A stretch of 64,000 nucleotides of DNA from Methanobacteriota archaeon (GTDB lineage Archaea; Thermoplasmatota; E2; DHVEG-1). Made by a program: the position numbers and the translations under genes. Where the stretch lies: the NCBI GenBank assembly GCA_903877165.1, contig CAIRCU010000032.1, positions 16,747 to 80,746 on the forward strand. Reading direction: 5' to 3'. The notes under the pieces are model-generated. The model was not told the DNA's origin. It ran no database searches and saw nothing but the letters and a program-made list of their open reading frames with translations. This document shows positions 1 through 64,000 of the stretch, in pieces (positions within the stretch are counted from its first letter, which is position 1; each line of letters opens with the position of its first letter).

Positions 1-1013
1 GCTGCCGCGGCAGCCGATGCACTCGTCGGTCTTGAACTCGCAGGTCCCGCAGTGTCCTTGGAGGTACTGCTCGGCGAATCGCGCTCGTTTCATGAACGGA
101 TGGTCCATGGCCTGCTTCAAGGTCAACGAACCTTTCACTGAGGGGCGGACGTTGACGAAGTCGATGAGGACTGCGGCGCACGGCCGGGCATAGCCTTCGA
201 CTGTGATGCACATGCTGTATTCGAGCTGTCGGCATCCCGCGCCGACCAGGGGCGTGTGCACGTTCCAGTTCAACTTGTATTCTTTGTGGTCGATCTCGAG
301 GAGTTGGGCTTTGACTTCTTCGACTTCGGGGCCGGGGAGGACCCAGTCGAGGTGTCGTTTGGCTCGCCCGCTGGGTGTCATGGTTTCCATGTTGGGGAAG
401 ATGTTGTTGTCGCGGCAGAATCGCCACATCGTTGGGATTTCCTCTCGGGTCAAACGATTCAAAACGAAGGATAACCCGAGGCGTACGGTCGGTCCTTTCG
501 TAAACCCAAGGTCCATGAGGTTCTTCAGACCCGTCTCGATGTTCTTGTACGCGCCTTTCTTTCCCGCCATGAGGTCCTGGGTCGCCTCCGTGATTGAATC
601 ATGTTTCAGGAGGATTGACGCGTTGTTTTTATAGAGGAATTCAGAAAGCTTGCGATCCATGTTCTGTCCGTTGGTGATGATGACGGGGATCATGCCGAGA
701 CCGTGGATGATTTCAACGAGTTCTTTGAAGCGGGGGTAGACGGTGGGTTCGCCGCCGCCGATGATGACGACGGAGCGTGCACCGAGGTCTTTGGCCTGGT
801 GGACGATGTTTACGAGCTCTTCGTAGGTCATCTCGTTGTCTTTGGGTTCGCCGCTTTCGCGGTAGCAGTACTCACAGCGCAGGTTGCACAGAAGGCTTGT
901 TTCCAGACGCAAGGCAAGCAGACGGTTGCTGTCCCGGGCCTGCCTGGCTTCTTTGTTGCTGTAGAGGTACCCTTCGAGGACGGGAGGGTGGTGATACTGG
1001 ACAGTGGGCATTA
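1..1013 (-). CDS. radical SAM / SPASM-domain enzyme, anSME/peptide-maturase-like (partial; C-terminus runs off the window start)
   Basis: Manual minus-strand translation from ATG at ~1011-1013 reads MPTVQYHHPPVLEGYLYS... CNLRCEYCY (CX3CX2C) ... VVIIGGGEPTVYP ... C-terminal Cys clusters CRQLEYSMC..RPCAAV and GHCGTCEFKTDECIGCRG (SPASM-like). No stop codon before the window edge. Absent from the ORF track only because no stop lies in the window. Confidence 0.7.
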
Positions 1014-1202
1014 CGAGAAAATAGGTGTTAACCTAGATATAGTTTTTCTATAACGGCTCTTATTATTTTTTTAGGGGTATTTAATTTACTGGTGGAAAGG
1101 CGCTGTCGGTTTCTCATTTTTTGTTGTTCGCGACGGTCGTACTGGAGGTCTCTTTGTTATTGCCTTTGATTTGTAATTGTTAAATATATTCTTTAGAATA
1201 CA

Positions 1203-1210
1203 TTTAAATA
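1203..1210 (+). promoter_or_regulatory. putative archaeal TATA box (tttaaata) upstream of the PQQ-repeat protein gene
   Basis: AT-rich intergenic 1014-1255. The tttaaata motif sits ~45 nt upstream of ATG 1256. Confidence 0.3.
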
Positions 1211-1255
1211 ACTTATAAGTGCTTCTATCATTTAGCTTTCAGGGGGACAATAACG

Positions 1256-3073
1256 ATGGAAGCAATAACACGAAGAAGCGTCTTCATCTATGGAATTGTA
1301 TTTCTTTTACTTGGTACAAGCATTCCTTTACAGGTTCGCAGTGGAATGACTGAGTCTATGATTCTTAGTCACTCTGGAGATGGGAATTATGACAATAATC
1401 ATTCTACAAGCGATATAGATTGGTGGCCGATGTTCGGTCACGATCTTGCTCGTAGTGGATATAGCACGTCGAAAGCACCAAACACAAAAGAGTTGTTATG
1501 GAAATTCGATGCAGGAAATCCAATTTATTCATCCCCAACGGTCGCGGATGGAAAAGTGTTCATCAGCTCTCATGGTGAACCTAAAATGTTTTGCTTAAAT
1601 GCGACCGACGGCATGAAGTTGTGGGAATTCGCAAGCTCTGAAGATATGAGTGCCGCTGCTATCATAAACGACAGAGTCTACTTTTGCTCTGACACTGGTT
1701 ACGCTTATTGCTTGAATGAAACTACTGGAACTATCATATGGTCTCTGTTAACTGATTCAACGACTCAGTTAACCTCATCGCCTGCGGTCATAGATGGAAA
1801 AGTTTACTTTGGTTCAAGTTACCATAAAATGTACTGCCTCAATGCTGATAACGGGACAGTCATCTGGATTTTCAATACAGGAACAAATGGTTACGTTGGC
1901 TCTTCACCCGCTGTTGTCAATAACAAGGTGTTTTTCGGATGTCAAAACAAGAAGATATACTGCCTGAACGCGACTACAGGTACACAGATCTGGAATTATA
2001 CAACTGGAAATGAAATAGACCTTTCCACTCCATGTATATGGAACGACAAACTTTACATAGCCTCAGAAGACAGCGACGTGTATTGTATAAATGTCTCCAC
2101 TGGCGAAAAAATTTGGAATTACTCGACAGGAGGAACCCTGGATTCATCTCCCGTTATCGCCTATGGAAATGTCTATATCGGCTCCTGGGACTGGAAATTC
2201 TATTGCTTAAATGCAACATCAGGCATAAAAAAATGGGATTATTACATCGGAGACGTGGTACTATCCGCTGCCGCCGTCGCCGACAATAAAGTATACGTTG
2301 GCGCCCATCATCAATTATTTTGTTTCAACGCAACGACCGGAGTCAAAATTTGGGAGTACGCAACAGGAAACTATGTGTATTCATCTCCCGCCATTGCCAA
2401 TCGCAAGGTCTACATTGGCTCTACCGACCATAAATTCTACTGTTTTCGAGATAACCACAATCCCAATGCACCAAATTCTGCCTATCCATCAAATGGATCA
2501 ACCGAAATACCGCTCAAAATAAACCTCAGCTGGGCTGGTGGTGACCCAGATATCGAAGATACTGTGACGTACGACGTTTATTTTGGGACAGCCACTCCTC
2601 CATTAAAAGTTGCAAGTAACCTTACAACAACTACGTTCAACCCAGGGCCGCTCTGGTACAATACAACGTATTTTTGGAAGATAATTGCCTGGGATAACCA
2701 TCATGCATCTACCTCTGGGCCGATCTGGAAATTTACTACGATCAAAGACGTTACACCGCCCAGTGTTGAAATTTCACAGCCGAAGACCGGTTATCTCTAT
2801 TACAATGACCAAGAGATCATGAAAAGAATCTTTTCAAAAAATACACTTATCATCGGGCCATTGAACATCACCGTCAATTCCACAGATAACCAGACGGGAG
2901 TCAACCGTGTCATGTTCTATATTGATGACCTCCTTAGCGCGAAAATTACCTCAACTCCCTATACCTGGCTTTGGTCCCAAAAAATGTTTTTCAAACATAA
3001 AATTACGATTATATCCTATGACAATGAAGGCAATAGTAACAAGGTTGAATTATCTGTAGTCAAATTTCTTTAA
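1256..3073 (+). CDS. secreted PQQ-like beta-propeller repeat protein with C-terminal fibronectin-III/Ig-like domains
   Basis: N-terminal hydrophobic signal/anchor. About 8 tandem blades with recurring YCLNATTG(T/V)xIW / SSPAV motifs. C-terminal FN3-like segment (TYDVYFGT...WKIIAWD). Coding GC (~42%) is far below the window average (~60%). Confidence 0.75.
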   Translation: MEAITRRSVFIYGIVFLLLGTSIPLQVRSGMTESMILSHSGDGNYDNNHSTSDIDWWPMFGHDLARSGYSTSKAPNTKELLWKFDAGNPIYSSPTVADGKVFISSHGEPKMFCLNATDGMKLWEFASSEDMSAAAIINDRVYFCSDTGYAYCLNETTGTIIWSLLTDSTTQLTSSPAVIDGKVYFGSSYHKMYCLNADNGTVIWIFNTGTNGYVGSSPAVVNNKVFFGCQNKKIYCLNATTGTQIWNYTTGNEIDLSTPCIWNDKLYIASEDSDVYCINVSTGEKIWNYSTGGTLDSSPVIAYGNVYIGSWDWKFYCLNATSGIKKWDYYIGDVVLSAAAVADNKVYVGAHHQLFCFNATTGVKIWEYATGNYVYSSPAIANRKVYIGSTDHKFYCFRDNHNPNAPNSAYPSNGSTEIPLKINLSWAGGDPDIEDTVTYDVYFGTATPPLKVASNLTTTTFNPGPLWYNTTYFWKIIAWDNHHASTSGPIWKFTTIKDVTPPSVEISQPKTGYLYYNDQEIMKRIFSKNTLIIGPLNITVNSTDNQTGVNRVMFYIDDLLSAKITSTPYTWLWSQKMFFKHKITIISYDNEGNSNKVELSVVKFL

Positions 3074-3122
3074 ATCGAACTACACTGTAAAATAAAAAAT
3101 AGTAATCTTCAGAATTGCGACG

Positions 3123-3210
3123 GGAGAAAAAAACCGATAGAACCTACCTTTCTTGCCCTATTAACTGCAATCCCTTCGAGAATCGAGAAAGAGCTCGTTG
3201 AGAGATGAAC
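3123..3210. repeat. imperfect direct repeat copy 1 (~75% identical to 5226..5309); contains a degenerate tRNA-Pro 3'-end-like segment (gagctcgttgagagatgaac)
   Basis: Manual alignment. gagaaaa..cgatagaacc.ac.ttt..ccctattaac..aatccct...gagaa...cgttgaga.tgaac is shared with the region immediately 3' of and overlapping the tRNA-Pro gene. Confidence 0.5.
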
Positions 3211-3295
3211 AATGCTAAAAATGAGGGAGTCTGGTTGAACGGGATTGGTGCCACGAACATCCTGTCTTTGTCAAGGATGAAGACGGAGGACTTTC

Positions 3296-4174
3296 TCAAT
3301 GTTTCGGTTTCACAGCTACAACGGTTCCGAAATGAATGATTTTCGCTAATCCGAGCATGTCGCCGATGACGACGGCCCCCATGTAGAAATAATCATCATT
3401 TTCCGGTCTGTATTTTTTCCCAAGCAAGAGTCGTTTTATCACGGAAGCGGTGAAAAAGTACGGACCCAGGCACGTTGATCGTGCGACCGATGGTAGGATT
3501 GTCTTCGTCAGGTCTTCTACGACGACGTCTTCGAACCCATTTTTTTCAAGCAAGGTCTTGAGGTCTTTCAGGCTGATGAGGTCTGGGAATCCTCTGGCTG
3601 GACGCCAAATGTCGAGGACTTTGCGGCTCAATGATGTGAGCGGTTCATCCCGGATGAACCCGTCAAGGATGACAAACCGGCCGCCAGGCTTAATGACTCG
3701 ATACATTTCCCGAATCATCTCTTCCTTGTTCTGGGCGTAGTTATGGGACTCTTGGGCAAAGGCGCCGTCAAAATAGTTATCAGGAAACTCCGTGTGACGA
3801 TAATTCTGCAGCAGGAATTGTGTATTGTTTGTGACTCCTTCTCGTCTCGCTAACTCCTGGGCGAGCGGAATCTGATTTCGCGTAATGGTGATGCCGATGA
3901 AGGTGCTCTTTGGGAAGAGCTTCGCCAGCTGCGTCGAGGGCCCGCCGACCCCGCAGCCCGCATCGAGAATCACCCAGGATTTATCCTCAGAGATTCCTAG
4001 CAATTTACCGGCATAGTAATTCATGTAGTGCAGCGATTCGTCGAAGGAATGAACTCCTTTAACATGCATGCCGAAGTGGATAGCATGCGCATCATCGCCC
4101 TGCCACCACTTGACGAAATGCGGCCAATGACGTTCGTAGAAATCTTCTACCCCGGATTCAGGATTGTCTCCCAT
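3296..4174 (-). CDS. class I SAM-dependent methyltransferase (gamma-tocopherol/MPBQ/sterol-MT-like)
   Basis: VILDAGCGVGGPSTQLA motif I. N-terminal FYERHW...W..H.G and C-terminal IKPGGRFVILD segments are typical of the gamma-TMT / Methyltransf_11 group. Confidence 0.7.
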   Translation of the reverse strand: MGDNPESGVEDFYERHWPHFVKWWQGDDAHAIHFGMHVKGVHSFDESLHYMNYYAGKLLGISEDKSWVILDAGCGVGGPSTQLAKLFPKSTFIGITITRNQIPLAQELARREGVTNNTQFLLQNYRHTEFPDNYFDGAFAQESHNYAQNKEEMIREMYRVIKPGGRFVILDGFIRDEPLTSLSRKVLDIWRPARGFPDLISLKDLKTLLEKNGFEDVVVEDLTKTILPSVARSTCLGPYFFTASVIKRLLLGKKYRPENDDYFYMGAVVIGDMLGLAKIIHFGTVVAVKPKH

Positions 4175-4185
4175 GGTTTCACCGT

Positions 4186-5103
4186 TTACAAGATACTTGC
4201 CACCACTAAACTGATGATGAAGAGATAATTGTGGAGCGCTGCAATAAGCAGCGTGAGTTTGGACGTCCGAAGAAAGAGAGTCGTATCATTATAATTTTTT
4301 AATGCGTTGACGACAGAGACCACCGCCAAGGGAACCGTGATGAAAACGACCGCGCTCCAAACGGGGATTAGCTTGCTGTATAAAAGGATCGCGTCGCTGA
4401 CGAAGATAAGAACAAGCATGACGCCATACGCCACGACCGTCCTCTTCTTCCCTAATACGATGACCAGATTGTTTTTCTTCACTTTCTTATCCGCGTCGTA
4501 ATCCGGTATGGAAAGGATCATCCCGACGATCAATCCAATGAACGTAAAGGGAATCGCAAAGAGCATGATGGCTGGATCCAGAACACGCGTCTGCACAAAA
4601 TAGGCTCCAAAGAGCATGACGGGTCCATAGCCAATGGCTTGCGCGATTTCGCCAAAACCTCGATAGCATAACTTCACCGGAGGCGCTGTATAGAAAAAGA
4701 CAAGGAAAAAACCAAGAAGGCCCAAGAGAAGAATTGTGACGCCATCGAGAACGAAGTTCAAGTACAATCCTATGATGGAAGCGAACACTAACAAGGCGAT
4801 GGAGACACGAAAAATCGTTTTCTCTGCAATTAGCCCTTCTTGAATGACCCGGCTTCCCCCGGAAAACGGTGTCGTCACCGGATTGAGGTCATCAGCCTTT
4901 AACACATGGTCGTAGTAATCATTCAATAAATCCGTGCTGACCAAGACGGCAGTCATCGCAATCCACGTTAACAAAAACAACCACCAATTAAAGACGCGAT
5001 GCGTGTAAAACGCAAACGCTGTGGCAACAAAAATCGGCGACGACCCCGAGATCACCATATGGAAGCGCGTTGCCCGAAACCATAATCTCAAGCCCATTGC
5101 CAA
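4186..5103 (-). CDS. UbiA-superfamily aromatic prenyltransferase (MenA-like; NDYYD motif)
   Basis: Polytopic membrane protein. Asp-rich motif LNDYYDHVLKADDLN. Second motif IPDYDADKK...IVLGKK. Confidence 0.75.
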   Translation of the reverse strand: MAMGLRLWFRATRFHMVISGSSPIFVATAFAFYTHRVFNWWLFLLTWIAMTAVLVSTDLLNDYYDHVLKADDLNPVTTPFSGGSRVIQEGLIAEKTIFRVSIALLVFASIIGLYLNFVLDGVTILLLGLLGFFLVFFYTAPPVKLCYRGFGEIAQAIGYGPVMLFGAYFVQTRVLDPAIMLFAIPFTFIGLIVGMILSIPDYDADKKVKKNNLVIVLGKKRTVVAYGVMLVLIFVSDAILLYSKLIPVWSAVVFITVPLAVVSVVNALKNYNDTTLFLRTSKLTLLIAALHNYLFIISLVVASIL

Positions 5104-5225
5104 AAAAATAACGTGAAATGAGTTATATAGCTTATTTAAATTGGAGAAAAAAGGAACCCTAGCCTTATATGATGTTCTTTAGGCATGCTCCTTAAAACCA
5201 GGCCATCTAGCAGGACAGTGAGGTC

Positions 5226-5309
5226 AGGAGAAAATCGATAGAACCCACTTTTTACCCTATTAACCGAAATCCCTCCTATAACGGAGAATGGGCCCGTTGA
5301 GATTTGAAC
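5226..5309. repeat. imperfect direct repeat copy 2 (overlaps the 3' end and downstream flank of tRNA-Pro)
   Basis: See 3123..3210. Shared segment aggagaaaatcgatagaacccactttttaccctattaaccgaaatccct...gagaatgggcccgttgagatttgaac. Confidence 0.5.
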
Positions 5310-5361
5310 TCAAGTCACTTGCACCCCAAGCAAGAAGGATACCAAGCTACCCCACGGGCCC
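5289..5361 (-). tRNA. tRNA-Pro (anticodon GGG)
   Basis: Reverse complement GGGCCCGTGGGGTAGCTTGGTATCCTTCTTGCTTGGGGTGCAAGTGACTTGAGTTCAAATCTCAACGGGCCCA. 7-bp acceptor stem, anticodon stem CTTGC/GCAAG with loop TTGGGGT (U33, G37), T-loop TTCAAAT, no encoded CCA. Confidence 0.85.
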
Positions 5362-5435
5362 AGGGGATACCGGGTGCTAAGGGTGCATGCTGACAAGCCT
5401 TAATATAGTTTATTCGATTCAACTCCCCTGGTACC

Positions 5436-5720
5436 ATGAACATCGACGTCATCACGCTCCTCGGCGTGGCTGCCGGCGCCGTCACCTCCATCGGCTTCAT
5501 CCCGCAACTGCTGAAAGGCTACCGCACGAAACGCCTCACTGACGTCTCGTACGGCATGCCACTGTTCCTCACGTTCGGTATGAGCCTCTGGCTCGCCTAC
5601 GGACTCTTCCGTAACGACCTCGCGATCATCCTTGCGAATGCCTTCGGCGTCAGCTGCAATCTGCTCCTCGTCATACTGAAACACCGGTACACATCCAACG
5701 ATAAAACTGACAATTCTTAA
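5436..5720 (+). CDS. SemiSWEET / PQ-loop (MtN3-like) small membrane transporter
   Basis: 94 aa with three TM helices. PQ motif GFIPQLLKGYRTK after TM1. Confidence 0.55.
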   Translation: MNIDVITLLGVAAGAVTSIGFIPQLLKGYRTKRLTDVSYGMPLFLTFGMSLWLAYGLFRNDLAIILANAFGVSCNLLLVILKHRYTSNDKTDNS

Positions 5721-5795
5721 ATACTAGGGTCCCGCATATCTCCACAGAAACGCTGTACGAGACCTAAAATCGACTCACGTAATGAAGCGGCAACC

Positions 5796-6425
5796 ATGAA
5801 TGAGAATCCACCTGCGGCCCGCCGGAAAACAACCATGGCGGTCATCCTCATCAAGCTCATCTCCAACACCTTCTGGGAGATAGCGGACTACTTCTCCTAC
5901 AGAAGTAAAAGCGCAGCCCGGCTCTACGACACCATGATCGGTGGCGAGTACCAAGAGGAGTACGAACATTGCGGCGTCGCCAGTGCCAAGAACATCCTAC
6001 ACATCGGCTCCGGTGCATACCCGCTTACCGAGATGGCGCTCGCCGCGGTCAGCAACGGCCAGGTCGTCGGCATCGACAAGAAACCCGCGACCGTCGCCAA
6101 AGGCACCAAAGTCATCCAACGCCGCGGCCTCTCCAACCATATCACCATCCAGCATGGCGACGGCAGAAACTATCCCGTCTCCAAGTACGATACGATTATC
6201 GTCTCCAGCTGCAGCATCCCAAAGATTCCAATCCTAGAACACCTCGCCAAAGCCGCGCAACCCAAGACGCACATCATCGTCCGGGAAGTCGACATCGCCT
6301 GCCCCTACATCGAAGACTTCCTCGCCTCTCACCCGAACATGGTGATCTCCGACCGGATCCGACACAACCCCTTCCCATTCATCTACCCCATCGGTTGGAT
6401 GACATTCCGGATTCAGAAACAATAA
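5796..6425 (+). CDS. putative SAM-dependent methyltransferase-like Rossmann-fold protein (paralog of 10923..11576)
   Basis: ILHIGSGAYPLTE (Gly-rich motif I), VVGIDKK (acidic post-I), IQHGDGRNYP, DTIIVSS. Motif-for-motif match with 10923..11576. Directly upstream of a UbiA gene. Confidence 0.45.
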   Translation: MNENPPAARRKTTMAVILIKLISNTFWEIADYFSYRSKSAARLYDTMIGGEYQEEYEHCGVASAKNILHIGSGAYPLTEMALAAVSNGQVVGIDKKPATVAKGTKVIQRRGLSNHITIQHGDGRNYPVSKYDTIIVSSCSIPKIPILEHLAKAAQPKTHIIVREVDIACPYIEDFLASHPNMVISDRIRHNPFPFIYPIGWMTFRIQKQ

Positions 6426-6466
6426 GATTATTAAGACCTCTAGGTTGTTTTTCCCCCTAACTACCC

Positions 6467-7480
6467 ATGACCCAAGAGCCCACCCGACCACGCTTCTTCC
6501 ACAATCCCTTACATTTCCTGGTGACCTGGAGATCGTTTCCCGTCTATGAGCTCCTCGGCTATATCTTCATGTTTTCAGCTTCTATCATGTTTGCGTTCGG
6601 CATCCATCGCTACGCCACACAGGACTACATCGTTATCATCCTTTCCGTGGCGACTATGTACTGCGGGTTCTTCGCCGCACTCATCTGGAATGATATCACG
6701 GATCAGGATATTGACACCGTCGTTCACCCGACGCGCCCCATCCCAGGCCGGCGTATTTCTCCCAAGACGTTCTTCGGGATAGCTTTGGTGTTCTCCGCCT
6801 TGACCTTCCTCTTCGCACTTATTCTCAGTCCATGGTGCTTCATTTTGGTGGGCGCCGCTGCGTTGTTCACCGCGGTCCATAACCGCTACTTGAAGAGACT
6901 CATCAAACTCCCGGCGTACTCCGAGATCTTCACCCCGGTGCAATGGCTGGTCGTCCCCCTGTTCGGGTTCTTCGTCGTCTGGACGGTTCTGCCACACTCC
7001 GCTGACATGTTCTTCACCCTGCCCTTGCTCGGCACGCTCTCCATAGCGAAGGCGGATCTGCTACCGATGGCGCTGCTGGTGCTGTTCACATATTTCGCGG
7101 ATGATGCACATGATGTCGCGGAAGGCATCCGTGACATGGAAGGCGACCGCATCTTAGGCGTGAAAACCTATGCCATTTCGTTTGGGCCACGGACCGCGGC
7201 CGCCGTGTCCTTCAGCATGGTCGTTCTCGCCGGCATCCTCGGCATCCTCCTGTACTATTTCACGCTCCTCTCAGAGGTCTTCCTCATCCCGTTCCTCATC
7301 TTCTGGGCGTACACCCTCATCTTTTTCTATCAACTCCTGAGAACAAAGGATCTGATACAACAAAAGAAGCTTGGGCGGATGGTCGGTCGAAAAGGCTACA
7401 ATTTCCTGTTGTTCTCTTACATCTTGATGTTCATCGATCTCGCTCTGCAGCTGACGCTGGCACTGTCTCGGTCCTGCTAG
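6467..7480 (+). CDS. UbiA-family prenyltransferase
   Basis: NDITDQDIDTVVHPTRPIPGRRISPK first Asp-rich motif. DDAHDVAEGIRDMEGD second motif. About 8 TM helices. Confidence 0.75.
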   Translation: MTQEPTRPRFFHNPLHFLVTWRSFPVYELLGYIFMFSASIMFAFGIHRYATQDYIVIILSVATMYCGFFAALIWNDITDQDIDTVVHPTRPIPGRRISPKTFFGIALVFSALTFLFALILSPWCFILVGAAALFTAVHNRYLKRLIKLPAYSEIFTPVQWLVVPLFGFFVVWTVLPHSADMFFTLPLLGTLSIAKADLLPMALLVLFTYFADDAHDVAEGIRDMEGDRILGVKTYAISFGPRTAAAVSFSMVVLAGILGILLYYFTLLSEVFLIPFLIFWAYTLIFFYQLLRTKDLIQQKKLGRMVGRKGYNFLLFSYILMFIDLALQLTLALSRSC

Positions 7481-8403
7481 TGCTGCGGAGATAAGAGTCT
7501 GACGAGGAGGGCCATCTGCGCCCACAGCCGGTTCTCTGCTTCATCAATGATGACGGACTGAGGGCCGTACGCGACGTCTTTGGTGACTTCTTCGCCGTAA
7601 CAGATGGGCATGCAATGCATGAAAATTGCATCCGGCTTCGCCTTCTTCATGGTCTCCTGAGTGATGGTATAGTTCTTGAAAGCCTTGAGTCGTTCTCGGC
7701 GCTCGTTTTCGTACCAGAGAGAAATCCAGGTGTCGGTCGCGACAATGTCTGAGCCGGCGACCGCGGCAAGGTCCTCGGTAATGGTCACAGACCGTTTCTT
7801 TTTTGCAGCGACTTCCTTGGCCGTGCGGATATAGTAGTCCTGCGGCCAGTATTTCTTTGGTGAGATGACCGTGACGTCCATACCCACCATAGCGCAACCA
7901 AGCATGTAGGAATGGGTGAGGTTGTCATCTCCATCTCCGATGAACGTAAAATGCAGGCCTTGGAGTCGGCCCTTTTTTTCTTTGATGGTCTGGAGGTCTG
8001 CGAGGATCTGACAGGGATGTTCGAGTATGTCCAAACCGTTGATGACCGGAACAGTAGCGTAGGTCGCGAACTCCTGAAGGTTCTTCTCTTCTATGGCACG
8101 GTACATGATAATGTCGGCATAACGGGAAATGACCAAGGCGATATCCTGGGGGGATTCCCGGGTACCGGTGCCGACCTCTTCTTGTGAGAGGTAGACTGCA
8201 TGGCCGCCCAGCATGGTCATGCCGACTTCGAAGGAGACCCGGGTGCGCGTCGAGGCGCGCTCAAAAAGCATAGCGAGGGTTTTACCTGGGAGGTATTGGA
8301 TCGGTTTGCCTTCGTGCTTCTCTCGTTTCAGCTGGATAGCATGGTCGATGATGAATTCGATGTCGTCTTCGACATCGAGGATGGAGAGGATGTTTTTCTT
8401 CAT
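7477..8403 (-). CDS. ornithine-carbamoyltransferase-family transcarbamylase (SMG motif replaced by SLW)
   Basis: STRTRVSFEVGM carbamoyl-phosphate motif. HPCQILADL. FIGDGDDNLTHSYMLG. FMHCMP (HCLP-like). The ornithine-binding D-x-x-x-SMG position reads DTWISLW. Confidence 0.7.
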   Translation of the reverse strand: MKKNILSILDVEDDIEFIIDHAIQLKREKHEGKPIQYLPGKTLAMLFERASTRTRVSFEVGMTMLGGHAVYLSQEEVGTGTRESPQDIALVISRYADIIMYRAIEEKNLQEFATYATVPVINGLDILEHPCQILADLQTIKEKKGRLQGLHFTFIGDGDDNLTHSYMLGCAMVGMDVTVISPKKYWPQDYYIRTAKEVAAKKKRSVTITEDLAAVAGSDIVATDTWISLWYENERRERLKAFKNYTITQETMKKAKPDAIFMHCMPICYGEEVTKDVAYGPQSVIIDEAENRLWAQMALLVRLLSPQH

Positions 8404-8462
8404 GAAAACCCGGCTCCTTTGAAACCCCCTGATGTATATTAACGTTGTGAAGAACGTACCTC

Positions 8463-9779
8463 TTAGTCTTCAGGGAGGATGGTCTCGCGCGGGATCCTGG
8501 TAACGTCGAGAGATTGTCTTGTGTATGAGACTCGTGGGCGTGGCGCGAGCTGCAGGGTGGTTGAGGATTTTTTCTTCCGAGGATGGGATTCGATGTCGAT
8601 GGTGATCCCAAGGCCGTGTGGCGGTTTGAGGATGGTGAGATGGACTGCGGTGTGGCCATGGCTTGGGGAGTGGCGCAGCGGTACGTTCTTGCAGAGTCCT
8701 TGAAGCGCGGTAGTCTGGCCGTCGTCGGTGAAGGTGCCGTCGACGCGGCCGGGTAGTTCACAGAGGATGTAAGCGCGGAAAAATTTCTGTTGGGTCGGGA
8801 TGTCGATGTATTCGTAGCCGTCAGTGGTGGAGGTGAACCGTAACTTGATGGTCTTGTTGCCGAGTTTGCCGGTGACTTCCATGTCGCTGGGGTAGTAGAT
8901 GTCGTAGTCTTTGAGGTAGATGACTTTGGTGTATCTGAAGTGGACGTCGCAGAATTCCCAATATTTTTTCCCGTCTGGGGTGACGTAAAGGGTGCCGAAG
9001 GCTGGTCCGTCGTTGACCCATAGGAGGCTGTTGCCGAAGAAGAAGCTCCAGCCGTTGTCGCAGACGCCCCAGAGCCAGTCGTAGCCCAGCATATTGTTCT
9101 CGGTGGCGAAGCCGATACGGCTGGGGAGACGGTGGTGGTGCTGTGAGAACCACCAGTAGAAGAGGCGCAGGTACGTGTCCAGGGTCGTGCGCATGCCGCT
9201 CAGTCGTTGCAGGGGTTTTTCGTACGACCAGTTCCCGTACGCATGTTCGAGGTAGCCTTTGCCGTCCAGCGTGAAGGTCTTACCCTGCAGGGTCATGGTG
9301 CCGGTGAGGGCGCAGTGGGGGATGAACCCGTAGCGGTAGTGGTTGAGGCCGATGGGGAGGATGCCGTTGGTGGTCTCCTGGGTGATCCAGTGCGGGAGGG
9401 CCCGGGCGTCCATGTCGATGTCGGTGCTAAAGCCTTTGGCGTCGTCCTGGTGGTGGAGGTGGTACTTGGGGTACAGCCCCTGGAACGTGGTCTGCTTGTA
9501 TCGTAGGTCGATCCTGTTTTTCGTGGTGGTCAGTTCGCTAAGGTTGTCGTTGAGGTCCTTGTGTAGGACGCATTTTCCTGTGGTGAGGTCGATGAGGACG
9601 TATTGGAAGAAGCAGGAGGGCGGATCTTGGGTGACTGCGAACGATGTCATGAGGTTCCAGGTGTGCTGGTCATCGCGTGTGGTGAAGAAGAGTTCGGACG
9701 TCCACCATTCCTTCTTGATGGGGTGGTGGTCGCCTTCGTCTTGCGGCGTCCAGGGGTTCGCTGGTTCCATGGGTTCCAT
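8463..9779 (-). CDS. hypothetical protein, possibly CrtC/AttH-like (lipocalin-like hydratase fold)
   Basis: N-terminal KKEWWTSELFFTT segment resembles the EWWY motif region of the CrtC/AttH family and the REWWYFTAVF of 15702..17051. W/Y-rich beta-type composition. Lies between UbiA gene clusters. Confidence 0.35.
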   Translation of the reverse strand: MEPMEPANPWTPQDEGDHHPIKKEWWTSELFFTTRDDQHTWNLMTSFAVTQDPPSCFFQYVLIDLTTGKCVLHKDLNDNLSELTTTKNRIDLRYKQTTFQGLYPKYHLHHQDDAKGFSTDIDMDARALPHWITQETTNGILPIGLNHYRYGFIPHCALTGTMTLQGKTFTLDGKGYLEHAYGNWSYEKPLQRLSGMRTTLDTYLRLFYWWFSQHHHRLPSRIGFATENNMLGYDWLWGVCDNGWSFFFGNSLLWVNDGPAFGTLYVTPDGKKYWEFCDVHFRYTKVIYLKDYDIYYPSDMEVTGKLGNKTIKLRFTSTTDGYEYIDIPTQQKFFRAYILCELPGRVDGTFTDDGQTTALQGLCKNVPLRHSPSHGHTAVHLTILKPPHGLGITIDIESHPRKKKSSTTLQLAPRPRVSYTRQSLDVTRIPRETILPED

Positions 9780-9828
9780 AGGTGCCGGGCTCTCGTCCGC
9801 CTCGAAACGAGACGGTGAAATATAACCT

Positions 9829-10866
9829 TTGTCACTTGAAGGGAGGCTCTTAAGATTTATATGCGATTCACGAATTCGTAAGACCCTTGAGAGACGCGAG
9901 AGGATGACGATTTCTACGAAATTATTCGCTCATCTTGAGGCCATGCGGCCGTACACCCTGCTGTGGTGCGGTCTCGTCAGCCTCACAGGCGCAGTCCTCG
10001 CATCGCAGACGCTGCCTACTACGGCGGCCCTGATTTTCCTTGTCCCCATCCTCGGCTGGATCGCAGGGTTGTACCTCGCGGATTATTCCGACCGAAATTT
10101 GGACCGCATCCAAAAACCACACCGTCCGATCCCCTCCGGGCGCATCAAACCAAGCGAGGCGCTCCTCGTCGGCGCCGTCTTCGCCCTCGTAGGGCTTGCG
10201 CTCACCTTCATGCTCAGCCTGATAAACGTTCTGCTGACCTTCCTTGCCGCCGGCCTCGTCTACGTGTACGCCCGCTGGACGAAACCACGAGGCCTCCTGG
10301 GGAATCTGACGAGGGGGCTGCTGACCATGACGACGTTCCTCTTCGGCGTCGCCGCCGTCCACCCCGTGTCATCGTTGTCCCTTCCGATATGGATTGTCGC
10401 CGTGGTCTTCTTCATCCATGACACGAACAGCAACATCATCGGCGCCCTGAGGGACGTGACCGGAGACCAGGCCGCCGGTTGCACCACCACCCCGGTCCGC
10501 TACGGCATGCACATCGCGCTGCTCATCTCCCTGGGACTCACCCTCCTCTACCTCGGCATCACCATCACCCTCGTTGGCTCTAGCACCCTGCTCTCCTACC
10601 CCTCCTTGTTTTTTCTCATCCTAAGCCTGGGAATCGTTCTTCTCGGTATCATGTATGTCCTCCTCTTCCATTCGATCCACGCGCCATCCCAAGGACGAAT
10701 GCTACGTGCCCATGAGCTGTTCGTCGGCGAGCGCATCCTGTTCGCCTCCGCGTTCATCGTCGGATTCTTCGGTCTCACTGCATTCGCCGTCATCCTGACC
10801 GCATCCTGTCTGCTGCTCACCCTCCTGTCGCAGCACCTCTTGCGCAAACGCTACGAACTCACGTAA
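9829..10866 (+). CDS. UbiA-family prenyltransferase
   Basis: DYSDRNLDRIQKPHRPIPSGRIKP motif. Second motif HDTNSNIIGALRDVTGD. Polytopic membrane protein. Confidence 0.7.
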   Translation: MSLEGRLLRFICDSRIRKTLERRERMTISTKLFAHLEAMRPYTLLWCGLVSLTGAVLASQTLPTTAALIFLVPILGWIAGLYLADYSDRNLDRIQKPHRPIPSGRIKPSEALLVGAVFALVGLALTFMLSLINVLLTFLAAGLVYVYARWTKPRGLLGNLTRGLLTMTTFLFGVAAVHPVSSLSLPIWIVAVVFFIHDTNSNIIGALRDVTGDQAAGCTTTPVRYGMHIALLISLGLTLLYLGITITLVGSSTLLSYPSLFFLILSLGIVLLGIMYVLLFHSIHAPSQGRMLRAHELFVGERILFASAFIVGFFGLTAFAVILTASCLLLTLLSQHLLRKRYELT

Positions 10867-10922
10867 CCCCAGGGTGGAACCAGCACCTTTAAAGCACCCG
10901 TACCATATCTCAAGAGGGAATC

Positions 10923-11576
10923 ATGCCGTCCTCATTCATGACTCGCGTCTTCTCCCTTGCCCACCGGGTCGTCTTCCAAGAGGTCGGCAACAAGATTCCG
11001 ACGAACGCTCTGAAAACACTCATGGACCTCGGCTTCATTGTTTTTGAAAAAATGGGCGTCAAATTCCCTGCCATCTCCAACATATACCTGCGGTTCTACG
11101 AATCAGTCGTCCAACAAGAAGCGATGCTCGCCCAGGTCTCCAAAGGAGACAGCGTCCTCGTCATCGGCAGTGGCTCGCTGCCGGCGACGCCAATCCTCAT
11201 CGCGCGGTACACCGACGCCCACATCGTCTCCATCGACCGGGACCCCCAGGCCGTGAAAGCCAGCACCGAGTACATCCGCCGCATCCACCTCGACGACCGA
11301 CTCACCATCGCCTACGGCGAAGGACTCACCTACCCCGCCAAGGACTTCTCCGCCGTCTTCATCCTCTACGGTGTCAAGAACACACAAGCGGTCTTGGCCT
11401 CACTCCCCGACAGGATCTCGGACCATTGTCGCGTGATTCTGCGTCTCATGAGCGATAAGAACCACCAACTCCTCGACGACCTCGACATCACCAGCTACTT
11501 CACCATTAAAAAACAGGTGCACACGACCGTGCTTGGTTCGTTCGAAGCACTCCTACTTGAGAAAAAAACAACCTAG
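10923..11576 (+). CDS. putative SAM-dependent methyltransferase-like Rossmann-fold protein (paralog of 5796..6425)
   Basis: VLVIGSGSLPATP, IVSIDRDP, IAYGEGLTYP, SAVFIL. Adjacent to a UbiA gene. Confidence 0.45.
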   Translation: MPSSFMTRVFSLAHRVVFQEVGNKIPTNALKTLMDLGFIVFEKMGVKFPAISNIYLRFYESVVQQEAMLAQVSKGDSVLVIGSGSLPATPILIARYTDAHIVSIDRDPQAVKASTEYIRRIHLDDRLTIAYGEGLTYPAKDFSAVFILYGVKNTQAVLASLPDRISDHCRVILRLMSDKNHQLLDDLDITSYFTIKKQVHTTVLGSFEALLLEKKTT

Positions 11577-11662
11577 AAGTGGAAATCCCGCTTGTAGTAC
11601 CGCCGGAACGTGTAGTTCGTCCCCCGGGGGAACGGATGGATGTCCGCTTGCTCTTTGATTGA

Positions 11663-13810
11663 TCATGGGATGCTTCTTGGTCCTTTCCCTTTGTACACTG
11701 CCTCTGTGAAGTTTATCTGGCGCATGCGCGGCTGTGATGCGACCTCTTCGAAGTAATGGGCGGATAGACCCGCTATCCTCCCGTAGATGAAGAATGCTTT
11801 TGCCATCGAAGGGTCGAGTTTCATATCTGCCACTATGGCTCCGATCACCCCGTCGACGTTGATTGGCAGGCTCATTCCTCTCACCTGTTCAAAGATCGTG
11901 CTCACTATCTTGGAGAGCTGTACATGCTCACCAGCGACACCGGTCTGAGCGGAAAGCGCCCACAGCACGTCTCGGCGCGGGTCTTTTGTATGCAATCGAT
12001 GGCCTAAGCCTTCGATGCGTTTTCCTTCTTCGACGTACGTCCTCATGATCTCTCTGGTGGCTTGCGCGATGTCGATGTTCTCCTTCTCTGATTTCCTGAT
12101 ACATTCGTTGAAAAGCGCTGCTGCCTTCGCACCAGCGCCACCATGCACATCGGTTATCGCGCCGACGCCTTGAGCCACAGCGACCTCAAAAGGCGCTCTC
12201 GTGGATGCCGCGATGAGCGTCGCTTGGGCAGACGGGGGAGTCACCCCGTGGTCCACGCAGGCGACAATCATTGCTTCAATCATCCGAGACTGCTGTTCAT
12301 TCACTGTTGGATTCCCGGTGACTGCACGGTAGATGACATGTGAAAATGGTTCATTTCCACTACTCCTTTCTAGGGCTTTTTCCGTGTCCAATATTCCGCT
12401 GAGGTACCGAGCAACCCGGCCGAGGCAGAAAATCGTTTTTTTCACAGCTCCCTCTGTTCCAGCCTCAGGGAACTTCGCGAGTTCCTCGTCAAGGACGAAA
12501 TATTTCACCAGTGTTTTTGAGATATCCTCATTTTTCATGCGTGTGACTTTCGGGATGGGTCTTTGTGCTGCGTCGACAGCGATCTTTCGCATTTCCTCGA
12601 GGATTTTTTTATCGGGGAACTCTCCTTTTACGAGGAGGTAGGCCGTCTCAAGAAAACCCTTTTTCTCCACGATGTCCTGTAAGGAGTACCCAGAGATCAT
12701 CAGGTTATTTGGCATGACCTTGGTAACGAGGGTCCCCCACCCAGGTTTCTTAAAGGGTGCATCCCAGATCGTCTTCATTTTTTTGTAGTAGTTCTCCACA
12801 TCGAAGTAGGTTTTTTTCACAAGTCTCTTCTGAACCTCGGTGATGAGATCGTACTGGCTGTTCACCACGGGGACACCCGCGTTTTGCAAAGCGGTCTTCT
12901 TTGACTGGAACGTCCCGTAGACCTGCCCGGGGGAGACGATGGCGCCTGCATGGCCCATAGTTTTTCCCTCAGGGGCGTGCGCCCCGGAGATTAACGCGAC
13001 GAGTGGCTTTGGGTATTTCTTCGGGTTTTTCTTGATGTCATCTGCGAGGAGCTCTTCTTGGCATCCGCCGATTTCACCGGCGACGACGACGAGGTCAGTG
13101 TTCTTATAAGCCATGGCGAGTGGGACGAGGTCGCGGAATGTCGAGCCTATAGCACCGTCTCCGCCGACGCCGATCACAGCGTTTTGTGCGATGCCGACGC
13201 TTGCTAGTGCATCTGAGAGATGATACAGGATGGCGCCGCTTCGAGAGATGATGGTGACCCCTTTTGGCCCAAAAGCCTCAGGGGAGACTTCCTCGGGATA
13301 GAACACATCAGGGAGCATCCCTGCTTTGATTCCCTCTGGAGGGAAGATGACTCCGGGGGTGTTCCCGCCGATGAGTACGGTTTTGTGTTTCCGTGCTGCG
13401 ACAAGGATATCGCGGACGTCTTTCAACGGGATCCCTTCGCTGATGAGGATGACGACAGGGATGTCTGCTTCGATGACGTCGATGGTCGCATCCTTCGCGG
13501 TGGAATAATGCCGCCAGATGCTCGCGACTGCGATGTTGGGATGTTCTTTGAGGCATTCGCTGATGGTGTCGTAGACCGGTATCGTCTCAAGGAGCCGTGT
13601 TCCTCCGCGACCTGGGGCGATACCTGCCGTGATGGTTGTTCCGTACTGCTGCATGAGCTCCGCGTGTCGTGTCCCTTGTCCTCCAAGGCCGACGACCACG
13701 GTTTCGATGATCCCGGTTTGTTTGATTTTTTTCGCAAGATCCGGTCGTTTGTTCTCGATGATGTAGTAGAGCATTCCTTGATCCGGGGGCACGAGCTTCA
13801 TGGCTTCCAC
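11663..13810 (-). CDS. aclA: ATP-citrate lyase large subunit (CoA-binding/ligase domains plus citrate-synthase-like citryl-CoA lyase domain)
   Basis: N-terminal [12 protein letters not shown] CoA-binding region. Succinyl-CoA-synthetase-alpha-like segment. C-terminal citrate-synthase-fold segment with DVHGGAG. Start overlaps the aclB stop. Confidence 0.7.
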
Positions 13811-15081
13811 CCCTTGGATTCAAGCGCTTTTTGGATGCCCTCGCGGATCACATCTGCCATGATCCGCTGGTTTCCCACGTAAATGGTCACGTATCGTAAT
13901 GCTTCCGGATTCTCCAGTTTCGCTCGTTCTAGGAACGTCCGTGCGCTGGGGAGATCGGTGCCGACCATCCTGCCATAGATAGGCACCATTCGTTTGCCGC
14001 TCTCATAGCGTTCTTTGACTGCTTGTACCATGCCGCGGATGAAGATGTCGCAGCTGGAGATACCGCCGAACCGTGAGGTGACGATGAGGTCGACGACTGG
14101 GTAATCCATGAGGAGGTGGAACATCTCAGCGACCCTGTTTTGTGGAGGCCCTCCGCCGCTGTCCATGAAATTCACGGGAACGACCCGGTCATGGAAGTAG
14201 CGATTACCGATGGTGGCTACCTCATCGATGGAGAAGATCCCGTATCCTGCGCCGCCGGGGATGAGGCCGACGTAGAGTTTCTTCGGGTCTTTCGTAAACG
14301 TCTCTGGTAAGAGATCGATGTACGGGAACCCCGCGGACTGCGCGCGCAGCTCGTTCTTCGTTCGTTCCGCCACGTCATGTCGTTTTTCTGTGATGCCAAG
14401 CATTTCAAGAAGCTCGACTTGTCTGAAGAGCGCGTTGTCGTCGAGTACGAGTTTTGCATCCGCTGCGACCGCACCCGTAGGGGTGATAATCAGGGGATTG
14501 ATTTCGCAGAGTCGGGCGTCGAACCGTTGATAGGTCGCGTACACCTGCGCGATGATATCTGCAAGGCTACCTGTGATATCTTTTTTATTCTTCAGTTGTG
14601 CAGCGAGGAACGCAGCGAGTTCGCGGGTTAGATTTTTCGAAAGCTCCTTGGCGTTATCCGGTAGTTCTCTCTTGATGATTGCCTCTGGTTTCTCCACCGC
14701 CACCTGCTCGATATCAACGCCTCCTGAGGCACTGACGATGACGACGTTGTTGAATGTGGCCGGGTCCATGGTGATGCCGATGTAGCACGCCCCGGCTTCC
14801 TCGACTACCTCTTCGAGGAGAATGCATTCCACGGGGAATCCTTTGATCACGAGCTTGAACAACTCCGTAGCTATTCTTTTTGCTTCCTCTCTGTTTTTCG
14901 CTTTTTTGATGCCGCCTGCTTTGCCTCTGCCGCCGACCAGCACCATGGATTTCAACATCACAGGGAATTCCATTGGTATTGCATCAAGCTCGTTGGGAGA
15001 ATGAATCACGCCGTACTGTTTCGGGGTGGGGATTCCCATGGTCTGAAAGACTTTTTTCGCCTCGTACTCGTACAGCTTCAT
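13798..15081 (-). CDS. aclB: ATP-citrate lyase small subunit (ATP-grasp, succinyl-CoA synthetase beta-like)
   Basis: MKLYEYEAKKVF...GIPTPK N-terminal ATP-grasp signature. GGRGKAGGIK. Forms a translationally coupled pair with 11663..13810. Confidence 0.7.
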   Translation of the reverse strand: MKLYEYEAKKVFQTMGIPTPKQYGVIHSPNELDAIPMEFPVMLKSMVLVGGRGKAGGIKKAKNREEAKRIATELFKLVIKGFPVECILLEEVVEEAGACYIGITMDPATFNNVVIVSASGGVDIEQVAVEKPEAIIKRELPDNAKELSKNLTRELAAFLAAQLKNKKDITGSLADIIAQVYATYQRFDARLCEINPLIITPTGAVAADAKLVLDDNALFRQVELLEMLGITEKRHDVAERTKNELRAQSAGFPYIDLLPETFTKDPKKLYVGLIPGGAGYGIFSIDEVATIGNRYFHDRVVPVNFMDSGGGPPQNRVAEMFHLLMDYPVVDLIVTSRFGGISSCDIFIRGMVQAVKERYESGKRMVPIYGRMVGTDLPSARTFLERAKLENPEALRYVTIYVGNQRIMADVIREGIQKALESKGWKP

Positions 15082-15614
15082 TTCTTCTGCTCTCCTTTCT
15101 TCTGCGTGGTCTTCTTTATCTCAAAATCGATGAAATCGCAGTGATGCACGATGATTGCCTCAGGCGTCCGGTTCATCGTGTCGCCCTCATGGGAGTGGGC
15201 GGCGATGATGAGGACGATCTCGGGTGGTAACCCCACATCCTGGGCTAGGGTCGCGCCGATCGCGGGATGACGCTGGGTCTGACTGCGGCGTTTCTCGACT
15301 TTCCCAGACACCAGCTCGTACTCCAGGAGCTTGCCGACGTCGTGGAGCAGCGCGCCGGCGATGAGGTAGTCTGTGTTGAGTTTCTCGTCGCGGACGGCCG
15401 CGACTGCTCCGGCAAGCTTCGTGATCCGCCTGGTGTGGTCGACGAGGCGGCCGGAGTCGGGGAAGAGCATGGTAAAGGGCACGTCTTCAAGCCTTGCCCA
15501 GTGGCCTTTGTCCTGCGCGGTCTTCCAGACGCGGCTGACCTTGTCGCGCAGATCCTTGTTCTGAATCAGAGATAATTCGGGGAACGTGCTCTCAAGACTC
15601 TCGTGTGATACCAT
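15078..15614 (-). CDS. HD-domain phosphohydrolase
   Basis: LLHDVGK and HH...D metal-binding motifs. Its stop overlaps the aclB start by 4 nt. Confidence 0.65.
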   Translation of the reverse strand: MVSHESLESTFPELSLIQNKDLRDKVSRVWKTAQDKGHWARLEDVPFTMLFPDSGRLVDHTRRITKLAGAVAAVRDEKLNTDYLIAGALLHDVGKLLEYELVSGKVEKRRSQTQRHPAIGATLAQDVGLPPEIVLIIAAHSHEGDTMNRTPEAIIVHHCDFIDFEIKKTTQKKGEQKK

Positions 15615-15701
15615 AAGCGGAAAGGCCTCCTACTCGATTCTCCGCAAGGTAATATCCTTGGCTTTTTAAAGATGCGCTCCTCGGAGAGGAACCGGTAAGA
15701 A

Positions 15702-17051
15702 GTGTACAGGAAGATATTAATAAAGAGAAAGCGGAATAAAAACCTAAGTCAACTGGTGAGAACCTTCATGCCTCGTAGATTGCGGACGATTGACGTGTGT
15801 ATCGTCGTTGGTTTATTGGTCGTTTCGACCGGTTTCCTCTACAAGGCAGAGTATCTTGCTCCTCTTTTCCCCACGTCTTCTCCACCAGTGACACCAGTTG
15901 ATACGAACACAACGTCTCCTGTGGTTGTGCCACCGACCTCCCTAGTCCCGTCGGTTCGTCGGGATGTTTCCGGGGATGATGAAGGTATGCATTTCGATAG
16001 CCTGCGCGTCTCGCGGGAATGGTGGTATTTCACCGCAGTGTTCAACGGTTCGAGTAACAATCTTGGTGAGTGGGCTGCTGCGATTGCGTTCGCCCATCTT
16101 GCGCCCGGGGATCTCCTGGGGACCGCGAAGCCCGACCTCCTGGTCGTCAGTCTTCTTGATTCGTCTGGTGCGCAGTACGGCGGCATGGTCAACAAACGGC
16201 ATTACCTAGGGATTCTGAAGAGCGGTACGCTCGTGGCGAGCACTCCTGGTGTGAAACTCAGCTATGATTCGTCTTGGGTGGAGGGCACGGCACCCTCGTG
16301 GCATGTGCACGCGGAGGATGCGGAGATCGACACGGCGCACACTGTGGTCATCGATCTGGATTATCATGCACAGGCGCTTCCGTTGTGGACGCTTGGGACG
16401 AAGGCGTTCGAACTTTCGAACAGCACACTAGCAAGTTATGTGTTCCTTGACTGTGAGATCTCCGGGACGGTGTCGATCGACGGCGTCGTTCATCAGGTCT
16501 CGGGTGTGGGCACGTATGAGCATACGTGGTCGCCGCGCGCCGTGACCCGAGCGGAGATCAACGGCTGGGACTGGTTCAGCATCAAGCTTGATAACGGCTG
16601 GATGGTCTATGCCTCGAACTATCTGCCGACGCCGCAGGCGCTGACTGAGAAAATCTCGGCGCTTCCTTCGTTTGGTACAATCGTCATCACCACGGATCAT
16701 GGGGAGACGTGCACGGAGCTGAAGAACCTGAATGTCAAGGTCACGACGCAGGATGAGAAGGTGTTCCCCTTGGTGAAGATGCCGTCTGCGTTTGATCTGG
16801 ATGCGTCGCCGAGCCTCAATCCGACGTACCTGGTGAGTCAGTCGCTGCTTCTCGGTACGGATTTGTCGTTGACGGCGAACGGCTCTGTTGTGAATTCGGT
16901 GGATAAGATTTGGAACTTCCCGACGTACGTGGGTATGAAGCTTGGGTACGTGGACATTAGCGGGGAGTTGTCGTGGTCTGATGCGACCGGCGAGCATGCT
17001 GTCCCCTTCAGCGGGATCGGCGTCTCGTGGAGCATGCGGGCGCTACTGTAA
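15702..17051 (+). CDS. membrane-anchored extracellular protein, CrtC/AttH-like domain with Thr/Pro-rich linker
   Basis: N-terminal TM helix. PVTPVDTNTTSPVVVPPTS linker. REWWYFTAVF motif and beta-rich body. Weak resemblance to 8463..9779. Confidence 0.35.
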   Translation: MYRKILIKRKRNKNLSQLVRTFMPRRLRTIDVCIVVGLLVVSTGFLYKAEYLAPLFPTSSPPVTPVDTNTTSPVVVPPTSLVPSVRRDVSGDDEGMHFDSLRVSREWWYFTAVFNGSSNNLGEWAAAIAFAHLAPGDLLGTAKPDLLVVSLLDSSGAQYGGMVNKRHYLGILKSGTLVASTPGVKLSYDSSWVEGTAPSWHVHAEDAEIDTAHTVVIDLDYHAQALPLWTLGTKAFELSNSTLASYVFLDCEISGTVSIDGVVHQVSGVGTYEHTWSPRAVTRAEINGWDWFSIKLDNGWMVYASNYLPTPQALTEKISALPSFGTIVITTDHGETCTELKNLNVKVTTQDEKVFPLVKMPSAFDLDASPSLNPTYLVSQSLLLGTDLSLTANGSVVNSVDKIWNFPTYVGMKLGYVDISGELSWSDATGEHAVPFSGIGVSWSMRALL

Positions 17052-17063
17052 GAGAATACTAAG

Positions 17064-17498
17064 TTATTTTTTTGGTGATACCGTGACTGTCCCGGTGTCT
17101 GCATCCAGTGTGACAGTGTCTCCGTTGTGGATCTGGTCGATGTCGATTTTATCGACGCAGGGGATGCCGGCGAGGATGACGCCTGTTGCGACAATCGTCT
17201 CGGTCTCCTTGTTGATGATGCCTTTGGGGCCGACCTTGTTCTTCGCCAGGCCGTAGATGACATAGGAGCCGACGGTGGAGCCTTTGCCGCAGGGGAAGAC
17301 GAGGATGGTGTCTTTGACGCTTTTTCCTTCGAGCGGATGGCCTTTTTCGATGACGATGCCGGTCTTGATGTTGACGCTGCCGTAGAAGCCGAGCGGTTCT
17401 TTGGAGACCAAGGCTGTGCCAGTGGCTTTCCCCGGGGAGATGATGCGTCCTTTCATCATGAGATTGCCTCCACGAGTGCGTCGAGGTTCGCGAAACAC
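17064..17498 (-). CDS. aconitase-X family small subunit (DUF126), putative phosphomevalonate dehydratase small subunit
   Basis: ~130-aa Gly-rich swivel-domain protein directly downstream of the AcnX large subunit. Probable true start is the internal MMKG (about 17459) abutting the upstream stop. Confidence 0.65.
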   Translation of the reverse strand: MFREPRRTRGGNLMMKGRIISPGKATGTALVSKEPLGFYGSVNIKTGIVIEKGHPLEGKSVKDTILVFPCGKGSTVGSYVIYGLAKNKVGPKGIINKETETIVATGVILAGIPCVDKIDIDQIHNGDTVTLDADTGTVTVSPKK

Positions 17499-18640
17499 AC
17501 GCTTTGTTTGCAGAAGCCGGGGAGGTAGTTGGCTGCTTTGCCGGAGGTGACCCCGGTAGTCTTGAAGCCCATATCTTCTATTGGTGAGACGACCATGCAG
17601 GTGTCAGCGACGATGTGGCCACCAGCTTTTTCTATGGTCTGGGTGTAGCCCATGCGGTCCGCTGCCTCTTTCATCATGCGTGAGGTGCAGACCCAGAGGG
17701 GTTTGCGCAGATGCTTTCCTTGGACTTTAGCGGCGACCGACCCTATTTCACGCAGTGAGGCATGCGGGCAGCCGAGGATGACGATGTCCGGTTCCTTGCC
17801 GGTGTTGAGCTTTGCGTAGGCGTCTTGGAGGTCTTTTTTGGTGACCGTGATGGTCTCCAGGTTGTCTTTCTTGACGAGGTCTGCTTCTGGGGTGAGGCCT
17901 TCGACGTGGTAGAGGGCGACGGCTCCTGAGGCCGCCATGGCCGCTCCGAGTGCCTTGAGCTGGTCGGTGTCCGCGTTCTTGATGCCGGTGAAATAGGGGA
18001 TCTTGTTCTTGATCTGTTTTCCGAGCGTGTAGCCGAGGGCGCCGAAGTCGGAGTCGAAGACGAGGTCTGTTTCGACGTTGATCTTGATGGAGGGTTGGCG
18101 TTCTTCCCAGCGGTGGAAGCCGTAGTTTGGGGTCTTGCCGCAGATGGCGGCGGCAAGCGCGGAGGGCCCTCCTTCACGGTTGGTGCGTGCGCCGATGACT
18201 GAGTTGGAAAATGAAATAGCCGAGGATTCTGACCAGGCGATGTGCTCGCGGAACCTGGGGAGGTTGCCGGCGAGGTACGGGGTACAGGTGGCGGTAATGA
18301 CGATGCCCATCTGTTTGAAGGCGTTCATGATGCGCATCTGGTTCTTTGCGAAAGCCTCGGGGAAGCCGAGTTTTTTCCAGTCTTCGAGGTCCATGCCTGC
18401 GGGGTTGAGGAAGGTGAGGACCTTGACTTTGGCTCCTTGTGCGGCGATGTCTTCGAGGAAGGTGGTGCCTGGTTCTTCGATGGATTTGTAGGAGACGCCG
18501 GCGACTTGGACAGATCCTACGGGGATCATCTTGTCTGCGCCGTAGATCTCGCCGAGGCGGACGAGGAGGCGGAACATGCGTTCGGCGACGGGGCCTGCTT
18601 CGCCGTTGAGGATTCCTTCTTCTTCTGTTGTTAAATACAT
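17456..18640 (-). CDS. aconitase-X family large subunit (DUF521), putative mevalonate-5-phosphate dehydratase large subunit
   Basis: 394 aa matching the AcnX/DUF521 architecture (GSVQVAGVSY...CTPYL...GCPHASL...). Paired with a DUF126 small subunit. Mevalonate kinase and a UbiD-like gene lie nearby. Confidence 0.7.
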   Translation of the reverse strand: MYLTTEEEGILNGEAGPVAERMFRLLVRLGEIYGADKMIPVGSVQVAGVSYKSIEEPGTTFLEDIAAQGAKVKVLTFLNPAGMDLEDWKKLGFPEAFAKNQMRIMNAFKQMGIVITATCTPYLAGNLPRFREHIAWSESSAISFSNSVIGARTNREGGPSALAAAICGKTPNYGFHRWEERQPSIKINVETDLVFDSDFGALGYTLGKQIKNKIPYFTGIKNADTDQLKALGAAMAASGAVALYHVEGLTPEADLVKKDNLETITVTKKDLQDAYAKLNTGKEPDIVILGCPHASLREIGSVAAKVQGKHLRKPLWVCTSRMMKEAADRMGYTQTIEKAGGHIVADTCMVVSPIEDMGFKTTGVTSGKAANYLPGFCKQSVCFANLDALVEAIS

Positions 18641-19121
18641 AGAACGTCGATCCTTCAGTGGGGTTGGGTATAGGCTCAGGTTATTTGAGGATTTTGGACG
18701 GTGGCATCAGCCGTCTCTTAAAAAAAATCACTTGTGTTTTTTGTTCCGAAAGACCTTGCATCATCCATCGAAACATTCATTAACCATAATGAATATCATT
18801 GTCTGTTCTCTATGAGGCCATCGGATACCCGAATACCTAGGTGGAAGGCCTAAACCCGGCCCGTGCATTCGCCCCCATAGATGAGACACGAATTCTCCTT
18901 GGTTTTCCTTTGATTTGACTGTCTGCGTCTTCGGTGTAATTTACTTCTGTGGACATTGTACTTCTGAGGGGACCAAAGAGATAAGATGGAGGAAAGAAAA
19001 TGGAAGACAAATCCCGACACCAATTCGAGCACGACGCTCGAAACGCAAGAGAAGACACCCTAGGTGGTAATAGAAAGAAATATAACCATCGTTCGGCGCT
19101 CCTACATCGGAGAGGAACCCT

Positions 19122-19544
19122 ATGAACAAGACGGCAATGGCAGGAATCAGCCTGGTCCTAGTTGTCCTCCTCATCAGTATCCCCCTCATCTCGGCTGTTA
19201 CAGTGAGTACAGCAACCTCTATTCCTATCACCCTCGGCGAGAAGGGCGCCTTGCGTGAACTTCTACGTCACCGGTTTTTTCTGCTCACTGGACTCATCAT
19301 GTTCAAAATCGATCATCAGGCTGTCGACAAGCCGTTTGTCCTCTGGTTTCATCCCTTGTTGGCATTCAGGATTGGCGGCGGGCCGATCTATCATCGGCAC
19401 TTCCTTGGCCCAGGCAACCTCTGGTACATCGATGCCTCGAGATTCGCAGGCTACGGCATCATCATTCCCCCAAAGCTACTCTTCTCGCACGGCACTGATG
19501 AATATTGGCTAGGGATCGGCAGCATCCTCTTCACCGGAAGCTGA
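19122..19544 (+). CDS. hypothetical small membrane/secreted protein
   Basis: N-terminal hydrophobic signal-like segment. No recognisable domain. Confidence 0.3.
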   Translation: MNKTAMAGISLVLVVLLISIPLISAVTVSTATSIPITLGEKGALRELLRHRFFLLTGLIMFKIDHQAVDKPFVLWFHPLLAFRIGGGPIYHRHFLGPGNLWYIDASRFAGYGIIIPPKLLFSHGTDEYWLGIGSILFTGS

Positions 19545-19596
19545 CCACCTTTCTCTTTCTTTTTTTCTATTACAATCCTTTTAACCAAAGGTACTT

Positions 19597-20796
19597 ATGG
19601 ATTCACTGAATCATAGTGTCGCGCTGACCATGAAACTCAAACAACAACCCACTGATTTCATCGTCGAAGAACTACCATCCAAAACCTGGTCCCAGGACAA
19701 ACAAGCCCACGCCGTCTACCGCATGGAAAAACAAGACGTCGACACCTTCGACGCCATCCGGACCATCGCCAGAAGGCTACGCCTCCCGCAAGCAGAAATC
19801 GGGTACGCCGGCCTCAAGGACAAACACGCCAAAAGCACCCAATACATCACCCTGCCGGCCCACTGCAACATTGACACCATGCACCTCCCCGGCATCACCC
19901 TGCGGCGTGTCGGCTACCTGCCCCAGAAGATACAGATCGGCGACCTTCAAGCTAACTCTTTCACCATCGTCATCCGCGACCTCCGAGCCACCGACCTCCA
20001 ACCACTCCCACGCAGGCTTGACAGCATCCGCTCCGACGGCATCCCCAACTACTTTGACAGCCAGCGCTTCGGCAGCGTCATCGACGGCGTCTTCATCGCC
20101 AAACTCCTCATCCAAGGCAGAGACGAAGCCGCGGTCAAACAAGTCCTCACCGCGTACCAGAAGTCAGAGCCGAAAGCCGTCAAAGACGAGAAACGCCGCA
20201 TCGCCATCCATTGGAACCAGCTCGACACACTCAAGGTCACCGACCGGATCCTCTCCTACATCATCACCGAATACACCACCACACACAGTTGGCAGAAGGC
20301 GTACCTCAGAATCCCAGGGCACCTCCGAGAGATCCACGCGAACGCGTACCAAAGCTACCTCTGGAACGAGACCCTCAAGACACTCCTCCGAGCAACCGTC
20401 GACACCAAAAGACTCCTCCCCGTGGACTACGCCGCAGGAACCCTACTCTTCCCCATAGACCTCACCATACAAGAAAAACAAGTCCTCCCTCAGATCCTGT
20501 ACACCCCAAGCGAGACCGCACTCTACTCCGGCTTGGAGCTCACCGCGTTTAAAAAAACCCTCGCCTCAGAAGGCATATCCCAATCGGACCTCGCCAGGCT
20601 TGCAGCCTTCGATCAGTACCTCAAGGCACGACCACGAGACACCATCATCCTTCCAACAAACCTGACATCGTCTGAGCCGCAGCCAGACGACCTCAACACC
20701 ACGCCCCACGAGCAGCGCTGGAAACTCCAGATCTCCTTCACTCTCCCCAAAGGAAGCTACGCAACCATCGTCACCAAACGTCTCTTCGGACACTAA
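19597..20796 (+). CDS. truD: tRNA pseudouridine synthase TruD/Pus7 family
   Basis: QPTDFIVEE N-terminal motif and catalytic GYAGLKDKHAKSTQ (GxKD) motif. Confidence 0.75.
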   Translation: MDSLNHSVALTMKLKQQPTDFIVEELPSKTWSQDKQAHAVYRMEKQDVDTFDAIRTIARRLRLPQAEIGYAGLKDKHAKSTQYITLPAHCNIDTMHLPGITLRRVGYLPQKIQIGDLQANSFTIVIRDLRATDLQPLPRRLDSIRSDGIPNYFDSQRFGSVIDGVFIAKLLIQGRDEAAVKQVLTAYQKSEPKAVKDEKRRIAIHWNQLDTLKVTDRILSYIITEYTTTHSWQKAYLRIPGHLREIHANAYQSYLWNETLKTLLRATVDTKRLLPVDYAAGTLLFPIDLTIQEKQVLPQILYTPSETALYSGLELTAFKKTLASEGISQSDLARLAAFDQYLKARPRDTIILPTNLTSSEPQPDDLNTTPHEQRWKLQISFTLPKGSYATIVTKRLFGH

Positions 20797-20803
20797 TATA
20801 GAT

Positions 20804-21121
20804 TTAGAGATCAGGAATCAAAGCCCGACAGTTCTGCACCAGGAACTCGATCTCCTCTTTCGATGCGTTATCAACATGGATTCCGCCCACGGCGACGGTT
20901 GTCTGACGATACTTCTCACAGGCTGCCTGCGCGATTATCGTCAACACCACCGTATCGTAATGACCCGCAAGCGACAGCACCTGCGATTTCTTCCCGGGCT
21001 CGCACACGACAGCGCCACCCACGTGCGGACGCTCACCACCACTAAGAATATAGAGCAGGTCCGAGCCGATAGATTGCTTCTTCACCCAGACCCGGTACTT
21101 CCCCTTACCTGAGGTAATCAT
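20804..21121 (-). CDS. hypothetical protein (105 aa) co-oriented with and overlapping the end of the UbiD-like gene
   Basis: ORF with native codon usage. Start overlaps the stop of 21105..22415. No recognisable motif. Confidence 0.3.
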   Translation of the reverse strand: MITSGKGKYRVWVKKQSIGSDLLYILSGGERPHVGGAVVCEPGKKSQVLSLAGHYDTVVLTIIAQAACEKYRQTTVAVGGIHVDNASKEEIEFLVQNCRALIPDL

Positions 21122-22415
21122 CCAGCCTCACAGGCTTGTACCGCACGACTTCGTACTTGCTTTTATCAACGCCCGCGGGAATCGTCGCATCCACACCGAC
21201 CTTCGAGGTCAGCGTCTTCTTGCCCTCCTCGTGCTTCGCGGAAGGGTCAAGGGAACTCCCAGGCTGATCGGCCTTCACCACGAGGTCCTTGTCGCCTTGG
21301 AATCGGGTCGCTATAGCCCATTCCACTGCAGTCGGACTGTAAATATCCACATCTGCATCCAAGACCACCACGTGCTTCATGCTCTTATGGCCGATGAACG
21401 CCGCCTCGATAGCCTTCTTCCCATCATCAGGACTGCGTTTCTCGATCTGCACGATGCCATGCAGCCACGAGCCGCCACCAAGGGTGATCAACACGTTCTT
21501 ACAGGTAGCCACTTTGCTGACCTCGTCGTAGATCGTCGGCTCCTTGGGCATCCCCATGAGGTTCTTATGCTCAAGACGCCCGGGTATGAGCGCCTGGTAC
21601 ATCGGATCCTTGCGATGCGTGATGCAATCCACAACAAAGACTGGTTCTTTGCGTTCGAAATCCCGCGTCTCCGTCAGATCCAAAAACGGACCCTCAGAAC
21701 CGACTTCCTTGGTCAACCGGCCTTCGATGACGAACTCGGACTCCGCAGGCACCTCAAGGTCCTTAGTCACGCACTTCACCATGGTCATCGAATCAAGAGC
21801 ATTCGCAATAGAGAACTCATCCACACCGGAGGGAGGACTCAGTGATGCAGCGACCATGACCGGCACAGAGCTCCCGATGCAGACCGCAAACTCCGTGTCC
21901 CCCGTGTTCTTGTCGTAGGTCGTGCGCGTCTGCCGGCCCTTGATCAACCGCGCCGTGAAACGGTCCTTACCTCGTTTCATGAGACGATGGTACGAGGCGT
22001 TCCGCCCGGTCTGCGGATCCTTCACAGTCGAGACGGTCGCAGTCGCATAGTATCCACCATCACCAGGTAAATGGAACAACAACGGCAGGTCGTCGAGGTC
22101 CGGGGTCTTCACCACAACCTCCTGGCACGGCGCCTTCGTTCCCACCGCTGGGAGCTTCGGATGCCGCAGCGCGCTCACCAGCAGCGGCAGCAGCTCTTCT
22201 TTCTTGACGCCGAACGCCTCAGCGATGATGTCACGGTTCGATGTGATCCCACCGAACACCGGGTACTTCGATCCAGCGACACGGTCGAAGATCACCGGCT
22301 GCTCACCAAGGGTGTTCATGATGTTGGCGATCTCGTACTTCGTGGAGACCTCCTTTTTGATTCGGACGAGTTTGCCCTCGCGCTCAAGCTGCGCTAGGAA
22401 CGGCCGCAGATGCAT
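21105..22415 (-). CDS. UbiD-family decarboxylase, candidate trans-anhydromevalonate-5-phosphate decarboxylase
   Basis: UbiD-like layout with SEGPFLDLTE segment. Start overlaps the mevalonate kinase stop. AcnX dehydratase pair lies 3 kb away. Confidence 0.6.
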   Translation of the reverse strand: MHLRPFLAQLEREGKLVRIKKEVSTKYEIANIMNTLGEQPVIFDRVAGSKYPVFGGITSNRDIIAEAFGVKKEELLPLLVSALRHPKLPAVGTKAPCQEVVVKTPDLDDLPLLFHLPGDGGYYATATVSTVKDPQTGRNASYHRLMKRGKDRFTARLIKGRQTRTTYDKNTGDTEFAVCIGSSVPVMVAASLSPPSGVDEFSIANALDSMTMVKCVTKDLEVPAESEFVIEGRLTKEVGSEGPFLDLTETRDFERKEPVFVVDCITHRKDPMYQALIPGRLEHKNLMGMPKEPTIYDEVSKVATCKNVLITLGGGSWLHGIVQIEKRSPDDGKKAIEAAFIGHKSMKHVVVLDADVDIYSPTAVEWAIATRFQGDKDLVVKADQPGSSLDPSAKHEEGKKTLTSKVGVDATIPAGVDKSKYEVVRYKPVRLDDYLR

Positions 22416-23374
22416 TATTCCACCTCAGCATGGGACATCCCGATGATCGTCTTGATCGTCTGGAAGCCCTCTTTTTCTATTGCGTTGGCGACGCGCTCCT
22501 GCACCGACTTCCCAGGGGTCAAGGCGATAATGTTACCACCGAGGCCACCGCCGGTGAGCTTCGCACCCAGCGCCCCGCACTTCACCGCGACCTGCACCAA
22601 GAAATCCAGTTCTCGGCTGCTCACCTCGATCTGCTGCAGGAGCCGATGGTTCTCGTTCATGAGCTTCCCGACCTCCTTATAATCGCCCTCCTCAAGCGCC
22701 CGGCGCGCGAGGTACGTAATGTTCTCCGCACGGCCGAAGATCTCGCCATATTTCTTCGCGTTCTTCTCCTTGCGGTCCTTCACGCCTGCGACCGCGGCCT
22801 GAGTGTTGGCGACCTTGCCGGTGTTCCCTATAACGATCTCCACCGGGGTGGATACCGAGATCTTCTCGATGACGTTCGGCTCACCTTTCTGGAACCAGAT
22901 CAAACCACCGAAGGTGGATGCGGTGTTATCGACACCGGAGGGCGTCCCATGGTAGCCTTTCTCACCTTCAAATGCGATATCGTTAATCTCCTCGTCGGAG
23001 AGCTTCATATTATAATACTCTGAGAGCGCACGGGCGACGGCTACGCAGGAGGCAGCGCTCGCACCGATGCCGCTGGAGGCCACCAGGTTGCCATCCAGGA
23101 TGATCTTAATGCCCTTGCTGGAGAGGTCGATGTTCATCTTCCGCAACATCTTGTTCAGCGAGTCGATCTGCTGGTCTTTCTTATCCTCCTTGTACTTCGG
23201 GGTCGCCGGGCGCAGGTCCTCCAGCTGGTACTGCGGTTTAGGGGAGGGCTCGATACGCGCCCTGGTGTACTGGCCGATAGCCGAGACGATCGAGGGAATG
23301 CCGTAGACGACGAAATGCTCGTTGAACAGAATAGCCTTTCCAAAGCCGATGCCTTGTCCTTTCATTCGAATCAC
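22415..23374 (-). CDS. mvk: mevalonate kinase (GHMP kinase)
   Basis: GKAILFNEHFVVYG N-terminal mevalonate-kinase motif. GHMP ATP-binding loop SSGIGASAAS. C-terminal KLTGGGLGG. Confidence 0.75.
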   Translation of the reverse strand: MIRMKGQGIGFGKAILFNEHFVVYGIPSIVSAIGQYTRARIEPSPKPQYQLEDLRPATPKYKEDKKDQQIDSLNKMLRKMNIDLSSKGIKIILDGNLVASSGIGASAASCVAVARALSEYYNMKLSDEEINDIAFEGEKGYHGTPSGVDNTASTFGGLIWFQKGEPNVIEKISVSTPVEIVIGNTGKVANTQAAVAGVKDRKEKNAKKYGEIFGRAENITYLARRALEEGDYKEVGKLMNENHRLLQQIEVSSRELDFLVQVAVKCGALGAKLTGGGLGGNIIALTPGKSVQERVANAIEKEGFQTIKTIIGMSHAEVE

Positions 23375-23423
23375 AAGTTTCTTCCCAGGGTTTCGGGTGA
23401 ATACCTCAAGAAGCTTATTATGT

Positions 23424-23960
23424 TTATGGGCCGGGACTCGGGTTTTCTCCTAGGCAGAGAGTACAATACTGTCGCATGGAGCAGTGACGGCAGCGGTGCG
23501 GGTCGTCATGGTTCAACGTCACCTTCCCTGTCCGCAACACCCGGCGCATCCGTTCCATGGATAATTCCAGGGAGTACCGCAGGCCAGGGTCGAACGGGAT
23601 CCTGGTCGGCTCCCGGTTGAGGACGAGGATGCCGTACGGGACGAACTCACCCGACGTCTCTTCGAGGAGCTGGCAGTAGGCGGCCAGCTGCAGGACATGG
23701 CTGGGCTGCGGATGCGGGTGATGGCCGCTCTTGACTTCCACGGGGACGAGGTGGCCGTCCTGACGCAGGATGTAGTCGGGTTTGCCTGCGAGCTGCAGGC
23801 GCGGCGAGAACAAGGGCTCGGCTGGGACCGTGAGGTCCGAGTAGAGGAGGGTGCCGGTGGGGATGCCCTCGTGGTCTTTCGTGGCTTGGAGGCGGCGGCG
23901 CAGGAGGCGGGCATAAACAAGGATGGTGAGACCGAGGACAACAAGCACGAGGGGCAACAA
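23424..23960 (-). CDS. Cas4-like PD-(D/E)XK nuclease, C-terminal part (motifs II, III, QxxxY and CX2CX5C cluster), begins with a TM helix
   Basis: GKPDYIL (motif II), VPVEVKSG (ExK), QLAAYCQLL (QxxxY), CRHCSMRQYC. TTG start in the track. Immediately follows 23966..24301 in a different frame. Confidence 0.55.
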   Translation of the reverse strand: MLPLVLVVLGLTILVYARLLRRRLQATKDHEGIPTGTLLYSDLTVPAEPLFSPRLQLAGKPDYILRQDGHLVPVEVKSGHHPHPQPSHVLQLAAYCQLLEETSGEFVPYGILVLNREPTRIPFDPGLRYSLELSMERMRRVLRTGKVTLNHDDPHRCRHCSMRQYCTLCLGENPSPGP

Positions 23961-23965
23961 TAAAT

Positions 23966-24301
23966 CTATAGGATCACCCCCAAAAGGAATATAAGGAGGG
24001 CGAGGAGCAGGATGAGCAGGCCGGCCGCAACCATTCGTGAGGCGCGGTGCTCATGGCTTTGGACGCGGTCGAGGGTCCCGCCGAGCTCATGATGCACCTG
24101 GGTCCCGTGCTCCAGAGCCGGGGAATCGGGTACGTGGCCGCAGCGCTGCAGGTACCAGGCGTTCGCACAATAGGTGTACTGGCCGATTTCGGAGGCGCTG
24201 AGGACCGGTGAAGTCCGTTGCGGGCGGGTTCCCATCAAGGATAGTGTAACGAGATGAGTGTATTTAATCCGGGGTTGGGGGTCAGCGAAAGTAAAAACCA
24301 T
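23966..24301 (-). CDS. Cas4-like nuclease, N-terminal part (Cys motif and motif I), ends with a TM helix
   Basis: SASEIGQYTYCANAWYLQRCG and GTQVHHELGG match the Cas4/DUF83 N-terminus. C-terminal tail is MVAAGLLILLLALLIFLLGVIL. Confidence 0.5.
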   Translation of the reverse strand: MVFTFADPQPRIKYTHLVTLSLMGTRPQRTSPVLSASEIGQYTYCANAWYLQRCGHVPDSPALEHGTQVHHELGGTLDRVQSHEHRASRMVAAGLLILLLALLIFLLGVIL

Positions 24302-24385
24302 GGTTCTCCGAGAAGTTTGGTAATTCCCAAACGTTTTCAGACACTATATAAGGCATCTTGGACATAGCAGTGGTAGTGATTCCCC

Positions 24386-26374
24386 ATGTCTAACGCAAGA
24401 ACCAAACTGCAAGCCGTCCTTTTCGTCGGCCTGCTGGTATGCGCAAGCCTCGCACTCCTGTTGACTTTCACCTCGGTGCCCTCAGCCGGGAAGTACACCT
24501 ACGCCCTGAACAGCTTCAAATCCTATGACGACCTCCTGGCGTTCTTGCGGCAGCGGGCGAGCACTGCAGGCGACCGCGAAGCCCTTTACACAAGTAAGAA
24601 CACCCTTGATGGCGCGGCGACCGGGAACGTCGCAGTGCCGCAGAGCACTGCAACATCGTCTCCGAGTCACTCCTCGACTAACGTCCAGGTCGCGGGCGTC
24701 GACGAACCCGACACCGTGAAGACTGACGGGACCTATATCTACACGCTTTCGAACAACACGATCTTCATCCTGCAAGCCTACCCCGCCACCGACGCAGCGA
24801 TCGTCGGCCGGATCACCCTGGATGAGAACCACTCCGCGCAGTCGTTCTTCGTCAACGGCGACCGGCTCATCGTCTTCTGCTCCGGCGGCTTCTACTACCC
24901 GGTCCTCTACGATGGAGTCATGAAGACCACCGAATCGCTCAACAGACCCTGGTACGGCAACAGCGGTGAGATGTCGATCCTTGTCTACGACCTCGGCGAC
25001 CGCGCCAGCCCTTCACTATCCAAAGAAGTGAAGATGGATGGGTACTTCTCCGATGCCCGCATGATCGGCTCCTACGTCTACGTCGTCTCCACGACCCCGA
25101 CATACATGATCTACAGCGAGCAGAACGGCAACGAGACCCTCCGAGTCCCCACGATCACCATCGACGGCCAAAGCCAGAACATCACCCCAAACGACATCTA
25201 TTACGTGGACGTCCCTGAGCTAGCAGACTCCATGACCCATGTCCTCAGCCTGAACCTCGACACAAGCGAAGTCAACGATAAAAGCTTCATGCTCGGCAGC
25301 TCCCAGACCATGTACGTCTCCCAGAACAACATCTACCTGGCGACCAGCCACTGGCCCGTCGTCCCCCTGGCCGTAGACAACACCGCCAGCTCCTCGGACA
25401 CCGAGACCACGGTCTTGCACAAGATCGCGATCAACGCCAGCTCCATCGACTATGTCGCCCAGGGCGAAGTCCCAGGCCACATCCTCAACCAGTTCGCGAT
25501 GGACGAGTACAACGGCTACTTCCGTATTGCAACTACTGAAGGCTACTACAACGGCGACACCTACCAGACCACCAACAACGTCTACATCCTCGACGCCAAC
25601 CTCAAAGAAGTCTCCTCACTCAAGAACATCGCCCCCGGCGAATCCATCTACGCAGTCCGGTTCCTCGGCGATCGCGCTTACCTCGTCACCTTCGTCGAAA
25701 TCGACCCGCTCTTTGCCTTGGACCTCTCGGACCCCCAAAACCCCCAGATCCTCGGCGAACTGAAGATCCCCGGGTACTCCACCTACCTGCACCCCTATGA
25801 CGAGACCCACATCATCGGCATCGGCCGCGACGTCAACCGCAGCATCGACGCGGACAAGATCCACACCCCAGGCGCCGTCTACTACACCGCAGTCCAGGGC
25901 CTCAAGCTCGCGCTCTTCGACGTCTCCGACATCACCAACCCCGTGGAAGAAGCCTCGGTCACCATCGGCGACCGCGGCACGGACAGCCCCGCTCTCTACG
26001 ACCACCATGCCTTCCTCTTCGACCGCGAGAAGAACCTGCTCGTCATCCCCGTAAGCCTCTACGAGATCCCGCAGAAGACCCTCAGCACCCTCAACGACAG
26101 CAACGCCACCGAACTCCTCCCGGACTGGGGGCAGTTCACCTTCCAGGGCGCGTACGTCTACCACCTGACCATAGAGAACGGTTTCCAGCTCCAAGGACGG
26201 ATCACCCACCAGGACGACACCCAGCCCACCAACGACTGGTACTGGGGCTACAGCAACACGGACATCACCAGGTCGCTGTACATCGGCAACATCCTGTACA
26301 CCGTCTCCCAAAGCAAGGTCAAGGCCAACAGCCTCGACGACCTGCAGGAGCTCGCCAGCATCAGGCTCGCCTAA
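24386..26374 (+). CDS. secreted beta-propeller domain protein (Beta_propel/PF09826-like)
   Basis: Signal/TM at N-terminus. VKTDGTYIYTL early motif. IYAVRFLGDRAYLVTFVEIDPLFALDLSDPQNPQILGELKIPGYSTYLHPYDETHIIGIG segment characteristic of that family. Confidence 0.5.
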   Translation: MSNARTKLQAVLFVGLLVCASLALLLTFTSVPSAGKYTYALNSFKSYDDLLAFLRQRASTAGDREALYTSKNTLDGAATGNVAVPQSTATSSPSHSSTNVQVAGVDEPDTVKTDGTYIYTLSNNTIFILQAYPATDAAIVGRITLDENHSAQSFFVNGDRLIVFCSGGFYYPVLYDGVMKTTESLNRPWYGNSGEMSILVYDLGDRASPSLSKEVKMDGYFSDARMIGSYVYVVSTTPTYMIYSEQNGNETLRVPTITIDGQSQNITPNDIYYVDVPELADSMTHVLSLNLDTSEVNDKSFMLGSSQTMYVSQNNIYLATSHWPVVPLAVDNTASSSDTETTVLHKIAINASSIDYVAQGEVPGHILNQFAMDEYNGYFRIATTEGYYNGDTYQTTNNVYILDANLKEVSSLKNIAPGESIYAVRFLGDRAYLVTFVEIDPLFALDLSDPQNPQILGELKIPGYSTYLHPYDETHIIGIGRDVNRSIDADKIHTPGAVYYTAVQGLKLALFDVSDITNPVEEASVTIGDRGTDSPALYDHHAFLFDREKNLLVIPVSLYEIPQKTLSTLNDSNATELLPDWGQFTFQGAYVYHLTIENGFQLQGRITHQDDTQPTNDWYWGYSNTDITRSLYIGNILYTVSQSKVKANSLDDLQELASIRLA

Positions 26375-26488
26375 CCACAAAGGAAAGGCGCTTCCTTCCC
26401 CAGGTGAGAGGGGGACAATCCTCTCTTTCTCCTCCTTTCCTCAACTCCCCTCTCACCTCCCATTTTTTCATCCCCTCCTGGGTCCACC

Positions 26489-26496
26489 GATATCGT
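26489..26496 (+). promoter_or_regulatory. putative TATA box (ttttataa) upstream of the aminotransferase gene
   Basis: gttttataagg motif ~70 nt upstream of ATG 26567. The same motif recurs upstream of trm11 at 33957. Confidence 0.3.
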
Positions 26497-26566
26497 TTTA
26501 TAAGGCAGAATGATAACAACAAACCACCAGGCCCCCAGGACGGCCTGTTTTCCAGGGTGACCCATC

Positions 26567-27886
26567 ATGCCGATTCGACCCACAGAAGTCCACCAGGTTC
26601 TCTCCAAGTACATGCTTGCGGACGGCTTCGACCTCGTCCTCGACCTGCGGAAAAGCCATGGCTGCCAGCTCTACGACTCCAGACACGGCAAATACCTCCT
26701 GGACTGCTTCTCGTTCTTCGGCACCGCCCCACTCGGCTGCAACCACCCGAAGATGACTGACCCAGCGTTCATCAAGAAAATGGGGGAAGTCGCGGTCAAC
26801 AACCCCTCCAACTCCGACGTCTACACCGTGGAGATGGCCGAGTTCGTCCACACGTTCTCCTCGATCGCCGTGCCCAAGCACTTCGAGCACCTCTTCTTCA
26901 TCAGCGGCGGCGCGCTTGCCGTCGAAAACGGACTCAAGGTCGCATTCGACTGGAAGGTCCGCAAGAACATCGCCGCGGACAAGGGCGAGAAAGGATCCCA
27001 GATCATCCACTTCAAGGACGCGTTCCACGGTCGGACCGGGTACACCGTGTCCATGACCAACACCTTCAACCTGAACAAGACCAAGTACTTCGCGAAATTC
27101 TCCTGGCCGCGCATCGACAACCCCAAGATTGTGTTCCCGATGACAGGGAAGAACCTTGAAGACGTGAAGCGGCGGGAGGCCGCTGCCCTTGACCAGATCC
27201 AGACCGCCATTCAGCAGAATCCGGATGACATCGCCGGGCTCATCATCGAACCGATCCAGTCCGAAGGCGGGGACAACCATTTCCGCCAGGAGTTTTTCCA
27301 CGCGCTCCGAAAGATATGTGACGAGCACGACATCATGTTCATCCTCGATGAGGTGCAGTCTGGCGTCGGCCTGACGGGTAAGATGTGGGCGTACCAGCAT
27401 TTCGGTTTCGAGCCAGACATCGTCGCGTTCGGCAAGAAGATGCAGGTCTGCGGCATCATGGTCAGCGACCGCGTCGACGAGGTGAAGGATAACGTCTTCC
27501 AGGTCCCCAGCCGGATCAACTCCACCTGGGGCGGTAACCTGGCGGACATGGTCCGCGCGCAGAAGTTCCTCGAGATCATCAAGGAGGAGCGGCTCGTCGA
27601 GAAGGCAGCGCAGAACGGCGTGCCCCTGCTGAAGGGACTTGAGGAGCTTCGGGTGAAGCACCCGGAGATGGTCTCCAACGTCCGCGGCCGTGGGCTGATG
27701 TGTGCCTTTGATCTACCGTCGGCGGAGCAGCGGGATGCGTTGAAAAAGAACCTGTATGAGAACGGAGTCGTTATCCTGGGCTGCGGCAGTAAGTCGATCC
27801 GGTTCCGGCCTCCGTTGACGATTGCTGAGGATGAGTTGAACGTGGCCCTGTCTGCCATCGATCACAGCATCAAAATCCTCGCCTAA
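26567..27886 (+). CDS. class III PLP aminotransferase, L-lysine 6-aminotransferase-like
   Basis: N-terminal VHQVLSKYMLADGFDLVLDL...GCQLYD pattern typical of LAT. Class III fold length. Confidence 0.65.
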   Translation: MPIRPTEVHQVLSKYMLADGFDLVLDLRKSHGCQLYDSRHGKYLLDCFSFFGTAPLGCNHPKMTDPAFIKKMGEVAVNNPSNSDVYTVEMAEFVHTFSSIAVPKHFEHLFFISGGALAVENGLKVAFDWKVRKNIAADKGEKGSQIIHFKDAFHGRTGYTVSMTNTFNLNKTKYFAKFSWPRIDNPKIVFPMTGKNLEDVKRREAAALDQIQTAIQQNPDDIAGLIIEPIQSEGGDNHFRQEFFHALRKICDEHDIMFILDEVQSGVGLTGKMWAYQHFGFEPDIVAFGKKMQVCGIMVSDRVDEVKDNVFQVPSRINSTWGGNLADMVRAQKFLEIIKEERLVEKAAQNGVPLLKGLEELRVKHPEMVSNVRGRGLMCAFDLPSAEQRDALKKNLYENGVVILGCGSKSIRFRPPLTIAEDELNVALSAIDHSIKILA

Positions 27887-27946
27887 AACAGGTACCTTAC
27901 AACAAGATGTTCTTGTTTTTCTTAGACTCATGGAGCCGGCAGTCTA

Positions 27947-29620
27947 TTAGTGTACTGGGGCGCTGCAGGCGATTTTCTCTTTGAGGATGCCAACGATTGC
28001 TTTCATTGGTACCCGCTGCTGCTCCGTGGTATCCCGGTCGCGGATGGTGACTTGGTGGTCGGAGAGGGTGTCGTGGTCGATGGTGATGCAGAACGGAGTG
28101 CCGACCTCGTCCATGCGTGCGTACCGCCGCCCGATGGTGCCTGTGGTATCAAAATACGTGTGGATGTAGGCATCCCGCAAGTCGCTGTTGATTTGCTCTG
28201 CAACCGAGACGAGTTTTTCATCATCGGTTAACGGGAAGACCCCGGCAGTGATCGGGGCGATGCATGCGGGGAACGAAAGGATGGTGTACTCTTCGTCCTT
28301 CTTCGAGACTTCCTTGTAGTTGTGCTCGATGAGGAAGTAGAGGACTCGGTCGATGCCAAACGAGGGTTCGATGACGTTGGGGATAAATTTCTCCCCCGGA
28401 GTCTTCTCCTCGACTTCGGTGACGTCGTACGCGTTGTCCGGGATTTTCACGGTTTTTTTGTCCACGGTCACGGTCAACGAACCCTTCGCAGGAGCCTCCA
28501 TGGTCTCCAGGATGGCTTTGATCTTCCCCGCCTCTTGTTTGAACAAGGGGCCCAGCACGTCCATTTTTGGGGTAATCTTGCGGCGTTTCACGACTTTGGG
28601 CTCATCGTACTTACGGACTGCGTACATGTCCACGCCTGAGGCCTGCAGGTGGGCGTTGAGGTCATACGCGGAGCGGTCCGCGATGCCGACGCATTCGATC
28701 CAGCCGAACCGCTCGCTGTAGAGTTCTGCGTCCCAGCATTCGGTGGCGTAGTGCGCAAGCTCATCGGACGCGTGTTTGCGGAACCGGAATTTCTTGGGGT
28801 CCACGCCCGCGGTGAGTAAAAAGGAGCTGGTGAGGTGCACGTAGTAAGCGAGTGCCTGGCTGTTGATGATGTGGCGGCTGACGGCTTCGCCAACGGTGAC
28901 GTTGTGCTCAGTTTCGTTGTCGAAAAGTTTGATCGGTTCGTTGACGATGGAGGGGAATTTGGGGTGGGTCTTGATCTTGGGGTCGATGAAGACTTCGGCT
29001 TCGGCCATGGAGAACTCACGCTGCCGCAGGGTGCCTTGTCTTGGTGAGATCTCGTTGCGGTAGCCTTTCCCGATTTGGACGACGCCGAAAGGCAGCCGCT
29101 CGCGGTTGTAGCGGTAGAGGAGGTGGAAGTTGGTGAAGATGCCCTGGGCGGTCTCGGGGCGTAGGAACGCAGCCCTGCCGTCGCCGATGCCTATGGTGGT
29201 GCCGAACATGAGGTTGACCGGATGCGGGTTGGTGAGGATTGTGCCGCAGCCCAGACACTTGATCTTCTTTTCTTTGAGGGCTTCCTCTACGGGTGTAGAA
29301 CCGATGATGTCTTCGACTTTGAATGATTTCTTGCACTTGGGGCAGTCGACGGTGAGGTCCGTGAATTCTTCGACGTGTCCGCTTGCTTTGAGGACTTCGA
29401 AAAGCGTGATGGTGGGCGTGCTGATTTCGACGCAGTTGTCTTTGAGGACGAAGAAGCGGCGCCAGAGGTTCTCGATGTTGAGTTTGAGCTGCGCGCCAAG
29501 CGGCCCGTAGTCGTAGAAGCCGGCGATGCCGCCGTAGATTTCGAACGACGGGTAGATGAACCCGCGTCGTTTCGCCATCGTACTAATCTTGTCGTAAATG
29601 TCTTGCGGCATCCTAAGCAA
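27947..29620 (-). CDS. glyS: glycine--tRNA ligase (archaeal/eukaryotic-type)
   Basis: RRGFIYPSFEIYGGIAGFYDYGPLG N-terminal signature. Class II aaRS length and zinc-ribbon-like CPKC insertion. Confidence 0.85.
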   Translation of the reverse strand: MLRMPQDIYDKISTMAKRRGFIYPSFEIYGGIAGFYDYGPLGAQLKLNIENLWRRFFVLKDNCVEISTPTITLFEVLKASGHVEEFTDLTVDCPKCKKSFKVEDIIGSTPVEEALKEKKIKCLGCGTILTNPHPVNLMFGTTIGIGDGRAAFLRPETAQGIFTNFHLLYRYNRERLPFGVVQIGKGYRNEISPRQGTLRQREFSMAEAEVFIDPKIKTHPKFPSIVNEPIKLFDNETEHNVTVGEAVSRHIINSQALAYYVHLTSSFLLTAGVDPKKFRFRKHASDELAHYATECWDAELYSERFGWIECVGIADRSAYDLNAHLQASGVDMYAVRKYDEPKVVKRRKITPKMDVLGPLFKQEAGKIKAILETMEAPAKGSLTVTVDKKTVKIPDNAYDVTEVEEKTPGEKFIPNVIEPSFGIDRVLYFLIEHNYKEVSKKDEEYTILSFPACIAPITAGVFPLTDDEKLVSVAEQINSDLRDAYIHTYFDTTGTIGRRYARMDEVGTPFCITIDHDTLSDHQVTIRDRDTTEQQRVPMKAIVGILKEKIACSAPVH

Positions 29621-29636
29621 TATCCTGGTGTTTGGT

Positions 29637-30488
29637 TTATTTGCGGGGTTTGAACATGCAGGAAATCAGGTCGATGTCCGTGACCATCCCGATAAGCTTG
29701 TTCTCCGGGTCGACGACCGGGACGTGGCTGATCTTGTTGCGGTACATCTTCCGGGCGATCTCGGAGATCGGGTCGTTCTTGAAGGCCTTGATGACGTTGG
29801 TGATCATGACTTCCTTGACCGGGACGGGTGGCAGGTCGACCTTGGTCGTGGAGTAGTAGAGCCTGATGGTGTCGCGGATGCCTTCCCAGGTCCAGTCGTC
29901 CTCGTCGCCGCCCATGCCCATGTTCGTCTGGGATACGCTTTCGCGGATGTGGCTGAGTTTGAAGAGGTCGCCTTCGCTGACGATGCCGGCGAGCTCGAGC
30001 TCCTTGTTGATGACGGGCAGCGCGGTCTCGTTGGTGACGTTGATGACTTCCATGATGAACGTGATCGGGTTGTCCTGGTAAACGGGCACGAGGTTACGGG
30101 TGAAGTAGTGGTCGACGATGTCGTCGAACTCATCGGGGAGGGCTTTGAGGATATCGCTGGGGCTGATGATGCCGATGAGGTTCTTGCGCTTGTCCACGAC
30201 CGGGAGACCGTGGATGCGGTTCTCGTAGAGGATCTTGGCCGCGTCGACGAGCTGATCGTCTTTTTGGACCATGTGAGGCTCCGTCGACATGATTAACGCG
30301 ATCTGCTCCTCGTCCGGATTCTTGAAGATGTCAGTGCGGGTGAGGACGCCGACGACGCGCTTGGTATCCTTCTTGAGGATCGGCATGCCTGAGACATTGT
30401 GTTTCGCGAGGGTTTTTAGGGCTTCTCGGATGGTTCCGGGGACGTATCCGACGATGAGGTCTTTGGACATCGCGTCTTCGACTATCAT
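29637..30488 (-). CDS. CBS-domain protein (four CBS repeats)
   Basis: Repeated hhGhPVVD CBS-type motifs. Start overlaps the stop of 30485..31516. Confidence 0.7.
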   Translation of the reverse strand: MIVEDAMSKDLIVGYVPGTIREALKTLAKHNVSGMPILKKDTKRVVGVLTRTDIFKNPDEEQIALIMSTEPHMVQKDDQLVDAAKILYENRIHGLPVVDKRKNLIGIISPSDILKALPDEFDDIVDHYFTRNLVPVYQDNPITFIMEVINVTNETALPVINKELELAGIVSEGDLFKLSHIRESVSQTNMGMGGDEDDWTWEGIRDTIRLYYSTTKVDLPPVPVKEVMITNVIKAFKNDPISEIARKMYRNKISHVPVVDPENKLIGMVTDIDLISCMFKPRK

Positions 30489-31516
30489 GGGCCTTCGACT
30501 CCAGGGTTTTGGCTTGGGGATATGAACAATGGATTTAAACTTTGTTTCTCCAAAACAACGATATGCTCCATTGGGTTGAGACCCTGAATACGGTCCGGTA
30601 TTCTTAACACTTTCCTTGGAGTAACCGTCACCATCTCCAGGAGGGATTCCGTCGAAAACACGCCGGCGGCCTGCAGTGTTCTGACGTCGTCCAAGACATT
30701 TGGTGACTGCAGCATGGCGTTGTCCGAGCCCAGCATCAGCGGGATGCCGCTGTCCTTGAAGGCTTTGTAGTCGACGGTGATGCCGAAGAACTGGTACGAG
30801 CGTGGGCAGAGGACCACCGGGACGCCGGCGTCGTATACCATCTTGAGGTCCGCGGGGGTGGCGGCAGTGCAGTGGATGAGGACGTCCGGTTCCAGCGACA
30901 GCACCCGTCCCATGTCTTCCCGTTTGGTCTCGCTGACGTGCAGGGCGAAGAGTTTCCTTGCTTTTTTCGTGTGCGCCACGAGATGGTCGAGGCTTCGGGC
31001 CGGCCAGTCCGTAATACTGCTCACCCCGATTCCCTGGGAAAGCTGTAGTAAGGCGGTGACCTCACGGGCCTTGTAGGTGAGACGTTGGGGTCGTGAAAAT
31101 ATCAACGGATGAACAGGGGATGAGGCGGTCGCGGCCTGGAGTTGTTCAAGGCCGGGCAGCCCGCCTTCGCGGAAGTCGCAGAACACGCCTGTGCCGCTGA
31201 CCTCTATGGTGTGCAGCGCGCGGCGCATGCTGGCGATGATCTCCTCTGGTGGTGCGCTGCGGAGCAGCCGATGCTTCAGGCCGTCCGGGGGACCGACGAG
31301 GGCTTTGACGTCATGCGGTAGTTCGATGCCACGATGCCGGATGAAGGCGTCCCCCAGATGCGTATGCGCGTTGACCAGGCCAGTGATGATGAACCCGGCC
31401 TTCTCGGCAGCCTGCGGCGATGTTCCCTCATGGAGTCTGACAGTTCGTTCCTCGATTTCGAGGTACGCCGGGCGGACGCCAGAGTCTGCAATCAAATCCC
31501 CCTGTATGAGCCGCAT
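30485..31516 (-). CDS. amidohydrolase-family metal-dependent hydrolase
   Basis: GLVNAHTHL HxH metal-binding motif. Later HVSE and D motifs of the amidohydrolase fold. Confidence 0.6.
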   Translation of the reverse strand: MRLIQGDLIADSGVRPAYLEIEERTVRLHEGTSPQAAEKAGFIITGLVNAHTHLGDAFIRHRGIELPHDVKALVGPPDGLKHRLLRSAPPEEIIASMRRALHTIEVSGTGVFCDFREGGLPGLEQLQAATASSPVHPLIFSRPQRLTYKAREVTALLQLSQGIGVSSITDWPARSLDHLVAHTKKARKLFALHVSETKREDMGRVLSLEPDVLIHCTAATPADLKMVYDAGVPVVLCPRSYQFFGITVDYKAFKDSGIPLMLGSDNAMLQSPNVLDDVRTLQAAGVFSTESLLEMVTVTPRKVLRIPDRIQGLNPMEHIVVLEKQSLNPLFISPSQNPGVEGP

Positions 31517-31662
31517 CCTATCCCATCGGTAAGACCAGGGGGGCTTTTATACCCTCGGTCCCCCATAGAAATATTTTTGAAGCCTCCCGGTGTTCTATTG
31601 GTTCCCACGGACCACCGCGAACACCATGATTTCCTGAATAGAGAGACACGCGGAGGGATCAT

Positions 31663-32748
31663 GTGGGGGATGAGGTGTGGCGAATGATGGAGAGTATTGA
31701 TGCTCGTATGGCGTTCGATAAATCGGGGATGCTTGAGGTCATCTCTAAGTTCCCGGATCAGATCAAGGAGGCTGTTGCGCTGGCGGGGACCGTGGAGCGG
31801 CTTCCGTTCTTGAAGATTGATAATATCGTTATCTCCGGGATGGGTGGCTCCGCCATCTCCGGGGATCTCGTGGAAAGCCTGTTTCGCGACAAGCTGGATG
31901 TACCTCTCATGGTGAACCGTGAACCGGACCTGCCGAAATGGGCGAACAAGGACACCCTCGCCATCTGCCTGAGTTATTCAGGGAATACGGAGGAGACGAT
32001 CGGTGCGTTCAAGGCAGCCAGCCAGAGGAAATGCAAGATCGTCAGCATCTCCACCGGCGGGAAGCTGGAGGAGTTGTCCGCGAAACGCGACGTTGTGTTC
32101 CTGAAGATTCCGTCGGGGATGCAGCCGCGGGCGGCGACACCGTTCCTGCTCTTCCCTACCATCATGCTGCTGCTGAAGGCTGGGTTGGCGAAGGCGAACA
32201 TCGAGGCTGACTTGCAGGAAACGATCGAGGTCACCAGGGAGTTCGTCACCGCGAACGGACCGAAAGTCCCGGAGGCATCGAACCCGGCGAAGCAGCTCGC
32301 CCGTAGGCTCTCTGGGGCGATCCCGCAGATCTATGGGTGGGGGCCGTACGCGCCGGTCGCGACCCGCTGGCGGCAGCAGTTCAACGAGAACAGCAAGATT
32401 ATCGCCCGCGCGGACATCGTCTCCGAATCCAACCACAACGACCTGGTCGGCTGGTCCCAGAGTCCGGAGTTCACCAAGTTCTTCACCTATATCTTGTTCC
32501 GTGACCGGGACTATGAATCGATTTCTCTTGCGACCCGGCTGGATTTCATGAGGAGCCTGGGGCAGAACGTCGCCAAGGATGTCGTCGAGGTAAGCCCGAA
32601 GGGTAAATCCCGGCTCGCGCGGATGATGCACCTCATGTGCCAGGGTGATTTCGCGAGCAACTATCTCGCGCTGCTGCGGGGTGTGGACCCAAGCCCCGTG
32701 GACATCGTCACGGAGCTGAAGCGCCGTCTGGCGGAGAAGCACGGCTGA
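31663..32748 (+). CDS. bifunctional phosphoglucose/phosphomannose isomerase (SIS domain, archaeal type)
   Basis: ISGMGGSAISGDL SIS motif. C-terminal archaeal PGI/PMI region. Likely true start at the internal MMESID. Confidence 0.7.
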   Translation: MGDEVWRMMESIDARMAFDKSGMLEVISKFPDQIKEAVALAGTVERLPFLKIDNIVISGMGGSAISGDLVESLFRDKLDVPLMVNREPDLPKWANKDTLAICLSYSGNTEETIGAFKAASQRKCKIVSISTGGKLEELSAKRDVVFLKIPSGMQPRAATPFLLFPTIMLLLKAGLAKANIEADLQETIEVTREFVTANGPKVPEASNPAKQLARRLSGAIPQIYGWGPYAPVATRWRQQFNENSKIIARADIVSESNHNDLVGWSQSPEFTKFFTYILFRDRDYESISLATRLDFMRSLGQNVAKDVVEVSPKGKSRLARMMHLMCQGDFASNYLALLRGVDPSPVDIVTELKRRLAEKHG

Positions 32749-32801
32749 ACAAAGGCATAAATACGCAAAGCCCGATTCCTTCAAGCAGACTTCATTGGTG
32801 G

Positions 32802-33941
32802 ATGAGAAGCACGCGACGTTCCAGTACCGTACAGACGATTCTGTATATCTTCCTGTGCGCAACCCTGTTGTGTAGCCTGGGTGCTCCCTGTCTTTCCGCG
32901 CAGAATGGCGACCAGCTGTCGATCGAGGTTCTGAACCTGGAGCAGACGACCTCCGGGGACAACGTGATGTACGAGGGTTCGACGTACACGGTCGGCATCG
33001 GAATCAGCGGCGGACTTGCTATCGTCCCGGATGTGACCATTGCGGTCCCGTGGGCGACGTACCTCACGACGAACGATACCCCGGTCCTTGAGTTCCCCGC
33101 CCCAAATTACGTGGATCACCAGAATTTTACCATGACTGCTTCCAAGCCGGGGTACGAGTCTACGAACCTCACGATTACCGTTTTACGTGGCGCGTTGCAT
33201 GTCACGACGCCGTCGACCAGCGTCCGTGAAGACGCGCAGCTGAAGGTCACGGTGACGGATCAGCGCGGCACCCCTATCGCCGACGCCCAGATCCTCGTGA
33301 AAGGCACGGCGGCTGCGATGACCGATTCCACCGGGCAGGTCATCATCAGCGCACCTGACGTCTCCCAGGACCAGGAGGTGGTCCTCTCTGCAACCAAGGA
33401 TGGGTACGTCACCGGCACCCGCACCGTGGTCGTCAGCAACACCCACAGCCAGCTGTTCACGGTGGACATGTCGCAGATCCTGCCGATCCTCGTCGCGGTG
33501 TTCGTGGTGATTTTCGCGGTCGGCCTGGTCCGCTGGCGGCAGATGCACCGCCCCTCACGCAGTGAGGAGGACTCCGGTGACCATGAGCCGCCGGGTGCGC
33601 GCGTCCGCAGCAGGTCGCTCCCCGATGATTTCAGTACACTGACCCATGGTCCTTCGAAAGTCGAGGAGATCCGCATCCCTATGTCGGAGAGGCGGAAGGA
33701 CACGACGGTTCTCCCCTCTGAGAAAGAATCCATGCATCATCCTGCTGAGAAGCACCTGGAGTACGATGAGTGGTTCCAGGGTACGGATTACGCGAAGTTC
33801 AAGCTGGATGAGATGACCGGGAAGATCGACAAGCAAAAAGACGGGAAATGGTTCGTAGGTGAGACCGACATCGAATCCAAGGTTGACGAGGCGCTGAAGA
33901 AGAAGTCGATGCCGAAGAAAACCAGCAAACACGACGAGTAG
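32802..33941 (+). CDS. membrane-anchored surface protein (signal peptide, Ig-like/CarboxypepD_reg-like region, C-terminal TM and charged tail)
   Basis: N-terminal signal. VTVTDQRGTPIADAQILVKGTAAAMTDSTGQVII beta-sandwich-like repeat. TM ILPILVAVFVVIFAVGLV. Confidence 0.35.
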   Translation: MRSTRRSSTVQTILYIFLCATLLCSLGAPCLSAQNGDQLSIEVLNLEQTTSGDNVMYEGSTYTVGIGISGGLAIVPDVTIAVPWATYLTTNDTPVLEFPAPNYVDHQNFTMTASKPGYESTNLTITVLRGALHVTTPSTSVREDAQLKVTVTDQRGTPIADAQILVKGTAAAMTDSTGQVIISAPDVSQDQEVVLSATKDGYVTGTRTVVVSNTHSQLFTVDMSQILPILVAVFVVIFAVGLVRWRQMHRPSRSEEDSGDHEPPGARVRSRSLPDDFSTLTHGPSKVEEIRIPMSERRKDTTVLPSEKESMHHPAEKHLEYDEWFQGTDYAKFKLDEMTGKIDKQKDGKWFVGETDIESKVDEALKKKSMPKKTSKHDE

Positions 33942-34004
33942 CGGCTTCTTCCATGTGTTTTATAAGGCTGGCAGATATCCTTCCTCGGAGTCAACATCAG
34001 GATT

Positions 34005-35006
34005 ATGGAGCTGCTCTTTGAACTGCTGAAAACCATACCGGATCTTCCGACGGATGAAGTCATCGCTTGTCTTGATGCCGAACGGATCACGCACACCACG
34101 TTTCAGAAATCTGCCGAGGTCCTCGTGGTCAATGCAAATGCTACGTTACCTGACGTGCGCAGGCTTGCTGCTCGGCTCTCTCATACCTCGGTGGTCGATG
34201 AGCTCTTGTTTTCCTGCCCGCCAAGCGAGCTTTCTTCCTTTGCGCAGGCGCATCCGCTGCCTGCTGGTGGGTCGTGTGCTGTCCGCGTCAAGAATCGTTC
34301 CACCCGCCATCACTCAGAACGGATCATCGACGCCCTCGCCGACGTCTACTCACAATACCATCCCATCAATCTGCAGACACCGGATCACGAGGTCCGGGCT
34401 GTCGTGACAGACGACGTGGTGTATGTCGGCAGGAGGCTGGCCGAGGTCGACACCGCCGCTTTCGAACTGCGGAAATCCCAGTACCGTCCGTTCTTCACCG
34501 GAATCACCATGCATCCTCGGCTCGCGCGCGCACTCGTCAACCTCTCGCGCGTCCGTGCAGGTGAGCTGTTCTGCGATCCGTTCTGCGGGTCTGGCGGCAT
34601 CCTGCTTGAGGCTGGGCTCATGGGGATGACGGTGATTGGCGGAGACGTCGAGTCGAAGATGACGACCGGGTGCACCAAGACACTTGAGCACTACGGCATC
34701 AGTAAGTTCCAGTTGTTTCCGACCGATATCGGTAAATTACCTGAGTACGTCCCCGATGTGGATGGGATCGCCACGGACTTCCCGTACGGGCGGTCGACGA
34801 CGACGAAAGGCGAAGAGCGTATGCAACTCTATGAGCGGTCCTTTCGTGCCATCGCATCGATGCTCAAACCAGGTCGCTATGCGGTCTGCGGTGTATCCGA
34901 AAAACAGTTCATAGCACTTGGAGAAAAATATCTCACGCTGCAAGCAGTCTATGATATTCGCGCCCATCGTAGCCTTACCCGTTCGTTTACTGTATTTAAA
35001 AAATAA
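34005..35006 (+). CDS. trm11: tRNA (guanine10-N2)-methyltransferase, Trm11/TrmG10 family (THUMP plus class I MTase)
   Basis: CDPFCGSGGILLEA motif I and DFPYG (D/NPPY-like) catalytic motif. N-terminal THUMP-like region. Confidence 0.75.
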   Translation: MELLFELLKTIPDLPTDEVIACLDAERITHTTFQKSAEVLVVNANATLPDVRRLAARLSHTSVVDELLFSCPPSELSSFAQAHPLPAGGSCAVRVKNRSTRHHSERIIDALADVYSQYHPINLQTPDHEVRAVVTDDVVYVGRRLAEVDTAAFELRKSQYRPFFTGITMHPRLARALVNLSRVRAGELFCDPFCGSGGILLEAGLMGMTVIGGDVESKMTTGCTKTLEHYGISKFQLFPTDIGKLPEYVPDVDGIATDFPYGRSTTTKGEERMQLYERSFRAIASMLKPGRYAVCGVSEKQFIALGEKYLTLQAVYDIRAHRSLTRSFTVFKK

Positions 35007-35046
35007 CAATTCCTCTGTGCCCAAAAGCTTTTCATCCTTTGCTCTG

Positions 35047-35979
35047 ATGCGGCTTGCACCTATGACGCAGTTGCGCATCCTCTTCCTCGGCACCAGCGGC
35101 AGCTGGCCGACCATCCAACGCAACGTCTCCTCCACCGCGATCCACCGCGGCAGCGAAGTCCTCCTCTTCGACTGCGGCGAAGGCACCCAGCGCCAATTCC
35201 AGCGCACCAGCCTCTCCTTCATGCAGATCACCAATATTTTCATCTCCCATTTCCACGGCGACCATTTCCTCGGATTGCCCGGCCTCATCCAGACCATGCA
35301 GCTCAACGACCGCAGCCAGCCCCTCCACCTCTACGGTCCGCCCGGGATGAACAAACTCACCGCCCAGCTCCTCACCCTAGGGTACTTCCGCCCGGCCTAC
35401 GAGATCATCTCCCATGAGATCGAGGACGGCGAAACGGTACAGTTCGATGGCTACGACATCAAAACCCTGGCGACAAAACACAATGTCCCGTCCCTCGCCT
35501 ACTGCCTTGAGGAGCATCAGCGGCCCGGGAAGTTCAACAAACCTAAGGCGCTCGCCCTCGGCATCCCCGAAGGACCCTTGTTCAGCAAACTCCAGCACGG
35601 ACAGACGGTCACGCTGAAGAACGGCAAGAAAATCACCCCGGACATGGTCCTCGGGACGGCTCGACGCGGCCGCAAGGTCGTCATCAGCGGCGACACGACC
35701 TACGACGAGGAGCTCATTTCCTTCGCCAAGCACGCGGACGTCCTCATCCATGAGGCGACCTTCGACTCCAGCTTCACCGAATCCGCGGAGTACGGCCACT
35801 CGACCGCTGCCCAGGCCGCGATGATCGCGAAACAAGCGGACGTCGAGGCGTTGTTCCTCATGCACATCAGCCCGCGGTACCTCGACCCAAAAATCCTTGA
35901 AGAAGAAGCCCGAACTGTGTTTCCGCATTCCTACGTCGCGAAGGATTTCCAGGAAGTCGAAGTCAGACTCAAACCCTGA
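35047..35979 (+). CDS. rnz: ribonuclease Z (tRNA 3'-processing metallo-beta-lactamase)
   Basis: ILFLGTSGSWP and HFHGDH motifs. C-terminal His motifs. Start taken at the internal ATG to avoid overlap with trm11. Confidence 0.8.
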   Translation: MRLAPMTQLRILFLGTSGSWPTIQRNVSSTAIHRGSEVLLFDCGEGTQRQFQRTSLSFMQITNIFISHFHGDHFLGLPGLIQTMQLNDRSQPLHLYGPPGMNKLTAQLLTLGYFRPAYEIISHEIEDGETVQFDGYDIKTLATKHNVPSLAYCLEEHQRPGKFNKPKALALGIPEGPLFSKLQHGQTVTLKNGKKITPDMVLGTARRGRKVVISGDTTYDEELISFAKHADVLIHEATFDSSFTESAEYGHSTAAQAAMIAKQADVEALFLMHISPRYLDPKILEEEARTVFPHSYVAKDFQEVEVRLKP

Positions 35980-35988
35980 ACCGCTACG

Positions 35989-37077
35989 TTATTTTTTCGA
36001 CCGTGAAATCGGTTTCTCCGCCACCCGCTCACATGGGTCTCCGAAGAAAATCTGAGTCAGATTAAACAGCTCCATATCCACAGTCTTGAGTTTCTCAACA
36101 GCTTCACTCAATTCCACGGGCACAATCTTATAACTGCGGAACGCGACCATCTTCCCCCAGCCTTTTGACATAACCAAATCCACAGCTGCGGCACCAAACC
36201 TTGTGGCAAGTACGCGGTCGTACGCAGTCGGCGATCCACCACGCTGCACGTGACCAAGCACTGTTACCCGCGTCTCAACCCCAAGCCGCTTCTCGATTTC
36301 CTTGCTGATGAGTTGTCCGATGCCGCCAAGCCGGACGTGCCCGAACTCGTCTTTTTCGCTGGAGATTGTCGCAAAATCCGCCATGCTCTTCGGCTTCGCG
36401 CCCTCCGCGACCACGACGATGCTGAAGTTCTTGCCGCTCTTCGCCCGGCACTCCAGGTGATTGCAGATCGTATCCAGGTCGAATGGCACCTCAGGTATCA
36501 GGATCTCGTCTGCGCCGCCCGCGATCCCGGAGACGGTCGCGATCCAGCCGGTATGCCGACCCATGACCTCCAGGACCATGATCCGATGATGTGACTCCGC
36601 CGTCGTATGCAACCGATCAATCGCCTCAGTCACAATCGACGTCGCCGTATCAAACCCAAACGTCGTATCCGTCCCGCAGATGTCGTTGTCAATCGTCTTC
36701 GGCACCCCAATAATAGGGACACCCATCTTATGCAGTTTCAAGGCGACGCCGAGCGTGTCCTCGCCGCCAATCGCAATCAGCGCGTCGATCTGCATCTTTT
36801 TGAGATTCTGCACGATCTTGTCGACGTCACCGGGGTTCTTGAACGGATTCGTCCGCGACGTCCCAAGGATCGTGCCGCCCCGCGGCAGAATCCCAGACAC
36901 CTCGCGCTCCGTCAACGGCATGGTATTGCCGTCGATGACGCCTTTCCAGCCGTTCAGAAAACCAGTGACCCGCCAGCCGAGCTTCAAAGACTTCCTCACG
37001 ACCGCACGGATCACCGCGTTCAACCCAGGGCAGTCGCCGCCACCCGTCAGAATCCCGATATTCATGGTCTGTCCCAT
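35989..37077 (-). CDS. pfkA: 6-phosphofructokinase (PfkA family)
   Basis: IGILTGGGDCPGLNAVIRAVV signature. GGDGS-type, MGR, and PKTIDND motifs. Confidence 0.75.
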   Translation of the reverse strand: MGQTMNIGILTGGGDCPGLNAVIRAVVRKSLKLGWRVTGFLNGWKGVIDGNTMPLTEREVSGILPRGGTILGTSRTNPFKNPGDVDKIVQNLKKMQIDALIAIGGEDTLGVALKLHKMGVPIIGVPKTIDNDICGTDTTFGFDTATSIVTEAIDRLHTTAESHHRIMVLEVMGRHTGWIATVSGIAGGADEILIPEVPFDLDTICNHLECRAKSGKNFSIVVVAEGAKPKSMADFATISSEKDEFGHVRLGGIGQLISKEIEKRLGVETRVTVLGHVQRGGSPTAYDRVLATRFGAAAVDLVMSKGWGKMVAFRSYKIVPVELSEAVEKLKTVDMELFNLTQIFFGDPCERVAEKPISRSKK

Positions 37078-37204
37078 ATGCGTCTTCCTCTTCCCTGACC
37101 CCGGTTATCTGTTCTCCTTGATTAAAACTTACGGTTACCGGCGGCATCGATGAAAACGAAGAAATACAGACAACCGATTTCCCATCCCTGAAAGGACCAT
37201 CGCC

Positions 37205-39916
37205 ATGACCGACGCACCGCAGCAAGACCGCTACACCTCTCAGACGCAAGACGAGCTGCTAAGTCTGCTGCAGACCTCGCCCTCCGGCCTCACCCCGGCC
37301 CAGGCGGCGGACCGCCTCAAGACCCATGGGCTGAACGAACTCGAGAAAAAAAAGAAAAAATCCCTCATCGTCAAAGTCTTCGATGCCATGACCGAGGCGA
37401 TGACGGTCATCCTCATCATCGCCGCCCTGCTCTCCTTCTTCATCATCCACGACCTCCTCGAGGCGATCGCGATCCTCGGCGTCGTCATCATCAACACCAT
37501 CATCAGCCTCTACCAGGAAGGCAAAGCAGAGAAAGCAGCAGAGGAACTCCAGAAGATCCTCTCCCCGCAGTGCAAGGTCGTCCGCGACGGCAACGTCGAG
37601 GTCATCGCCTCCAAGTTCCTCGTCCCCGGCGACCTCATCACCTTTGAAGCCGGCGACATCATCCCCGCAGACGCCCGCATCATCCACGCCGCCGGATTGC
37701 TCATCGACGAGGCCCACCTCACCGGAGAAAGCGACCCCATCAGCAAGAACCAACATCCGCTCCCCGGACCGGACCTGAAGCTCTACGAGATGGCCAACAT
37801 GGTCTTCGCGGGCAGCAAAGTCCTCAACGGGCACGGCAGAGCCCTCGTCGTCAGCACAGGCAGCCGCAGCGAAATCGGCAAAATCGCGAAAAACATCCAG
37901 GAGACAGAAGACGACCTCACCCCGCTGCAAAAGAAGATGAACCGCGAGGTCAAAGTCCTCGTCGCCTTAGCCATCGCCAGCCTCATCCTCGTCCTCGTCA
38001 TCGGCATCATGCACAGCCAGGACATCGGCCAGACCGTGCTGCTGGGCATCAGCATCCTCGTCGCCGTCTTCCCCGAAGGCCTCCCCGCCTCCATGACCAT
38101 CGCCCTCTCACTCGCCATGGAGCGGTTAGCCAACAACAGCGTCATCATCAAACGTCTCAGCAGCGTCGAGACCCTCGGCAACGTCGACTACATCTGCACG
38201 GACAAGACCGGGACGATCACCACACACGACATGACCGTCAAAGAGCTCTTCATCAGCAACCGCTTCCGCACAATGGCAGACGTCTTCAAGATGAATGCCG
38301 TAGGGGAAGCAGACGTCCTCCACGCCCTCTTCCTCACCAGCGTCAAAGGCTCCACTGCCACCGTCGAAGAACAGGATGGTTCCTTCACCAAAGAAGTCGG
38401 CGACCCCACCGAGATCGCACTCATCAAGGCATCCTACCTCAACGGCTTCAAACCACAGGATTTCGCCAACCACAAGACCCTGGACACCCTCCCGTTCTCC
38501 TCCGAGCTGATGTACTCCGCGCTCCTCACCCGGGACTCTCGCGGACGTCGCGACATCTCCCTCAAGGGCGCGCCTGAGAAGATACTCGGCCTCTGCTCCA
38601 CTTACTACATCGACGGCCGAGTGGAACCGCTCACCGACCACATACGTCAGACCATCCATAATCATCTGACTTCCCGCGCCGAGAAAGGCTTCCGCCTCAT
38701 CGGGTTCGCCACAAAACCCGGGGTCACCCTTGACACATTCGCTGGAGCAAAGATCGACAGCTGCACGTTCCTTGCCACCGCCGTCCTCTACGACCCGCCG
38801 AAAGACGAAGTCAAGACCATGATCCAGGAGACCAAGGATGCGCACATCACCGTTGTTATGATCACTGGCGACAGCAAGAAGACCGGGTTCTCCATCGCGG
38901 AGAGCGTCGGCATCGCCGAATCCATGGACCAGGCGGTAGAAGGCCGAGACCTTGAAGCCATGAGCGAGGAGGAGTTCGACCAGAAGGTCGAGTCCCTGCG
39001 TGTATACAGTCGGGTGGCGCCGCTGGACAAACTGCGCATCGTCGACAAGCTCAAAGGCAAAGACCATATCGTCGCGATGACCGGAGACGGCGTCAACGAC
39101 GCCCCCGCGTTGAAGAAGGCGGATGTCGGCATCGCCATGGGCCGGGCAGGGACTCAGGTCGCCCAGGAGGCAGCGGACATCATCCTGACCGATGACAACT
39201 TCTCCACGATCGTCCGTGGGGTGGCGGAAGGCCGTCGGGTGTACCAGAACCTCAAGCGCCTCATCCAATACCTGCTGACGAACAACATCGGGAAAGTCGT
39301 AGGCGTTCTCGCGACGCCGCTCCTGGGGTTCCCGGCGCCGCTGCTGCCGCTGCAGCTATTGTGGTCCAACGTCGTCATGGAAAGCTTCCCGGGAGTCGGT
39401 ATCAGTACGGACACCGCGGATCCGAATCAGATGCGACGGCAGCCGTCGAAGATCTCAGAGCCGATCATCTCGCGGCGTCAGCGGATGAGGATGGTCCTGG
39501 ACGGCGTCCTGTTCGGCGTCTGCATCATGCTCGGCTACATCGTCTCGTGGCTGTATCTCGTGGATATCCGTGGGATGGCCGCGTTCTCTTCGGAGGTTAT
39601 GGCGCTGTCAGGGACCGTGGCGTTCGCGGTAACGCTCATCTCCCCGCAGATCTATATCTTCGCACTGCGTGCGGGCAGCATCAAGGAGAAGTTCACGCGT
39701 AAGAACCTGTTGCTCAAGGCGTTCTTCGTGATCACGATTGCGATGGTGATTGGGATCATCTATGTGCCTGCGCTGAATGAGATCTTCAAGACCCAGCCGA
39801 TCACCGATATGGTCCTGATCCTGTGCATCGTGGTCCTGTCGTGTGTCACGACTCTGGTGCGGCTGCTGCTGGGGAACGCTGGGTTTAGCGAGGTAGAACC
39901 AGGGTCGGCGGAATGA
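37205..39916 (+). CDS. cation-transporting P-type ATPase (P2-type, Ca2+/Na+-ATPase-like)
   Basis: ICTDKTGTIT phosphorylation motif. MITGDSKKTG. TGDGVNDAPALKKADVGIAMG. About 10 TM helices. Confidence 0.85.
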   Translation: MTDAPQQDRYTSQTQDELLSLLQTSPSGLTPAQAADRLKTHGLNELEKKKKKSLIVKVFDAMTEAMTVILIIAALLSFFIIHDLLEAIAILGVVIINTIISLYQEGKAEKAAEELQKILSPQCKVVRDGNVEVIASKFLVPGDLITFEAGDIIPADARIIHAAGLLIDEAHLTGESDPISKNQHPLPGPDLKLYEMANMVFAGSKVLNGHGRALVVSTGSRSEIGKIAKNIQETEDDLTPLQKKMNREVKVLVALAIASLILVLVIGIMHSQDIGQTVLLGISILVAVFPEGLPASMTIALSLAMERLANNSVIIKRLSSVETLGNVDYICTDKTGTITTHDMTVKELFISNRFRTMADVFKMNAVGEADVLHALFLTSVKGSTATVEEQDGSFTKEVGDPTEIALIKASYLNGFKPQDFANHKTLDTLPFSSELMYSALLTRDSRGRRDISLKGAPEKILGLCSTYYIDGRVEPLTDHIRQTIHNHLTSRAEKGFRLIGFATKPGVTLDTFAGAKIDSCTFLATAVLYDPPKDEVKTMIQETKDAHITVVMITGDSKKTGFSIAESVGIAESMDQAVEGRDLEAMSEEEFDQKVESLRVYSRVAPLDKLRIVDKLKGKDHIVAMTGDGVNDAPALKKADVGIAMGRAGTQVAQEAADIILTDDNFSTIVRGVAEGRRVYQNLKRLIQYLLTNNIGKVVGVLATPLLGFPAPLLPLQLLWSNVVMESFPGVGISTDTADPNQMRRQPSKISEPIISRRQRMRMVLDGVLFGVCIMLGYIVSWLYLVDIRGMAAFSSEVMALSGTVAFAVTLISPQIYIFALRAGSIKEKFTRKNLLLKAFFVITIAMVIGIIYVPALNEIFKTQPITDMVLILCIVVLSCVTTLVRLLLGNAGFSEVEPGSAE

Positions 39917-39922
39917 TATTAA

Positions 39923-40405
39923 ATGGAGGAAAGCATGTCAGGTGATGGAGTGAGGGTTATGGAAGCGCGACCATCGTACGATGAGTACTTCATGGAGATG
40001 GCGCAAGTCGTCTCCAAGCGCAGCACGTGCCTGCGCCGCCGGGTAGGCGCGATCCTAGTCAAGGACAAACACATCCTGAGCACCGGCTACAACGGCGCCC
40101 CGAAGGGGATGAAGCATTGCGAGGAGGTCGGCTGCCTGCGGGAGGACCTGCATATCCCGTCCGGGGAGCGCCATGAGTTGTGCCGTGGTTTGCATGCGGA
40201 GCAGAACGCGATCATCCAGGCCGCGGTCTTCGGAACGTCGATTAAAGGCTCGATGCTGTATTGCACGAACGTCCCCTGCGTGGTCTGCGTGAAGATGCTG
40301 ATCAACGCGGGCGTGACAGAGATTGTCTACTCTGGAGACTATCCGGACGATTTGGCGAAGAAAATGCTGGACGAGAGCGGGTTAAAAATAAAAAGATTTA
40401 AATAA
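39923..40405 (+). CDS. dCMP deaminase (cytidine/deoxycytidylate deaminase family)
   Basis: HAEQNAI zinc-binding motif and PCVVCVKML second zinc motif. Confidence 0.75.
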
Positions 40406-40485
40406 TAACCATGGCTATAAAAATTTCATGAAAAATTGGAAAAATATATATACATCAGAATTGATTTATTTTTCGAGGAGAACGT

Positions 40486-40872
40486 ATGAAACGGAAGAAA
40501 TCGTTTGTGTTGGATGACAAAGACTACAAAGCAGTCCAGCTCTTCACCGAACTTGGGATGCCAAAGAACCTAGCCAAGACTCTTTTATATATCTCCCAGG
40601 TAGATGAATGCCGCTCCGCCGACGTCGAACAGGGAGCAGACCTCCGCCAACCCGAAGTCAGCGTTGCCATGCAAGAACTCCGACGCCGCGGCTGGGCCAA
40701 GAAGCGAGACATCAAGAAGAAAGGCAAAGGCCGCCCCGTCCACCTGTACAAGCTTACCGCCGACCTCCCCCAGATCTTGAAAAGCTTCGAGAAAGACAAG
40801 ATGAAGGAAGTGGAGAACATCCGCGGAGACCTCGATCAGCTTCACCAGCTCATCACCAGCATGGAAAAGTAG
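40486..40872 (+). CDS. winged-helix DNA-binding protein, putative transcriptional regulator
   Basis: Helix-turn-helix followed by KGKGRPVHLYKLT wing. Confidence 0.45.
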   Translation: MKRKKSFVLDDKDYKAVQLFTELGMPKNLAKTLLYISQVDECRSADVEQGADLRQPEVSVAMQELRRRGWAKKRDIKKKGKGRPVHLYKLTADLPQILKSFEKDKMKEVENIRGDLDQLHQLITSMEK

Positions 40873-40951
40873 GGGAACCATCAGCCCCCTTCTTTTCCGC
40901 AATTTCATCCTTCTCTGTATTATTACTGTGTCTTATCGATGAGGGTTTCCT

Positions 40952-42043
40952 ATGACATCTCGCGTCAAGACCGTCTTCTCCCATTGCCCAAACCCAGTGG
41001 ACGCGATCCTGGTGAAGAACGGCACCGAACCGATCCTGGATGAGAACTTCTTCTACCTCACGGGCCTCGTCCAGGGGATCTTTGAAGGCTGCCTCGCCGT
41101 CGCGTACCCCGACGGGCGCGTGGAGGCGGTCGTCTCCGAGCTCGAGGCGCAAAGCGCCAAGAGAACCACGGCTTCCGTCAGCGTCTACCGCACGAAACAA
41201 GAATTCAGGGACATACTCAGTCGGCTCCTCGGCCCTATGAGAAGCATTGGGATCAACGCGGAGGGGCTGACCGTCCGCGACCATGAATCCCTGAAAAAAC
41301 TTCTGACGAAGGCCGAGTTCGTCGACGTGTCAGCGGCGTTCACCGCCGCACGGCTCGTCAAAGACACCGAAGAGCTCGACCGGATCCGTACAGCCTGCGG
41401 GATCGCCGACCGGGTCGCCGAGGCGCTTCCGGACATTATTTCCGAGGGGATGACGGAGAACGGCCTGGCCGCGGAGATCGATTACAGCCTCCTCAAGGAG
41501 GGAGCGGACCGGCCATCGTTCGATACGATTTCGTCCTGCGGGGCGAACACCGCGGAGCCACACTACGGCCACGGGGACGTTCCCCTGAAGCCAGGTGACT
41601 TTGTGCTCTGTGATTTCGGGGCTCTGCATCAGCGGTATGCCAGTGATCTGACGCGGACATGGGTACTTGGGACTTCGACTGCGCAGCAGCGCGCGATGTA
41701 CGAGGTAGTCCTCCAGGCGCAGCAGAAGGCGTTCGACGCGATTGCCCCCGGGGTGCCTGCGGGTATGGTGGACGTTGCGGCGCGCACGGTCATCGACAGT
41801 TCTGCGTTCAAGGATCGGTTCATTCATTCCACGGGGCATAGCCTTGGGCTTGCGGTCCACGATGGTGAGCGGTTCAGTGCTGAGGCGAAATTCATGCTAC
41901 AGGAAAACATGGTGTTCACGGTGGAACCCGGGGTGTATCTTCCCGGTGTTGGTGGTGTTCGTCTCGAGGACGACATCCGGGTCACATCGCGTGGGTGCGA
42001 GGTGTTGACGAAGTCAGGCAAGGTCTTCACTGAGCTGTCGTGA
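40952..42043 (+). CDS. M24-family Xaa-Pro aminopeptidase/dipeptidase
   Basis: HSTGHSLGLAVHD and VFTVEPGVY...VRLEDD metal-binding motifs of the pita-bread fold. Confidence 0.75.
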   Translation: MTSRVKTVFSHCPNPVDAILVKNGTEPILDENFFYLTGLVQGIFEGCLAVAYPDGRVEAVVSELEAQSAKRTTASVSVYRTKQEFRDILSRLLGPMRSIGINAEGLTVRDHESLKKLLTKAEFVDVSAAFTAARLVKDTEELDRIRTACGIADRVAEALPDIISEGMTENGLAAEIDYSLLKEGADRPSFDTISSCGANTAEPHYGHGDVPLKPGDFVLCDFGALHQRYASDLTRTWVLGTSTAQQRAMYEVVLQAQQKAFDAIAPGVPAGMVDVAARTVIDSSAFKDRFIHSTGHSLGLAVHDGERFSAEAKFMLQENMVFTVEPGVYLPGVGGVRLEDDIRVTSRGCEVLTKSGKVFTELS

Positions 42044-42118
42044 AAAAAGGCTCATGGGAGCAGCCAGAGAATGCTGGCGGGTGCCCAGGAGAGTCTGTTG
42101 TGTGTCGGCTAGGCTGGT

Positions 42119-42358
42119 TTATTCCTTGACGCGTTTGTAGGTCCAGTTGATCTCCTGGTTGATTTTACGGTACAGTTGCGCGCCGCGTTCCAGGGTCTTT
42201 TTTTCTTCGAGGACCTCGAAGGCTTCGTCGGCGAGGATCTTGAGCGCCTCGCGGATTTCTTTGCGGTTCGACTTCAGCAGGTCGATGCCGACATGGAGCA
42301 GCTCATCGACAATCTCGGTGATGTTCTCTCCTTCGATGCTGATGTTGATTTTCACCAT
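42119..42358 (-). CDS. hypothetical small helical protein
   Basis: 79-aa ORF with native GC3 bias. No recognisable motif. Overlaps only the spurious 5' extension of the CDF ORF. Confidence 0.25.
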   Translation of the reverse strand: MVKINISIEGENITEIVDELLHVGIDLLKSNRKEIREALKILADEAFEVLEEKKTLERGAQLYRKINQEINWTYKRVKE

Positions 42359-42466
42359 CGTTTTTCCCTCAACGTTCGGACTGGTGGTTTCATGGGGTCG
42401 GATTCTTATATACCTTTGCGTCGAAACCTTTTTGAGGAACGCAGGTACTGCGTGGGAACTGTTGAC

Positions 42467-43366
42467 ATGAAGAACACGGTGTCGTCGGTGCGGATGGAAC
42501 GGCTCGCCGCGGTCACGACGCTGTCGCTTGTAGGCTTCGGCGTCGTGCAGATCCTCCTTGGGGAGATTGTCTCAAGGAGTGTCGTGTTGACTGCGAACGG
42601 AATCGACTGCATCGGGGATGGGTTCGTCTCCGGGATCGTCTGGGCCGGCTTGCTGTTTGTGAAGAAACCGGCGAACGAACGGTTCCACTTCGGGTACTAT
42701 AAGTTTGAGAATCTCGCATCGCTTGCCGCGGCAATCGTGATGTTCATCTTAGCGACGTACATCATCGTGCGGTCCTATTACCAGATGCTTACGCCGCAGC
42801 AGGTGCAGGCGCCGATGCTCGGGGCGGTCGTCGCCGCAGCGAGCGCAGTCGTCGCCCTCGGGCTCGGTGCGTACAAATATCGTCTCGGGAAACAAAGTAA
42901 GCTGAGTTCCGCACGGCTCGAAGCGGTGAACACGATAAAGGATGGGACGACGTCGTCGCTGACGGTGCTCACCCTGCTGTTGGTCTCGCTGGGGTACAAC
43001 TTCGATCCGTACGTAGGCTTCATTCTCGCGGCAATCATCTACACAGTCGGTGTGGCCGCGGTCAGGGAATCCGGGTTCATTCTGCTCGATGCCTGCGATG
43101 GGCAGTGCATGACGCTGGGCGGCGTGATCCAGCAGGTGGCGATGCAGATCCCTGGTGTGCAGAAGGCGCGGGTGGTGCGGCTGCGGCAGACCGGCCCAGT
43201 GTTCTTCGGTGAGATCGAACTCACGGTGCCTCGGAGTATGACGGTAATGCAGTTCGAGGCGATTCGCGAGGAGGTCATTGCACGGGCGAAGGAGCGGATG
43301 CCGAGCATCGAGCATCTCTCGGTCGTCTCGCGGCCCGCGGACGAGTCGCCGGGTGCGCAGGCGTGA
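42467..43366 (+). CDS. cation diffusion facilitator (CDF) family metal efflux transporter
   Basis: Six TM helices with C-terminal cytoplasmic domain. Start placed at internal ATG MKNTVSS. The upstream 97 codons of the track ORF overlap the opposite-strand gene. Confidence 0.75.
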   Translation: MKNTVSSVRMERLAAVTTLSLVGFGVVQILLGEIVSRSVVLTANGIDCIGDGFVSGIVWAGLLFVKKPANERFHFGYYKFENLASLAAAIVMFILATYIIVRSYYQMLTPQQVQAPMLGAVVAAASAVVALGLGAYKYRLGKQSKLSSARLEAVNTIKDGTTSSLTVLTLLLVSLGYNFDPYVGFILAAIIYTVGVAAVRESGFILLDACDGQCMTLGGVIQQVAMQIPGVQKARVVRLRQTGPVFFGEIELTVPRSMTVMQFEAIREEVIARAKERMPSIEHLSVVSRPADESPGAQA

Positions 43367-43789
43367 TTATTTGGTGTTGAGGCGTTCGTGGAGTTTGACG
43401 ACGGCTTCGACGACGGCTTTAGCGCGGTCAATGCGGTCTTGGGCTTGCAGTCTGGTCATCCCTGGTCCGGAGATGCCGAGTCCCACGGGTTTGCCGTATT
43501 CGACGGCGAGGTCCGCGATTTTCCGTGCGGCGTTCTGGATGACGATTTCGTCGTGACTGGTCTCGCCTTCGATGACGGCGCCGAGGGTGATGACGCCGTC
43601 GATGTCTTTGCGTTCAAGGAGTTTCTTGACGGCGAGTCCCATGTCGAAGACGCCGGGGACTTGGATGGTTCGGGTGATCTTGGCGCCGAGGAATTCCGCG
43701 TGTTCGGTCGCCTGCTGCAGCATCATCATGGTGATGTCGTAGTTGAACTCGGCGACGACGGCACCGATGCGTATGGGTTCTTTTGGCAT
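43367..43789 (-). CDS. ribH: 6,7-dimethyl-8-ribityllumazine synthase
   Basis: RIGAVVAEFNYDIT...ITLGAVIEGETSH lumazine synthase signature. Confidence 0.8.
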   Translation of the reverse strand: MPKEPIRIGAVVAEFNYDITMMMLQQATEHAEFLGAKITRTIQVPGVFDMGLAVKKLLERKDIDGVITLGAVIEGETSHDEIVIQNAARKIADLAVEYGKPVGLGISGPGMTRLQAQDRIDRAKAVVEAVVKLHERLNTK

Positions 43790-43819
43790 AGGGTCTTCCT
43801 ACCTTCTCTTTGTGTTGGT

Positions 43820-44728
<909 letters not shown>

Positions 44729-44750
<22 letters not shown>

Positions 44751-45436
44751 GCCTCGATGATTTCTTTTCCCTCTAGATAGGTGAGGTGGTGGTCGTCTGC
44801 GTAGCGTACCGCCTGGTCTTTGGCGAGGGCTTTGCCGCTGTCTCCCATCATCTCGCAGCCGGTGCCGACCGGGATGAGGCCCGCCATGAGCAGGAGGGCG
44901 ACGGTCAGTTCGGTGTGGCCTTGTCTGTTGGCGACGAGGCCTGGTGAGGCCGCGCAGATGGGGACGTGGCCGGGTGTGCGGAAGAGGCTGCCGAAGCGCT
45001 GGCGTGCCGCGGCCTGGTCGAGTCGTTGGATTTGGGCTGCGAGCTGGGCGAAGGCCTTGATGGTGAGGCTGCGGTCGATGTCCGTGATGCCGGTGAAGGT
45101 CTTGCGGTGGTTGATGTAGAGTGAGAAGGAGGATTTGGTGTCGTACGGGATGTCGTTGGCGACGAGTTGGCCCAGTACTGGGTAGTCTTTTTGGCTTGTT
45201 TTGAAGAGGTCGGTGAGGAAGGGGAGTCCAAGGTGGGTGGCGGTGTTGGGTGCGACCATGAGGATGATGAGGCCGCCGCCGTCTTTGCGCATCTGGCGGA
45301 CTGCTTCTGGTGTGGCGAACTGGGCTGCCATGACGAGGTCGGTTTCGCCTTCGCGGCTGACGCTATCGAAGATTTGGACGAAGCGGCCGGTGCGCAGGTC
45401 CTCACAGGCTTGTTGCAGTATCGTAGTGAGAATAAT
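44729..45436 (-). CDS. ribB: 3,4-dihydroxy-2-butanone 4-phosphate synthase
   Basis: DSVSREGETDLVMAAQFATPE and RQGHTELTVAL DHBP-synthase motifs. The conserved N-terminus lies upstream of the first ATG (45331). No ATG/GTG/TTG occurs before the in-frame stop at ~45446, so the 5' end is uncertain. Confidence 0.7.
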
Positions 45437-45488
45437 GACTCCACCCTAAGGGATGGCAAAGGTAGAGAGAAAATAAAACTTGGGGTGC

Positions 45489-45707
45489 TACTCAGAAATG
45501 GGTGGGCTGCTGATGGGTTGTTTGTGCGAGACGACATACCGGGTGGCGTAGCCGGCGATGCGGTTGCGCAGCAGCTTGGTGCTACCGATGGAGAACTTCG
45601 CGACCATCAGCTTGTTGTTCTGAAAATCAGTATTGAACTGGTCTGGGTATTTCTTGACGAGTTCGATAGCGACGTTCTTGATGTGTGCCGATCTGATGTT
45701 TCCCAGG
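45489..45707 (-). CDS. rps17e: ribosomal protein eS17 (S17e); apparent CTG at the start position
   Basis: Manual translation LGNIRSAHIKNVAIELVKKYPDQFNTDFQNNKLMVAKFSIGSTKLLRNRIAGYATRYVV... matches the eS17 family (MGNIR..., NKK..., LRNKIAGY). Not in the ORF track because no canonical start exists between the in-frame stop and the conserved N-terminus. Confidence 0.55.
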
Positions 45708-45822
45708 GTATCACCTTGTAGGGAGAGTGGTATAGCCTCATGTTATTTAAATCTATCCGGGCTGCCTCTGATAAAATCTATTTCGAAGTGTCGGTAATAG
45801 GCCGATCGTGCAAATCGTGGAC

Positions 45823-47082
45823 TTATACGCCGGAGGCTCCGTAGTAAGCTTTTCTGTCGAACTCTAAGCCGATCGTCATTTCTTCCTTGATGACCTCTCC
45901 GAGCCGCTTGATTCCCTCGCGGATCACATCATCATCAGAATACGAGAAGTTCAGCCGCATGCTGTTGCTGTTGCTGCCATCCGGGTAGAACGTGTCACCG
46001 ATCACGTACGCGACCTTCTGGGCCAGCGCACGCTTGAACATGTGCCGAGTGTTCACGGACTTCGGCAGCGTCACCCACAAGAACATGCCGCCGTTGGGCA
46101 CCGTCCACTTCGCATCCTTGGGGAAGTACTGCTGCAGCGCCTCGATCATCACGTCACGCTTGTGCTTGTACAACACGCGGATCGTCTCTACCTGCTTGTC
46201 TAGGTACCCGCCTTTCACGTACTCGTACGCCACGTACTGCGTGAACACGTTGCTGCACAGGTCCATGGACTGTTTCGTCTGCGCGAACTTCGTGATGATA
46301 TCCTCGGAGGCGACGACCCACGCGAGCCGGAACCCAGGCGCGAGGATCTTTGAGAACGTGCTGATGTAGATGACACGGCCCTTCGTATCGAACGACTTGA
46401 TCGGCGGGATCTGCTCCCCGTCGAAGATCAAATCCCCGTACGGGTCGTCCTCGATGATGAGGAAATCATAGTCCGATGCGATCTCCAGCAGCTCCTTGCG
46501 GTGCTCCACCGGGATCGACTCACCGGACGGGTTCTGGCACGTCGCCACCGTATACAAGAACTTCGGGATCACACCGGTGCGGTTCAACCGCTTCAGGTTC
46601 CGCCGAAGACTATCCATGTTGATGCCGCTATGGTCAATGGGGATCGACTCGCAGTTCGCGCCGAACGCCTGGAACGCCTGCAGAGCACCCAGATACGTCG
46701 GTGCGCTCGTGATGAACGTATCACCCATGTCAAGGAAGTTGAACGCCACGAAGCTAATCGCCTGCTGCGCCCCGCTCGTGATCAACAGGTCGTAGGGCGT
46801 GCAGTCGATCTTCTTCTCTTTGCGCATCCGGTCAGAAAGCACGCTGCGCAGCATCGGCAGACCCTCGGTCGTCCCGTACTGTAGCGCGTTGTTGATGTTG
46901 TTCTTAAAGACCTTCTCGATGCACTCATGGATCGCGTCGACAGGGAACGCCTGAGGGTTCGGCAGACCGCCCGCAAGCGAAATGAAATCCCCGCTCTGGG
47001 TGAGTTTCAGGAGTTCTCTGATTTCTGAGGATTTCAGAAGCTTAGACCGTGACGAAAACAGTCGGTCATAGTTTACGACCAT
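45823..47082 (-). CDS. class I/II PLP aminotransferase (LysN/ArAT/AspAT-like)
   Basis: SSEIRELLKL...GGLPNPQAFP N-terminal motif. Later K-containing SFSK and YV..G motifs. Start placed at internal MVVNYDRLFS. The track ORF extends to 47205. Confidence 0.7.
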   Translation of the reverse strand: MVVNYDRLFSSRSKLLKSSEIRELLKLTQSGDFISLAGGLPNPQAFPVDAIHECIEKVFKNNINNALQYGTTEGLPMLRSVLSDRMRKEKKIDCTPYDLLITSGAQQAISFVAFNFLDMGDTFITSAPTYLGALQAFQAFGANCESIPIDHSGINMDSLRRNLKRLNRTGVIPKFLYTVATCQNPSGESIPVEHRKELLEIASDYDFLIIEDDPYGDLIFDGEQIPPIKSFDTKGRVIYISTFSKILAPGFRLAWVVASEDIITKFAQTKQSMDLCSNVFTQYVAYEYVKGGYLDKQVETIRVLYKHKRDVMIEALQQYFPKDAKWTVPNGGMFLWVTLPKSVNTRHMFKRALAQKVAYVIGDTFYPDGSNSNSMRLNFSYSDDDVIREGIKRLGEVIKEEMTIGLEFDRKAYYGASGV

Positions 47083-47272
47083 ACCAATGACCCCGGGGGT
47101 GTAATTCAAGAGGTGGTATTTAGTAGTTTGTCCTCCCTTTCCCATGGAGCTATTAAAGAGACCGCCACGTCCATCCAGTCCTGCCCACTGATTATCCTTA
47201 CCCAATATCGCTAAAAAGAAAGGCTAAGAGCAACCAACGACCCACGACGCATACATCGAGGTAAAACGTGAA

Positions 47273-48199
47273 TTAGCTTGAGACGACCATGCCCCTGCCG
47301 ACGAGATGCACCTTCTTCGCGTTCAAATCCAGCAGCAGGAACCTCTCCGACGCCATGAACCCGACCGGCTTCTCCAACCCAAGCGTGATGCTCCCGTTGT
47401 TCACCGACGTCACCGACGCGGGCACCGTCTGCATCCCCACCGCGACATGGAACAGCCCGGTCTTCACCTCGGGGTAGTACCGGTTCTTCGTAAACGACAA
47501 GGTCACCGAGCTTGCTGTTCTCGCGGCGCCGTTTGCGCACAGCAGAGACCCACGCTTCATCTCCTCGACCGTCGCATCCTTGATAAGTAGGCCGACGCGG
47601 GATCCCGCAGCCGCCTCCTCGAAATCCATATCCTGCATCTGAATCGACCGCACCAAGACATCCTTATCCGCGGGCAGCAGCCGCAGCGTATCATGCCGAT
47701 GCACGGTCCCTTGCTTGACGAACCCAAGAATAACCTCGCCGACGCCCTTGACGCTGAACGAGTGATCCACAGAAACCACGGTCGGCGACGCAGCATCACG
47801 CACCACAGCCATCGACGATAAACACTCCAGAATCTCCGTCGGTTTGCGCTCCAGGATATGAAACGACGACAATATCGTCCCCTGCACCATCGCCGCGACC
47901 CGCTCACGGTCCGCATACAACGGCAGCACCAATATCCCCTCCCTCACCCCCATCGCGTCCAACAAGAGCACCGTCTCGCCGAACTCCGCGGAGATCACCT
48001 CGCACGATACCACGGCCGCGTCGATCGCCGACGCAATCTGACTTTTCACCGTAATCTTCTCCGCAGCCGGCGCCAGGAACGTGAAGATCCGCTCATCGGT
48101 CTTCCGGTTGAACATCAACACATCACTCGCAGTACCCTTCTTGCCCAGCTCCCGGGCCAACGCATCATCGTGAAAGACCCCAACTGCCAGATGGTCCAT
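47273..48199 (-). CDS. EF-Tu/aEF1A-like protein with degenerate GTP-binding domain
   Basis: Clear EF-Tu domain 2 and 3 pattern (VDHSFSVKGVGEVILGFVKQGTV...AAGSRVGLLIKDATVEEMKRGSLL). The G1 position reads GVFHDDAL instead of GHVDHGKS, with no DxxG/NKxD. Confidence 0.5.
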   Translation of the reverse strand: MDHLAVGVFHDDALARELGKKGTASDVLMFNRKTDERIFTFLAPAAEKITVKSQIASAIDAAVVSCEVISAEFGETVLLLDAMGVREGILVLPLYADRERVAAMVQGTILSSFHILERKPTEILECLSSMAVVRDAASPTVVSVDHSFSVKGVGEVILGFVKQGTVHRHDTLRLLPADKDVLVRSIQMQDMDFEEAAAGSRVGLLIKDATVEEMKRGSLLCANGAARTASSVTLSFTKNRYYPEVKTGLFHVAVGMQTVPASVTSVNNGSITLGLEKPVGFMASERFLLLDLNAKKVHLVGRGMVVSS

Positions 48200-48299
48200 G
48201 CCCCACCCCAACCACATCCCCCAGATAAAGATTAGCCCTAGATCATCGATACGTATATGAGTACACACCCATTTCTACACCAGAGAGGGGACCACCACC

Positions 48300-48749
48300 A
48301 TGGGAAAAAACAAATTATCAAAGACCGTCAGCCCACTCGAACTCGTGACCTCGGAGATCGTCGGCCCATCCAGCTCGCACACCGCAGGCGTCATGCGCAT
48401 CGGCAGGACCATCGCGCAGCACATCCACCCGGTCGGCACCGTCAAGATCCTTTTGTACAATTCGCTGGCGGACACCGGGGACGCGCACATGACCAAAAGC
48501 GCGCTCGTCGCAGGCCTCCTCGGCTGGGACGACAGCGACCCCCGCATCCCCTTCTCCTTCCGCTACGCAGAAGACGCAGGCCTCCAAATAAAATGGAGCC
48601 ACAAACGCGACGAGACCGTCCATCCCAACACCCTCCTCGCCACCCTCCAGGACGCCCACGGCACCCTGCACGTCTACAAAGGAGTCTCCCTGGGCGGCGG
48701 ACGATTCAAAGTCACCCAGCTCCACAACCACCCCACGGAGGCCCCATGA
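48300..48749 (+). CDS. sdaAB: L-serine dehydratase beta subunit, short form lacking the C-terminal ACT-like domain
   Basis: IVGPSSSHTAGVMRIG and HPNT...GVSLGGGRFKV motifs of SdaAB. 149 aa versus ~220. Its stop overlaps the sdaAA start (ATGA). Confidence 0.6.
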   Translation: MGKNKLSKTVSPLELVTSEIVGPSSSHTAGVMRIGRTIAQHIHPVGTVKILLYNSLADTGDAHMTKSALVAGLLGWDDSDPRIPFSFRYAEDAGLQIKWSHKRDETVHPNTLLATLQDAHGTLHVYKGVSLGGGRFKVTQLHNHPTEAP

Positions 48750-49711
48750 CCGACTACATCCTCCGCGACTTCATCACCCAGGCCAAACAACAGAAAAAAA
48801 CCATCGGAGACGTCGTCTTCGACTACGAAGAACACACCTTCCACCGCAAGAAACAAGACATCGTCAAGAGACTCCATGACTCCTTCATCATCTTCGAAAA
48901 AGCAGTCAAGACCGGCCTGGAAGGCAACTACGAGTTCACCAACCTCATGTTCAACCACGACGCCCGCAGACTCCAGACCACAAGCTACCGCATCCTTGGC
49001 GGATCCCTGCATACCGCCTGCGTCTACGCACTCGCCATCACCGAAAACAACCTCAATATGGGCCAGGTCATCGCCTGCCCCACCGCAGGCTCCTCGGGTA
49101 TCGTCCCCGCCTGCCTCCTCGCCGTCTCCCAGGAATACGGCAGCAGCGACATGGAGAAATACAAGGCCCTGCTCGCCGCGGCCGCCGTCGAACTCTCCAT
49201 CGTGAAGAATGCGTCGATCTCCGGTGCGGTCCACGGCTGCCAAGCTGAGTGCGGCTCCGCCGCCGCCATGGCCGCAGCCGGACTCGTACAACTGCTCAAC
49301 CCTCATCATGCGACCAACCCTGACATGGTCGAGGCCGCAGCCGCGCTCGCGTTGAAAAACTCGCTAGGACTGGTCTGCGACCCGGTCGCGGGCGTCGTCT
49401 CCGTCCCCTGTCGGAAACGCAACGCGACTTCGGTGGGTACCGCGTTCATCTCCGCGCAGCTCGCGCTCTCCGGCATCACCTCGTACATCCCGTTCGACGA
49501 GGTCGCCAGTGCCATGCATGAGATCGGCGACCACATGGACACCCGGCTCAAAGAGACCGCGCGCGGCGGCCTGGCGCGGACCAAGACCGGGCGCGAATGG
49601 GAAGCCGTCAAAGACCACCTGGTCCACGAGGCGATAGTGAAGAAGAAAAGCTACTGCGACATCCTCGTTGAGAAAGCAAAGAAGAGCCAGGGCGGCTCCA
49701 AGCGGCCCTGA
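48746..49711 (+). CDS. sdaAA: L-serine dehydratase alpha subunit (4Fe-4S)
   Basis: CPTAGSSGIVPACL, SISGAVHGCQAECGSAAAMAAAG and LGLVCDPVAGVVSVPCRKRNA motifs. Start at the internal ATG of track ORF 48257..49711. Confidence 0.75.
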   Translation: MTDYILRDFITQAKQQKKTIGDVVFDYEEHTFHRKKQDIVKRLHDSFIIFEKAVKTGLEGNYEFTNLMFNHDARRLQTTSYRILGGSLHTACVYALAITENNLNMGQVIACPTAGSSGIVPACLLAVSQEYGSSDMEKYKALLAAAAVELSIVKNASISGAVHGCQAECGSAAAMAAAGLVQLLNPHHATNPDMVEAAAALALKNSLGLVCDPVAGVVSVPCRKRNATSVGTAFISAQLALSGITSYIPFDEVASAMHEIGDHMDTRLKETARGGLARTKTGREWEAVKDHLVHEAIVKKKSYCDILVEKAKKSQGGSKRP

Positions 49712-49730
49712 CCCGTTGTCTTGAATGGTC

Positions 49731-50759
49731 TTACGGTTGGTAGTTAGTGGCCTTCAGCTCCATGGCCAGGTTGCTGACCATGCCAGCGGAGATGTTCGCG
49801 AACTGCCCCGTGGTCTTGATGATATGACCCGCTTCAGGAGCATAGTACATGTACCCAAGGCCGCCGAACAACGAGATGTTGTATGCCGTGAACGTCCCTG
49901 CGGGAACCGTCACGCTCTCCGTCCCGGTACAGTAGAAGAGTTCCGGGGTCGCGGTGATGTTGATGGAGTTCCCGTGCAGGTAGGTGTTCATGACATGGGC
50001 GATATCGACGGTGGGCAGGATGTCGTAGAGGACATCGGAGATGTGCTGTGTTTCTTCCACGGTCATCCCCGTCATGTTGGCGACCGGGCCAATCAGGTTC
50101 CAAGTACGGATGAAATGGTTCACGCGGTTGATGACCGAAAACCAGGGTGAGTCGATTGTCCCGCTCAACGTGACCTTGGATGCGGGAAGACCCCAGACGC
50201 TGCTCTCATTGAGGGGGAACGTCAGGAGCGTGTAGGGCGTGTCAAACGCGATGTCGCTGTTCATGGTCATGGAGAAGGGAATCCTTGCGGGGAGTCGTGG
50301 GAGATAGGGCTGTTCATGGATGTAGCTGACCAGTTTCCCCTTCAGAACCAGGTTCATCGCCTTGACGCCAATGTCGGCCTTGGCGATGGAGATGGTCCCT
50401 CCCAGCGTCGTCTTCTTCAGGGTTCCAGAGACGTTGACCGGCCCGTCGGCCGTCATCGTGTACAGCGCGAAATTCCCGGTGATCGCAGTCGAGCTTATCT
50501 GGAGCTGGTACGTGTCGTTCGTCTCCGCGATCACCGTCGTGGTGAAGTCCGCGATTGACAAGTAGACGGAGAGTGAGAAGTTCTCCTGCTCAACGTTCAC
50601 GGTGAGATTGTCGATGCGGTACGTCCAGTAATTATTAACGGACCAGACGGGGACGTCAGCGCTCGTCGTCTGGGGACGTAGCGGTGTTGCGGTTTGGGCG
50701 AGGCAAAGTGGTGTAGAAAGCAGCATACATAGTAAGAGTATCGAGATTTTTTTCTTCAT
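49731..50759 (-). CDS. secreted hypothetical protein (paralog of 51130..52617 N-terminal region)
   Basis: Signal peptide MKKKISILLLCMLLSTPLCLA. VPVWSVNNYWTYRIDNL and FPLNESSVWG segments align with LPTWYPGDTWTYSIDPL and FPLNVGDQWH of the neighbouring gene. Confidence 0.4.
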   Translation of the reverse strand: MKKKISILLLCMLLSTPLCLAQTATPLRPQTTSADVPVWSVNNYWTYRIDNLTVNVEQENFSLSVYLSIADFTTTVIAETNDTYQLQISSTAITGNFALYTMTADGPVNVSGTLKKTTLGGTISIAKADIGVKAMNLVLKGKLVSYIHEQPYLPRLPARIPFSMTMNSDIAFDTPYTLLTFPLNESSVWGLPASKVTLSGTIDSPWFSVINRVNHFIRTWNLIGPVANMTGMTVEETQHISDVLYDILPTVDIAHVMNTYLHGNSINITATPELFYCTGTESVTVPAGTFTAYNISLFGGLGYMYYAPEAGHIIKTTGQFANISAGMVSNLAMELKATNYQP

Positions 50760-51129
50760 AAGCCTTCCTCCTTTCTGTCAAGGATGAGAGAGGACATGTG
50801 CCTTTATAAAATTATCCATACGTCTAATAGAAGTGGAATCACTCTTCCGTTCCATTTTTATGTAAAATTATACCAGTATTGAGAGGTTTATTGTGATAGA
50901 CAAAGGGACTTAAGCGAAGAAGAACACGGCGCAGGCATTACGGTACGGTTCGTTTTCGGTGAGGACCGCGACGATACGTTCATCCTGCAAGGTACCTACG
51001 GCATCGATGAGCGGCAGCAGCGTGGCAACGAGTCGACTCTGAAAGAAAACCTTCCGCGCCCGCATTTTATCCAACTCCAAACATTTAAAAGGACTCGGGT
51101 CGATAGCTACGTACTTTGGGGCATCACCT

Positions 51130-52617
51130 ATGAAACACCTCGGCGTCATCATCCTGATACTCATCCTTGGATCCGGTTCTGCGTTCGCTGCCGTCGGCAC
51201 GCCACAACCCACTAGTCACTCTCAATCCGCCTCCCTGTCTGCGTCCGTGGACCTCCCCACCTGGTACCCAGGCGATACCTGGACGTACAGCATCGACCCC
51301 TTGTACTCCAGCGGCGAGAACGGCACGTTCTCAGGGACCGTTGAAAACTTCCAGCAGACCGTCGTCGGCGTCCACGACGACGTCTACGACCTGGTAGTCT
51401 CCGCAGACATCAGCGGAACCTTCACCAGCGGCTCGCTCTCCGGTGACCTCACCGGGACGATCACAGGCACATCCACGACACGGCGCTCGGACCTCGCCCA
51501 AGGAGCGAGCATCCTTGCCTCGTCCGGCACCATCACCCCTGACTTTCCCCCCATCCCCCTCCCGTACACCGCGGACGTCACGTACGCATCGACACCGCTG
51601 CTTGAGCTCTTCGACTTCCCCTTGAATGTCGGGGACCAGTGGCATATCCACTGCCAGAGCACGACCACCGGCTCCATCGACATCTCAGGCCTCCTGGATC
51701 AATCCCTGGACGGCAACCAGACCATCGACGAGGACGTCTCCTGCCCGCAACAGGCGACTATCACGGTGCCGGCCGGCAGCTTTACTTCTTTTGAAATCGC
51801 CCGCGATACAACCGACGGTTGGTACTCCTCAGAGGCCGGCAATCTCGTCAAATCGACCATCGACCAGTCCGATGCGAACGGCACGGTCCACGCGGTCCTC
51901 ACCCTGCAGTCCTTCAACCGTAGCATCCAGCCTCTTACGGTCTCAGAGAACCTATCGCCCTCTGTGCTATTCCCCGGTGAGTCCGTCATCGTCTCCGGTC
52001 GATGCCTCAACGCTGGTACCGGGACGCCCGTCATCAACGCAGCGGTCACGGTTACCATCCCCGCCACGGGTGATTCCTGGACCACGAGCACGAATAACAA
52101 CGGAGACTACACCTACACGTTCGATGCCCCGGTCGTCCAGGACGATACACCGTCAGGGCGGGAGACCGGCTCCAGCGGCGTCGTCGTCCTCTGCCACAGC
52201 GGTAGCTTGGATGGTTACTGCGTTCGAACGCTCACCACTCTAGGCAACACCCCACCGCTCACTCCCAGCATCAACGGGCCAGCGACGGGGAAAGCCGGCG
52301 AGAAGTACACCTGCGCCATCTCCAGCACCGATGCGGAGCACGACGATTTGATGTACCTTGTGGACTGGGGTGACAACACCACGCAATGGATCGGGCCAAG
52401 CGCGTCCGGTGCGAACATCACCGCGACCCACACCTACACGAACAAGGGGATGTACCTGATTCGCGCGATGGCAAAAGACAGCCATGGTGCGGAGAGCGCC
52501 TGGGGCAGCCTTCAGGTGAAGATGCCGCTTTCATTTTCCTATCAGCCGAGATTCCGCTTCTTCGAACGGTTCCCTCATGCCTTCCTGTTGCTGCGGCTCT
52601 TCCTTCAAGCAAAATAA
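51130..52617 (+). CDS. secreted hypothetical protein with C-terminal PKD-like domain (paralog of 49731..50759)
   Basis: Signal peptide. Shared N-terminal domain. PKD-like YLVDWGDNTTQW...THTYTNKGMY segment. Confidence 0.4.
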   Translation: MKHLGVIILILILGSGSAFAAVGTPQPTSHSQSASLSASVDLPTWYPGDTWTYSIDPLYSSGENGTFSGTVENFQQTVVGVHDDVYDLVVSADISGTFTSGSLSGDLTGTITGTSTTRRSDLAQGASILASSGTITPDFPPIPLPYTADVTYASTPLLELFDFPLNVGDQWHIHCQSTTTGSIDISGLLDQSLDGNQTIDEDVSCPQQATITVPAGSFTSFEIARDTTDGWYSSEAGNLVKSTIDQSDANGTVHAVLTLQSFNRSIQPLTVSENLSPSVLFPGESVIVSGRCLNAGTGTPVINAAVTVTIPATGDSWTTSTNNNGDYTYTFDAPVVQDDTPSGRETGSSGVVVLCHSGSLDGYCVRTLTTLGNTPPLTPSINGPATGKAGEKYTCAISSTDAEHDDLMYLVDWGDNTTQWIGPSASGANITATHTYTNKGMYLIRAMAKDSHGAESAWGSLQVKMPLSFSYQPRFRFFERFPHAFLLLRLFLQAK

Positions 52618-52734
52618 AACCGTTTCAGGAGTAGTATAACAACCATAGTTATTATCTCAATTTCTCTATTATGCGACATTTTTACCATTTAAAATCAGGC
52701 GATATATTAATATATACTAACCTCATTAATTCGT

Positions 52735-55092
52735 GTGGGGAAGAAGATGAGAGCCACAAGATTTGTTTGGAAAGCAGCCGTTCTTGGAAGCGTCTTTCTT
52801 TGTTTAAGCAGCTGTTTTGCACCGGTACTTGCCCAATCACCACAATCACCCAGCACGGATCATCCAGTATTGTCAGGAGGAAACTCTGAAAAAACCGCTC
52901 AGGTGACCTGCTATGTCATCAGTTCGCAAGGAGTGAAACAACAACAAACATCGACACTCTCTAGAACTGATGCCGAATGGCTAATGGCAAAGCTTAAGAC
53001 ACTGCGCGCTGCGACATCCGGAAGTCCTTCAAACCCGATCTCCCTGCAGAACGAGGTTCTTTCGTTTGCTGAAACGCATCACCTCCTCCCGCAAGGCGTC
53101 TCTGCAGCTTCTCTATCCGCACAATTAGCGACCACACCAGAATTTGCTCGAAAACACCTTATCTTCCCAGCGAGCTTTGGGAGCACCTCGGAATGGGTCT
53201 GCAACTTCGCGACCACGGGCGAAGGATCCGCTAAGCCTATCATCATTCTCCCAAGATTAATCCCCATTCTTCTCATCCCGATTCCACGTGCGTTCGTATC
53301 CTGGTCAACCCCGGATGGGATCACTTCGGTCGGTGGGCTCATTTCTCACACAGGGTTCATCGCCTACGGAGTGCAAAAAGGGATCGCCTTGGGGTTCTGG
53401 GGTATCGGGTTCAGCATCTTCCTACCTCCAGTTGATGCCTACGGGATTTTCGGGTACGCTCTGTTCGCAAAAGTGACCGCTCAGTATTATGAGTTCTACC
53501 CGCCGAATAACCCACCGGAGATTACACAGACTGACCCCGCTGATGGCCAGCAAATGGTGCCTATGACGACGACGAAACTGCAGTTTAGCATCTCTGATTA
53601 TGATGGGGATCTCATGAGTTTCAACGTCACCACCAGCCCGGACATCGGTTCTGGGAGTGGTGGGTTAAAGCCTGGTGGCGTCTATTCCATCCCGGTCCAA
53701 GGCCTCCAAGACCTCACGCGATACACCTGGCGAATAACCGTGACCGATGGGAAAGACACGGTGAGTAAGACTCAATCCTTCATCACTGAACCAGTAGCTC
53801 CCATTATTTCGAACGTCCTCCCTGAGGATAATGACAACGCAGTCCCTGTGGACCTCTCGCAGCTGCAATTCTACCTGAAAGACTATCAAGGGGATGCGAT
53901 GAGCTATACGGTGATGACGTCTCCTGACATTGGATCTGGCTCTGGGACTAACATCCATGATGGTACGGTGACCATCCCGGTGCATGGCCTCACCATGGCT
54001 TCAGCCTATCGATGGTATGTAAATGTCACCGACGGGACGCATTGGAATCGTAAGGTTTTCAGGTTCCAGACCTCTTATCCTGAACAGTTCAATCCGTTTG
54101 ACTACGGCTGGCACTACAGAAAGACGCTGACGATTAATCATGAGCTGGTCGATGAGAGCCTCAGTAACTTCCCTGTGCTCGTGAGCATCACTGACAATGA
54201 TTTAAAACAGAAGGCGCAGACGGACGGCAGTGATATTTTATTTATGAACGCAACAGGCGTCTCCCACAAATCATATTTCGAAATCGAGACATATCAGGGG
54301 TCGACAGGCACGCTGACCGCATGGGTCAACATACCAACTGTTTCACCAGATGCCGATGTCACGTTCTATATGTACTACGGCAATCCCGATGCCCTCACCA
54401 TTGAGGAGAAAGAAAAGACGTGGGATAATAATTACCTGGTTGTTCAACACATGCATCAGGATTCGGCAGCGAACTTCAAGGACTCCACGCATTATCACAA
54501 CGACATTATTTCTCAGACCGGGAGTCCCTCGTATCAGCAAATAGGGAAAATTGGGTATTGCGTTGGTTTTCACGGGTCAGACGCCCTTTCCTTCGCCTCG
54601 TCGATCTATAATATAGCCCCTGCGACCGTTGAGGTCTGGGGAAAGACAGAGACGACCTCGTCGGATCAGTACCTGTTCTGTGATGGTGGTGAAACCAGTC
54701 GCTCCTATGGGTTCTATTGGTATATCCAAGGCGGCCAATTTGGCACCACGATGATGAACCTGCCGAAATGGGTCGGTCAAGATGGCATCGCGACTGCCGT
54801 GCCTGGCCAATGGTATTTCTGCGCGAGCACCTGGGACGGCACGGACTCCGATGGTCATTTCGTGATTAACGACCAGGTCTTTACGAAAACTAGCGGCATC
54901 GACAATCGGAATGAGCCCGCCAATAATGCGAAGATCGGGCAATGTTCTGAAGGTCAGTACGGGTTCCATGGTCTCATCGATGAAGTCCGATTGTCCAAAG
55001 TCGCCCGAGACGTGGGATGGCTGACCACCGAGTATACCAACTCTATCAACCCCACGGCCTTTGTCGTGGTCGGAGCAGAAGAGGGGCCTTAA
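52735..55092 (+). CDS. large secreted protein with two tandem Ig/FN3-like repeats, a DUF2341-like domain and a C-terminal LamG/concanavalin-like domain
   Basis: Signal peptide. Repeats FSISDYDGDLMSFNVTTSPDIGSGSGG... and FYLKDYQGDAMSYTVMTSPDIGSGSGT.... GWHYRKTLTINHELV...FPVLVSITD...YMYYGNPDA (DUF2341 pattern). WYFCASTWDG...IDEVRLSKVARDVGWLTTEYTN (LamG-type). Confidence 0.55.
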   Translation: MGKKMRATRFVWKAAVLGSVFLCLSSCFAPVLAQSPQSPSTDHPVLSGGNSEKTAQVTCYVISSQGVKQQQTSTLSRTDAEWLMAKLKTLRAATSGSPSNPISLQNEVLSFAETHHLLPQGVSAASLSAQLATTPEFARKHLIFPASFGSTSEWVCNFATTGEGSAKPIIILPRLIPILLIPIPRAFVSWSTPDGITSVGGLISHTGFIAYGVQKGIALGFWGIGFSIFLPPVDAYGIFGYALFAKVTAQYYEFYPPNNPPEITQTDPADGQQMVPMTTTKLQFSISDYDGDLMSFNVTTSPDIGSGSGGLKPGGVYSIPVQGLQDLTRYTWRITVTDGKDTVSKTQSFITEPVAPIISNVLPEDNDNAVPVDLSQLQFYLKDYQGDAMSYTVMTSPDIGSGSGTNIHDGTVTIPVHGLTMASAYRWYVNVTDGTHWNRKVFRFQTSYPEQFNPFDYGWHYRKTLTINHELVDESLSNFPVLVSITDNDLKQKAQTDGSDILFMNATGVSHKSYFEIETYQGSTGTLTAWVNIPTVSPDADVTFYMYYGNPDALTIEEKEKTWDNNYLVVQHMHQDSAANFKDSTHYHNDIISQTGSPSYQQIGKIGYCVGFHGSDALSFASSIYNIAPATVEVWGKTETTSSDQYLFCDGGETSRSYGFYWYIQGGQFGTTMMNLPKWVGQDGIATAVPGQWYFCASTWDGTDSDGHFVINDQVFTKTSGIDNRNEPANNAKIGQCSEGQYGFHGLIDEVRLSKVARDVGWLTTEYTNSINPTAFVVVGAEEGP

Positions 55093-55115
55093 TCAGATTC
55101 CCCCCTCTCTTCCCT

Positions 55116-56075
55116 TTATTTTTTCTTTGAAAGGATGAAGCATTGGCTATCGCCGAGATTGGAGAGAAGCAGGCTTGCGCCGAGGACTTTTCCGACCTTG
55201 AAGTTGCCTAAAATTTTCTTTGCTTTAAGGTAGTAAAGTCGATAGATATTCGAGGCGTAATCCCCTGACGAATAATGCTCCACCAGGAAGAAGGGGCGAG
55301 TAATGTTTAGGATCCCTTCCTTTGAAAAATTGAAAATATGCCGTGGGACACTATGACAAAGCCATTTTTTCCCGAATAGATGAGCCGGGAGGCTTTGACT
55401 GTTCGGGATTGACAACAAAAAGATGCCATTTTCTGATAAGCGTGCCGCGACGTCTTGAACCATTTCCTTAGGATCGGGGACATGTTCTAAGACATGACTT
55501 AGGACGATGAGATCGTATTGTCGTTCAGCGGGCAGTTCATGCAATTGAAGTTTTCTCATTGAGATGCCCACGGATTCGCCAAGCTTCTCAATGTTGGGAA
55601 AGATATCGATACCTTCGAGGTTACTTTTAGGAATTTGAAAATATTTGTTTAGGTTTTTTAGTAACGCGCCTCCTCCACACCCGACGTCCAAAACATGCTG
55701 AAAACTTCTCTCATGATGAACACAGTAATTTTTCAGGTCAAGAAGCCGGTTATCTACATCTTTACTAAATGCTTGGAAAAGGAATTTATCAATGACATTC
55801 ATAGTTCGGTTCTTTAGAAAGAATCTGTCCAGGTTCGTGTATCGAATCGTCGGGTCTTGTGGCTGATAAGCACCATAGCTTGAGGCGTTCATCTGATAAA
55901 AACTTGGAATTTCATCATCATCTGGTAAAGGATTTAAAAAATACGACCTGCAATGTGAACAGAGGTACAAATGAAATTCTCTGTTTGACGTATGAAACTC
56001 CTCATCCTTTGTCGTATAGCGAAGAGCAATGTTATTGCCGGCGCACAAAGGGCAGGAAGCAAGTGTCTTGGACAT
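55116..56075 (-). CDS. class I SAM-dependent methyltransferase with N-terminal C4 zinc-ribbon
   Basis: CPLCAGN...CSHCRSYF zinc ribbon. LDVGCGGGALLKNL motif I. Coding GC ~40%, well below the window average. Confidence 0.6.
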   Translation of the reverse strand: MSKTLASCPLCAGNNIALRYTTKDEEFHTSNREFHLYLCSHCRSYFLNPLPDDDEIPSFYQMNASSYGAYQPQDPTIRYTNLDRFFLKNRTMNVIDKFLFQAFSKDVDNRLLDLKNYCVHHERSFQHVLDVGCGGGALLKNLNKYFQIPKSNLEGIDIFPNIEKLGESVGISMRKLQLHELPAERQYDLIVLSHVLEHVPDPKEMVQDVAARLSENGIFLLSIPNSQSLPAHLFGKKWLCHSVPRHIFNFSKEGILNITRPFFLVEHYSSGDYASNIYRLYYLKAKKILGNFKVGKVLGASLLLSNLGDSQCFILSKKK

Positions 56076-56176
56076 CGAAGAGCATATCTTCCAAGTTGTT
56101 TTAAACTCTTCGAGAATTCATTTTCCTCAGCCCCAAGTCAGCGAAAACACCGTCAGCTTCTTTCTGTAAAAGGGTA

Positions 56177-56250
56177 TGGGCCCGGCAGGATTTGAACCTG
56201 CGACCAACTGGTTATGAGCCAGTCGCTCCACCGGTCTAAGCTACGGGCCC
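56177..56250 (-). tRNA. tRNA with CAT anticodon (elongator Met or Ile2)
   Basis: Reverse complement GGGCCCGTAGCTTAGACCGGTGGAGCGACTGGCTCATAACCAGTTGGTCGCAGGTTCAAATCCTGCCGGGCCCA. Anticodon stem ACTGG/CCAGT with loop CTCATAA. T-stem GCAGG/CCTGC. G1:C72 excludes an archaeal initiator. Confidence 0.85.
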
Positions 56251-56314
56251 TCGAAGGAGAAGTCAGCCTAAATCATTCTTCTACTACTTAAGATTTTAAA
56301 GATCCTGGATGTCC

Positions 56315-56968
56315 TCACAGCCAGGTGACGACCCTGCCTGGGTCCGGACGCTTGACCGACGCAGGAGTCTCCGCCGCATACCCAAGCAGACACCCATCCA
56401 GGACAAATATTCCGTACGGCAGACCCAGCAACTCACAAAACTTCCGATCGTCGCTCATCCCCTGCGTCGCGGTCACTAGCTGAAACCCAAGCCCCAGCGC
56501 CGTCGCCTCTAACCACATGTTCTGCAGGCAGTGCGCAAGCGAACAATGCTCTACGTGCGGAATCGCCCGCTCCTCAGCCACCACCAGATAATACGGCGCT
56601 TTCGAAAGAATCGGTGCATCCTCCTTCTCCCCTATCTGCAGGACTTTCAGGTACGCTTGAGCCCGGCTCCTGGCATGGGCATCAAGCTGCATCTCCTGCT
56701 CAAGACGTTGCCTCGTCGCCTTCATACCTCGTCTGAGTAGCTCCGTTGCCTGGGCCATGACCGGGCTTTCGCGTGGCACCACGGCCACCCGGCGGAAATC
56801 CTCCCGAGAAACTCCCAAGCCTGAGTACGGCGCGAGCAGCCCAGCCCGCACCACTCGTTCAACTAGGTCCCTGGGTGGGGCCTGCGGGGTGAACCGCCGG
56901 ACTGTCCGACGAGACGCTATGACCTCTTCAAGGACCTTGTCACAATCAATCTTCTCTGACGTCACCAT
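56315..56968 (-). CDS. nitroreductase-family protein
   Basis: ASRRTVRRFTPQ FMN-nitroreductase N-terminal motif. ~215 aa. Confidence 0.7.
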   Translation of the reverse strand: MVTSEKIDCDKVLEEVIASRRTVRRFTPQAPPRDLVERVVRAGLLAPYSGLGVSREDFRRVAVVPRESPVMAQATELLRRGMKATRQRLEQEMQLDAHARSRAQAYLKVLQIGEKEDAPILSKAPYYLVVAEERAIPHVEHCSLAHCLQNMWLEATALGLGFQLVTATQGMSDDRKFCELLGLPYGIFVLDGCLLGYAAETPASVKRPDPGRVVTWL

Positions 56969-57093
56969 TCACATCACCATGAACGCCAAAACACCGCATG
57001 AATCTTTTAATAATTTGCGATACACAATCCGAAAGTAAAAAAAGGAGAAAGAGAGGGCAAGCGGGTAGGCTTCCGCTCGCCCCTTCCCATGAA

Positions 57094-58965
57094 CTATCCA
57101 TCCCGATGGAACAAATACGCGAGCAGGGGGAACCGTTCGCACAGTCGTTCCCAAAAGCTTGGGATGCCCTTGCTAAGCGGGGTTGTCATGGAGATGCTGA
57201 TCGTTCCAAAGTCGCTATGATCCTCCGCGTTGACTACCTTGACCGTGCCACTGTAGCTGCCACCGGTAATGCTGAGAGCGGTTGGCGCCACAACCGTGAC
57301 CGTGATGGTCTTAGTGCCGTCCGCAGGTTTGAGGTTGTCACCGCTCGAGGGTGAAAACGACCAGGTGCCCCACGTCGGCCATTCCAGCACCTTCCAGTCC
57401 AGCCGTGAGTTCGCATCGCCGATGTTTTTAACCGTGAAGCTGCCTGTCACCGTCGCTCCTTTCTTCACATTCGTCCATATGAGGCTGCCGGCAGCGTCCA
57501 AGTTCGGGTTCAAGGTCTTCAACGAACAGATGACGACCGCGGCTTCTACAACCGTGTAGTTCGCGCTCACCGGGTACCCTTCGATGTACCAGGTGCAGTT
57601 AATGCCTGGGTCTGGTGAGCCGACGACGACGCTGTACTCATCATGCGAGACGTTCTTCGCATCGTTGTGATCCGTCGCCGCTGGTGTATTGAGGTTGAAG
57701 TCCGGGTCGGAGAATGCGATCTTCAGATCCTGTTGGTTGACTCCGGCGCAAGTGACGAAATGGCCCTCTCCCTTTTCAATCGTCGGGTTGTAGTACTCGG
57801 TTTTAAACGTCCAGTCGAAGAAGGTCGGTCCGGGGATTCCGTTCATCCAGCCCTGTCCTGGCGGATAGGGGTCCGCAGAGGATTGCACATAGAACCATTC
57901 GTAGTGGTACTGGTCAGGGGCGGGGACTTCCAGGACGTCGAAGTAGTACGTGGATCCAGCGACGAGGGGGACCGCGGGGAAGGGGAACTGTATCCAGGTG
58001 GGCACAGCGAGGTTCCCGGGGTTCAGGACCGAGGAAGCTATGGGTGCGGCTGGCGATGGTGCGTTGTAGAGGTTGATCTGAACATCGCACGGCGGCCCGT
58101 TGCTGACGAGGCAGACTTCGATGGCATCCAGCCGGTTGACGGACGGCACGAAGCTTTGGTAGTCCCACCAGGTCGTCGGCTGCAGATTATCATTACTGCT
58201 CATGACAGCCGGCATCATCTGGTCGATGAGTAAACTCCCTTGGCTGGAGGTGTAGTCGCTGAGCAGGAGGATGACGTCTTGACTGCTGGTGATGTTGGTG
58301 CAGATGTTGGAGAACGTCGGGTTCTGATAGGTGTGCTCCACGAACATCGTTGAGAGGCCGGCCGTGGCGAACCAGTTGGTGAGGCCTGTCTGCATATCGC
58401 TGACGTACGTGGTGCCTTTGGATGTCGTCTGCATTGAGTTGGCGAGTTTTTCGATGAGTAAGGGTGCGTTCGCTCTCGCATGGTCGTCGCCCGCGCCGTA
58501 ATCCTTGACGAGGTCGAACTCGTTCTGCCCGTCGCCCGCGGTGCCGTTGGGGTCCTCGAACTTGCTGTCGTACCACCACAGGCAGTTGGCGATTGCCGTG
58601 GGGCCGCAGTAGCACCATTTCGCGACGTCGTCCCCGGCGACGACGCTATCCAGATGGGCGTTGGGGCCTGGGGCGATGCAGTTCTCGGCGACGTTGAGGA
58701 CGTCGTCCCCGGCGACCACGGAATCAATGATCCCGTTGGGTCCGGCGGTGATTTTCTTCCAGGTGTCCTGTTTCTGGTCGAAGTCCGGCATCCCGCCGGG
58801 GGTGTGCGGCGCGTAATTTGGATACGGTGATTTCCAGTACCAAGCCGAGGTCGTGGCCGCGGGTGTTGGGCGTGAACTCATGGCGAGCGAGACTCCTGCG
58901 AACAGGAGGGTGCCGACCACGAGGAGACTAAAAGCTGCCTTTTTCTTGAGTGGGTATGATACCAT
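57094..58965 (-). CDS. secreted protein with putative C39-like papain-fold cysteine peptidase core
   Basis: Signal peptide. WCYCGPTAIANCLWWY resembles the C39/C39-like active-site Cys motif (xCGPaclamil.YY). Duplicated DSVVAGDDV segments. No TM at the C-terminus. Confidence 0.35.
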   Translation of the reverse strand: MVSYPLKKKAAFSLLVVGTLLFAGVSLAMSSRPTPAATTSAWYWKSPYPNYAPHTPGGMPDFDQKQDTWKKITAGPNGIIDSVVAGDDVLNVAENCIAPGPNAHLDSVVAGDDVAKWCYCGPTAIANCLWWYDSKFEDPNGTAGDGQNEFDLVKDYGAGDDHARANAPLLIEKLANSMQTTSKGTTYVSDMQTGLTNWFATAGLSTMFVEHTYQNPTFSNICTNITSSQDVILLLSDYTSSQGSLLIDQMMPAVMSSNDNLQPTTWWDYQSFVPSVNRLDAIEVCLVSNGPPCDVQINLYNAPSPAAPIASSVLNPGNLAVPTWIQFPFPAVPLVAGSTYYFDVLEVPAPDQYHYEWFYVQSSADPYPPGQGWMNGIPGPTFFDWTFKTEYYNPTIEKGEGHFVTCAGVNQQDLKIAFSDPDFNLNTPAATDHNDAKNVSHDEYSVVVGSPDPGINCTWYIEGYPVSANYTVVEAAVVICSLKTLNPNLDAAGSLIWTNVKKGATVTGSFTVKNIGDANSRLDWKVLEWPTWGTWSFSPSSGDNLKPADGTKTITVTVVAPTALSITGGSYSGTVKVVNAEDHSDFGTISISMTTPLSKGIPSFWERLCERFPLLAYLFHRDG

Positions 58966-59289
58966 GTTCCTTGCCTCCCCTTAACAGTCTTTATACTAAT
59001 GGTGGCACATTATAATAAACTTTTCACTGGTTTTCGACAGTCGCCGAAGCCCTTTTCATAGACCAGATATAATACATTCATAACAAAATAGTGCCCTTGC
59101 TTTCCACCCTACGCGGCTTTCTTGGAGAAATTATCCCCGAAGACCATAAGCCATTGGTCGAACGTCACACCCGATTCAATCCCCTTTTTCTCAGCTCACC
59201 AGACGATCCCCTCACTCGATTGCCACCGGAGTTCTTTCACCCCGCGGAACAAAGATTAATACCCGCCCGATGGTACATGCCCCCTTGCT

Positions 59290-60318
59290 ATGCGGGAGCT
59301 GCCCACCCTGGCCCGATACCCGTTCCTTGCGGACACCCGGCAGTACATCAAAGACCACGGTCCCGCCATCACGGACCTGCTTCACGACTTACTGTACGAG
59401 CGCGCACGGCTCACCAGCATCGAACGCCTCGACAACGCACTTTCGGACAGCGACGTCGGTGAACGCAGCCTCGCCACCGACGCGGACTGCATCATGGAGA
59501 TCCTCTCCTACCCCCTCGCCCGCATGGTCACGGTCTGCATCAGCGACCCCTACTTCCAACGCCGCTACGCACTCGGCGAGGCGTACCACACCTACAAGTA
59601 CCTCCTCACCGAGCCCACCTCCTTCCTCTCTGCGGTCGCCAAGGAACTGGGACTTTCCGTCCACTACACCCCGGAGACCAGACTGCGCCTCTTCTTCAAA
59701 GACTACCTCAGGTACGCTCCCACCACGTACAAAGAATGGAAGATGGTCAACCGCGAGGTCGCCGGCGGCTACATCGCTCTCTCCCACAAAGACCTCGCCA
59801 GAGTCGTCCAAGAGACGCTGCGCGCCCGCATCAACACCGAGCTGTCCGGCCGCCCCTGTGACGAAGACGTCAACCGCATCTTCATGGAAGACATCCGCCG
59901 CCTCCAGACCATCCTGCAGCAGCGCCAGCGCCGCCAGGATGCCGTCCCCGTCGGCAAACTCCACCCCGAGCACCTCCCTCCCTGCATGACCGACCTGCTG
60001 GCTGCGACCCAGGCCGGCGAGAACGTCCCCCACATGGGCCGCTTCGCCCTCGTCGCCTTCCTCAACAGCCTGAAACTCAGTCCTACCGACATCCTCAAGC
60101 TCTTCAGTACCGCCCCGGACTTCGAAGAAGAAAAATCACGGTACCAGATCGACCACATCACCGGTGCCACCTCCTCGACGTCGTACAAATGCCCGGGTTG
60201 CGACAAGATGCGCACCTACGGGATTTGCCCTACTGAAAAAATGGATGGGCTCTGCCGGCGTACCCGTCATCCCCTCAACTACTATAGCGCGAAATGGCGC
60301 CAGGAGAAGAAACAATGA
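59290..60318 (+). CDS. priL: DNA primase large subunit PriL (Fe-S)
   Basis: HMGRFALVAFL motif. C-terminal Cys cluster (PPCM...CPGCDK...C...C). ~340 aa. Confidence 0.65.
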   Translation: MRELPTLARYPFLADTRQYIKDHGPAITDLLHDLLYERARLTSIERLDNALSDSDVGERSLATDADCIMEILSYPLARMVTVCISDPYFQRRYALGEAYHTYKYLLTEPTSFLSAVAKELGLSVHYTPETRLRLFFKDYLRYAPTTYKEWKMVNREVAGGYIALSHKDLARVVQETLRARINTELSGRPCDEDVNRIFMEDIRRLQTILQQRQRRQDAVPVGKLHPEHLPPCMTDLLAATQAGENVPHMGRFALVAFLNSLKLSPTDILKLFSTAPDFEEEKSRYQIDHITGATSSTSYKCPGCDKMRTYGICPTEKMDGLCRRTRHPLNYYSAKWRQEKKQ

Positions 60319-60914
60319 ACACGTTTGTGACCTTCGAAGGCATCGACGGCTCAGGGAAATCCACGGTCTCCGGACGCGTCTGCGAAGAACTCAAGCGACG
60401 AGTTCTCAAGGTCGTGCTCACCGCAGAGCCGACCAAGACCCCAATCGGCGAGTTCGTCAACACCTGCATCCGCACCAACGCCAACCCGTACCTGACCGCA
60501 TTCACTTTCATCGCGGACCGCATCCAGCACTGTGCTCAGATCACCCAATGGCTCGACGAAGGCAAGATAGTCCTCTGCGACCGATACGCCGAGTCCACCT
60601 ATGCGTACCAAGGCGCCCAGCTCCAAGGAACCATCCGCTCTCCGATGAAATGGCTACAGGACCTCTCCAACGGCAAGATCATCATTCCGGACCGGACGTT
60701 CCTCTTCGTCATCCCGCCTGTCAAGGCGGTCGCCCGCATCCAGCAACGTACGGAACTCATTCCCTTTGAACGTCAGGCGTTTCTGGAACGCGTCCACCGC
60801 AACTACCTTCGTCTCTGCACTGGTCCGCGGTTCACCCGGCTTGATGCGACTCTTCCCATTGAGACCCTCGTCTTACAGTGCGTGCAGACAATCATCGGAG
60901 GGAAAAATGAGTAA
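60315..60914 (+). CDS. tmk: thymidylate kinase
   Basis: FVTFEGIDGSGKST P-loop. DRY motif. Start at the internal ATG MNTFV overlapping the priL stop. Confidence 0.8.
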   Translation: MNTFVTFEGIDGSGKSTVSGRVCEELKRRVLKVVLTAEPTKTPIGEFVNTCIRTNANPYLTAFTFIADRIQHCAQITQWLDEGKIVLCDRYAESTYAYQGAQLQGTIRSPMKWLQDLSNGKIIIPDRTFLFVIPPVKAVARIQQRTELIPFERQAFLERVHRNYLRLCTGPRFTRLDATLPIETLVLQCVQTIIGGKNE

Positions 60915-60976
60915 AGATATCACATTTGATAGAATTAATTATATCATATTTGGTATAAACTTATGGTGAGCCAGGA

Positions 60977-61648
60977 ATGAACAACGCCTACAAACTTATC
61001 ATATTTGATATGGACGGCACGTTGCTGAAAGACCATTTTATTTACGCTTACGCTGACCACTGCGGCTTTCGCCCTCAACTCACAGACACCATGATCCACC
61101 CGCGTGCCGAACCCTACATGACCAGCATCGCGGTCGCACGGCTCCTCAAGGATCGAGACAGCAAGGAAATGCTTTCCGTCTTCGGCCGAGTTCCCATGCA
61201 AACCCACCTTACTTCTCTGTTTGACGCCATCAATCAGACCGGGATGAAAACTGCAGTCATCAGCGCCAGCTACCACTTCATTGTCGAACGCCTCCGCACA
61301 AACCTTGGTCTCACCTACGGTTTTTCTAACACCTTGATCCTTGACAAGAGCATCGCCACTGGAGAGATCCGCATCCACAACCGAGAAAAAATCCCGTATC
61401 TTGGAAAAATCTACTCCATCAATAAAGGAGCGATACTAGAGGAACTCTGCAAAAATCTTGGCATTTCAACAACAGAGGTCATCGCTATCGGCGATGGGCC
61501 GATTGACCGCAGCATGATAGAAAAAGCAGGCCTCGGTGTGGCATTCAACGCCAACCCCGACGTCCAACAAGTCGCCGCCCTTCAGACATCTGATCTACGG
61601 GATCTCATCCCGTACGTGACAGGAGAACAACACAAACCATTACATTAG
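60977..61648 (+). CDS. HAD-superfamily hydrolase, phosphoserine phosphatase (SerB)-like
   Basis: IIFDMDGTL motif I. IAIGDGPIDRSM plus AGLGVAFNA motifs III/IV. Confidence 0.6.
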   Translation: MNNAYKLIIFDMDGTLLKDHFIYAYADHCGFRPQLTDTMIHPRAEPYMTSIAVARLLKDRDSKEMLSVFGRVPMQTHLTSLFDAINQTGMKTAVISASYHFIVERLRTNLGLTYGFSNTLILDKSIATGEIRIHNREKIPYLGKIYSINKGAILEELCKNLGISTTEVIAIGDGPIDRSMIEKAGLGVAFNANPDVQQVAALQTSDLRDLIPYVTGEQHKPLH

Positions 61649-61877
61649 TTGTCTTTGTGTTCACGTGCAAGCGAACGTGCATGCTGGCCAACGATAAAGA
61701 GCCGAGCGATAAACGTGATTTCATTTGCTTCCTCCTGACTTGAAACCTGGCCGACGATCATCATCACATCGAAGGTTCGATTACCGTATTAAAGCGTTTG
61801 TTGTACAGCTCATACCCGCTTCAAAAACAACGCCGCCACCGCAAATAATTTCTTATCAGATTTGATATGAATGTGAT

Positions 61878-64000
61878 TTACATCCACGAGTCAAGACCCG
61901 TCTGTTCTGTCGCCACAAGATTCGACAATCCAAAGGCTCCCTGGATGTAATTCTCTATCATCTTTTTGTACCAATCTAAGTCGATCTCCTGGCGATCTTT
62001 CACCAAATCCACGGGATACATATAGTCAATAGGCTTCACACCACTTTTCGAAGGCTTGGGGATTCCTGGCAGCGGCCTCTTCGTCACCACGAACCGTAGC
62101 TTCATCCGACTGCGAATCCGTTGGCCCAGCAGTTTCTCAAGCGCCTCGGAGCGGACGCTGAACGCCGAGCTTGAACCGTTCTTCGTCGTCTTATACTGCC
62201 GTTCCGGCTGCACCGACTGAATCAATGTCAGATCATTGAGGTTCACTCGAGTCAGATCCAGGGAAGCGACCGTCTCCTTCGTCGCAGCCTTGATGCTGTT
62301 CTTCACCGCGGAGCGGGCGCTCTCCTCGTCATCCCACTCAGGGTTCTCACGCAGGACACGGAACATGATCTCTTCAAGGGCGATTCGTGCGATGTTCGCC
62401 TTGTCCGATCCCTTGAAATTGTTGCCTTTCGTGACCATCTCGAGATGGCCTTTATACTCATCAAAAATCAGGTAGTTCTTATGCTTTACGAAGATCATGG
62501 CATCGTGCTTTTCCGCCTCCAGCTCGAACTCCGGGTACTGCAGTAATGACTGCCACTTGGTGTTGCAGTCCTTGATCGCCTTATGCGCGACCTCAGGTTT
62601 CGTAATCCATTTCGTCTCATCTGGGGCGGTTGTGATGCCGAGGGCTTTAACGAAATCAGGGAGGTTTCCTGCGGACTTTGAACAGCCGAGGTAAATCCCA
62701 TCGGTATCCCCGTAGACGACACGGATGTTCTGCGCGTTGAGCATGGAGAGCGTATCCGCAAGGATCATCTGCCCTCGAGTCGTGATCGCGGCCGCCCCCC
62801 AGAGGTTGAACTGCCGACCGCTGACCAAAGGTGCAGCGAGGATACCATGGGTACCGGCATTGCGCGCGCCTTTCACACTCTGATACATCATCTGGAGACG
62901 ACTGAGGTCCACGGTCTTGCCTTTCGCCTGGGACGCTTTCAGTTCTTGTTTGATGGCCTTGATCATGCTCATGATGCCCGTCATGGACCGGTTGACAACC
63001 CCGGGATTTCTGTCAATCCGCACGCCAATCATCACCCCGGTGTCCGCGTAGGGGTCTTCTGGGCCGATGGGTCGCCAGCGGACGTCCACGCTGTCCAGGA
63101 AGGCTTGCGGGAGTTTCTTCAGCCACACCCAAGCGTCCGGCTGCTCGTCATGCTTCGCGAGTTTCACGGTGTCCGCGCCGATGTTCATGGCTTTCAGAAT
63201 CGTGGGGTACATCGCGCCGACGTCAGCGACGACGACGTTATACCAGGGGATGAAATGGGACTTGGCCTCGGTGTCCGGCTTCAGCGTCATACCGCCGGGC
63301 ATGTGGTAGTTGACCACGTCCTCATCATCCTCCGAGCTGTTCTCTTTGTAGATGACGGCAGGGTATTGGACCCAGTCGGGCATCTCGTCGCCGTATTTGA
63401 GGACTCGGATGAAATCTTTAGAGAGCTGGTCCCGTTTCTTGCGTGCTTCGGTGACGAGGTCGTGTTTGGTACGGCAACTGGGGAAGTAATGGACGAGGGT
63501 CTGGGCGATGGATTTCACGCGGCAGATCGGCGGCATGATTTTCTTGAGGTAGGCGCTGCGCAGGAGCGCCATGTGATCCCACATGTTGACGGCGCCGGTT
63601 GAGAGCACCATGTTGAAGGGCAGTCCGGTGGTGAAGGCGAGCGGGAGCGACTGTTCGAGAAGGTTGATAGTAACGCCGAGCTGTTCTTGGATGTCGTGGC
63701 GGTTGTAGGCCAGCGTCCGGTCATCGAGTTTGATCTCTGAAGGGGTGAGGTAGATGCGATCCTTGAGGTTGATGCCGAGGAACGGCGCGAGCGCTTTGAG
63801 GCGGTAATCGTCGAGGAACGGGTAGAATTTACGGGCGGCGATGTAGGTGTCGAAGCAGCTGGGGTAAAACTGCATGATGTCGTCGCGCATGACGCCGAAG
63901 TGGAAGCTGCGGTCGGGGCGCGTCTGGGTGGTGGTGAAGGTGGTGAACGCCTCTTTCTCGCGTTTGGAGAGCTGGTCGGCGGCGTGCTGCAGCAGCCAGG
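61878..64000 (-). CDS. polB: family B DNA polymerase (partial; N-terminus beyond the window end)
   Basis: VVADVGAMYPTIL (motif A, DxxSLYPSI-like). YGDTDGIYL (motif C, YGDTD). The reading frame stays open upstream of the first ATG through position 64000. Confidence 0.8.
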   Translation of the reverse strand, partial: WLLQHAADQLSKREKEAFTTFTTTQTRPDRSFHFGVMRDDIMQFYPSCFDTYIAARKFYPFLDDYRLKALAPFLGINLKDRIYLTPSEIKLDDRTLAYNRHDIQEQLGVTINLLEQSLPLAFTTGLPFNMVLSTGAVNMWDHMALLRSAYLKKIMPPICRVKSIAQTLVHYFPSCRTKHDLVTEARKKRDQLSKDFIRVLKYGDEMPDWVQYPAVIYKENSSEDDEDVVNYHMPGGMTLKPDTEAKSHFIPWYNVVVADVGAMYPTILKAMNIGADTVKLAKHDEQPDAWVWLKKLPQAFLDSVDVRWRPIGPEDPYADTGVMIGVRIDRNPGVVNRSMTGIMSMIKAIKQELKASQAKGKTVDLSRLQMMYQSVKGARNAGTHGILAAPLVSGRQFNLWGAAAITTRGQMILADTLSMLNAQNIRVVYGDTDGIYLGCSKSAGNLPDFVKALGITTAPDETKWITKPEVAHKAIKDCNTKWQSLLQYPEFELEAEKHDAMIFVKHKNYLIFDEYKGHLEMVTKGNNFKGSDKANIARIALEEIMFRVLRENPEWDDEESARSAVKNSIKAATKETVASLDLTRVNLNDLTLIQSVQPERQYKTTKNGSSSAFSVRSEALEKLLGQRIRSRMKLRFVVTKRPLPGIPKPSKSGVKPIDYMYPVDLVKDRQEIDLDWYKKMIENYIQGAFGLSNLVATEQTGLDSWM

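Follow-up and report, generated by a model that had tools for sequence, protein, structure and literature searches.

Eight-bladed PQQ_2 propellers of the BamB/YxaL type are the closest described relatives of the 605-aa protein treated here, which resembles them in its eight four-stranded blades, its blade motif, and its PQQ_2 score. Archaeal members of this type carry the annotation 'PQQ-binding-like beta-propeller repeat protein', and thousands of archaeal homologues among the matches listed join such a propeller to Ig-like or PKD tails. BamB differs in being an outer-membrane BAM factor, whereas archaea lack an outer membrane. For the full domain combination of the present protein, no homologue above 50% identity was found outside its own species among the matches listed.

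The propeller gene is divergent from a gene encoding a radical SAM enzyme (rSAM), whose closest described counterparts are SPASM/twitch enzymes such as anSME, PqqE, SuiB, CteB, SkfB, and BlsE. These share with it a CX3CX2C motif, seven C-terminal Cys residues, and the overall fold (TM 0.57-0.66), at only 16-22% identity. They differ in that this rSAM has no RRE, precursor peptide, or nearby sulfatase, and its neighbors are UbiA prenyltransferases. Radical SAM enzymes also play a heavy role in archaeal lipid and quinone chemistry (bioRxiv 10.1101/2025.10.20.683597); the enzymes of that study are B12-dependent and of a class different from that of the present rSAM.

As in tRNA-linked islands and integrative elements, the locus is atypical in composition, lies downstream of a tRNA, includes a duplicated 3′ fragment of that tRNA, and varies in presence, with other cargo found beside the matching tRNA in the related contig L008. 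Unlike such elements, it has no integrase, the tRNA fragment bounds a neighboring cassette instead of the propeller gene, and no boundary repeats could be detected around the propeller segment. Positions 1012 to ~3130 are probably a single-gene islet that was acquired laterally from a low-GC donor in the tRNA-Pro zone, and to which the rSAM gene is a neighbor by position only.

Composition and product of the low-GC islet

Over positions 1012-3300, GC content is ~41%, against 55.6% across the window (the whole stretch of 64,000 nucleotides analysed). It ranges from 0.36 to 0.47 in 300-nt windows over 1051-3300 and from 0.51 to 0.60 over 1-1050, and lies mostly between 0.53 and 0.60 in 2-kb windows from 5000 onward. 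The break to ~40% GC that the original prediction placed at 1014-3290 is thus borne out; its figure of ~60% elsewhere rightly described the flanks as richer in GC but is slightly high, the value for the whole window being 0.556. The propeller ORF (1256-3073, + strand) is the strongest codon-use outlier in the window, with a GC3 of 0.429 compared to 0.73 ± 0.08 in the 48 genes beyond 8000 (z = -3.8) and a codon adaptation z of -3.0. The rSAM gene has a GC3 of 0.754 and is native in composition, as had been proposed, while the two genes of the cassette on the far side of the islet are intermediate (MT292, 0.59; UbiA305, 0.60). A shallower GC dip (0.43-0.52) runs on past 3300 to ~5250, outside the island as first delimited. 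In addition, a second low-GC patch, at 52735-55092, likewise encodes a surface-type protein.

The islet opens with the AT-rich divergent intergenic region (1012-1255; 244 bp, 33% GC). The expected AT-rich promoter region is matched by this composition together with a TATA-like TTTAAATA at 1203-1210; 9 nt ahead of the propeller ATG sits a purine-rich AGGGGGA. The only Cys-rich ORF in the spacer (1092-1169) begins with GTG, encodes 25 aa with 6 Cys, and is unique to the host species. No alignment was obtained between the spacer and the L008 sequence.

The propeller protein scores 163 bits against Pfam PQQ_2 (PF13360; gathering score 27.6), 203 bits against Beta-prop_ACSF4, and 33 bits against Big_7. 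In its AlphaFold model (pLDDT 88.7), an N-terminal helix (residues 2-22) and a disordered linker (residues 23-65) precede eight four-stranded blades (residues ~66-400, with strand quartets at 80-398), which are followed by two beta-sandwich domains (residues ~405-495 and 503-604). The PQQ_2 score and the eight modeled blades agree with the eight-bladed PQQ-like propeller predicted at the outset. The accompanying claim of FN3 domains is only partly right, since the sole Pfam match in this region (Big_7, not FN3) lies in the second sandwich and the first is FN3-like from its shape alone. The best structural matches to the model are the designed Cake8 propeller (target TM-score 0.93, rmsd 1.3 Å), BamB, and YxaL (the latter two at 0.74-0.84). 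The blades repeat the motif [FY]C[LI]N-x-x-x-G-x-x-x-W and each contains a conserved Cys, a trait found family-wide among these propellers. The protein is enriched in Asn, Ile, Thr, Ser, and Tyr and holds 17 N-x-S/T sequons, compared to 8.3 ± 2.5 in shuffled sequences; no C/S-x-P/A-x-R motif was found in it. A quinoprotein dehydrogenase was rejected on score (TIGR03075, 102 against a cut-off of 480; TIGR03074, 36 against 833), as was BamB itself on score (TIGR03300, 148 bits against 285) and on the archaeal genomic context, comprising TFIIB, archaeal flagellin, and TATA-type promoters in relatives. The protein is a non-quinoprotein, BamB/YxaL-like, eight-bladed propeller with a predicted signal anchor.

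The tRNA-Pro zone and the distribution of the propeller gene

A tRNA-Pro(GGG) gene (5288-5362, - strand) anchors the variable zone, past which a SemiSWEET gene (5436-5720, + strand) is the first conserved gene of native GC. Between the tRNA and the islet lies a menA/ubiE-like cassette encoding a MenA-like UbiA prenyltransferase (UbiA305; 4186-5103, - strand) and a UbiE-like class I SAM methyltransferase (MT292; 3296-4174, - strand). Islet and cassette meet at repeat copy 1 (3130-3210), which consists of a decayed tRNA-Pro 3′ end (the last ~22 nt, 3189-3210) and ~60 nt of trailer, while copy 2 (5231-5309) is the trailer and 3′ end of the functional tRNA-Pro. Copy 1 is real: its Smith-Waterman score is 73, whereas shuffled sequences reach 25 at most, and the tRNA fragment repeat has ~75% identity. 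The earlier statement that the island ends exactly at repeat copy 1 (3123) is roughly right, though the nature of the repeat as a tRNA-Pro 3′ fragment had been missed. On its left side (1000-1300) the islet has no third copy, no direct or inverted repeats of at least 10 nt are common to both edges, and neither an integrase or transposase nor a target-site duplication bounds it. The genes in 1-5400 encode the rSAM, the propeller, the methyltransferase, and UbiA, with no recombinase, and Rfam at a permissive threshold returned only the tRNA from 900-5500.

The UbiA305 and MT292 proteins are 81-89% identical to those of low-GC relatives, compared to 49-66% for flanking genes. A recent transfer of the pair from a low-GC relative was rejected, as the DNA of the cassette is only 74% identical to that of such a relative and its GC3 is intermediate; older exchange and strong constraint are both possible. 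Although it lies farthest from the tRNA, the islet shows the least amelioration of all the cargo, a pattern that simple serial integration at the tRNA does not fit.

Relatives for comparison comprised a handful of contigs, all metagenome-derived, with GC contents of 30-51%. The propeller gene is present in a contig from a strain of the same species (L094), which matches window positions 1-3463 at 98.2% identity and supplied the sequence left of the window edge. It is missing from the corresponding position in L008, where the rSAM is 77% identical, the tRNA-Pro sequence is identical, and the flanking frame is kept (OTCase-UbiA337-MT209-SemiSWEET ... rSAM-UbiA316-VTT-flippase); the gap is filled instead by a histidine kinase (HisKA, GC3 0.36) and a MiaB-like rSAM (GC3 0.60). 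In L135, L137, and L139, the MT292 homologue is followed by an AsnC-type regulator, with neither the propeller gene nor repeat copy 1 beyond it. No other relative with a matching gene frame has the propeller gene, leaving L094 as the sole carrier besides the window; the original prediction would have been undercut by the same low-GC gene at this position in relatives, and these four contigs do not have it.

In a word-index protein search over at most 8000 candidates, in which a closer homologue may have been missed, the closest propeller homologues among the matches listed are 43-46% identical and lie on contigs of 31-41% GC, with the sole exception of L099 (53% GC). The GC3 of the propeller gene matches both the low-GC relatives and the contigs of these closest homologues among the matches listed. 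Since gene GC tracks host GC, the family is not intrinsically AT-rich. No donor was found, as the next-best protein among the matches listed is at most 50% identical and covers a partial length; viral contigs and plasmids yielded no relative of the islet. Synonymous divergence between L094 and the window is ~4x lower in the propeller gene than in the rSAM gene (0.026 and 0.111; Fisher p = 2e-5). A recent arrival or spread of the gene is proposed from this value, which could partly reflect mutation bias differing at AT-rich sites. A pN/pS of 0.30 between the strains suggests a working gene. Lateral acquisition, as first claimed, is supported by presence in a single species and by closest homologues (among the matches listed) on low-GC contigs, together with GC3 and low synonymous divergence.

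The radical SAM gene and its UbiA neighbors

The rSAM gene (1-1011, - strand) has the first 337 of its 376 codons inside the window, with the remainder of the full protein (376 aa; P0001) beyond the window edge. Radical_SAM (PF04055; 82 bits) is its sole Pfam match above the gathering score. C42, C46, and C49 of the CX3CX2C motif are invariant in 17 sequences, as are seven C-terminal Cys residues (C260, C278, C321, C324, C331, C334, and C360) that give the protein a SPASM-like character. The spacing among them is CX2CX6CX2C, while canonical SPASM spacing is CX2CX5CX3C, and PF13186 (SPASM) is undetected up to E = 1 and only weak in relatives. The designation 'anSME or peptide-maturase type' given by the original prediction is not supported: the highest NCBIfam score, 80 bits, falls short of the cut-off of 500. 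Profile matching to anSME structures gives E = 1e-7 (34 bits); the 25 best-scoring NCBIfam families include no anSME model, and no sulfatase was found among the annotated genes. Since no curated family cut-off is reached, the rSAM is not an anSME. A RiPP-maturing rSAM was also rejected, as there is neither an RRE/PqqD-like domain nor a conserved precursor ORF across 12 loci. The rSAM core begins at residue ~35 and so leaves no room for an RRE domain, and no conserved small ORF was found within 700 nt of the gene at those loci. The protein belongs to no recognizable housekeeping family either, a classification that would have counted against the original prediction.

Orthologues that are 57-77% identical and have no propeller neighbor occur at seven loci (L001, L003, L005, L008, L091, L135, and L139). 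Members of the family have ~360-390 residues and come from Thermoplasmatota-related archaea and Methanosarcina, as well as from bacteria, including CPR lineages and Omnitrophota. A genome-contig search with the single rSAM protein gave no match, and with an rSAM alignment the closest among the matches listed is 45% identical (a Thermoplasmatales MAG); close relatives come from metagenome contigs only. In eight of nine archaeal lineages, Methanosarcina included, a UbiA gene lies 0-6.5 kb from the rSAM gene, which never adjoins a propeller gene in those lineages. The Methanosarcina homologue is at 8001-9143 of locus L089, followed by two UbiA genes at 11349-13333. Beside the islet, the conserved set comprises the rSAM, UbiA, a DedA/UptA-like protein, and a flippase-like protein. 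As the conserved partners are UbiA prenyltransferases, an isoprenoid lipid, a quinone, or a polyprenyl-linked compound is the more likely substrate. Tentatively, the archaeal family may be a dedicated UbiA partner that, with NAS/CntL-like SAM enzymes, SemiSWEET, and polyprenyl-phosphate flippase-like proteins, makes or modifies an uncharacterised compound of this kind, with the propeller islet irrelevant to it. Several steps of archaeal lipid and quinone chemistry are not known to have an assigned enzyme. Literature searches on rSAM/UbiA/SPASM systems and methanophenazine biosynthesis gave nothing that matches this rSAM family.

Alternative readings and meaning of the islet

The divergent arrangement across a 244-bp spacer could suggest that the rSAM is a maturase of the secreted propeller or of a small peptide from the spacer. 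The 25-aa, 6-Cys ORF and the conserved Cys in each blade would offer substrates, and the rSAM model resembles the peptide-modifying SkfB, SuiB, CteB, anSME, and PqqE. This reading is now highly improbable, having been largely refuted by synteny: the pairing is confined to one species, and the family occurs with no propeller neighbor at the seven loci above and beside or near UbiA genes in relatives that lack the propeller. The Cys-rich ORF, GTG-started and species-unique, is unconserved across the 12 loci. Neither substrate suggested in the original prediction is supported. The absence of space for an RRE and of the C/S-x-P/A-x-R motif also speaks against a maturase. Moreover, the blade Cys recurs throughout this propeller family, and the fold class of the rSAM also spans the small-molecule enzymes BlsE, DesII, and MoaA.

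For the origin of the gene, it is rather unlikely that 1012-5288 is a single integrative-element remnant at the tRNA-Pro 3′ end, by which the propeller, methyltransferase, and MenA-like prenyltransferase were imported together. The stretch adjoins that 3′ end, lies entirely below the window GC, contains the internal copy of the tRNA end and trailer (3130-3210), and includes the cassette with its high similarity to low-GC relatives. However, those relatives have the order tRNA-Pro, UbiA305, MT292 in common without the propeller, GC3 is unlike between the parts (0.43 against 0.59-0.60), and the tRNA fragment lies between the parts, not at the outer limits of the stretch, with no third copy at 1000-1300 and no integrase. 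Unlikely as well is a native propeller gene, with low GC as the outcome of relaxed or diversifying selection acting on a surface gene that evolves fast and is weakly expressed, and with loss accounting for its absence elsewhere. Surface-protein genes are often atypical in composition, as is the surface-type patch at 52735-55092, and the amino-acid enrichment of the propeller and the absence of mobility genes and flanking repeats are compatible with such an origin. However, the deviation lies at third codon positions (0.43 against 0.73), beyond amino-acid content, and homologues adopt host GC, e.g., L099. Absence from all examined relatives except the 98% strain would require several independent losses, and synonymous divergence below that of the flanking gene is the reverse of fast evolution.

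Under the preferred reading of a single-gene lateral islet, the recipient would be one comparatively high-GC species (55.6% GC, Thermoplasmatota-related), and the landing site a zone prone to recombination that lies downstream of tRNA-Pro(GGG), between the menA/ubiE-like cassette and the set of rSAM, UbiA, DedA/UptA-like, and flippase-like genes. The islet would bring its own archaeal-type promoter. Its product would be exported, and anchored or targeted through the N-terminal hydrophobic helix, with a non-catalytic propeller of BamB/YxaL type borne on two Ig-like domains. The propeller would most likely serve outside the cell as an N-glycosylated module for binding or adhesion, and the rSAM would be a native neighbor linked to it by position alone.

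The finding is real but ordinary, since the islet holds a single gene and the rSAM belongs to a conserved prenyltransferase set with no propeller link. Alone, the islet matters little, being one more laterally acquired surface-protein gene beside a tRNA in an uncultured archaeon. It does caution that divergent adjacency to a SPASM-type rSAM is insufficient to infer a maturase-substrate pair, a question that synteny from a few relatives settled here. The association of the rSAM with UbiA is perhaps worth more than the islet, as it concerns an unclassified family with consistent linkage across archaea.

Composition and layout of the propeller locus

GC content in 300-nt windows falls from 0.51-0.60 at 1-1050 to 0.36-0.47 at 1051-3300, recovers partially to 0.43-0.52 until ~5250, and past that point lies mostly at 0.53-0.60 (2-kb windows). 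The low-GC island noted beside the radical SAM gene (1-1011, - strand, cut by the window edge) and containing the divergent propeller gene (1256-3073, + strand) is real by both sliding GC and GC3, though the accompanying figure of about 60% elsewhere was a bit generous, since GC over the entire window is 55.6%. Codon use was compared across 57 long open reading frames (ORFs) from greedy calling, with the 48 starting past position 8000 as background (GC3 0.727 ± 0.079). The propeller ORF is the largest codon-use outlier among the window genes (GC3 0.429, z = -3.8; codon adaptation, z = -3.0), and the radical SAM gene is native (GC3 0.754). Intermediate values are found for the UbiE-like methyltransferase gene MT292 (3296-4174, - strand; GC3 0.59, z = -1.7) and the MenA-like prenyltransferase gene UbiA305 (4186-5103, - strand; GC3 0.60, z = -1.6). 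Two genes lie in a second low-GC patch at 52735-56250, beside tRNA-Met(CAT) (56177-56250): one for a LamG/DUF2341 protein of surface type (785 aa, GC3 0.58), the other for a methyltransferase (319 aa, GC3 0.45, z = -3.5).

The window reads radical SAM, propeller, tRNA fragment, MT292, UbiA305, tRNA-Pro(GGG) (5288-5362, - strand), SemiSWEET, the SAM-enzyme gene MT209, the prenyltransferase gene UbiA337, and OTCase. To its left, on the source contig and on contig L094 of a same-species strain, lie the prenyltransferase gene UbiA316 and genes for a DedA/UptA-like and a flippase-like protein. The tRNA fragment (~3130-3210), the "repeat copy 1" at which the island was said to end, is a 75%-identical copy of the last ~22 nt of tRNA-Pro and its trailer (5231-5309), with a local alignment score of 73 where shuffles reach at most 25. 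It is the mark of an older junction, bordering the menA/ubiE-like cassette of MT292 and UbiA305. The TATA regions of the propeller gene (1202-1217, ATTTAAATAACTTATA) and the UbiA305 operon (5126-5141, ATTTAAATAAGCTATA, - strand) match at 14/16 positions, which probably reflects a local archaeal promoter consensus.

The propeller protein

Pfam matches on the 605-aa protein comprise PQQ_2 (163 bits), Beta-prop_ACSF4 (203 bits), and Big_7. It falls short of the quinoprotein dehydrogenase models and of the BamB equivalog models. In the AlphaFold model (pLDDT 88.7), residues 2-22 form a helix, followed by a disordered linker and by eight blades of four strands each, with two beta-sandwich domains behind them; among PDB structures, Foldseek ranks highest the eight-bladed design Cake8 (target TM 0.93), BamB, and YxaL. 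The predicted eight-bladed PQQ-like propeller is borne out; the plural "FN3 domains" reduce to one C-terminal domain that is FN3-like by shape alone, without a Pfam match. No sign of PQQ chemistry was seen in the protein, which contains seven [FY]C[LIF]N-x3-G-x3-W motifs and 17 N-x-S/T sequons (8.3 ± 2.5 in shuffles). The N-terminal helix, sequon excess, non-catalytic propeller type, and Ig-like stalk suggest a putative exported, glycosylated binding module. The protein is a further case of a known kind, the archaeal PQQ-like propeller surface protein.

Relatives and origin of the islet

The propeller gene occurs at this position in no relative examined except strain L094 (98.2% DNA identity to the window). 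Contig L008 of a relative (radical SAM 77%, OTCase 84%) keeps both flanking blocks and has between them a histidine kinase gene of low GC, tRNA-Pro, and a radical SAM gene of MiaB-like type. The kinase lies on a 2-kb low-GC segment (4301-6353; GC3 0.36) inserted upstream of the same tRNA-Pro. A direct repeat of 16 nt (AAACTATATTAAGRCT, at 4301 and 6338) borders the segment on both sides and resembles a duplicated stretch of target or promoter. Four relatives of ~40% GC (L091, L135, L137, and L139; radical SAM 57%) carry SemiSWEET, tRNA-Pro, UbiA305, and MT292; in L135, L137, and L139 an AsnC-type regulator comes next, and the L091 contig is cut inside the MT292 homologue. The cassette shared with the low-GC relatives is 81-89% identical in protein (window 3296-5103; L135 9072-10879; L139 5598-7398) and the syntenic flanking proteins 49-66%, a difference that may stem from exchange inside the clade or from unusually strong constraint.

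Horizontal acquisition of the propeller gene is supported by its outlying GC3, its absence from relatives other than the 98% strain, and homologues mostly on low-GC contigs. Protein searches gave no homologue above 50% identity besides the gene itself among the matches listed; the closest metagenomic homologues are 43-46% identical and lie on contigs of 31-41% GC, except one at 53% (L099). Gene GC tracks host GC across the homologues. Since nearly all host relatives are low-GC (30-42%; L001 and L008, 49-51%), a low-GC donor pool is near at hand. Between window 1-3463 and L094 8745-12208, synonymous divergence is fourfold lower in the propeller gene than in the radical SAM gene (0.026 and 0.111; p = 2e-5), and pN/pS between window and L094 is 0.30. 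The L094 contig stops ~390 nt past the propeller gene, just beyond the tRNA-fragment repeat, which could be an assembly break from strain variation.

The segment from 1012 to ~3130, propeller gene plus promoter, is most likely a laterally acquired, species-specific islet in a variable zone downstream of tRNA-Pro. Unlike a classical integrative island, it has no integrase; nor were repeats common to both its edges, or viral or plasmid relatives, found. It sits in a tRNA-associated variable region.

The radical SAM enzyme and its UbiA neighbourhood

The full-length radical SAM protein (376 aa) keeps CX3CX2C and seven invariant C-terminal cysteines across 17 homologues. Its model (pLDDT 90.6) resembles SkfB, BlsE, SuiB, CteB, anSME, and PqqE (TM 0.57-0.66, identity 16-22%), a class spanning peptide-modifying and small-molecule enzymes, so fold class does not decide the substrate. 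Pfam SPASM is undetected even at E = 1. The enzyme had been predicted to be of anSME or peptide-maturase type; HMM classification places it below every curated NCBIfam cut-off (top NirJ2, 80 bits vs 500), and it is no anSME. It is SPASM-like, but its family is unclassified and matches no characterised one.

The proposal that it modifies the propeller or a nearby peptide is not supported: its gene is linked to UbiA, no small ORF beside it is conserved in related loci, and a sulfatase-type motif is absent from the propeller protein. The spacer between the two genes holds a 25-aa ORF with six cysteines (1092-1169, + strand, GTG start; MERRCRFLIFCCSRRSYWRSLCYCL), which has no counterpart in any related locus, is specific to this species, and is probably a chance ORF within T/G-rich sequence.

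UbiA genes are dense at 4186-11576 (4186-5103, 6467-7480, and 9829-10866, with UbiA316 just left of the window at L094 7678-8628), together with NAS/CntL-like SAM enzymes (5796-6425, 10923-11576) and a 438-aa protein of unknown type (8463-9779). The UbiA, NAS/CntL-like, and 438-aa gene set stays together with OTCase in L003, L008, L009, L091, and L135. Small ORFs (~61, 133, 63-76 [DUF5678], and 66-70 aa) recur beside this neighbourhood in several relatives despite surrounding rearrangements (source contig left of the window; L008 13190-14434; L139 8666-9804). At 11663-13810 (- strand), a 715-aa fusion joins CoA-binding/CoA-ligase domains to a citrate synthase-like C-terminal domain, an architecture like ATP-citrate lyase or citryl-CoA synthetase/lyase.

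In a scan of radical SAM loci with a profile from ten UbiA sequences, 0/14 bacterial loci had UbiA near the radical SAM gene. The same profile placed UbiA 0-6.5 kb from it in L003, L005, L008, L009, L012, L089, and L091, which with the window makes eight of nine archaeal lineages, including Methanosarcina; L001 is the sole exception. In L003, methyltransferase, UbiA, and radical SAM genes are tightly packed and co-directional. This linkage of radical SAM and UbiA genes, outside the original finding, is the sole mildly novel point.

Follow-up and report, generated by a model that had tools for sequence, protein, structure and literature searches.

Positions 3123-5309 of the window most probably (probability about 0.75) represent a 2.1-kb integrase-less cassette, coding for a MenA-like and a UbiE-like protein, which entered at a tRNA-Pro(GGG) gene by Campbell-type recombination. 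The window is the whole stretch of DNA analysed, 64,000 nt from the Methanobacteriota archaeon GCA_903877165.1 (contig CAIRCU010000032.1, positions 16,747-80,746, forward strand), a Thermoplasmata archaeon (GTDB lineage Archaea; Thermoplasmatota; E2; DHVEG-1). All positions follow the window numbering unless a relative is named, the relatives are Thermoplasmata genomes and MAGs labelled L001, L003, L049 and so on, and alignment scores were compared with those of shuffles. An intact tRNA and a decayed copy of its 3′ end around an insert are the ordinary scar of an insertion into a tRNA gene. The region has the following features:

1256-3073, plus strand: gene for a secreted PQQ-repeat beta-propeller protein (Pfam PQQ_2 / Beta-prop_ACSF4 / Big_7); at 42% GC, the lowest segment
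3123-3189, minus strand: trailer part of copy 1 (E-flank prime); second cassette-type trailer in diverged form, with seven T at its end
3190-3210, minus strand: decayed tRNA-Pro 3′-end fragment, the attR-like tRNA part of copy 1, from the T-loop to the discriminator (16/21 against 5289-5309)
3211-3295, minus strand: right arm of the cassette, the spacer from the MT1 stop codon to the tRNA-like fragment
3296-4174, minus strand: MT1, class-I SAM methyltransferase, second cargo gene (Pfam Methyltransf_31/11/25, Ubie_methyltran, E 7e-12)
4186-5103, minus strand: UbiA1, MenA-like UbiA-family prenyltransferase, first cargo gene (Pfam PF01040, E 2e-25)
5226-5287, minus strand: trailer part of copy 2 (E-flank), about 60 nt just 3′ of the tRNA with an oligo-T end; putative left arm beside attL
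5288-5362, minus strand: intact tRNA-Pro(GGG), the probable integration target (ARAGORN; Rfam RF00005 at 5289-5361, 55 bits)
5436-5720, plus strand: SemiSWEET (PQ-loop) gene (Pfam and synteny), the first core gene on the tRNA 5′ side and the edge of the variable region

The cassette is bounded by two direct copies of an approximately 81-nt segment separated by 2.1 kb. When both regions inside the 64-kb window were compared by blastn, 3130-3210 aligned with 5231-5309 over 81 columns (77.8% identity, 2 gaps, E 1.4e-12), and a repeat search of the window returned an ungapped pair of 61 nt at 3150-3210 and 5249-5309 (77% identity). The Smith-Waterman score of the two copies was 73, against 16.5 ± 2.3 (maximum 30) for 1000 dinucleotide shuffles, none of which reached it. 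The sequence-only reading had placed repeats of about 75% identity at 3123-3210 and 5226-5309 and had allowed that their similarity might fall to background; the repeat is real (78% over 81 nt), and with an E-value of 1e-12 and a score never reached by shuffles it stands far above that level. The same reading described copy 2 as the 3′ end of the intact tRNA-Pro(GGG) plus flank and copy 1 as closing in a degenerate tRNA 3′ end, and both descriptions hold. Copy 2 covers the last 21-22 nt of the tRNA (5288-5309, beginning at T-loop position 53/54) and the trailer of about 60 nt beyond it (5226/5231-5287), and 3190-3210 in copy 1 matches the tRNA at 16 of 21 bases.

Chance or low complexity would be an extremely improbable origin of the similarity. 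On its own, the tRNA-like part of copy 1 is no better a match than the 3′ end of an unrelated tRNA-Met (74%), and the region is rich in A and T, but the whole repeat is far outside the in-window and shuffled expectations just given, and the trailer alone is significant: without its tRNA piece, copy 1 (3100-3189) aligned with the copy 2 trailer with a score of 54 (null 16.1 ± 2.3). The trailer core motif GGGATTNCNGTTAATAGGG occurs in the window only at 3156-3174 and 5255-5273, with 0.01 matches expected. No third repeat copy was found at the low-GC left edge (1012-1255), where a single 9-mer gave a score equalled by 12-80% of shuffles, and no tRNA-Met 3′-end repeat lies beside the second low-GC patch. 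The 5′ 55 nt of the tRNA showed no similarity to 3211-3296 of the window or to 2307-2498 of L065 (34% and 82% of shuffles, respectively, scored equally). A longer pseudo-tRNA upstream of the fragments, hinted at by a gapped MAFFT alignment, was discarded for the same lack of similarity to the tRNA 5′ part.

The copy 1 trailer is 79% identical to that of copy 2 and 73-74% identical to those of L001 and L065, and it aligned with the trailers of L065, L001 and L008 with scores of 43, 39 and 27 (nulls near 15-16 ± 2.3). The L065 trailer, at 76% identity, is about as distant from copy 2 as the copy 1 trailer is, and at several sites copy 1 shares states with L065, L049 and L008, not with copy 2 and L001. 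These identities and shared states argue against copy 1 being a recent in-situ copy of copy 2. With the native trailer of L003, the closest genome, the copy 1 trailer shares the first 6 nt (TTCTCG) only, the similarity of the remainder being non-significant.

Copy 1 might instead have been retained for a function: it could, for example, be a small RNA, or it could terminate or insulate transcription where the MT1 and PQQ genes converge. Its resemblance to the tRNA trailer would in that case come from a shared function. On the tRNA/MT1 strand each copy finishes with an oligo-T run, six sequences keep a short hairpin just past the tRNA with some of its pairs changed, and the trailer part (79%) is better conserved than the tRNA part (67%). 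However, the folds are no stabler than those of shuffles (z −0.5 to +1.1), the consensus (alifold) structure reaches an energy of only −1.8 kcal/mol, there is no Rfam match, and the motif occurs nowhere else in the window. A terminator role also leaves unexplained the tRNA-like segment and its position at cassette borders elsewhere, and we regard such a function as very unlikely. The broader idea that the trailer is a structured RNA or an Rfam family likewise found no support, as the tRNA is the sole Rfam match and the fold is not unusual.

The DNA between the repeat copies carries MT1 and UbiA1 only. UbiA1 is most like 1,4-dihydroxy-2-naphthoate polyprenyltransferase, its top NCBIfam matches being MenA models at scores under their cut-offs, and public gene calls start it at the ATG at 5097, giving 303 aa. 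MT1 resembles UbiE/MenG weakly (all NCBIfam matches are sub-threshold) and accompanies UbiA1 in every relative carrying MT1. The prenyltransferase and methyltransferase module likely acts on a quinone or a similar aromatic substrate.

The GC content of the cassette is 49% versus 56% for the genome, and the genomes of the hosts L049 and L065 have about 41%. From SemiSWEET onward GC climbs to 54-59%, and on the other side the low-GC region reaches left to about 1050, taking in the PQQ-repeat gene. The tRNA-Pro(GGG), identical to that of L003, heads a conserved block (tRNA-Pro / SemiSWEET / MT2 / UbiA2 / OTCase) found in about 20 Thermoplasmata MAGs; UbiA2, UbiA3 and MT2 are members of a core synteny block kept in more than 20 Thermoplasmata genomes. 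Against L001, UbiA1 is 94% identical at the protein level and UbiA2, MT2 and SemiSWEET are 73-78% identical, and at the DNA level the cassette shows 90% identity versus 75% for the neighbouring core. Against L049, protein identities are 82% for UbiA1 and 89% for MT1, compared with 64% for SemiSWEET, 49% for MT2, 50% for UbiA2 and 66% for OTCase. The cassette thus combines low GC with conservation in excess of the core genes, the signature of foreign DNA.

Comparison of the orthologous tRNA-Pro locus in related genomes, which had been proposed as a check, was carried out and identified the homologous cassette as an insertion in both L049 and L065. Segments 9000-9826 and 11851-12657 of L049 are contiguous in L025 (7402-6575 and 6573-5756), and the 2,024 nt inserted in L049 consist of the trailer, UbiA1, MT1 and a decayed tRNA fragment, starting exactly at the tRNA-Pro 3′ end. 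An empty-site arrangement like that of L025 is also present in L011, L020 and L037. In L065, 272-2592 (trailer, UbiA1, MT1 and the fragment ATCTCAACGGGCTCA) stands in place of 94 nt in L066, between a tRNA-Pro half and a set of downstream genes common to both. The right-end fragment ATCTCAACGGGCTCA matches the tRNA at 14 of 15 positions, and its equivalents in L049 and L070 are more decayed. In L003, the closest genome, tRNA-Pro is followed immediately on its 3′ side by a VTT-domain gene, and both the cassette and the PQQ gene are missing there. No empty site was found within the genus, and four near-identical strains (ERZ14268xx contigs, compared as gene maps) all keep the arrangement of the window; since no close genome has an empty site, the insertion status of the cassette in the window follows from its homology to those in L049 and L065. 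The right arms of the window and L065 aligned with a score of 22, equalled by 3% of shuffles, and because of this weak similarity their kinship is only suggestive.

The trailer moves with the cassette, showing 95% identity to copy 2 in L001, about 82% in L065 and 87% over the aligned part in L049, and it is also present in L070. In L062-64, which lack a tRNA there, it still precedes UbiA1 (score 44 versus 15.3 ± 2.3). From these alignments, we consider the ~60-nt trailer to be integral to the mobile cassette of other genomes. In L008 a cassette-type trailer adjoins tRNA-Pro with no cassette, and the trailer could therefore be native in some lineages. In L061, L068 and L069 the cassette has different surroundings and no tRNA fragment could be detected beside it, so in some lineages it may be vertically inherited.

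As an alternative origin, the repeat could be an in-situ tandem segmental duplication from the tRNA T-loop by unequal crossing-over, with the second gene set later deleted or replaced by the PQQ gene and copy 1 left behind. Two direct copies of ~81 nt at a distance of 2.1 kb and several UbiA and methyltransferase genes close by speak for such a duplication, but a second UbiA1/MT1 set is absent, and the nearby paralogues are conserved core members of at most 25% identity. Copy 1 is also no nearer to copy 2 (79%) than trailers from other genera are (73-76%) and has the states shared with L065, L049 and L008; the homologous cassette in L049 and L065 is an insertion ending in a tRNA fragment with unduplicated flanks; and the cassette has a foreign GC content and excess conservation. 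Taken together, this makes tandem duplication improbable. The related suggestion of the sequence-only reading, that a local duplication seeded the methyltransferase and UbiA pairs, is rejected because UbiA1/2/3 and MT1/2 are at most 25% identical; the E-values between cassette and core copies are non-significant, and the core copies are syntenic. The UbiA/methyltransferase "paralogue pairs" should accordingly not be annotated as a local gene-family expansion, and the genes at 1256-5103 are best treated as acquired DNA.

Somewhat less improbable, though still unlikely, is the import of tRNA-Pro, cassette and copy 1 as one block from a relative, by a double crossover in flanking homology, the repeat having been made elsewhere. 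Between L001 and the window, DNA identity is 90% over a stretch that starts at UbiA1, spans the tRNA and continues for another 50 nt, and 75% in the adjacent core; a C-to-T change (GGGCTC / GAGCTC) is common to the fragments of the window and L065. However, L003 also conserves the tRNA with its promoter, which makes the extent of the L001 block uninformative. The sequences past the fragment, a cassette-type trailer in the window and a TGAATCA-type flank in L065 and L049, are wholly different, which fits independent insertions into different recipients, and an original integration event is still required to create the repeat.

Integration at the tRNA remains our preferred reading, and the bracketed 2.1 kb itself lacks an integrase, as had been claimed: the Pfam matches there are UbiA and methyltransferase domains only. 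A search for integrase remnants found none in or near the cassette, in the right arm or anywhere in the 64-kb window. Using the tRNA-Pro integrase of the clade as a tblastn query against the window, we obtained a sole match to 14-15 codons encoded by the tRNA itself. Next to copy 1 and copy 2 there is no similarity to int(N) or int(C) halves, and copy 1 read in the integrase frame meets a stop codon after 10 codons. Free viral, plasmid or circular forms were sought in a viral contig collection, in which UbiA1, the integrase N-terminus, the tRNA 3′ half and the trailer motif were all unmatched.

An integrase using this tRNA is present in the clade: L066 carries 5.8 kb of DNA with 30% GC between its intact tRNA-Pro and a 46-nt repeat of the tRNA 3′ half. 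At the end of this DNA lies a tyrosine integrase gene (PF00589, 32.5 bits) with a frameshift, and its opening codons run antisense to the 46-nt half. Because this integrase overlaps the half-repeat, tRNA-Pro is a working integration site in the clade. In L065, L066 and L067 alike, the tRNA-Pro 3′ half is antisense to the initial ~14 codons of the integrase ORF, so that the int 5′ end and the att site overlap. An integrase family of this kind, with its 5′ end over a tRNA-Pro att site, was previously uncharacterised and is flagged here. The L066 element, the occupied and empty sites, the low GC and the excess conservation together support the original suggestion that integration or recombination at a tRNA gene left the repeats as its footprint, and they document tRNA-Pro(GGG) as a recurrent integration hot spot in this uncultured Thermoplasmata clade.

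In the sequence of events we propose, a circular DNA bearing its own T-loop-to-3′-end tRNA segment and ~60-nt trailer would have undergone Campbell-type recombination at the tRNA-Pro(GGG) 3′ end, the most likely catalyst being a tyrosine integrase that acted in trans. After insertion, this segment and trailer would have rebuilt a functional tRNA (copy 2, attL-like), and the former tRNA 3′ end with its following DNA would have been shoved beyond the cargo to decay there (copy 1, attR-like). Since a second cassette-type trailer, in diverged form, comes after copy 1, either an older element of the same family may have occupied the site, leaving its left arm and perhaps the PQQ gene, or the recipient had such a trailer natively. 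The best reading of copy 1 is a junction of the cassette with this older occupant, or else the displaced native tRNA end. The PQQ gene may then be cargo of an older insertion at tRNA-Pro, distal to copy 1; its product has no homologue above about 50% identity outside its own cluster and is therefore uninformative as a pre-insertion marker. A repeat identity of only 78% and similarity extending ~60 nt past the tRNA are both atypical of a fresh att pair. The inexact att-type repeats (16/21 in the tRNA part, 78% overall) are compatible with an old, decayed attR and not with a recent event.

In known archaeal gene capture at tRNAs, the integrated element has a tRNA gene on one side and a partial tRNA repeat on the other (She et al. 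2001 Nature 409:478; She, Chen & Chen 2004; as cited in PMC8371274). The window resembles such elements in the intact tRNA and the downstream direct repeat of its 3′ part flanking foreign genes, and in successive insertions piling up at one tRNA. In the absence of a working integrase, the cargo is fixed in the chromosome, in captured elements as in the cassette. The cassette differs in lacking int(N)/int(C) flanks, in carrying two metabolic genes only and in a repeat that includes ~60 nt of non-tRNA trailer, and its hosts are mesophilic uncultured Thermoplasmata, in contrast to the Sulfolobales and Thermococcales of known gene capture. The kind of event is already known as tRNA-targeted gene capture, and what is unusual is the missing integrase and the recurrence at tRNA-Pro in distant relatives. 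The locus offers a concrete case of a small metabolic module that spreads between genera and is fixed without an integrase.

SSV-type ("suicidal") archaeal tyrosine integrases carry the att site inside the int gene (PMC8371274; PMC7253208). The relatives L065, L066 and L067 are similar in that their att site overlaps the int 5′ end. Unlike SSV-type systems, the window is without that integrase, and in the relatives the att site lies at the extreme int 5′ end, where splitting upon integration is only putative. The repeat of the relatives' integrase also starts at the anticodon loop (46 nt), whereas the cassette fragments start in the T-loop (about 15-21 nt).

A more specific and tentative possibility, which we hold to be less probable than its opposite, is that the unit of trailer, MenA-like and UbiE-like genes is a non-autonomous integrative cassette, an archaeal kind of CIME. 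It would have its own attP (T-loop to 3′ end of tRNA-Pro plus a ~60-nt arm) and be moved between Thermoplasmata genera by SSV-like, tRNA-Pro-specific integrases of other elements, whether these act in trans or through accretion and co-excision. On this view copy 1 would be an internal attP-like junction of a degenerate tandem array of such cassettes. CIMEs are cis-mobilisable elements of bacteria that derive from ICEs by deletion; in Streptococcus thermophilus they undergo accretion with ICEs, and experiments have demonstrated their mobilisation. Like a CIME, the cassette is att-flanked, has no recombination or transfer genes and occupies a site used by integrase-bearing elements. The arrays formed by CIME accretion may have parallels in L065, where an integrase N-terminus and tRNA half stand directly upstream of the cassette (none such occurs in the window), and in the junction of right arm, tRNA fragment and trailer that lies ahead of the cassette in L070, the architecture of copy 1 in the window. 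The cassette differs from CIMEs in being archaeal, in its decayed att copies and in being known from sequence alone. If it is mobilisable in trans, non-autonomous integrative elements with CIME-like accretion would be extended to archaea, and if the non-autonomous reading is true, a quinone-modification module would spread horizontally.

The boundary can also be set beside the sublocation classes of tRNA-associated genomic islands attributed to Williams in 2002, which reportedly include T-loop-type att sites. The cassette is like islands of that type in that its boundary lies in the T-loop, the repeat runs through the tRNA 3′ end and the island is 3′ of the tRNA; it is unlike them in being very small and integrase-less, with homology continuing into the trailer.

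Several minor observations concern the sites in relatives. The layout of a copy-1-type site can be written as right arm - TCTCAACGGGCCCA - trailer, with TAGAACNCNGTANNTCTCAACGGGCCCAC followed by the GGGATYYCRGTYAATAG motif as an example pattern. The left 30 nt of the L070 junction match the L065 right junction at 25 of 30 positions, and the L070 left junction suggests a tandem arrangement with integrase-type elements, which is not seen in the window. An integrase homologue in L018 has a weak match to PF16795 (17.7 bits, below the cut-off). In L032, a 33-34-nt tRNA fragment and the intact tRNA bracket one 780-aa gene.

The DNA comes from an uncultured Thermoplasmata archaeon, and the best matches of its core genes are in Thermoplasmata or Thermoplasmatota MAGs. 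The locus is laid out as follows, with the features from the tRNA to the second trailer copy listed in the reading direction of the tRNA.

5288-5362, minus strand: tRNA-Pro(GGG) (5289-5361 according to Rfam)
5287-5226, read in the tRNA direction: trailer of ~60 nt directly after the tRNA, with an oligo-T at its end
5103-4186, read in the tRNA direction: UbiA-family prenyltransferase (UbiA1), after the trailer
4174-3296, read in the tRNA direction: class-I SAM methyltransferase (MT1), after UbiA1
Between MT1 and the degenerate tRNA segment: spacer of 85 nt
3210-3190: degenerate tRNA 3'-end segment, after the spacer
3189-3123: second trailer copy, after the degenerate segment
1256-3073, plus strand: gene for a secreted PQQ-repeat beta-propeller protein, convergent, its 3' end facing the second trailer copy
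1-1011, minus strand: radical-SAM gene, continuing past the window edge

The direct repeat ending in a tRNA-Pro 3' segment (copy 1, 3123-3210; copy 2, 5226-5309), described in the sequence-only reading, was confirmed. A search within the window aligned the two copies over 81 columns with 77.8% identity and two gaps (E 1.4e-12), and their local-alignment score of 73 compares with 16.5±2.3 for 1000 dinucleotide shuffles. Upstream, the similarity stops at the tRNA's T-loop. Of 21 bases in the tRNA-like part of copy 1, 16 match, and an unrelated tRNA-Met matches at least as well as this part taken alone. The repeat is nevertheless secure, because the trailer part of copy 1 is significant when scored alone (54 versus 16.1±2.3) and the trailer core motif occurs in the window only at the two repeat copies.

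From the tRNA 3' end as far as the radical-SAM gene's start the DNA is low in GC, and copy 1 divides this tract into two parts of different composition: GC is about 40% at 1050-3300 and about 48% at 3300-5300, with 54-60% to either side. The PQQ-repeat gene in the first part encodes a 605-aa protein with a Big_7 domain, has 42% GC in a 56%-GC genome and, its own cluster aside, has no homologue above about 50% identity; it appears to be a surface protein that evolves fast or was acquired recently. The suggestion that a local duplication had seeded paralogous methyltransferase and UbiA pairs was rejected, at least for a recent event, since neither the methyltransferase gene at 5796-6425 nor the UbiA genes at 6467-7480 and 9829-10866 share more than 25% identity with the bracketed pair, and the E-values are non-significant.

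About 20 Thermoplasmata MAGs conserve tRNA-Pro(GGG) with SemiSWEET, MT2, UbiA2, OTCase, a 438-aa protein and UbiA3 on its 5' side, and within a few kb of this block there is a tRNA-Lys(CTT) in convergent orientation. The DNA on the 3' side of the tRNA varies between these genomes. UbiA1 and MT1, preceded by the same trailer, lie directly 3' of tRNA-Pro in the related loci L001/L048 and L049. L049 and L025 form a clean occupied/empty pair: the flanks (88% and 83% DNA identity) abut in L025, and the 2,024-nt insert of L049 starts exactly at the tRNA 3' end and has a degraded piece of a tRNA 3' end at its other edge. The window and L049 share 82% and 89% identity in the two cassette proteins and 49-66% in the six core proteins. 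With L001, UbiA1 shares 94% and the core proteins 73-78%, or 90% versus 75% at the DNA level (cassette versus core). Transfer of the cassette from a low-GC lineage into the window's 56%-GC lineage fits these data, since the L049 and L065 contigs have about 41% GC, near that of the cassette. In L003, the closest genome at hand, a VTT-domain gene lies directly 3' of tRNA-Pro, where the cassette, the PQQ gene and the radical-SAM gene are all missing.

tRNA-Pro(GGG) is a working integration site in the window's clade. In the related locus L066, a stretch of 5.8 kb with 30% GC lies between the intact tRNA (15822-15895) and a repeat of the tRNA's 3' half, 46 nt long (9990-10035), and has at its far end a tyrosine integrase disrupted by frameshifts (32.5 bits on PF00589 for the frame-corrected translation). 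The tRNA half, read in antisense, supplies the first ~14 codons of this integrase, and a homologue in L018 (16029-16751) is apparently intact. The same integrase family occurs at L066 9990-10933 and 15822-15902 (JGI 3300027896, Ga0209777_10003630), L065 1-264 and L067 665-1607, frameshifted in L066 and L067, with the att site overlapping the int start. The L066 element also carries Macro-domain and DUF488 genes. With att overlapping the int 5' end, its arrangement recalls that of the SSV-type integrases covered in PMC8371274, but the family is unclassified. L032 (1507-4281) holds a second integrase-less, single-cargo insertion at tRNA-Pro: one gene, for an internally duplicated 780-aa secreted protein, lies between the intact tRNA and a 33-34-nt fragment of the tRNA 3' end with 88% identity, and no integrase was found there.

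In relatives, the cassette takes both its ends along. The order in L065 is integrase N-terminus, tRNA-Pro 3' half, trailer, UbiA1, MT1, about 190 nt and ATCTCAACGGGCTCA, which agrees with the tRNA 3' end at 14/15 positions, followed by a TGAATCA-type flank and the genes that directly follow the tRNA half in L066. This order suggests that the cassette inserted first and the integrase element later, between cassette and tRNA, which would amount to accretion at one site. L070 starts with 13 nt like the L065 right arm, a 15-nt tRNA 3' fragment, trailer and cassette (left 30 nt versus L065: 25/30, score 35 versus 12.4±1.7), and its order of right arm, fragment and trailer is the architecture of copy 1. 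L062-64 have no tRNA nearby, yet the trailer precedes UbiA1; thus the trailer belongs to the mobile unit and is more than a trailer native to the tRNA. The exception is L008, where a related trailer adjoins tRNA-Pro and the cassette is absent.

Identity to the copy 1 trailer amounts to 79% for copy 2, 74% for L001 and 73% for L065; copy 2 and L001 share 89%. At several differing positions copy 1 has the state of L065, L049 or L008. These identities and shared states rule out a recent in-situ copy of copy 2, and copy 1 appears to be an independently diverged member of the trailer family. The cassette may have entered a tRNA-Pro already holding an older element of the same family, with 3123-3189 as its left arm and possibly the 42%-GC PQQ gene as its cargo; alternatively, the recipient's native trailer may already have been of the cassette type. 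Under either reading, the tRNA was rebuilt at copy 2, the attL-like junction, and the displaced tRNA 3' end lies in copy 1, the attR-like one.

Recombination would have proceeded through an integrase acting in trans or homologous, Campbell-type insertion of a circle. Several observations count against the insertion model. No integrase was found in the cassette, as had been said of the bracketed 2.1 kb, or anywhere else in the 64-kb window, and the viral contig collection yielded no circular, viral or plasmid form of the cassette. The att cores in the window are inexact, the repeats being old and reaching past the tRNA; L061, L068 and L069 carry the cassette elsewhere with no detectable tRNA fragment; and the empty-site evidence comes from relatives outside the window's genus. 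Of the marks of an island, the locus shows the repeat of att type, the foreign signature and, in relatives, the empty site; an integrase and exact att cores are lacking. Mobilization in trans by the tRNA-Pro-specific integrase family is a tentative proposal, with a probability of roughly 0.3. The cassette resembles bacterial CIMEs in being att-flanked and integrase-less and possibly, judging by its relatives, in being prone to accretion. Archaeal tRNA genes also bear relics of gene capture (She et al. 2001, 2004; cited in PMC8371274), and the structure works in the same way.

UbiA1 is nearest to the MenA models (DHNA polyprenyltransferase), below their cut-offs, and MT1 is a generic class-I methyltransferase weakly resembling UbiE/MenG; these family resemblances suggest possible roles in quinone prenylation and methylation. 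Neither a significant RNA structure nor an Rfam match was found for the trailer, which would provide a putative terminator for the rebuilt tRNA gene because of its oligo-T end. In the alignment, a conserved TATATAAC box near the UbiA1 start probably serves as the promoter of the cassette.

Elsewhere in the window, a 42%-GC methyltransferase gene (55116-56075) lies directly 3' of tRNA-Met(CAT) (56177-56250) and adjoins a gene for a 785-aa secreted protein (52735-55092, 51% GC). This region may be another acquired patch at a tRNA; no tRNA-Met 3'-end repeat was found beside it. In L001 a mobile element of 7,560 nt has inserted between SemiSWEET and the promoter of tRNA-Pro (2121-9693, at the place of window 5400-5412), encoding a 1147-aa protein and several small ORFs without a Pfam family. 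On both sides of it stands TAAACTATATTAA, a direct repeat of 13 nt without mismatch, which is a TATA-like box with a single occurrence in the window. The block at 5796-10866, common with the matching L003-L037 region to many Thermoplasmata MAGs, encodes, with SemiSWEET, an NAS/CntL-like methyltransferase, a UbiA prenyltransferase, ornithine carbamoyltransferase, the 438-aa protein without a Pfam family and a GGGP-synthase-like UbiA; several genomes have a radical-SAM gene between its methyltransferase and UbiA genes. Four small genes are conserved between tRNA-Lys(CTT) and tRNA-Pro in several genera (L003 3910-5255, L065 2610-3748, L066 8739-9875), encoding a ~70-107-aa membrane protein, a DUF5678 protein, a 133-aa aspartic-protease-like protein and a 61-71-aa basic protein, and may be core genes or the remnant of an ancient mobile element.

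Follow-up and report, generated by a model that had tools for sequence, protein, structure and literature searches.

Gene content of the locus

The window analyzed here is a 64,000-nucleotide stretch of contig CAIRCU010000032.1 from a Thermoplasmatota archaeon. All nine open reading frames listed in a preliminary description of this DNA are present, with unchanged coordinates (Table 1). Three of them encode UbiA-family prenyltransferases, which all score above 34.2 bits, the cut-off of Pfam UbiA, and each is adjoined by a gene for a Rossmann-fold SAM-dependent enzyme. An OTC-family gene and the gene for a 438-aa protein lie between the pairs. Literature searches returned no published description of this gene composition.

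Table 1. Positions of genes and other features in the window
Feature	Position	Strand	Remarks
Radical-SAM gene, 3' part (rSAM383 type)	4..975	-	tblastn 58% identity to L001 rSAM383; runs off window start
Direct repeat, distal copy	3110..3210	.	~100 nt, includes degenerate tRNA-Pro 3'-end fragment; left cassette border
MT292, class-I SAM methyltransferase, 292 aa	3296..4174	-	Pfam Methyltransf_11/25/31, UbiE-type matches
MenA/UBIAD1-like UbiA prenyltransferase, 305 aa	4186..5103	-	Pfam UbiA 90 bits
Direct repeat, tRNA-proximal copy	5211..5309	.	Overlaps tRNA-Pro 3' end; right cassette border
tRNA-Pro (GGG)	5288..5362	-	ARAGORN and Rfam; conserved anchor upstream of core, apparent insertion site
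SemiSWEET (PQ-loop) transporter, 94 aa	5436..5720	+	NCBIfam SemiSWEET_2 82.9 bits, above cut-off of 80
Ross209, short NAS/CntL-like SAM-dependent enzyme, 209 aa	5796..6425	+	Putative 3-amino-3-carboxypropyl transferase
UbiA337, divergent DGGGP-synthase-like prenyltransferase	6467..7480	+	Pfam UbiA 90.6 bits; co-directional with Ross209, 41-nt gap
OTC-family carbamoyltransferase, 308 aa	7477..8403	-	Remodelled second-substrate (SMG) loop
X438, AttH/CrtC-fold protein, 438 aa	8463..9779	-	Putative isoprenoid double-bond hydratase
UbiA345, DGGGP-synthase-type prenyltransferase	9829..10866	+	Pfam UbiA 112 bits
Ross217, second short NAS/CntL-like enzyme, 217 aa	10923..11576	+	Ross209 paralogue; CntL is best NCBIfam match
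X449, membrane-anchored X438 paralogue	15702..17051	+	24% identity, E 6e-10; outside the region first described

The three pairs had been described as triplicated, which does not hold. At E<1e-3, phmmer detects no likeness between the MenA-like UbiA and either of its two companions, these two are only 25% identical to each other (E 6e-10), and the first pair differs from the others in kind. The best explanation is that the stretch holds two separate things, an inserted cassette (3211-5210) and a conserved core (5436-11576).

A two-gene cassette inserted at tRNA-Pro

The first pair is bounded by direct repeats that are 71 to 77% identical (repeat families D3 and D5; 73% in a pairwise alignment). 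The tRNA-Pro at its right border lies in the same place in L001, L003, L005, L007, L008 and L017. The two genes are low in GC (0.50 for MT292, 0.47 for the MenA-like gene) and 86-88% identical to their L001 counterparts (88% for MT292), versus 51-67% for the core genes. Of 34 related loci, a single one has the MenA-like gene. From the low GC, the flanking repeats at a tRNA, the high identity to L001 and this sparse occurrence we conclude that the two genes form a cassette whose insertion point was the tRNA-Pro 3' end.

For the MenA-like protein, the top NCBIfam models are those of MenA, yet the scores stay below cut-off (129 versus 264; TIGR00751, 92 versus 102), and the best PDB match is UBIAD1 (8djk, E 1e-6). 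The top NCBIfam models for MT292, all below cut-off, are ArsM, GPP C-MT, UbiE and sarcosine/dimethylglycine N-MT; its best PDB matches are AtmM/RebM and phosphoethanolamine N-MT, and members of its cluster are named "tocopherol O-methyltransferase" by JGI. The cassette enzymes would most likely prenylate and methylate a quinone-type ring.

A core cluster conserved among Thermoplasmatota

The core genes follow the order SemiSWEET, Ross209, UbiA337, OTC-like, X438, UbiA345, Ross217. The preliminary description counted a lack of conserved synteny against its reading; the core order is strongly kept, in about 20 MAGs counted at species level, with 45-75% identity between the proteins, all from the one phylum Thermoplasmatota, such that the synteny may partly reflect inherited order and not selection. 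SDR, B12-radical-SAM and radical-SAM genes usually join the core in relatives, and the top scores of these accessory genes are to enzymes of lipid metabolism (OleD/HpnA/SdmB and BchE/HpnJ/HpnR/ladderane radical SAM). Internal shuffling occurs (radical-SAM and MT152 insertions, relocation of X438), yet the genes remain together. The window has neither the SDR nor the B12-radical-SAM gene; the truncated radical-SAM gene at the window start is of a type found in the clusters of relatives.

Spacing in the cluster is operon-like, with 8-57 nt between the genes of the UbiA345-SDR-Ross217 unit and a similarly short gap between Ross209 and UbiA337. The UbiA345-(SDR)-Ross217 operon is retained in L039 at 45/54/30% identity in different surroundings. 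The most conserved adjacency is SemiSWEET-Ross209 (21 loci). Mevalonate-pathway genes lie 6-12 kb downstream, and the genes called on the source contig immediately before the window start include those for a radical-SAM protein, a fourth UbiA (316 aa), DedA/VTT and LPG_synthase_TM. ATP-citrate-lyase and a tRNA likewise fall within the conserved order of relatives.

Enzymes of the core

HMM and PDB comparison places the core UbiA copies nearest to DGGGP synthase and the third near MenA/UBIAD1, all below NCBIfam equivalog cut-offs. UbiA345 matches PRK12884 at 128 bits and DGGGPS at 116 and 114 bits, UbiA337 the same two at 98 and 64 bits, and their matches to the DGGGP synthase structure 6m31 have E values of 2.6e-19 and 5e-8, respectively. 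Many UbiA345 orthologues are named "geranylgeranylglycerol-phosphate geranylgeranyltransferase" by JGI; the true start of UbiA345 is probably Met26 (9904), which would give 320 aa as in these orthologues. UbiA337 has orthologues at 21 loci (48-69% identity) and carries the Asp-rich motifs NDITDQDID and RDMEGD, as read from its sequence. Since the UbiA copies have separate orthologue series across genomes, they are old, distinct families. One of the two core copies is probably a DGGGP synthase orthologue.

Nicotianamine synthase (NAS) and CntL are SAM-dependent aminocarboxypropyl transferases. They are the best matches of Ross209 and Ross217 both by sequence profile and by structure. The two Ross proteins are paralogous, as first noticed (25% identity, E 2e-15), and share invariant Y/E and GSGxxPxT columns. 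They had been taken for methyltransferases; by these matches they are short NAS/CntL relatives and not ordinary methyltransferases. An equivalent of MtNAS Glu81 was not located in the Ross proteins, which lack most of the NAS N-terminal domain. Each cluster holds two or three NAS-like paralogues. Ross209 homologues under about 42% identity have lost the cluster partners, and distant ones adjoin stand-alone LPG_synthase_TM (MprF flippase-like) and Methyltransf_11 genes, with one LPG_synthase_TM-methyltransferase fusion among these neighbours. Another distant family member, P0432, is a tandem NAS-like and FeoA fusion, which points to metal chemistry and not to lipids.

The AttH/CrtC assignment of X438 was right. 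Pfam CrtC_N matches 19 of 42 family members, with no Pfam match for the window copy itself, and the AlphaFold model (pLDDT 93.3, pTM 0.90) retrieved AttH (2ich, E 1e-16) and kievitone hydratase (7a0q, E 8e-14) in Foldseek. Its paralogue X449 has an N-terminal hydrophobic segment and a Thr/Pro-rich linker, as read from the sequence.

The transcarbamylase had been called a variant, and its second-substrate loop is indeed altered. The protein passes the ArgF cut-offs (365 versus 306; 352.7 versus 280.85), and no other gene of the set is as conserved (median 70% identity), which is what one would expect of a housekeeping gene. Its neighbour is UbiA337 in 21 of 21 loci, and the two genes are convergent and therefore not co-transcribed. 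The ornithine-binding SMG loop reads DTWISLW; all 22 cluster-linked copies have DT(W/H)xS(L/F/Y/I)W in place of DxWxSMG, FER in place of FxK before STRTR and HCMP in place of HCLP, and one subclade even has SVRTR and HPTQ. A canonical OTC was rejected on the change of SMG to S(L/F/Y/I)W and of the Lys before STRTR to Arg. PTC was rejected for want of C-terminal helix 13, for a mismatch in the 230-loop signature and for a TIGR04384 score of 275 against a cut-off of 500.

What the core may make

We favour, at about even chances, the reading that the core is a cluster for the synthesis or tailoring of isoprenoid ether membrane lipids in uncultured Thermoplasmatota. The conserved clustering, the DGGGPS-like UbiAs, the X438 fold with its Ted/Hgs precedent (see below) and the lipid-type neighbours argue for it. 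From these data we infer substrates, an order of steps and a product. UbiA345 and its divergent paralogue UbiA337 would transfer prenyl chains onto a polar acceptor, of the glycerol-phosphate type or related to it. X438, whose gene in most relatives has a B12-radical-SAM partner, would act like Hgs and hydrate a double bond of an isoprenoid, which yields a tertiary alcohol. Ross209 and Ross217 would use SAM to alkylate the polar group of the lipid or of a precursor, the transferred group being most likely 3-amino-3-carboxypropyl and possibly methyl. The OTC-family enzyme may carbamoylate an amine other than free ornithine. If this is true, the core brings in kinds of enzyme that have so far not been connected with the lipids of archaea. 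Against the reading stand the restriction of the loci to one phylum, the lack of the SDR and B12-radical-SAM genes in the window, the ArgF-level scores, high conservation and convergent orientation of the OTC-like gene, the reduced N-terminal domain and unlocated Glu81 equivalent of the Ross proteins, and the FeoA fusion P0432. Moreover, UbiA345 may simply be a housekeeping DGGGP synthase, and NAS-family enzymes are known for soluble products.

There are three other possibilities. The core genes could be functionally unrelated (a housekeeping DGGGP synthase, ArgF, a sugar transporter and SAM enzymes) and adjacent merely through an inherited order that has not yet had time to break up. The restriction of the syntenic loci to one phylum, the loss of partners among the more distant Ross209 homologues, the ArgF-level scores and convergent orientation of the OTC-like gene and the inclusion of ATP-citrate-lyase and a tRNA in the conserved order would all fit. 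We nevertheless consider it unlikely, because the genes stay linked through shuffling, insertion and relocation, the UbiA345-SDR-Ross217 operon persists in the other surroundings of L039, every OTC copy has the same substrate-loop change, and the nearest families of most members are isoprenoid- or lipid-related. A distinctly unlikely possibility is a soluble nicotianamine-like metabolite, with the NAS-like enzymes adding aminocarboxypropyl to an amino compound that the OTC-like enzyme supplies or modifies, SemiSWEET moving the product or precursor, and the UbiA and AttH genes being neighbouring lipid genes or lipidating the chelator. The known products of NAS-like enzymes are soluble metal chelators (PMC10491745), and the NAS/CntL affinity and multiplicity of the Ross proteins, the SemiSWEET-Ross209 adjacency and P0432 point the same way; however, the cluster showed neither an opine dehydrogenase (CntM-type) gene nor any for metal uptake, each NAS-like gene is in tight, conserved operon coupling with a UbiA gene, and lipid-type LPG_synthase_TM membrane proteins lie beside distant homologues.

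In the version of the preliminary description, the three pairs work together on a single compound, a prenylated quinone or carotenoid-like isoprenoid, which they tailor by prenyl transfer, methylation, hydration and carbamoylation. Isoprenoid tailoring stands as the best reading, whereas the quinone or carotenoid target and the methyltransferase details do not, and as a whole the proposal is very improbable. Carotenoid 1,2-hydratases do belong to the AttH-family enzymes, and the first pair does combine a MenA/UBIAD1-like protein with a methyltransferase of tocopherol-type annotation. That pair, however, makes up the inserted cassette, and 33 of 34 related loci lack its MenA-like gene. Neither of the small partners is a typical methyltransferase, and no carotenoid genes (phytoene synthase/desaturase) or menaquinone ring-synthesis genes were seen among the window ORFs scanned (30 selected, at least 150 aa, 16-64 kb). 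The core UbiAs fall in the DGGGP-synthase-like and not the MenA/UbiA/LyeJ-like part of the family, which makes an ether membrane lipid the more likely target.

Comparison with known systems

The cassette resembles a menaquinone-type pathway (MenA/UBIAD1 and a ring methyltransferase) in that a MenA-like gene is directly followed by a class-I methyltransferase gene. It differs in that its UbiA falls short of the MenA equivalog models, its methyltransferase is not of the UbiE/MenG type, and the pair looks mobile and has no further menaquinone genes seen with it in the window. In the core, DGGGP synthase (6m31) is the best solved-structure relative of both UbiAs, and its NCBIfam models are among their top matches; unlike that enzyme, they lie far below the equivalog cut-offs and come as a paralogous pair in which either member is coupled to its own NAS-like gene, with the fourth UbiA nearby. 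The OTC-like enzyme has the full fold and carbamoyl-phosphate motifs of ornithine and putrescine transcarbamylases. As in PTC, an aromatic residue replaces the Gly of SMG, here Trp and in PTC Tyr233, which blocks the alpha-carboxylate site.

With the NAS family (CntL for staphylopine, MtNAS for thermonicotianamine) the Ross proteins have in common the SAM motif GSGxxP(L/M)T and a conserved Tyr and Glu before it. They are shorter (209-217 versus 255-300 aa, owing to the reduced N-terminal domain), and their genes are paired with membrane prenyltransferases, not with opine dehydrogenases and metal transporters. The BtaA/BtaB betaine-lipid (DGTS) pathway may be a functional analogue. It places a SAM-derived aminocarboxypropyl group on a membrane lipid, where the group is afterwards N-modified, and the methyltransferase and flippase-like genes beside distant Ross209 homologues recall it. 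The likeness is one of analogy only: the Ross proteins have no DUF3419/BtaA match, and BtaA is not homologous to NAS/CntL (PMC10491745).

The AttH-like Hgs and the B12-radical-SAM enzyme Ted make hydroxy-GDGTs, and Hgs homologues are reported almost only from Methanobacteriota and Bathyarchaeota, with Thermoplasmatota reported to lack Hgs (bioRxiv 10.1101/2025.10.20.683597). X438 appears to form a separate, divergent family; the B12-radical-SAM proteins encoded beside its homologues have 439-464 aa, versus at least 500 aa for Ted, and the window locus has none. Like Hgs, X438 has an AttH fold and clusters with archaeal lipid genes, its homologues in L022, L023 and L039 directly adjoin a B12-radical-SAM gene, and by analogy it would be expected to add water across a double bond in an isoprenoid chain, with a tertiary alcohol as the product.

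Gene content and conservation of the core cluster

All open reading frames of the preliminary description were recovered at the same positions in the window (Table), and its three UbiA-superfamily genes each pass Pfam PF01040 (gathering score 34.2 bits), with 90 bits for the UbiA of pair 1, 90.6 for UbiA337 and 112 for UbiA345. The OTC-family gene and the 438-aa ORF lie between the second and third UbiA pair. The idea that every UbiA gene is paired with a methyltransferase gene holds to the extent that a Rossmann-fold SAM-enzyme gene sits beside each of them, but the small partners in the core, Ross209 and Ross217, are nearest to NAS and CntL. These two are mutually paralogous, as had been proposed (25% identity, E 2e-15). 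The UbiA genes, however, do not form a triplicate. At E<1e-3, phmmer matches the pair-1 protein to neither of its counterparts, and UbiA337 and UbiA345 share 25% identity (E 6e-10). A recent triplication was rejected on these grounds and because UbiA337 and UbiA345 each have a separate orthologue series in other genomes.

Features of the window and their coordinates
Feature	Coordinates	Strand	Description
Radical-SAM gene	4-975	-	end of a gene that extends past the window start
Beta-propeller gene	1256-3073	+	PQQ-type surface protein
Direct repeat, distal copy	3110-3210		about 100 nt
MT292	3296-4174		class-I methyltransferase of pair 1, 292 aa
Pair-1 UbiA	4186-5103		MenA/UBIAD1-like, 305 aa
Direct repeat, proximal copy	5211-5309		about 100 nt
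tRNA-Pro(GGG)	5288-5362		
Core	5436-11576		SemiSWEET to Ross217
Ross209	5796-6425		short NAS-like protein
UbiA337	6467-7480		DGGGPS-like UbiA
OTC-like	7477-8403		OTC-family protein
X438	8463-9779		438 aa, predicted AttH fold
UbiA345	9829-10866		DGGGPS-like UbiA
Ross217	10923-11576		short NAS-like protein
ATP-citrate-lyase-like pair	11663-15081	-	two genes
X449	15702-17051	+	X438 paralogue, 449 aa
Aconitase-X (AcnX)	17456-18640	-	phosphomevalonate dehydratase
UbiD-type	21105-22415	-	anhydromevalonate-phosphate decarboxylase
GHMP kinase	22415-23374	-	mevalonate kinase
Cas4/PD-(D/E)XK nuclease	23424-23960	-	stand-alone gene
Class-III aminotransferase	26567-27886		could be ArgD-like

Scanning one genome per species, we found a relative of Ross209 encoded at 32 loci, 31 of them in uncultured Thermoplasmatota bins and the remaining one in a genome labelled Nanoarchaeia. 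One common gene order recurs in about 20 of the 32, and in metagenome contigs: tRNA-Pro, SemiSWEET, Ross209, (radical SAM), UbiA337, OTC-like (opposite strand), (third NAS-like gene), X438 (opposite strand), UbiA345, (SDR), Ross217, B12-radical-SAM (opposite strand) and ATP-citrate-lyase. Across 34 related loci, SemiSWEET adjoins Ross209 in 21, UbiA337 adjoins the OTC-like gene in 21 of 21, UbiA345 adjoins the SDR gene in 17 and X438 adjoins UbiA345 in 15. Ross209 and UbiA337 are neighbors in 15 of the 34; in 7 more a radical-SAM gene directly follows Ross209, and in 6 of these 7 it sits between Ross209 and UbiA337. The median identity of core proteins to the window copies is 49-70%, and the SemiSWEET protein passes NCBIfam NF037968 (82.9 bits against a cut-off of 80). 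Two long contigs carry the cluster, CAVYNH010000006.1 (785 kb) and CAWIEM010000010.1 (472 kb); record CP070724.1 has just a distant homologue of Ross209.

Genes have been inserted and moved within the cluster, and the set is still found together. X438 lies beside the B12-radical-SAM gene in loci L022 and L023, upstream of Ross209 in L035 and after Ross217 in L038, a locus with no B12-radical-SAM gene. In L039 the UbiA345-SDR-Ross217 operon is kept at 45, 54 and 30% identity amid different neighbors, and an AttH-like gene immediately precedes a B12-radical-SAM gene. The window carries neither the SDR gene nor the B12-radical-SAM gene of its relatives' clusters. The best-scoring models for the relatives' SDR are OleD, HpnA and SdmB, and those for their B12-radical-SAM protein are BchE, HpnJ, HpnR and a ladderane-lipid enzyme, all below cut-off. 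The ATP-citrate-lyase-like pair adjoins the cluster in the window; some relatives have a CitF-type gene and a short citrate-synthase-like gene in its place (L003, 18116-20379).

Pair 1 is an inserted cassette at tRNA-Pro

The pair-1 UbiA scores highest with MenA models, all below cut-off (NF004751, 129 vs 264; TIGR00751, 92 vs 102), and its closest solved relative is human UBIAD1 (E 1e-6). MT292 is a class-I methyltransferase, and the JGI name in its 90% cluster is "tocopherol O-methyltransferase." The pair-1 genes have a GC content of 0.47-0.50; that of the window as a whole is 0.556, and the core genes reach 0.53-0.59. They share 86-88% identity with the copies in locus L001, where the core genes share 51-67%, and a MenA-like gene was found in 1 of 34 related loci. 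The two copies of the direct repeat (71-77% identity) bracket the pair, and the proximal copy overlaps the 3' end of tRNA-Pro(GGG), a conserved anchor that occupies the same position in the 6 other loci checked. Rfam models found two tRNAs in the window and nothing else. GC content, patchy presence, flanking repeats and the position at the tRNA together form the pattern that insertion at a tRNA gene usually leaves; no integrase was found at the cassette. Because different methyltransferase genes occupy the 3' side of this tRNA in other genomes, the site looks like an insertion hotspot. Pair 1 is an inserted cassette in its own right, and its enzymes most likely attach prenyl and methyl groups to a quinone-type ring. 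The beta-propeller gene adjoining it has a GC content of 0.42, the lowest in the region, and may be foreign too.

Core prenyltransferases and lipid context

Both core UbiA proteins score highest with archaeal DGGGPS-type models, far under the NCBIfam equivalog cut-offs (UbiA345, 115.7 vs 296 and 113.8 vs 353; UbiA337, 63.7 vs 296). The closest solved relative of both is the M. jannaschii DGGGP synthase 6m31 (E 2.6e-19 for UbiA345 and 5e-8 for UbiA337). Asp-rich motifs were read from the translations as NDITDQDID and RDMEGD in UbiA337 and as ADYSDRNLD and RDVTGD in UbiA345. Many UbiA345 orthologues carry the JGI name DGGGP synthase, and UbiA345 may be the housekeeping DGGGP synthase of the lineage.

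The genomic surroundings point towards lipids. Gene calls just upstream on the source contig include LPG_synthase_TM, DedA/VTT, a fourth UbiA (316 aa) and the radical-SAM gene whose end enters the window, so that at least four UbiA genes lie within about 16 kb. Mevalonate-pathway genes (AcnX, UbiD-type and GHMP kinase), which make up the archaeal mevalonate set, lie 6-12 kb downstream of the cluster. No CRISPR array or further cas genes were seen near the Cas4/PD-(D/E)XK nuclease gene.

At 33-42% identity, Ross209 homologues are found without the core partners. A stand-alone LPG_synthase_TM (MprF flippase-type) gene was confirmed beside a Ross209 homologue in L025, L026, L030, L032 and L037, and L029 appears to have this arrangement too. 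A Methyltransf_11 gene is also adjacent in L026, L028 and L032, and in L037 an LPG_synthase_TM-Methyltransf_11 fusion (9616-11283) lies directly downstream of the Ross209 homologue.

Ross209 and Ross217 are short relatives of NAS and CntL

In sequence and fold, Ross209 and Ross217 are closest to NAS-family members. CntL was the top NCBIfam model for both in single-sequence searches (46 and 38 bits, far below cut-off) and the best solved match in a PDB sequence search with Ross209 as the only query. A profile of 20 family members matched CntL at E 3e-16, MtNAS at 1.7e-7 and the best true methyltransferase at 1.5e-6. Pfam NAS was the one family to which each of the 20 members had a match (best 4.8e-10), with the window copies under its gathering score of 27.1 (Ross209, 22.8; Ross217, 20.7). 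The SAM motif GxGxYPLT fits the NAS-type GSGxxP(L/M)T, and two residues that never vary in the family, Y44 and E55, correspond in the alignment to Y109 and E120 of CntL. Catalysis by MtNAS involves Tyr107 and Glu81 (PMC10491745; PMC10248798); no counterpart of Glu81 could be placed in the Ross proteins, which retain about 60 residues of the N-terminal domain. Given the NAS/CntL relationship, aminocarboxypropyl transfer is most likely the chemistry of these enzymes as judged from sequence; they could alternatively transfer methyl groups.

The short NAS-like family comprises 700 clusters at 50% identity (E up to 1e-10). Nearly all of the best 150 representatives stand alone and measure about 150-240 aa; a few are shorter, apparently as fragments. 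The sole fusion among these 150 is P0432 (592 aa), in which two tandem NAS-like domains are followed by FeoA, and which suggests that some family members may have a function connected with metals; no Rossmann-UbiA or Rossmann-flippase fusions occur among them.

The OTC-family enzyme has an altered ornithine loop

The OTC-like protein passes ArgF cut-offs (NF001986, 365 vs 306; TIGR00658, 352.7 vs 280.85). It keeps the carbamoyl-phosphate motifs STRTR and HPxQ (here HPCQ) and the ENR arginine; one OTC subclade has SVRTR and HPTQ. OTCases bind ornithine through the SMG loop and the Lys before STRT (PMC4581275), and neither this Lys nor the DxxxSMG loop is present in the OTC-like protein. In all 22 cluster-linked copies the loop DxWxSMG has become DT(W/H)xS(L/F/Y/I)W, the Lys two residues before STRTR has become Arg and HCLP has become HCMP; the window copy reads DTWISLW and FERASTRTR. 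We do not count the ENRxW..M position as a clade-specific change, because human OTC presumably has the same residues there.

In PTC the loop is DVWYGLY, Tyr233 fills the alpha-carboxylate site, and a YGLY-to-VSMG swap reverses substrate preference (PMC3282769). The Trp of the OTC-like loop occupies the column of Tyr233. The PTC signature consists of a 230-loop (Y/W)(G/W)(V/L/I)X and a C-terminal helix 13. Identification as a PTC was rejected since the loop reads I-S-L-W, helix 13 is missing (the protein ends where OTCs end) and TIGR04384 scores 274.7 against 500. From these substitutions we infer that the enzyme acts on an amine other than free ornithine. It could instead be a lineage-specific ArgF; no arginine-pathway genes were recognized among the genes described here or 30 selected ORFs at 16-64 kb.

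X438 belongs to a divergent AttH-fold family

X438 is predicted from its structural model (pLDDT 93.3, pTM 0.90) to be a two-barrel, lipocalin-like AttH-fold protein of a divergent family. Foldseek matched the model to AttH NE1406 (2ich; E 1e-16, TM 0.74 on target) and to kievitone hydratase (E 8e-14). The CrtC N-terminal lipocalin domain (CrtC_N) is matched by 19 of 42 homologues (best 1.1e-6), with no Pfam CrtC_N/Lipocalin_9 match in the window copy itself. Its paralogue X449 (24% identity) carries a membrane anchor at the N-terminus as well as a Thr/Pro-rich linker and is therefore probably displayed outside the cell.

Possible functions of the cluster

There are several possibilities for what the core encodes. 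In our judgment the chances are about even that it is a cluster for the synthesis and tailoring of isoprenoid ether lipids. What the data show directly is the identities, folds, motif changes and clustering of the genes; the substrates, the order of steps and the product of such a pathway are our inference. The two DGGGPS-like UbiA enzymes would transfer prenyl groups, X438 would hydrate a double bond, the NAS-like Ross enzymes would use SAM to alkylate a polar group and the OTC variant would carry out a carbamoylation. In a more specific version, to which we give a low probability, the NAS-like enzymes put at least one SAM-derived 3-amino-3-carboxypropyl group on a UbiA-made ether lipid and the OTC variant transfers a carbamoyl group to the amine so formed. 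This would yield an archaeal head group that is free of phosphorus, of amino-acid type and possibly metal-binding; it would be made by enzymes unrelated to those of betaine or ornithine lipids, whose archaeal counterpart it would be.

It is unlikely that the gene order was merely inherited among unrelated housekeeping genes; a housekeeping role for UbiA345 would suit this explanation, and the persistence of the set through insertions and relocations speaks against it. Somewhat less likely still is a reading in which the NAS-like and OTC-like enzymes produce a soluble, nicotianamine-like metabolite for transport by SemiSWEET. The tandem NAS-like-FeoA fusion favors it. The quinone or carotenoid pathway of the preliminary description is very improbable and fits only the inserted pair 1. 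Menaquinone ring-synthesis or other quinone genes were absent from the ORFs scanned in the 64 kb of genome visible, and no phytoene synthase or desaturase genes were found among the genes described here or the window ORFs scanned. Carotenoid elongation and hydration of the LyeJ/CruF type is likewise unsupported: that scan turned up no accompanying carotenoid genes, and the core UbiA proteins match DGGGPS-type models best.

Significance and comparison with known systems

The Thermoplasmatota carrying the cluster, including relatives of Thermoplasmatales archaeon SM1-50, are known solely from metagenomes, and we found no description of their lipids in the literature. They are abundant in sediments, and to our knowledge no producers have yet been assigned to the orphan lipids found there (hydroxylated, methylated and butanetriol tetraethers). 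The cluster, on which we found no publication, offers a concrete, testable gene set. If the head-group idea is true, a further class would join the archaeal polar lipids and could serve as a source of new biomarkers.

The enzyme families involved are all already known, and archaeal lipid clusters with an AttH-like gene and B12-radical-SAM genes were recently described (bioRxiv 10.1101/2025.10.20.683597). What is new is the pairing of short NAS-like proteins with DGGGPS-like prenyltransferases, the consistently altered OTC and the occurrence of a divergent AttH family in Thermoplasmatota, for which an absence of Hgs had been stated. NAS-like SAM alkyltransferases and a loop-changed OTC-family carbamoyltransferase are thereby first brought into an archaeal lipid context, and short NAS-like proteins that stand alone are delimited as a large family.

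With regard to the betaine-lipid enzymes BtaA and BtaB, the Ross proteins show no homology to BtaA, as neither Ross209 nor Ross217 has a Pfam match to its domain DUF3419. Another comparison is with the hydroxy-GDGT system, in which the AttH-like Hgs (GBSed_1000338311) makes hydroxy-GDGTs and hgs overlaps the gene of the B12-radical-SAM desaturase Ted; Thermoplasmatota were without Hgs at the search threshold used in that 2025 preprint (bioRxiv 10.1101/2025.10.20.683597). The window itself differs in having no B12-radical-SAM gene. X438 and Hgs have the fold in common, and X438 homologues adjoin a B12-radical-SAM gene in L022, L023 and L039, which extends the theme of an AttH hydratase with a B12-radical-SAM enzyme to this phylum.
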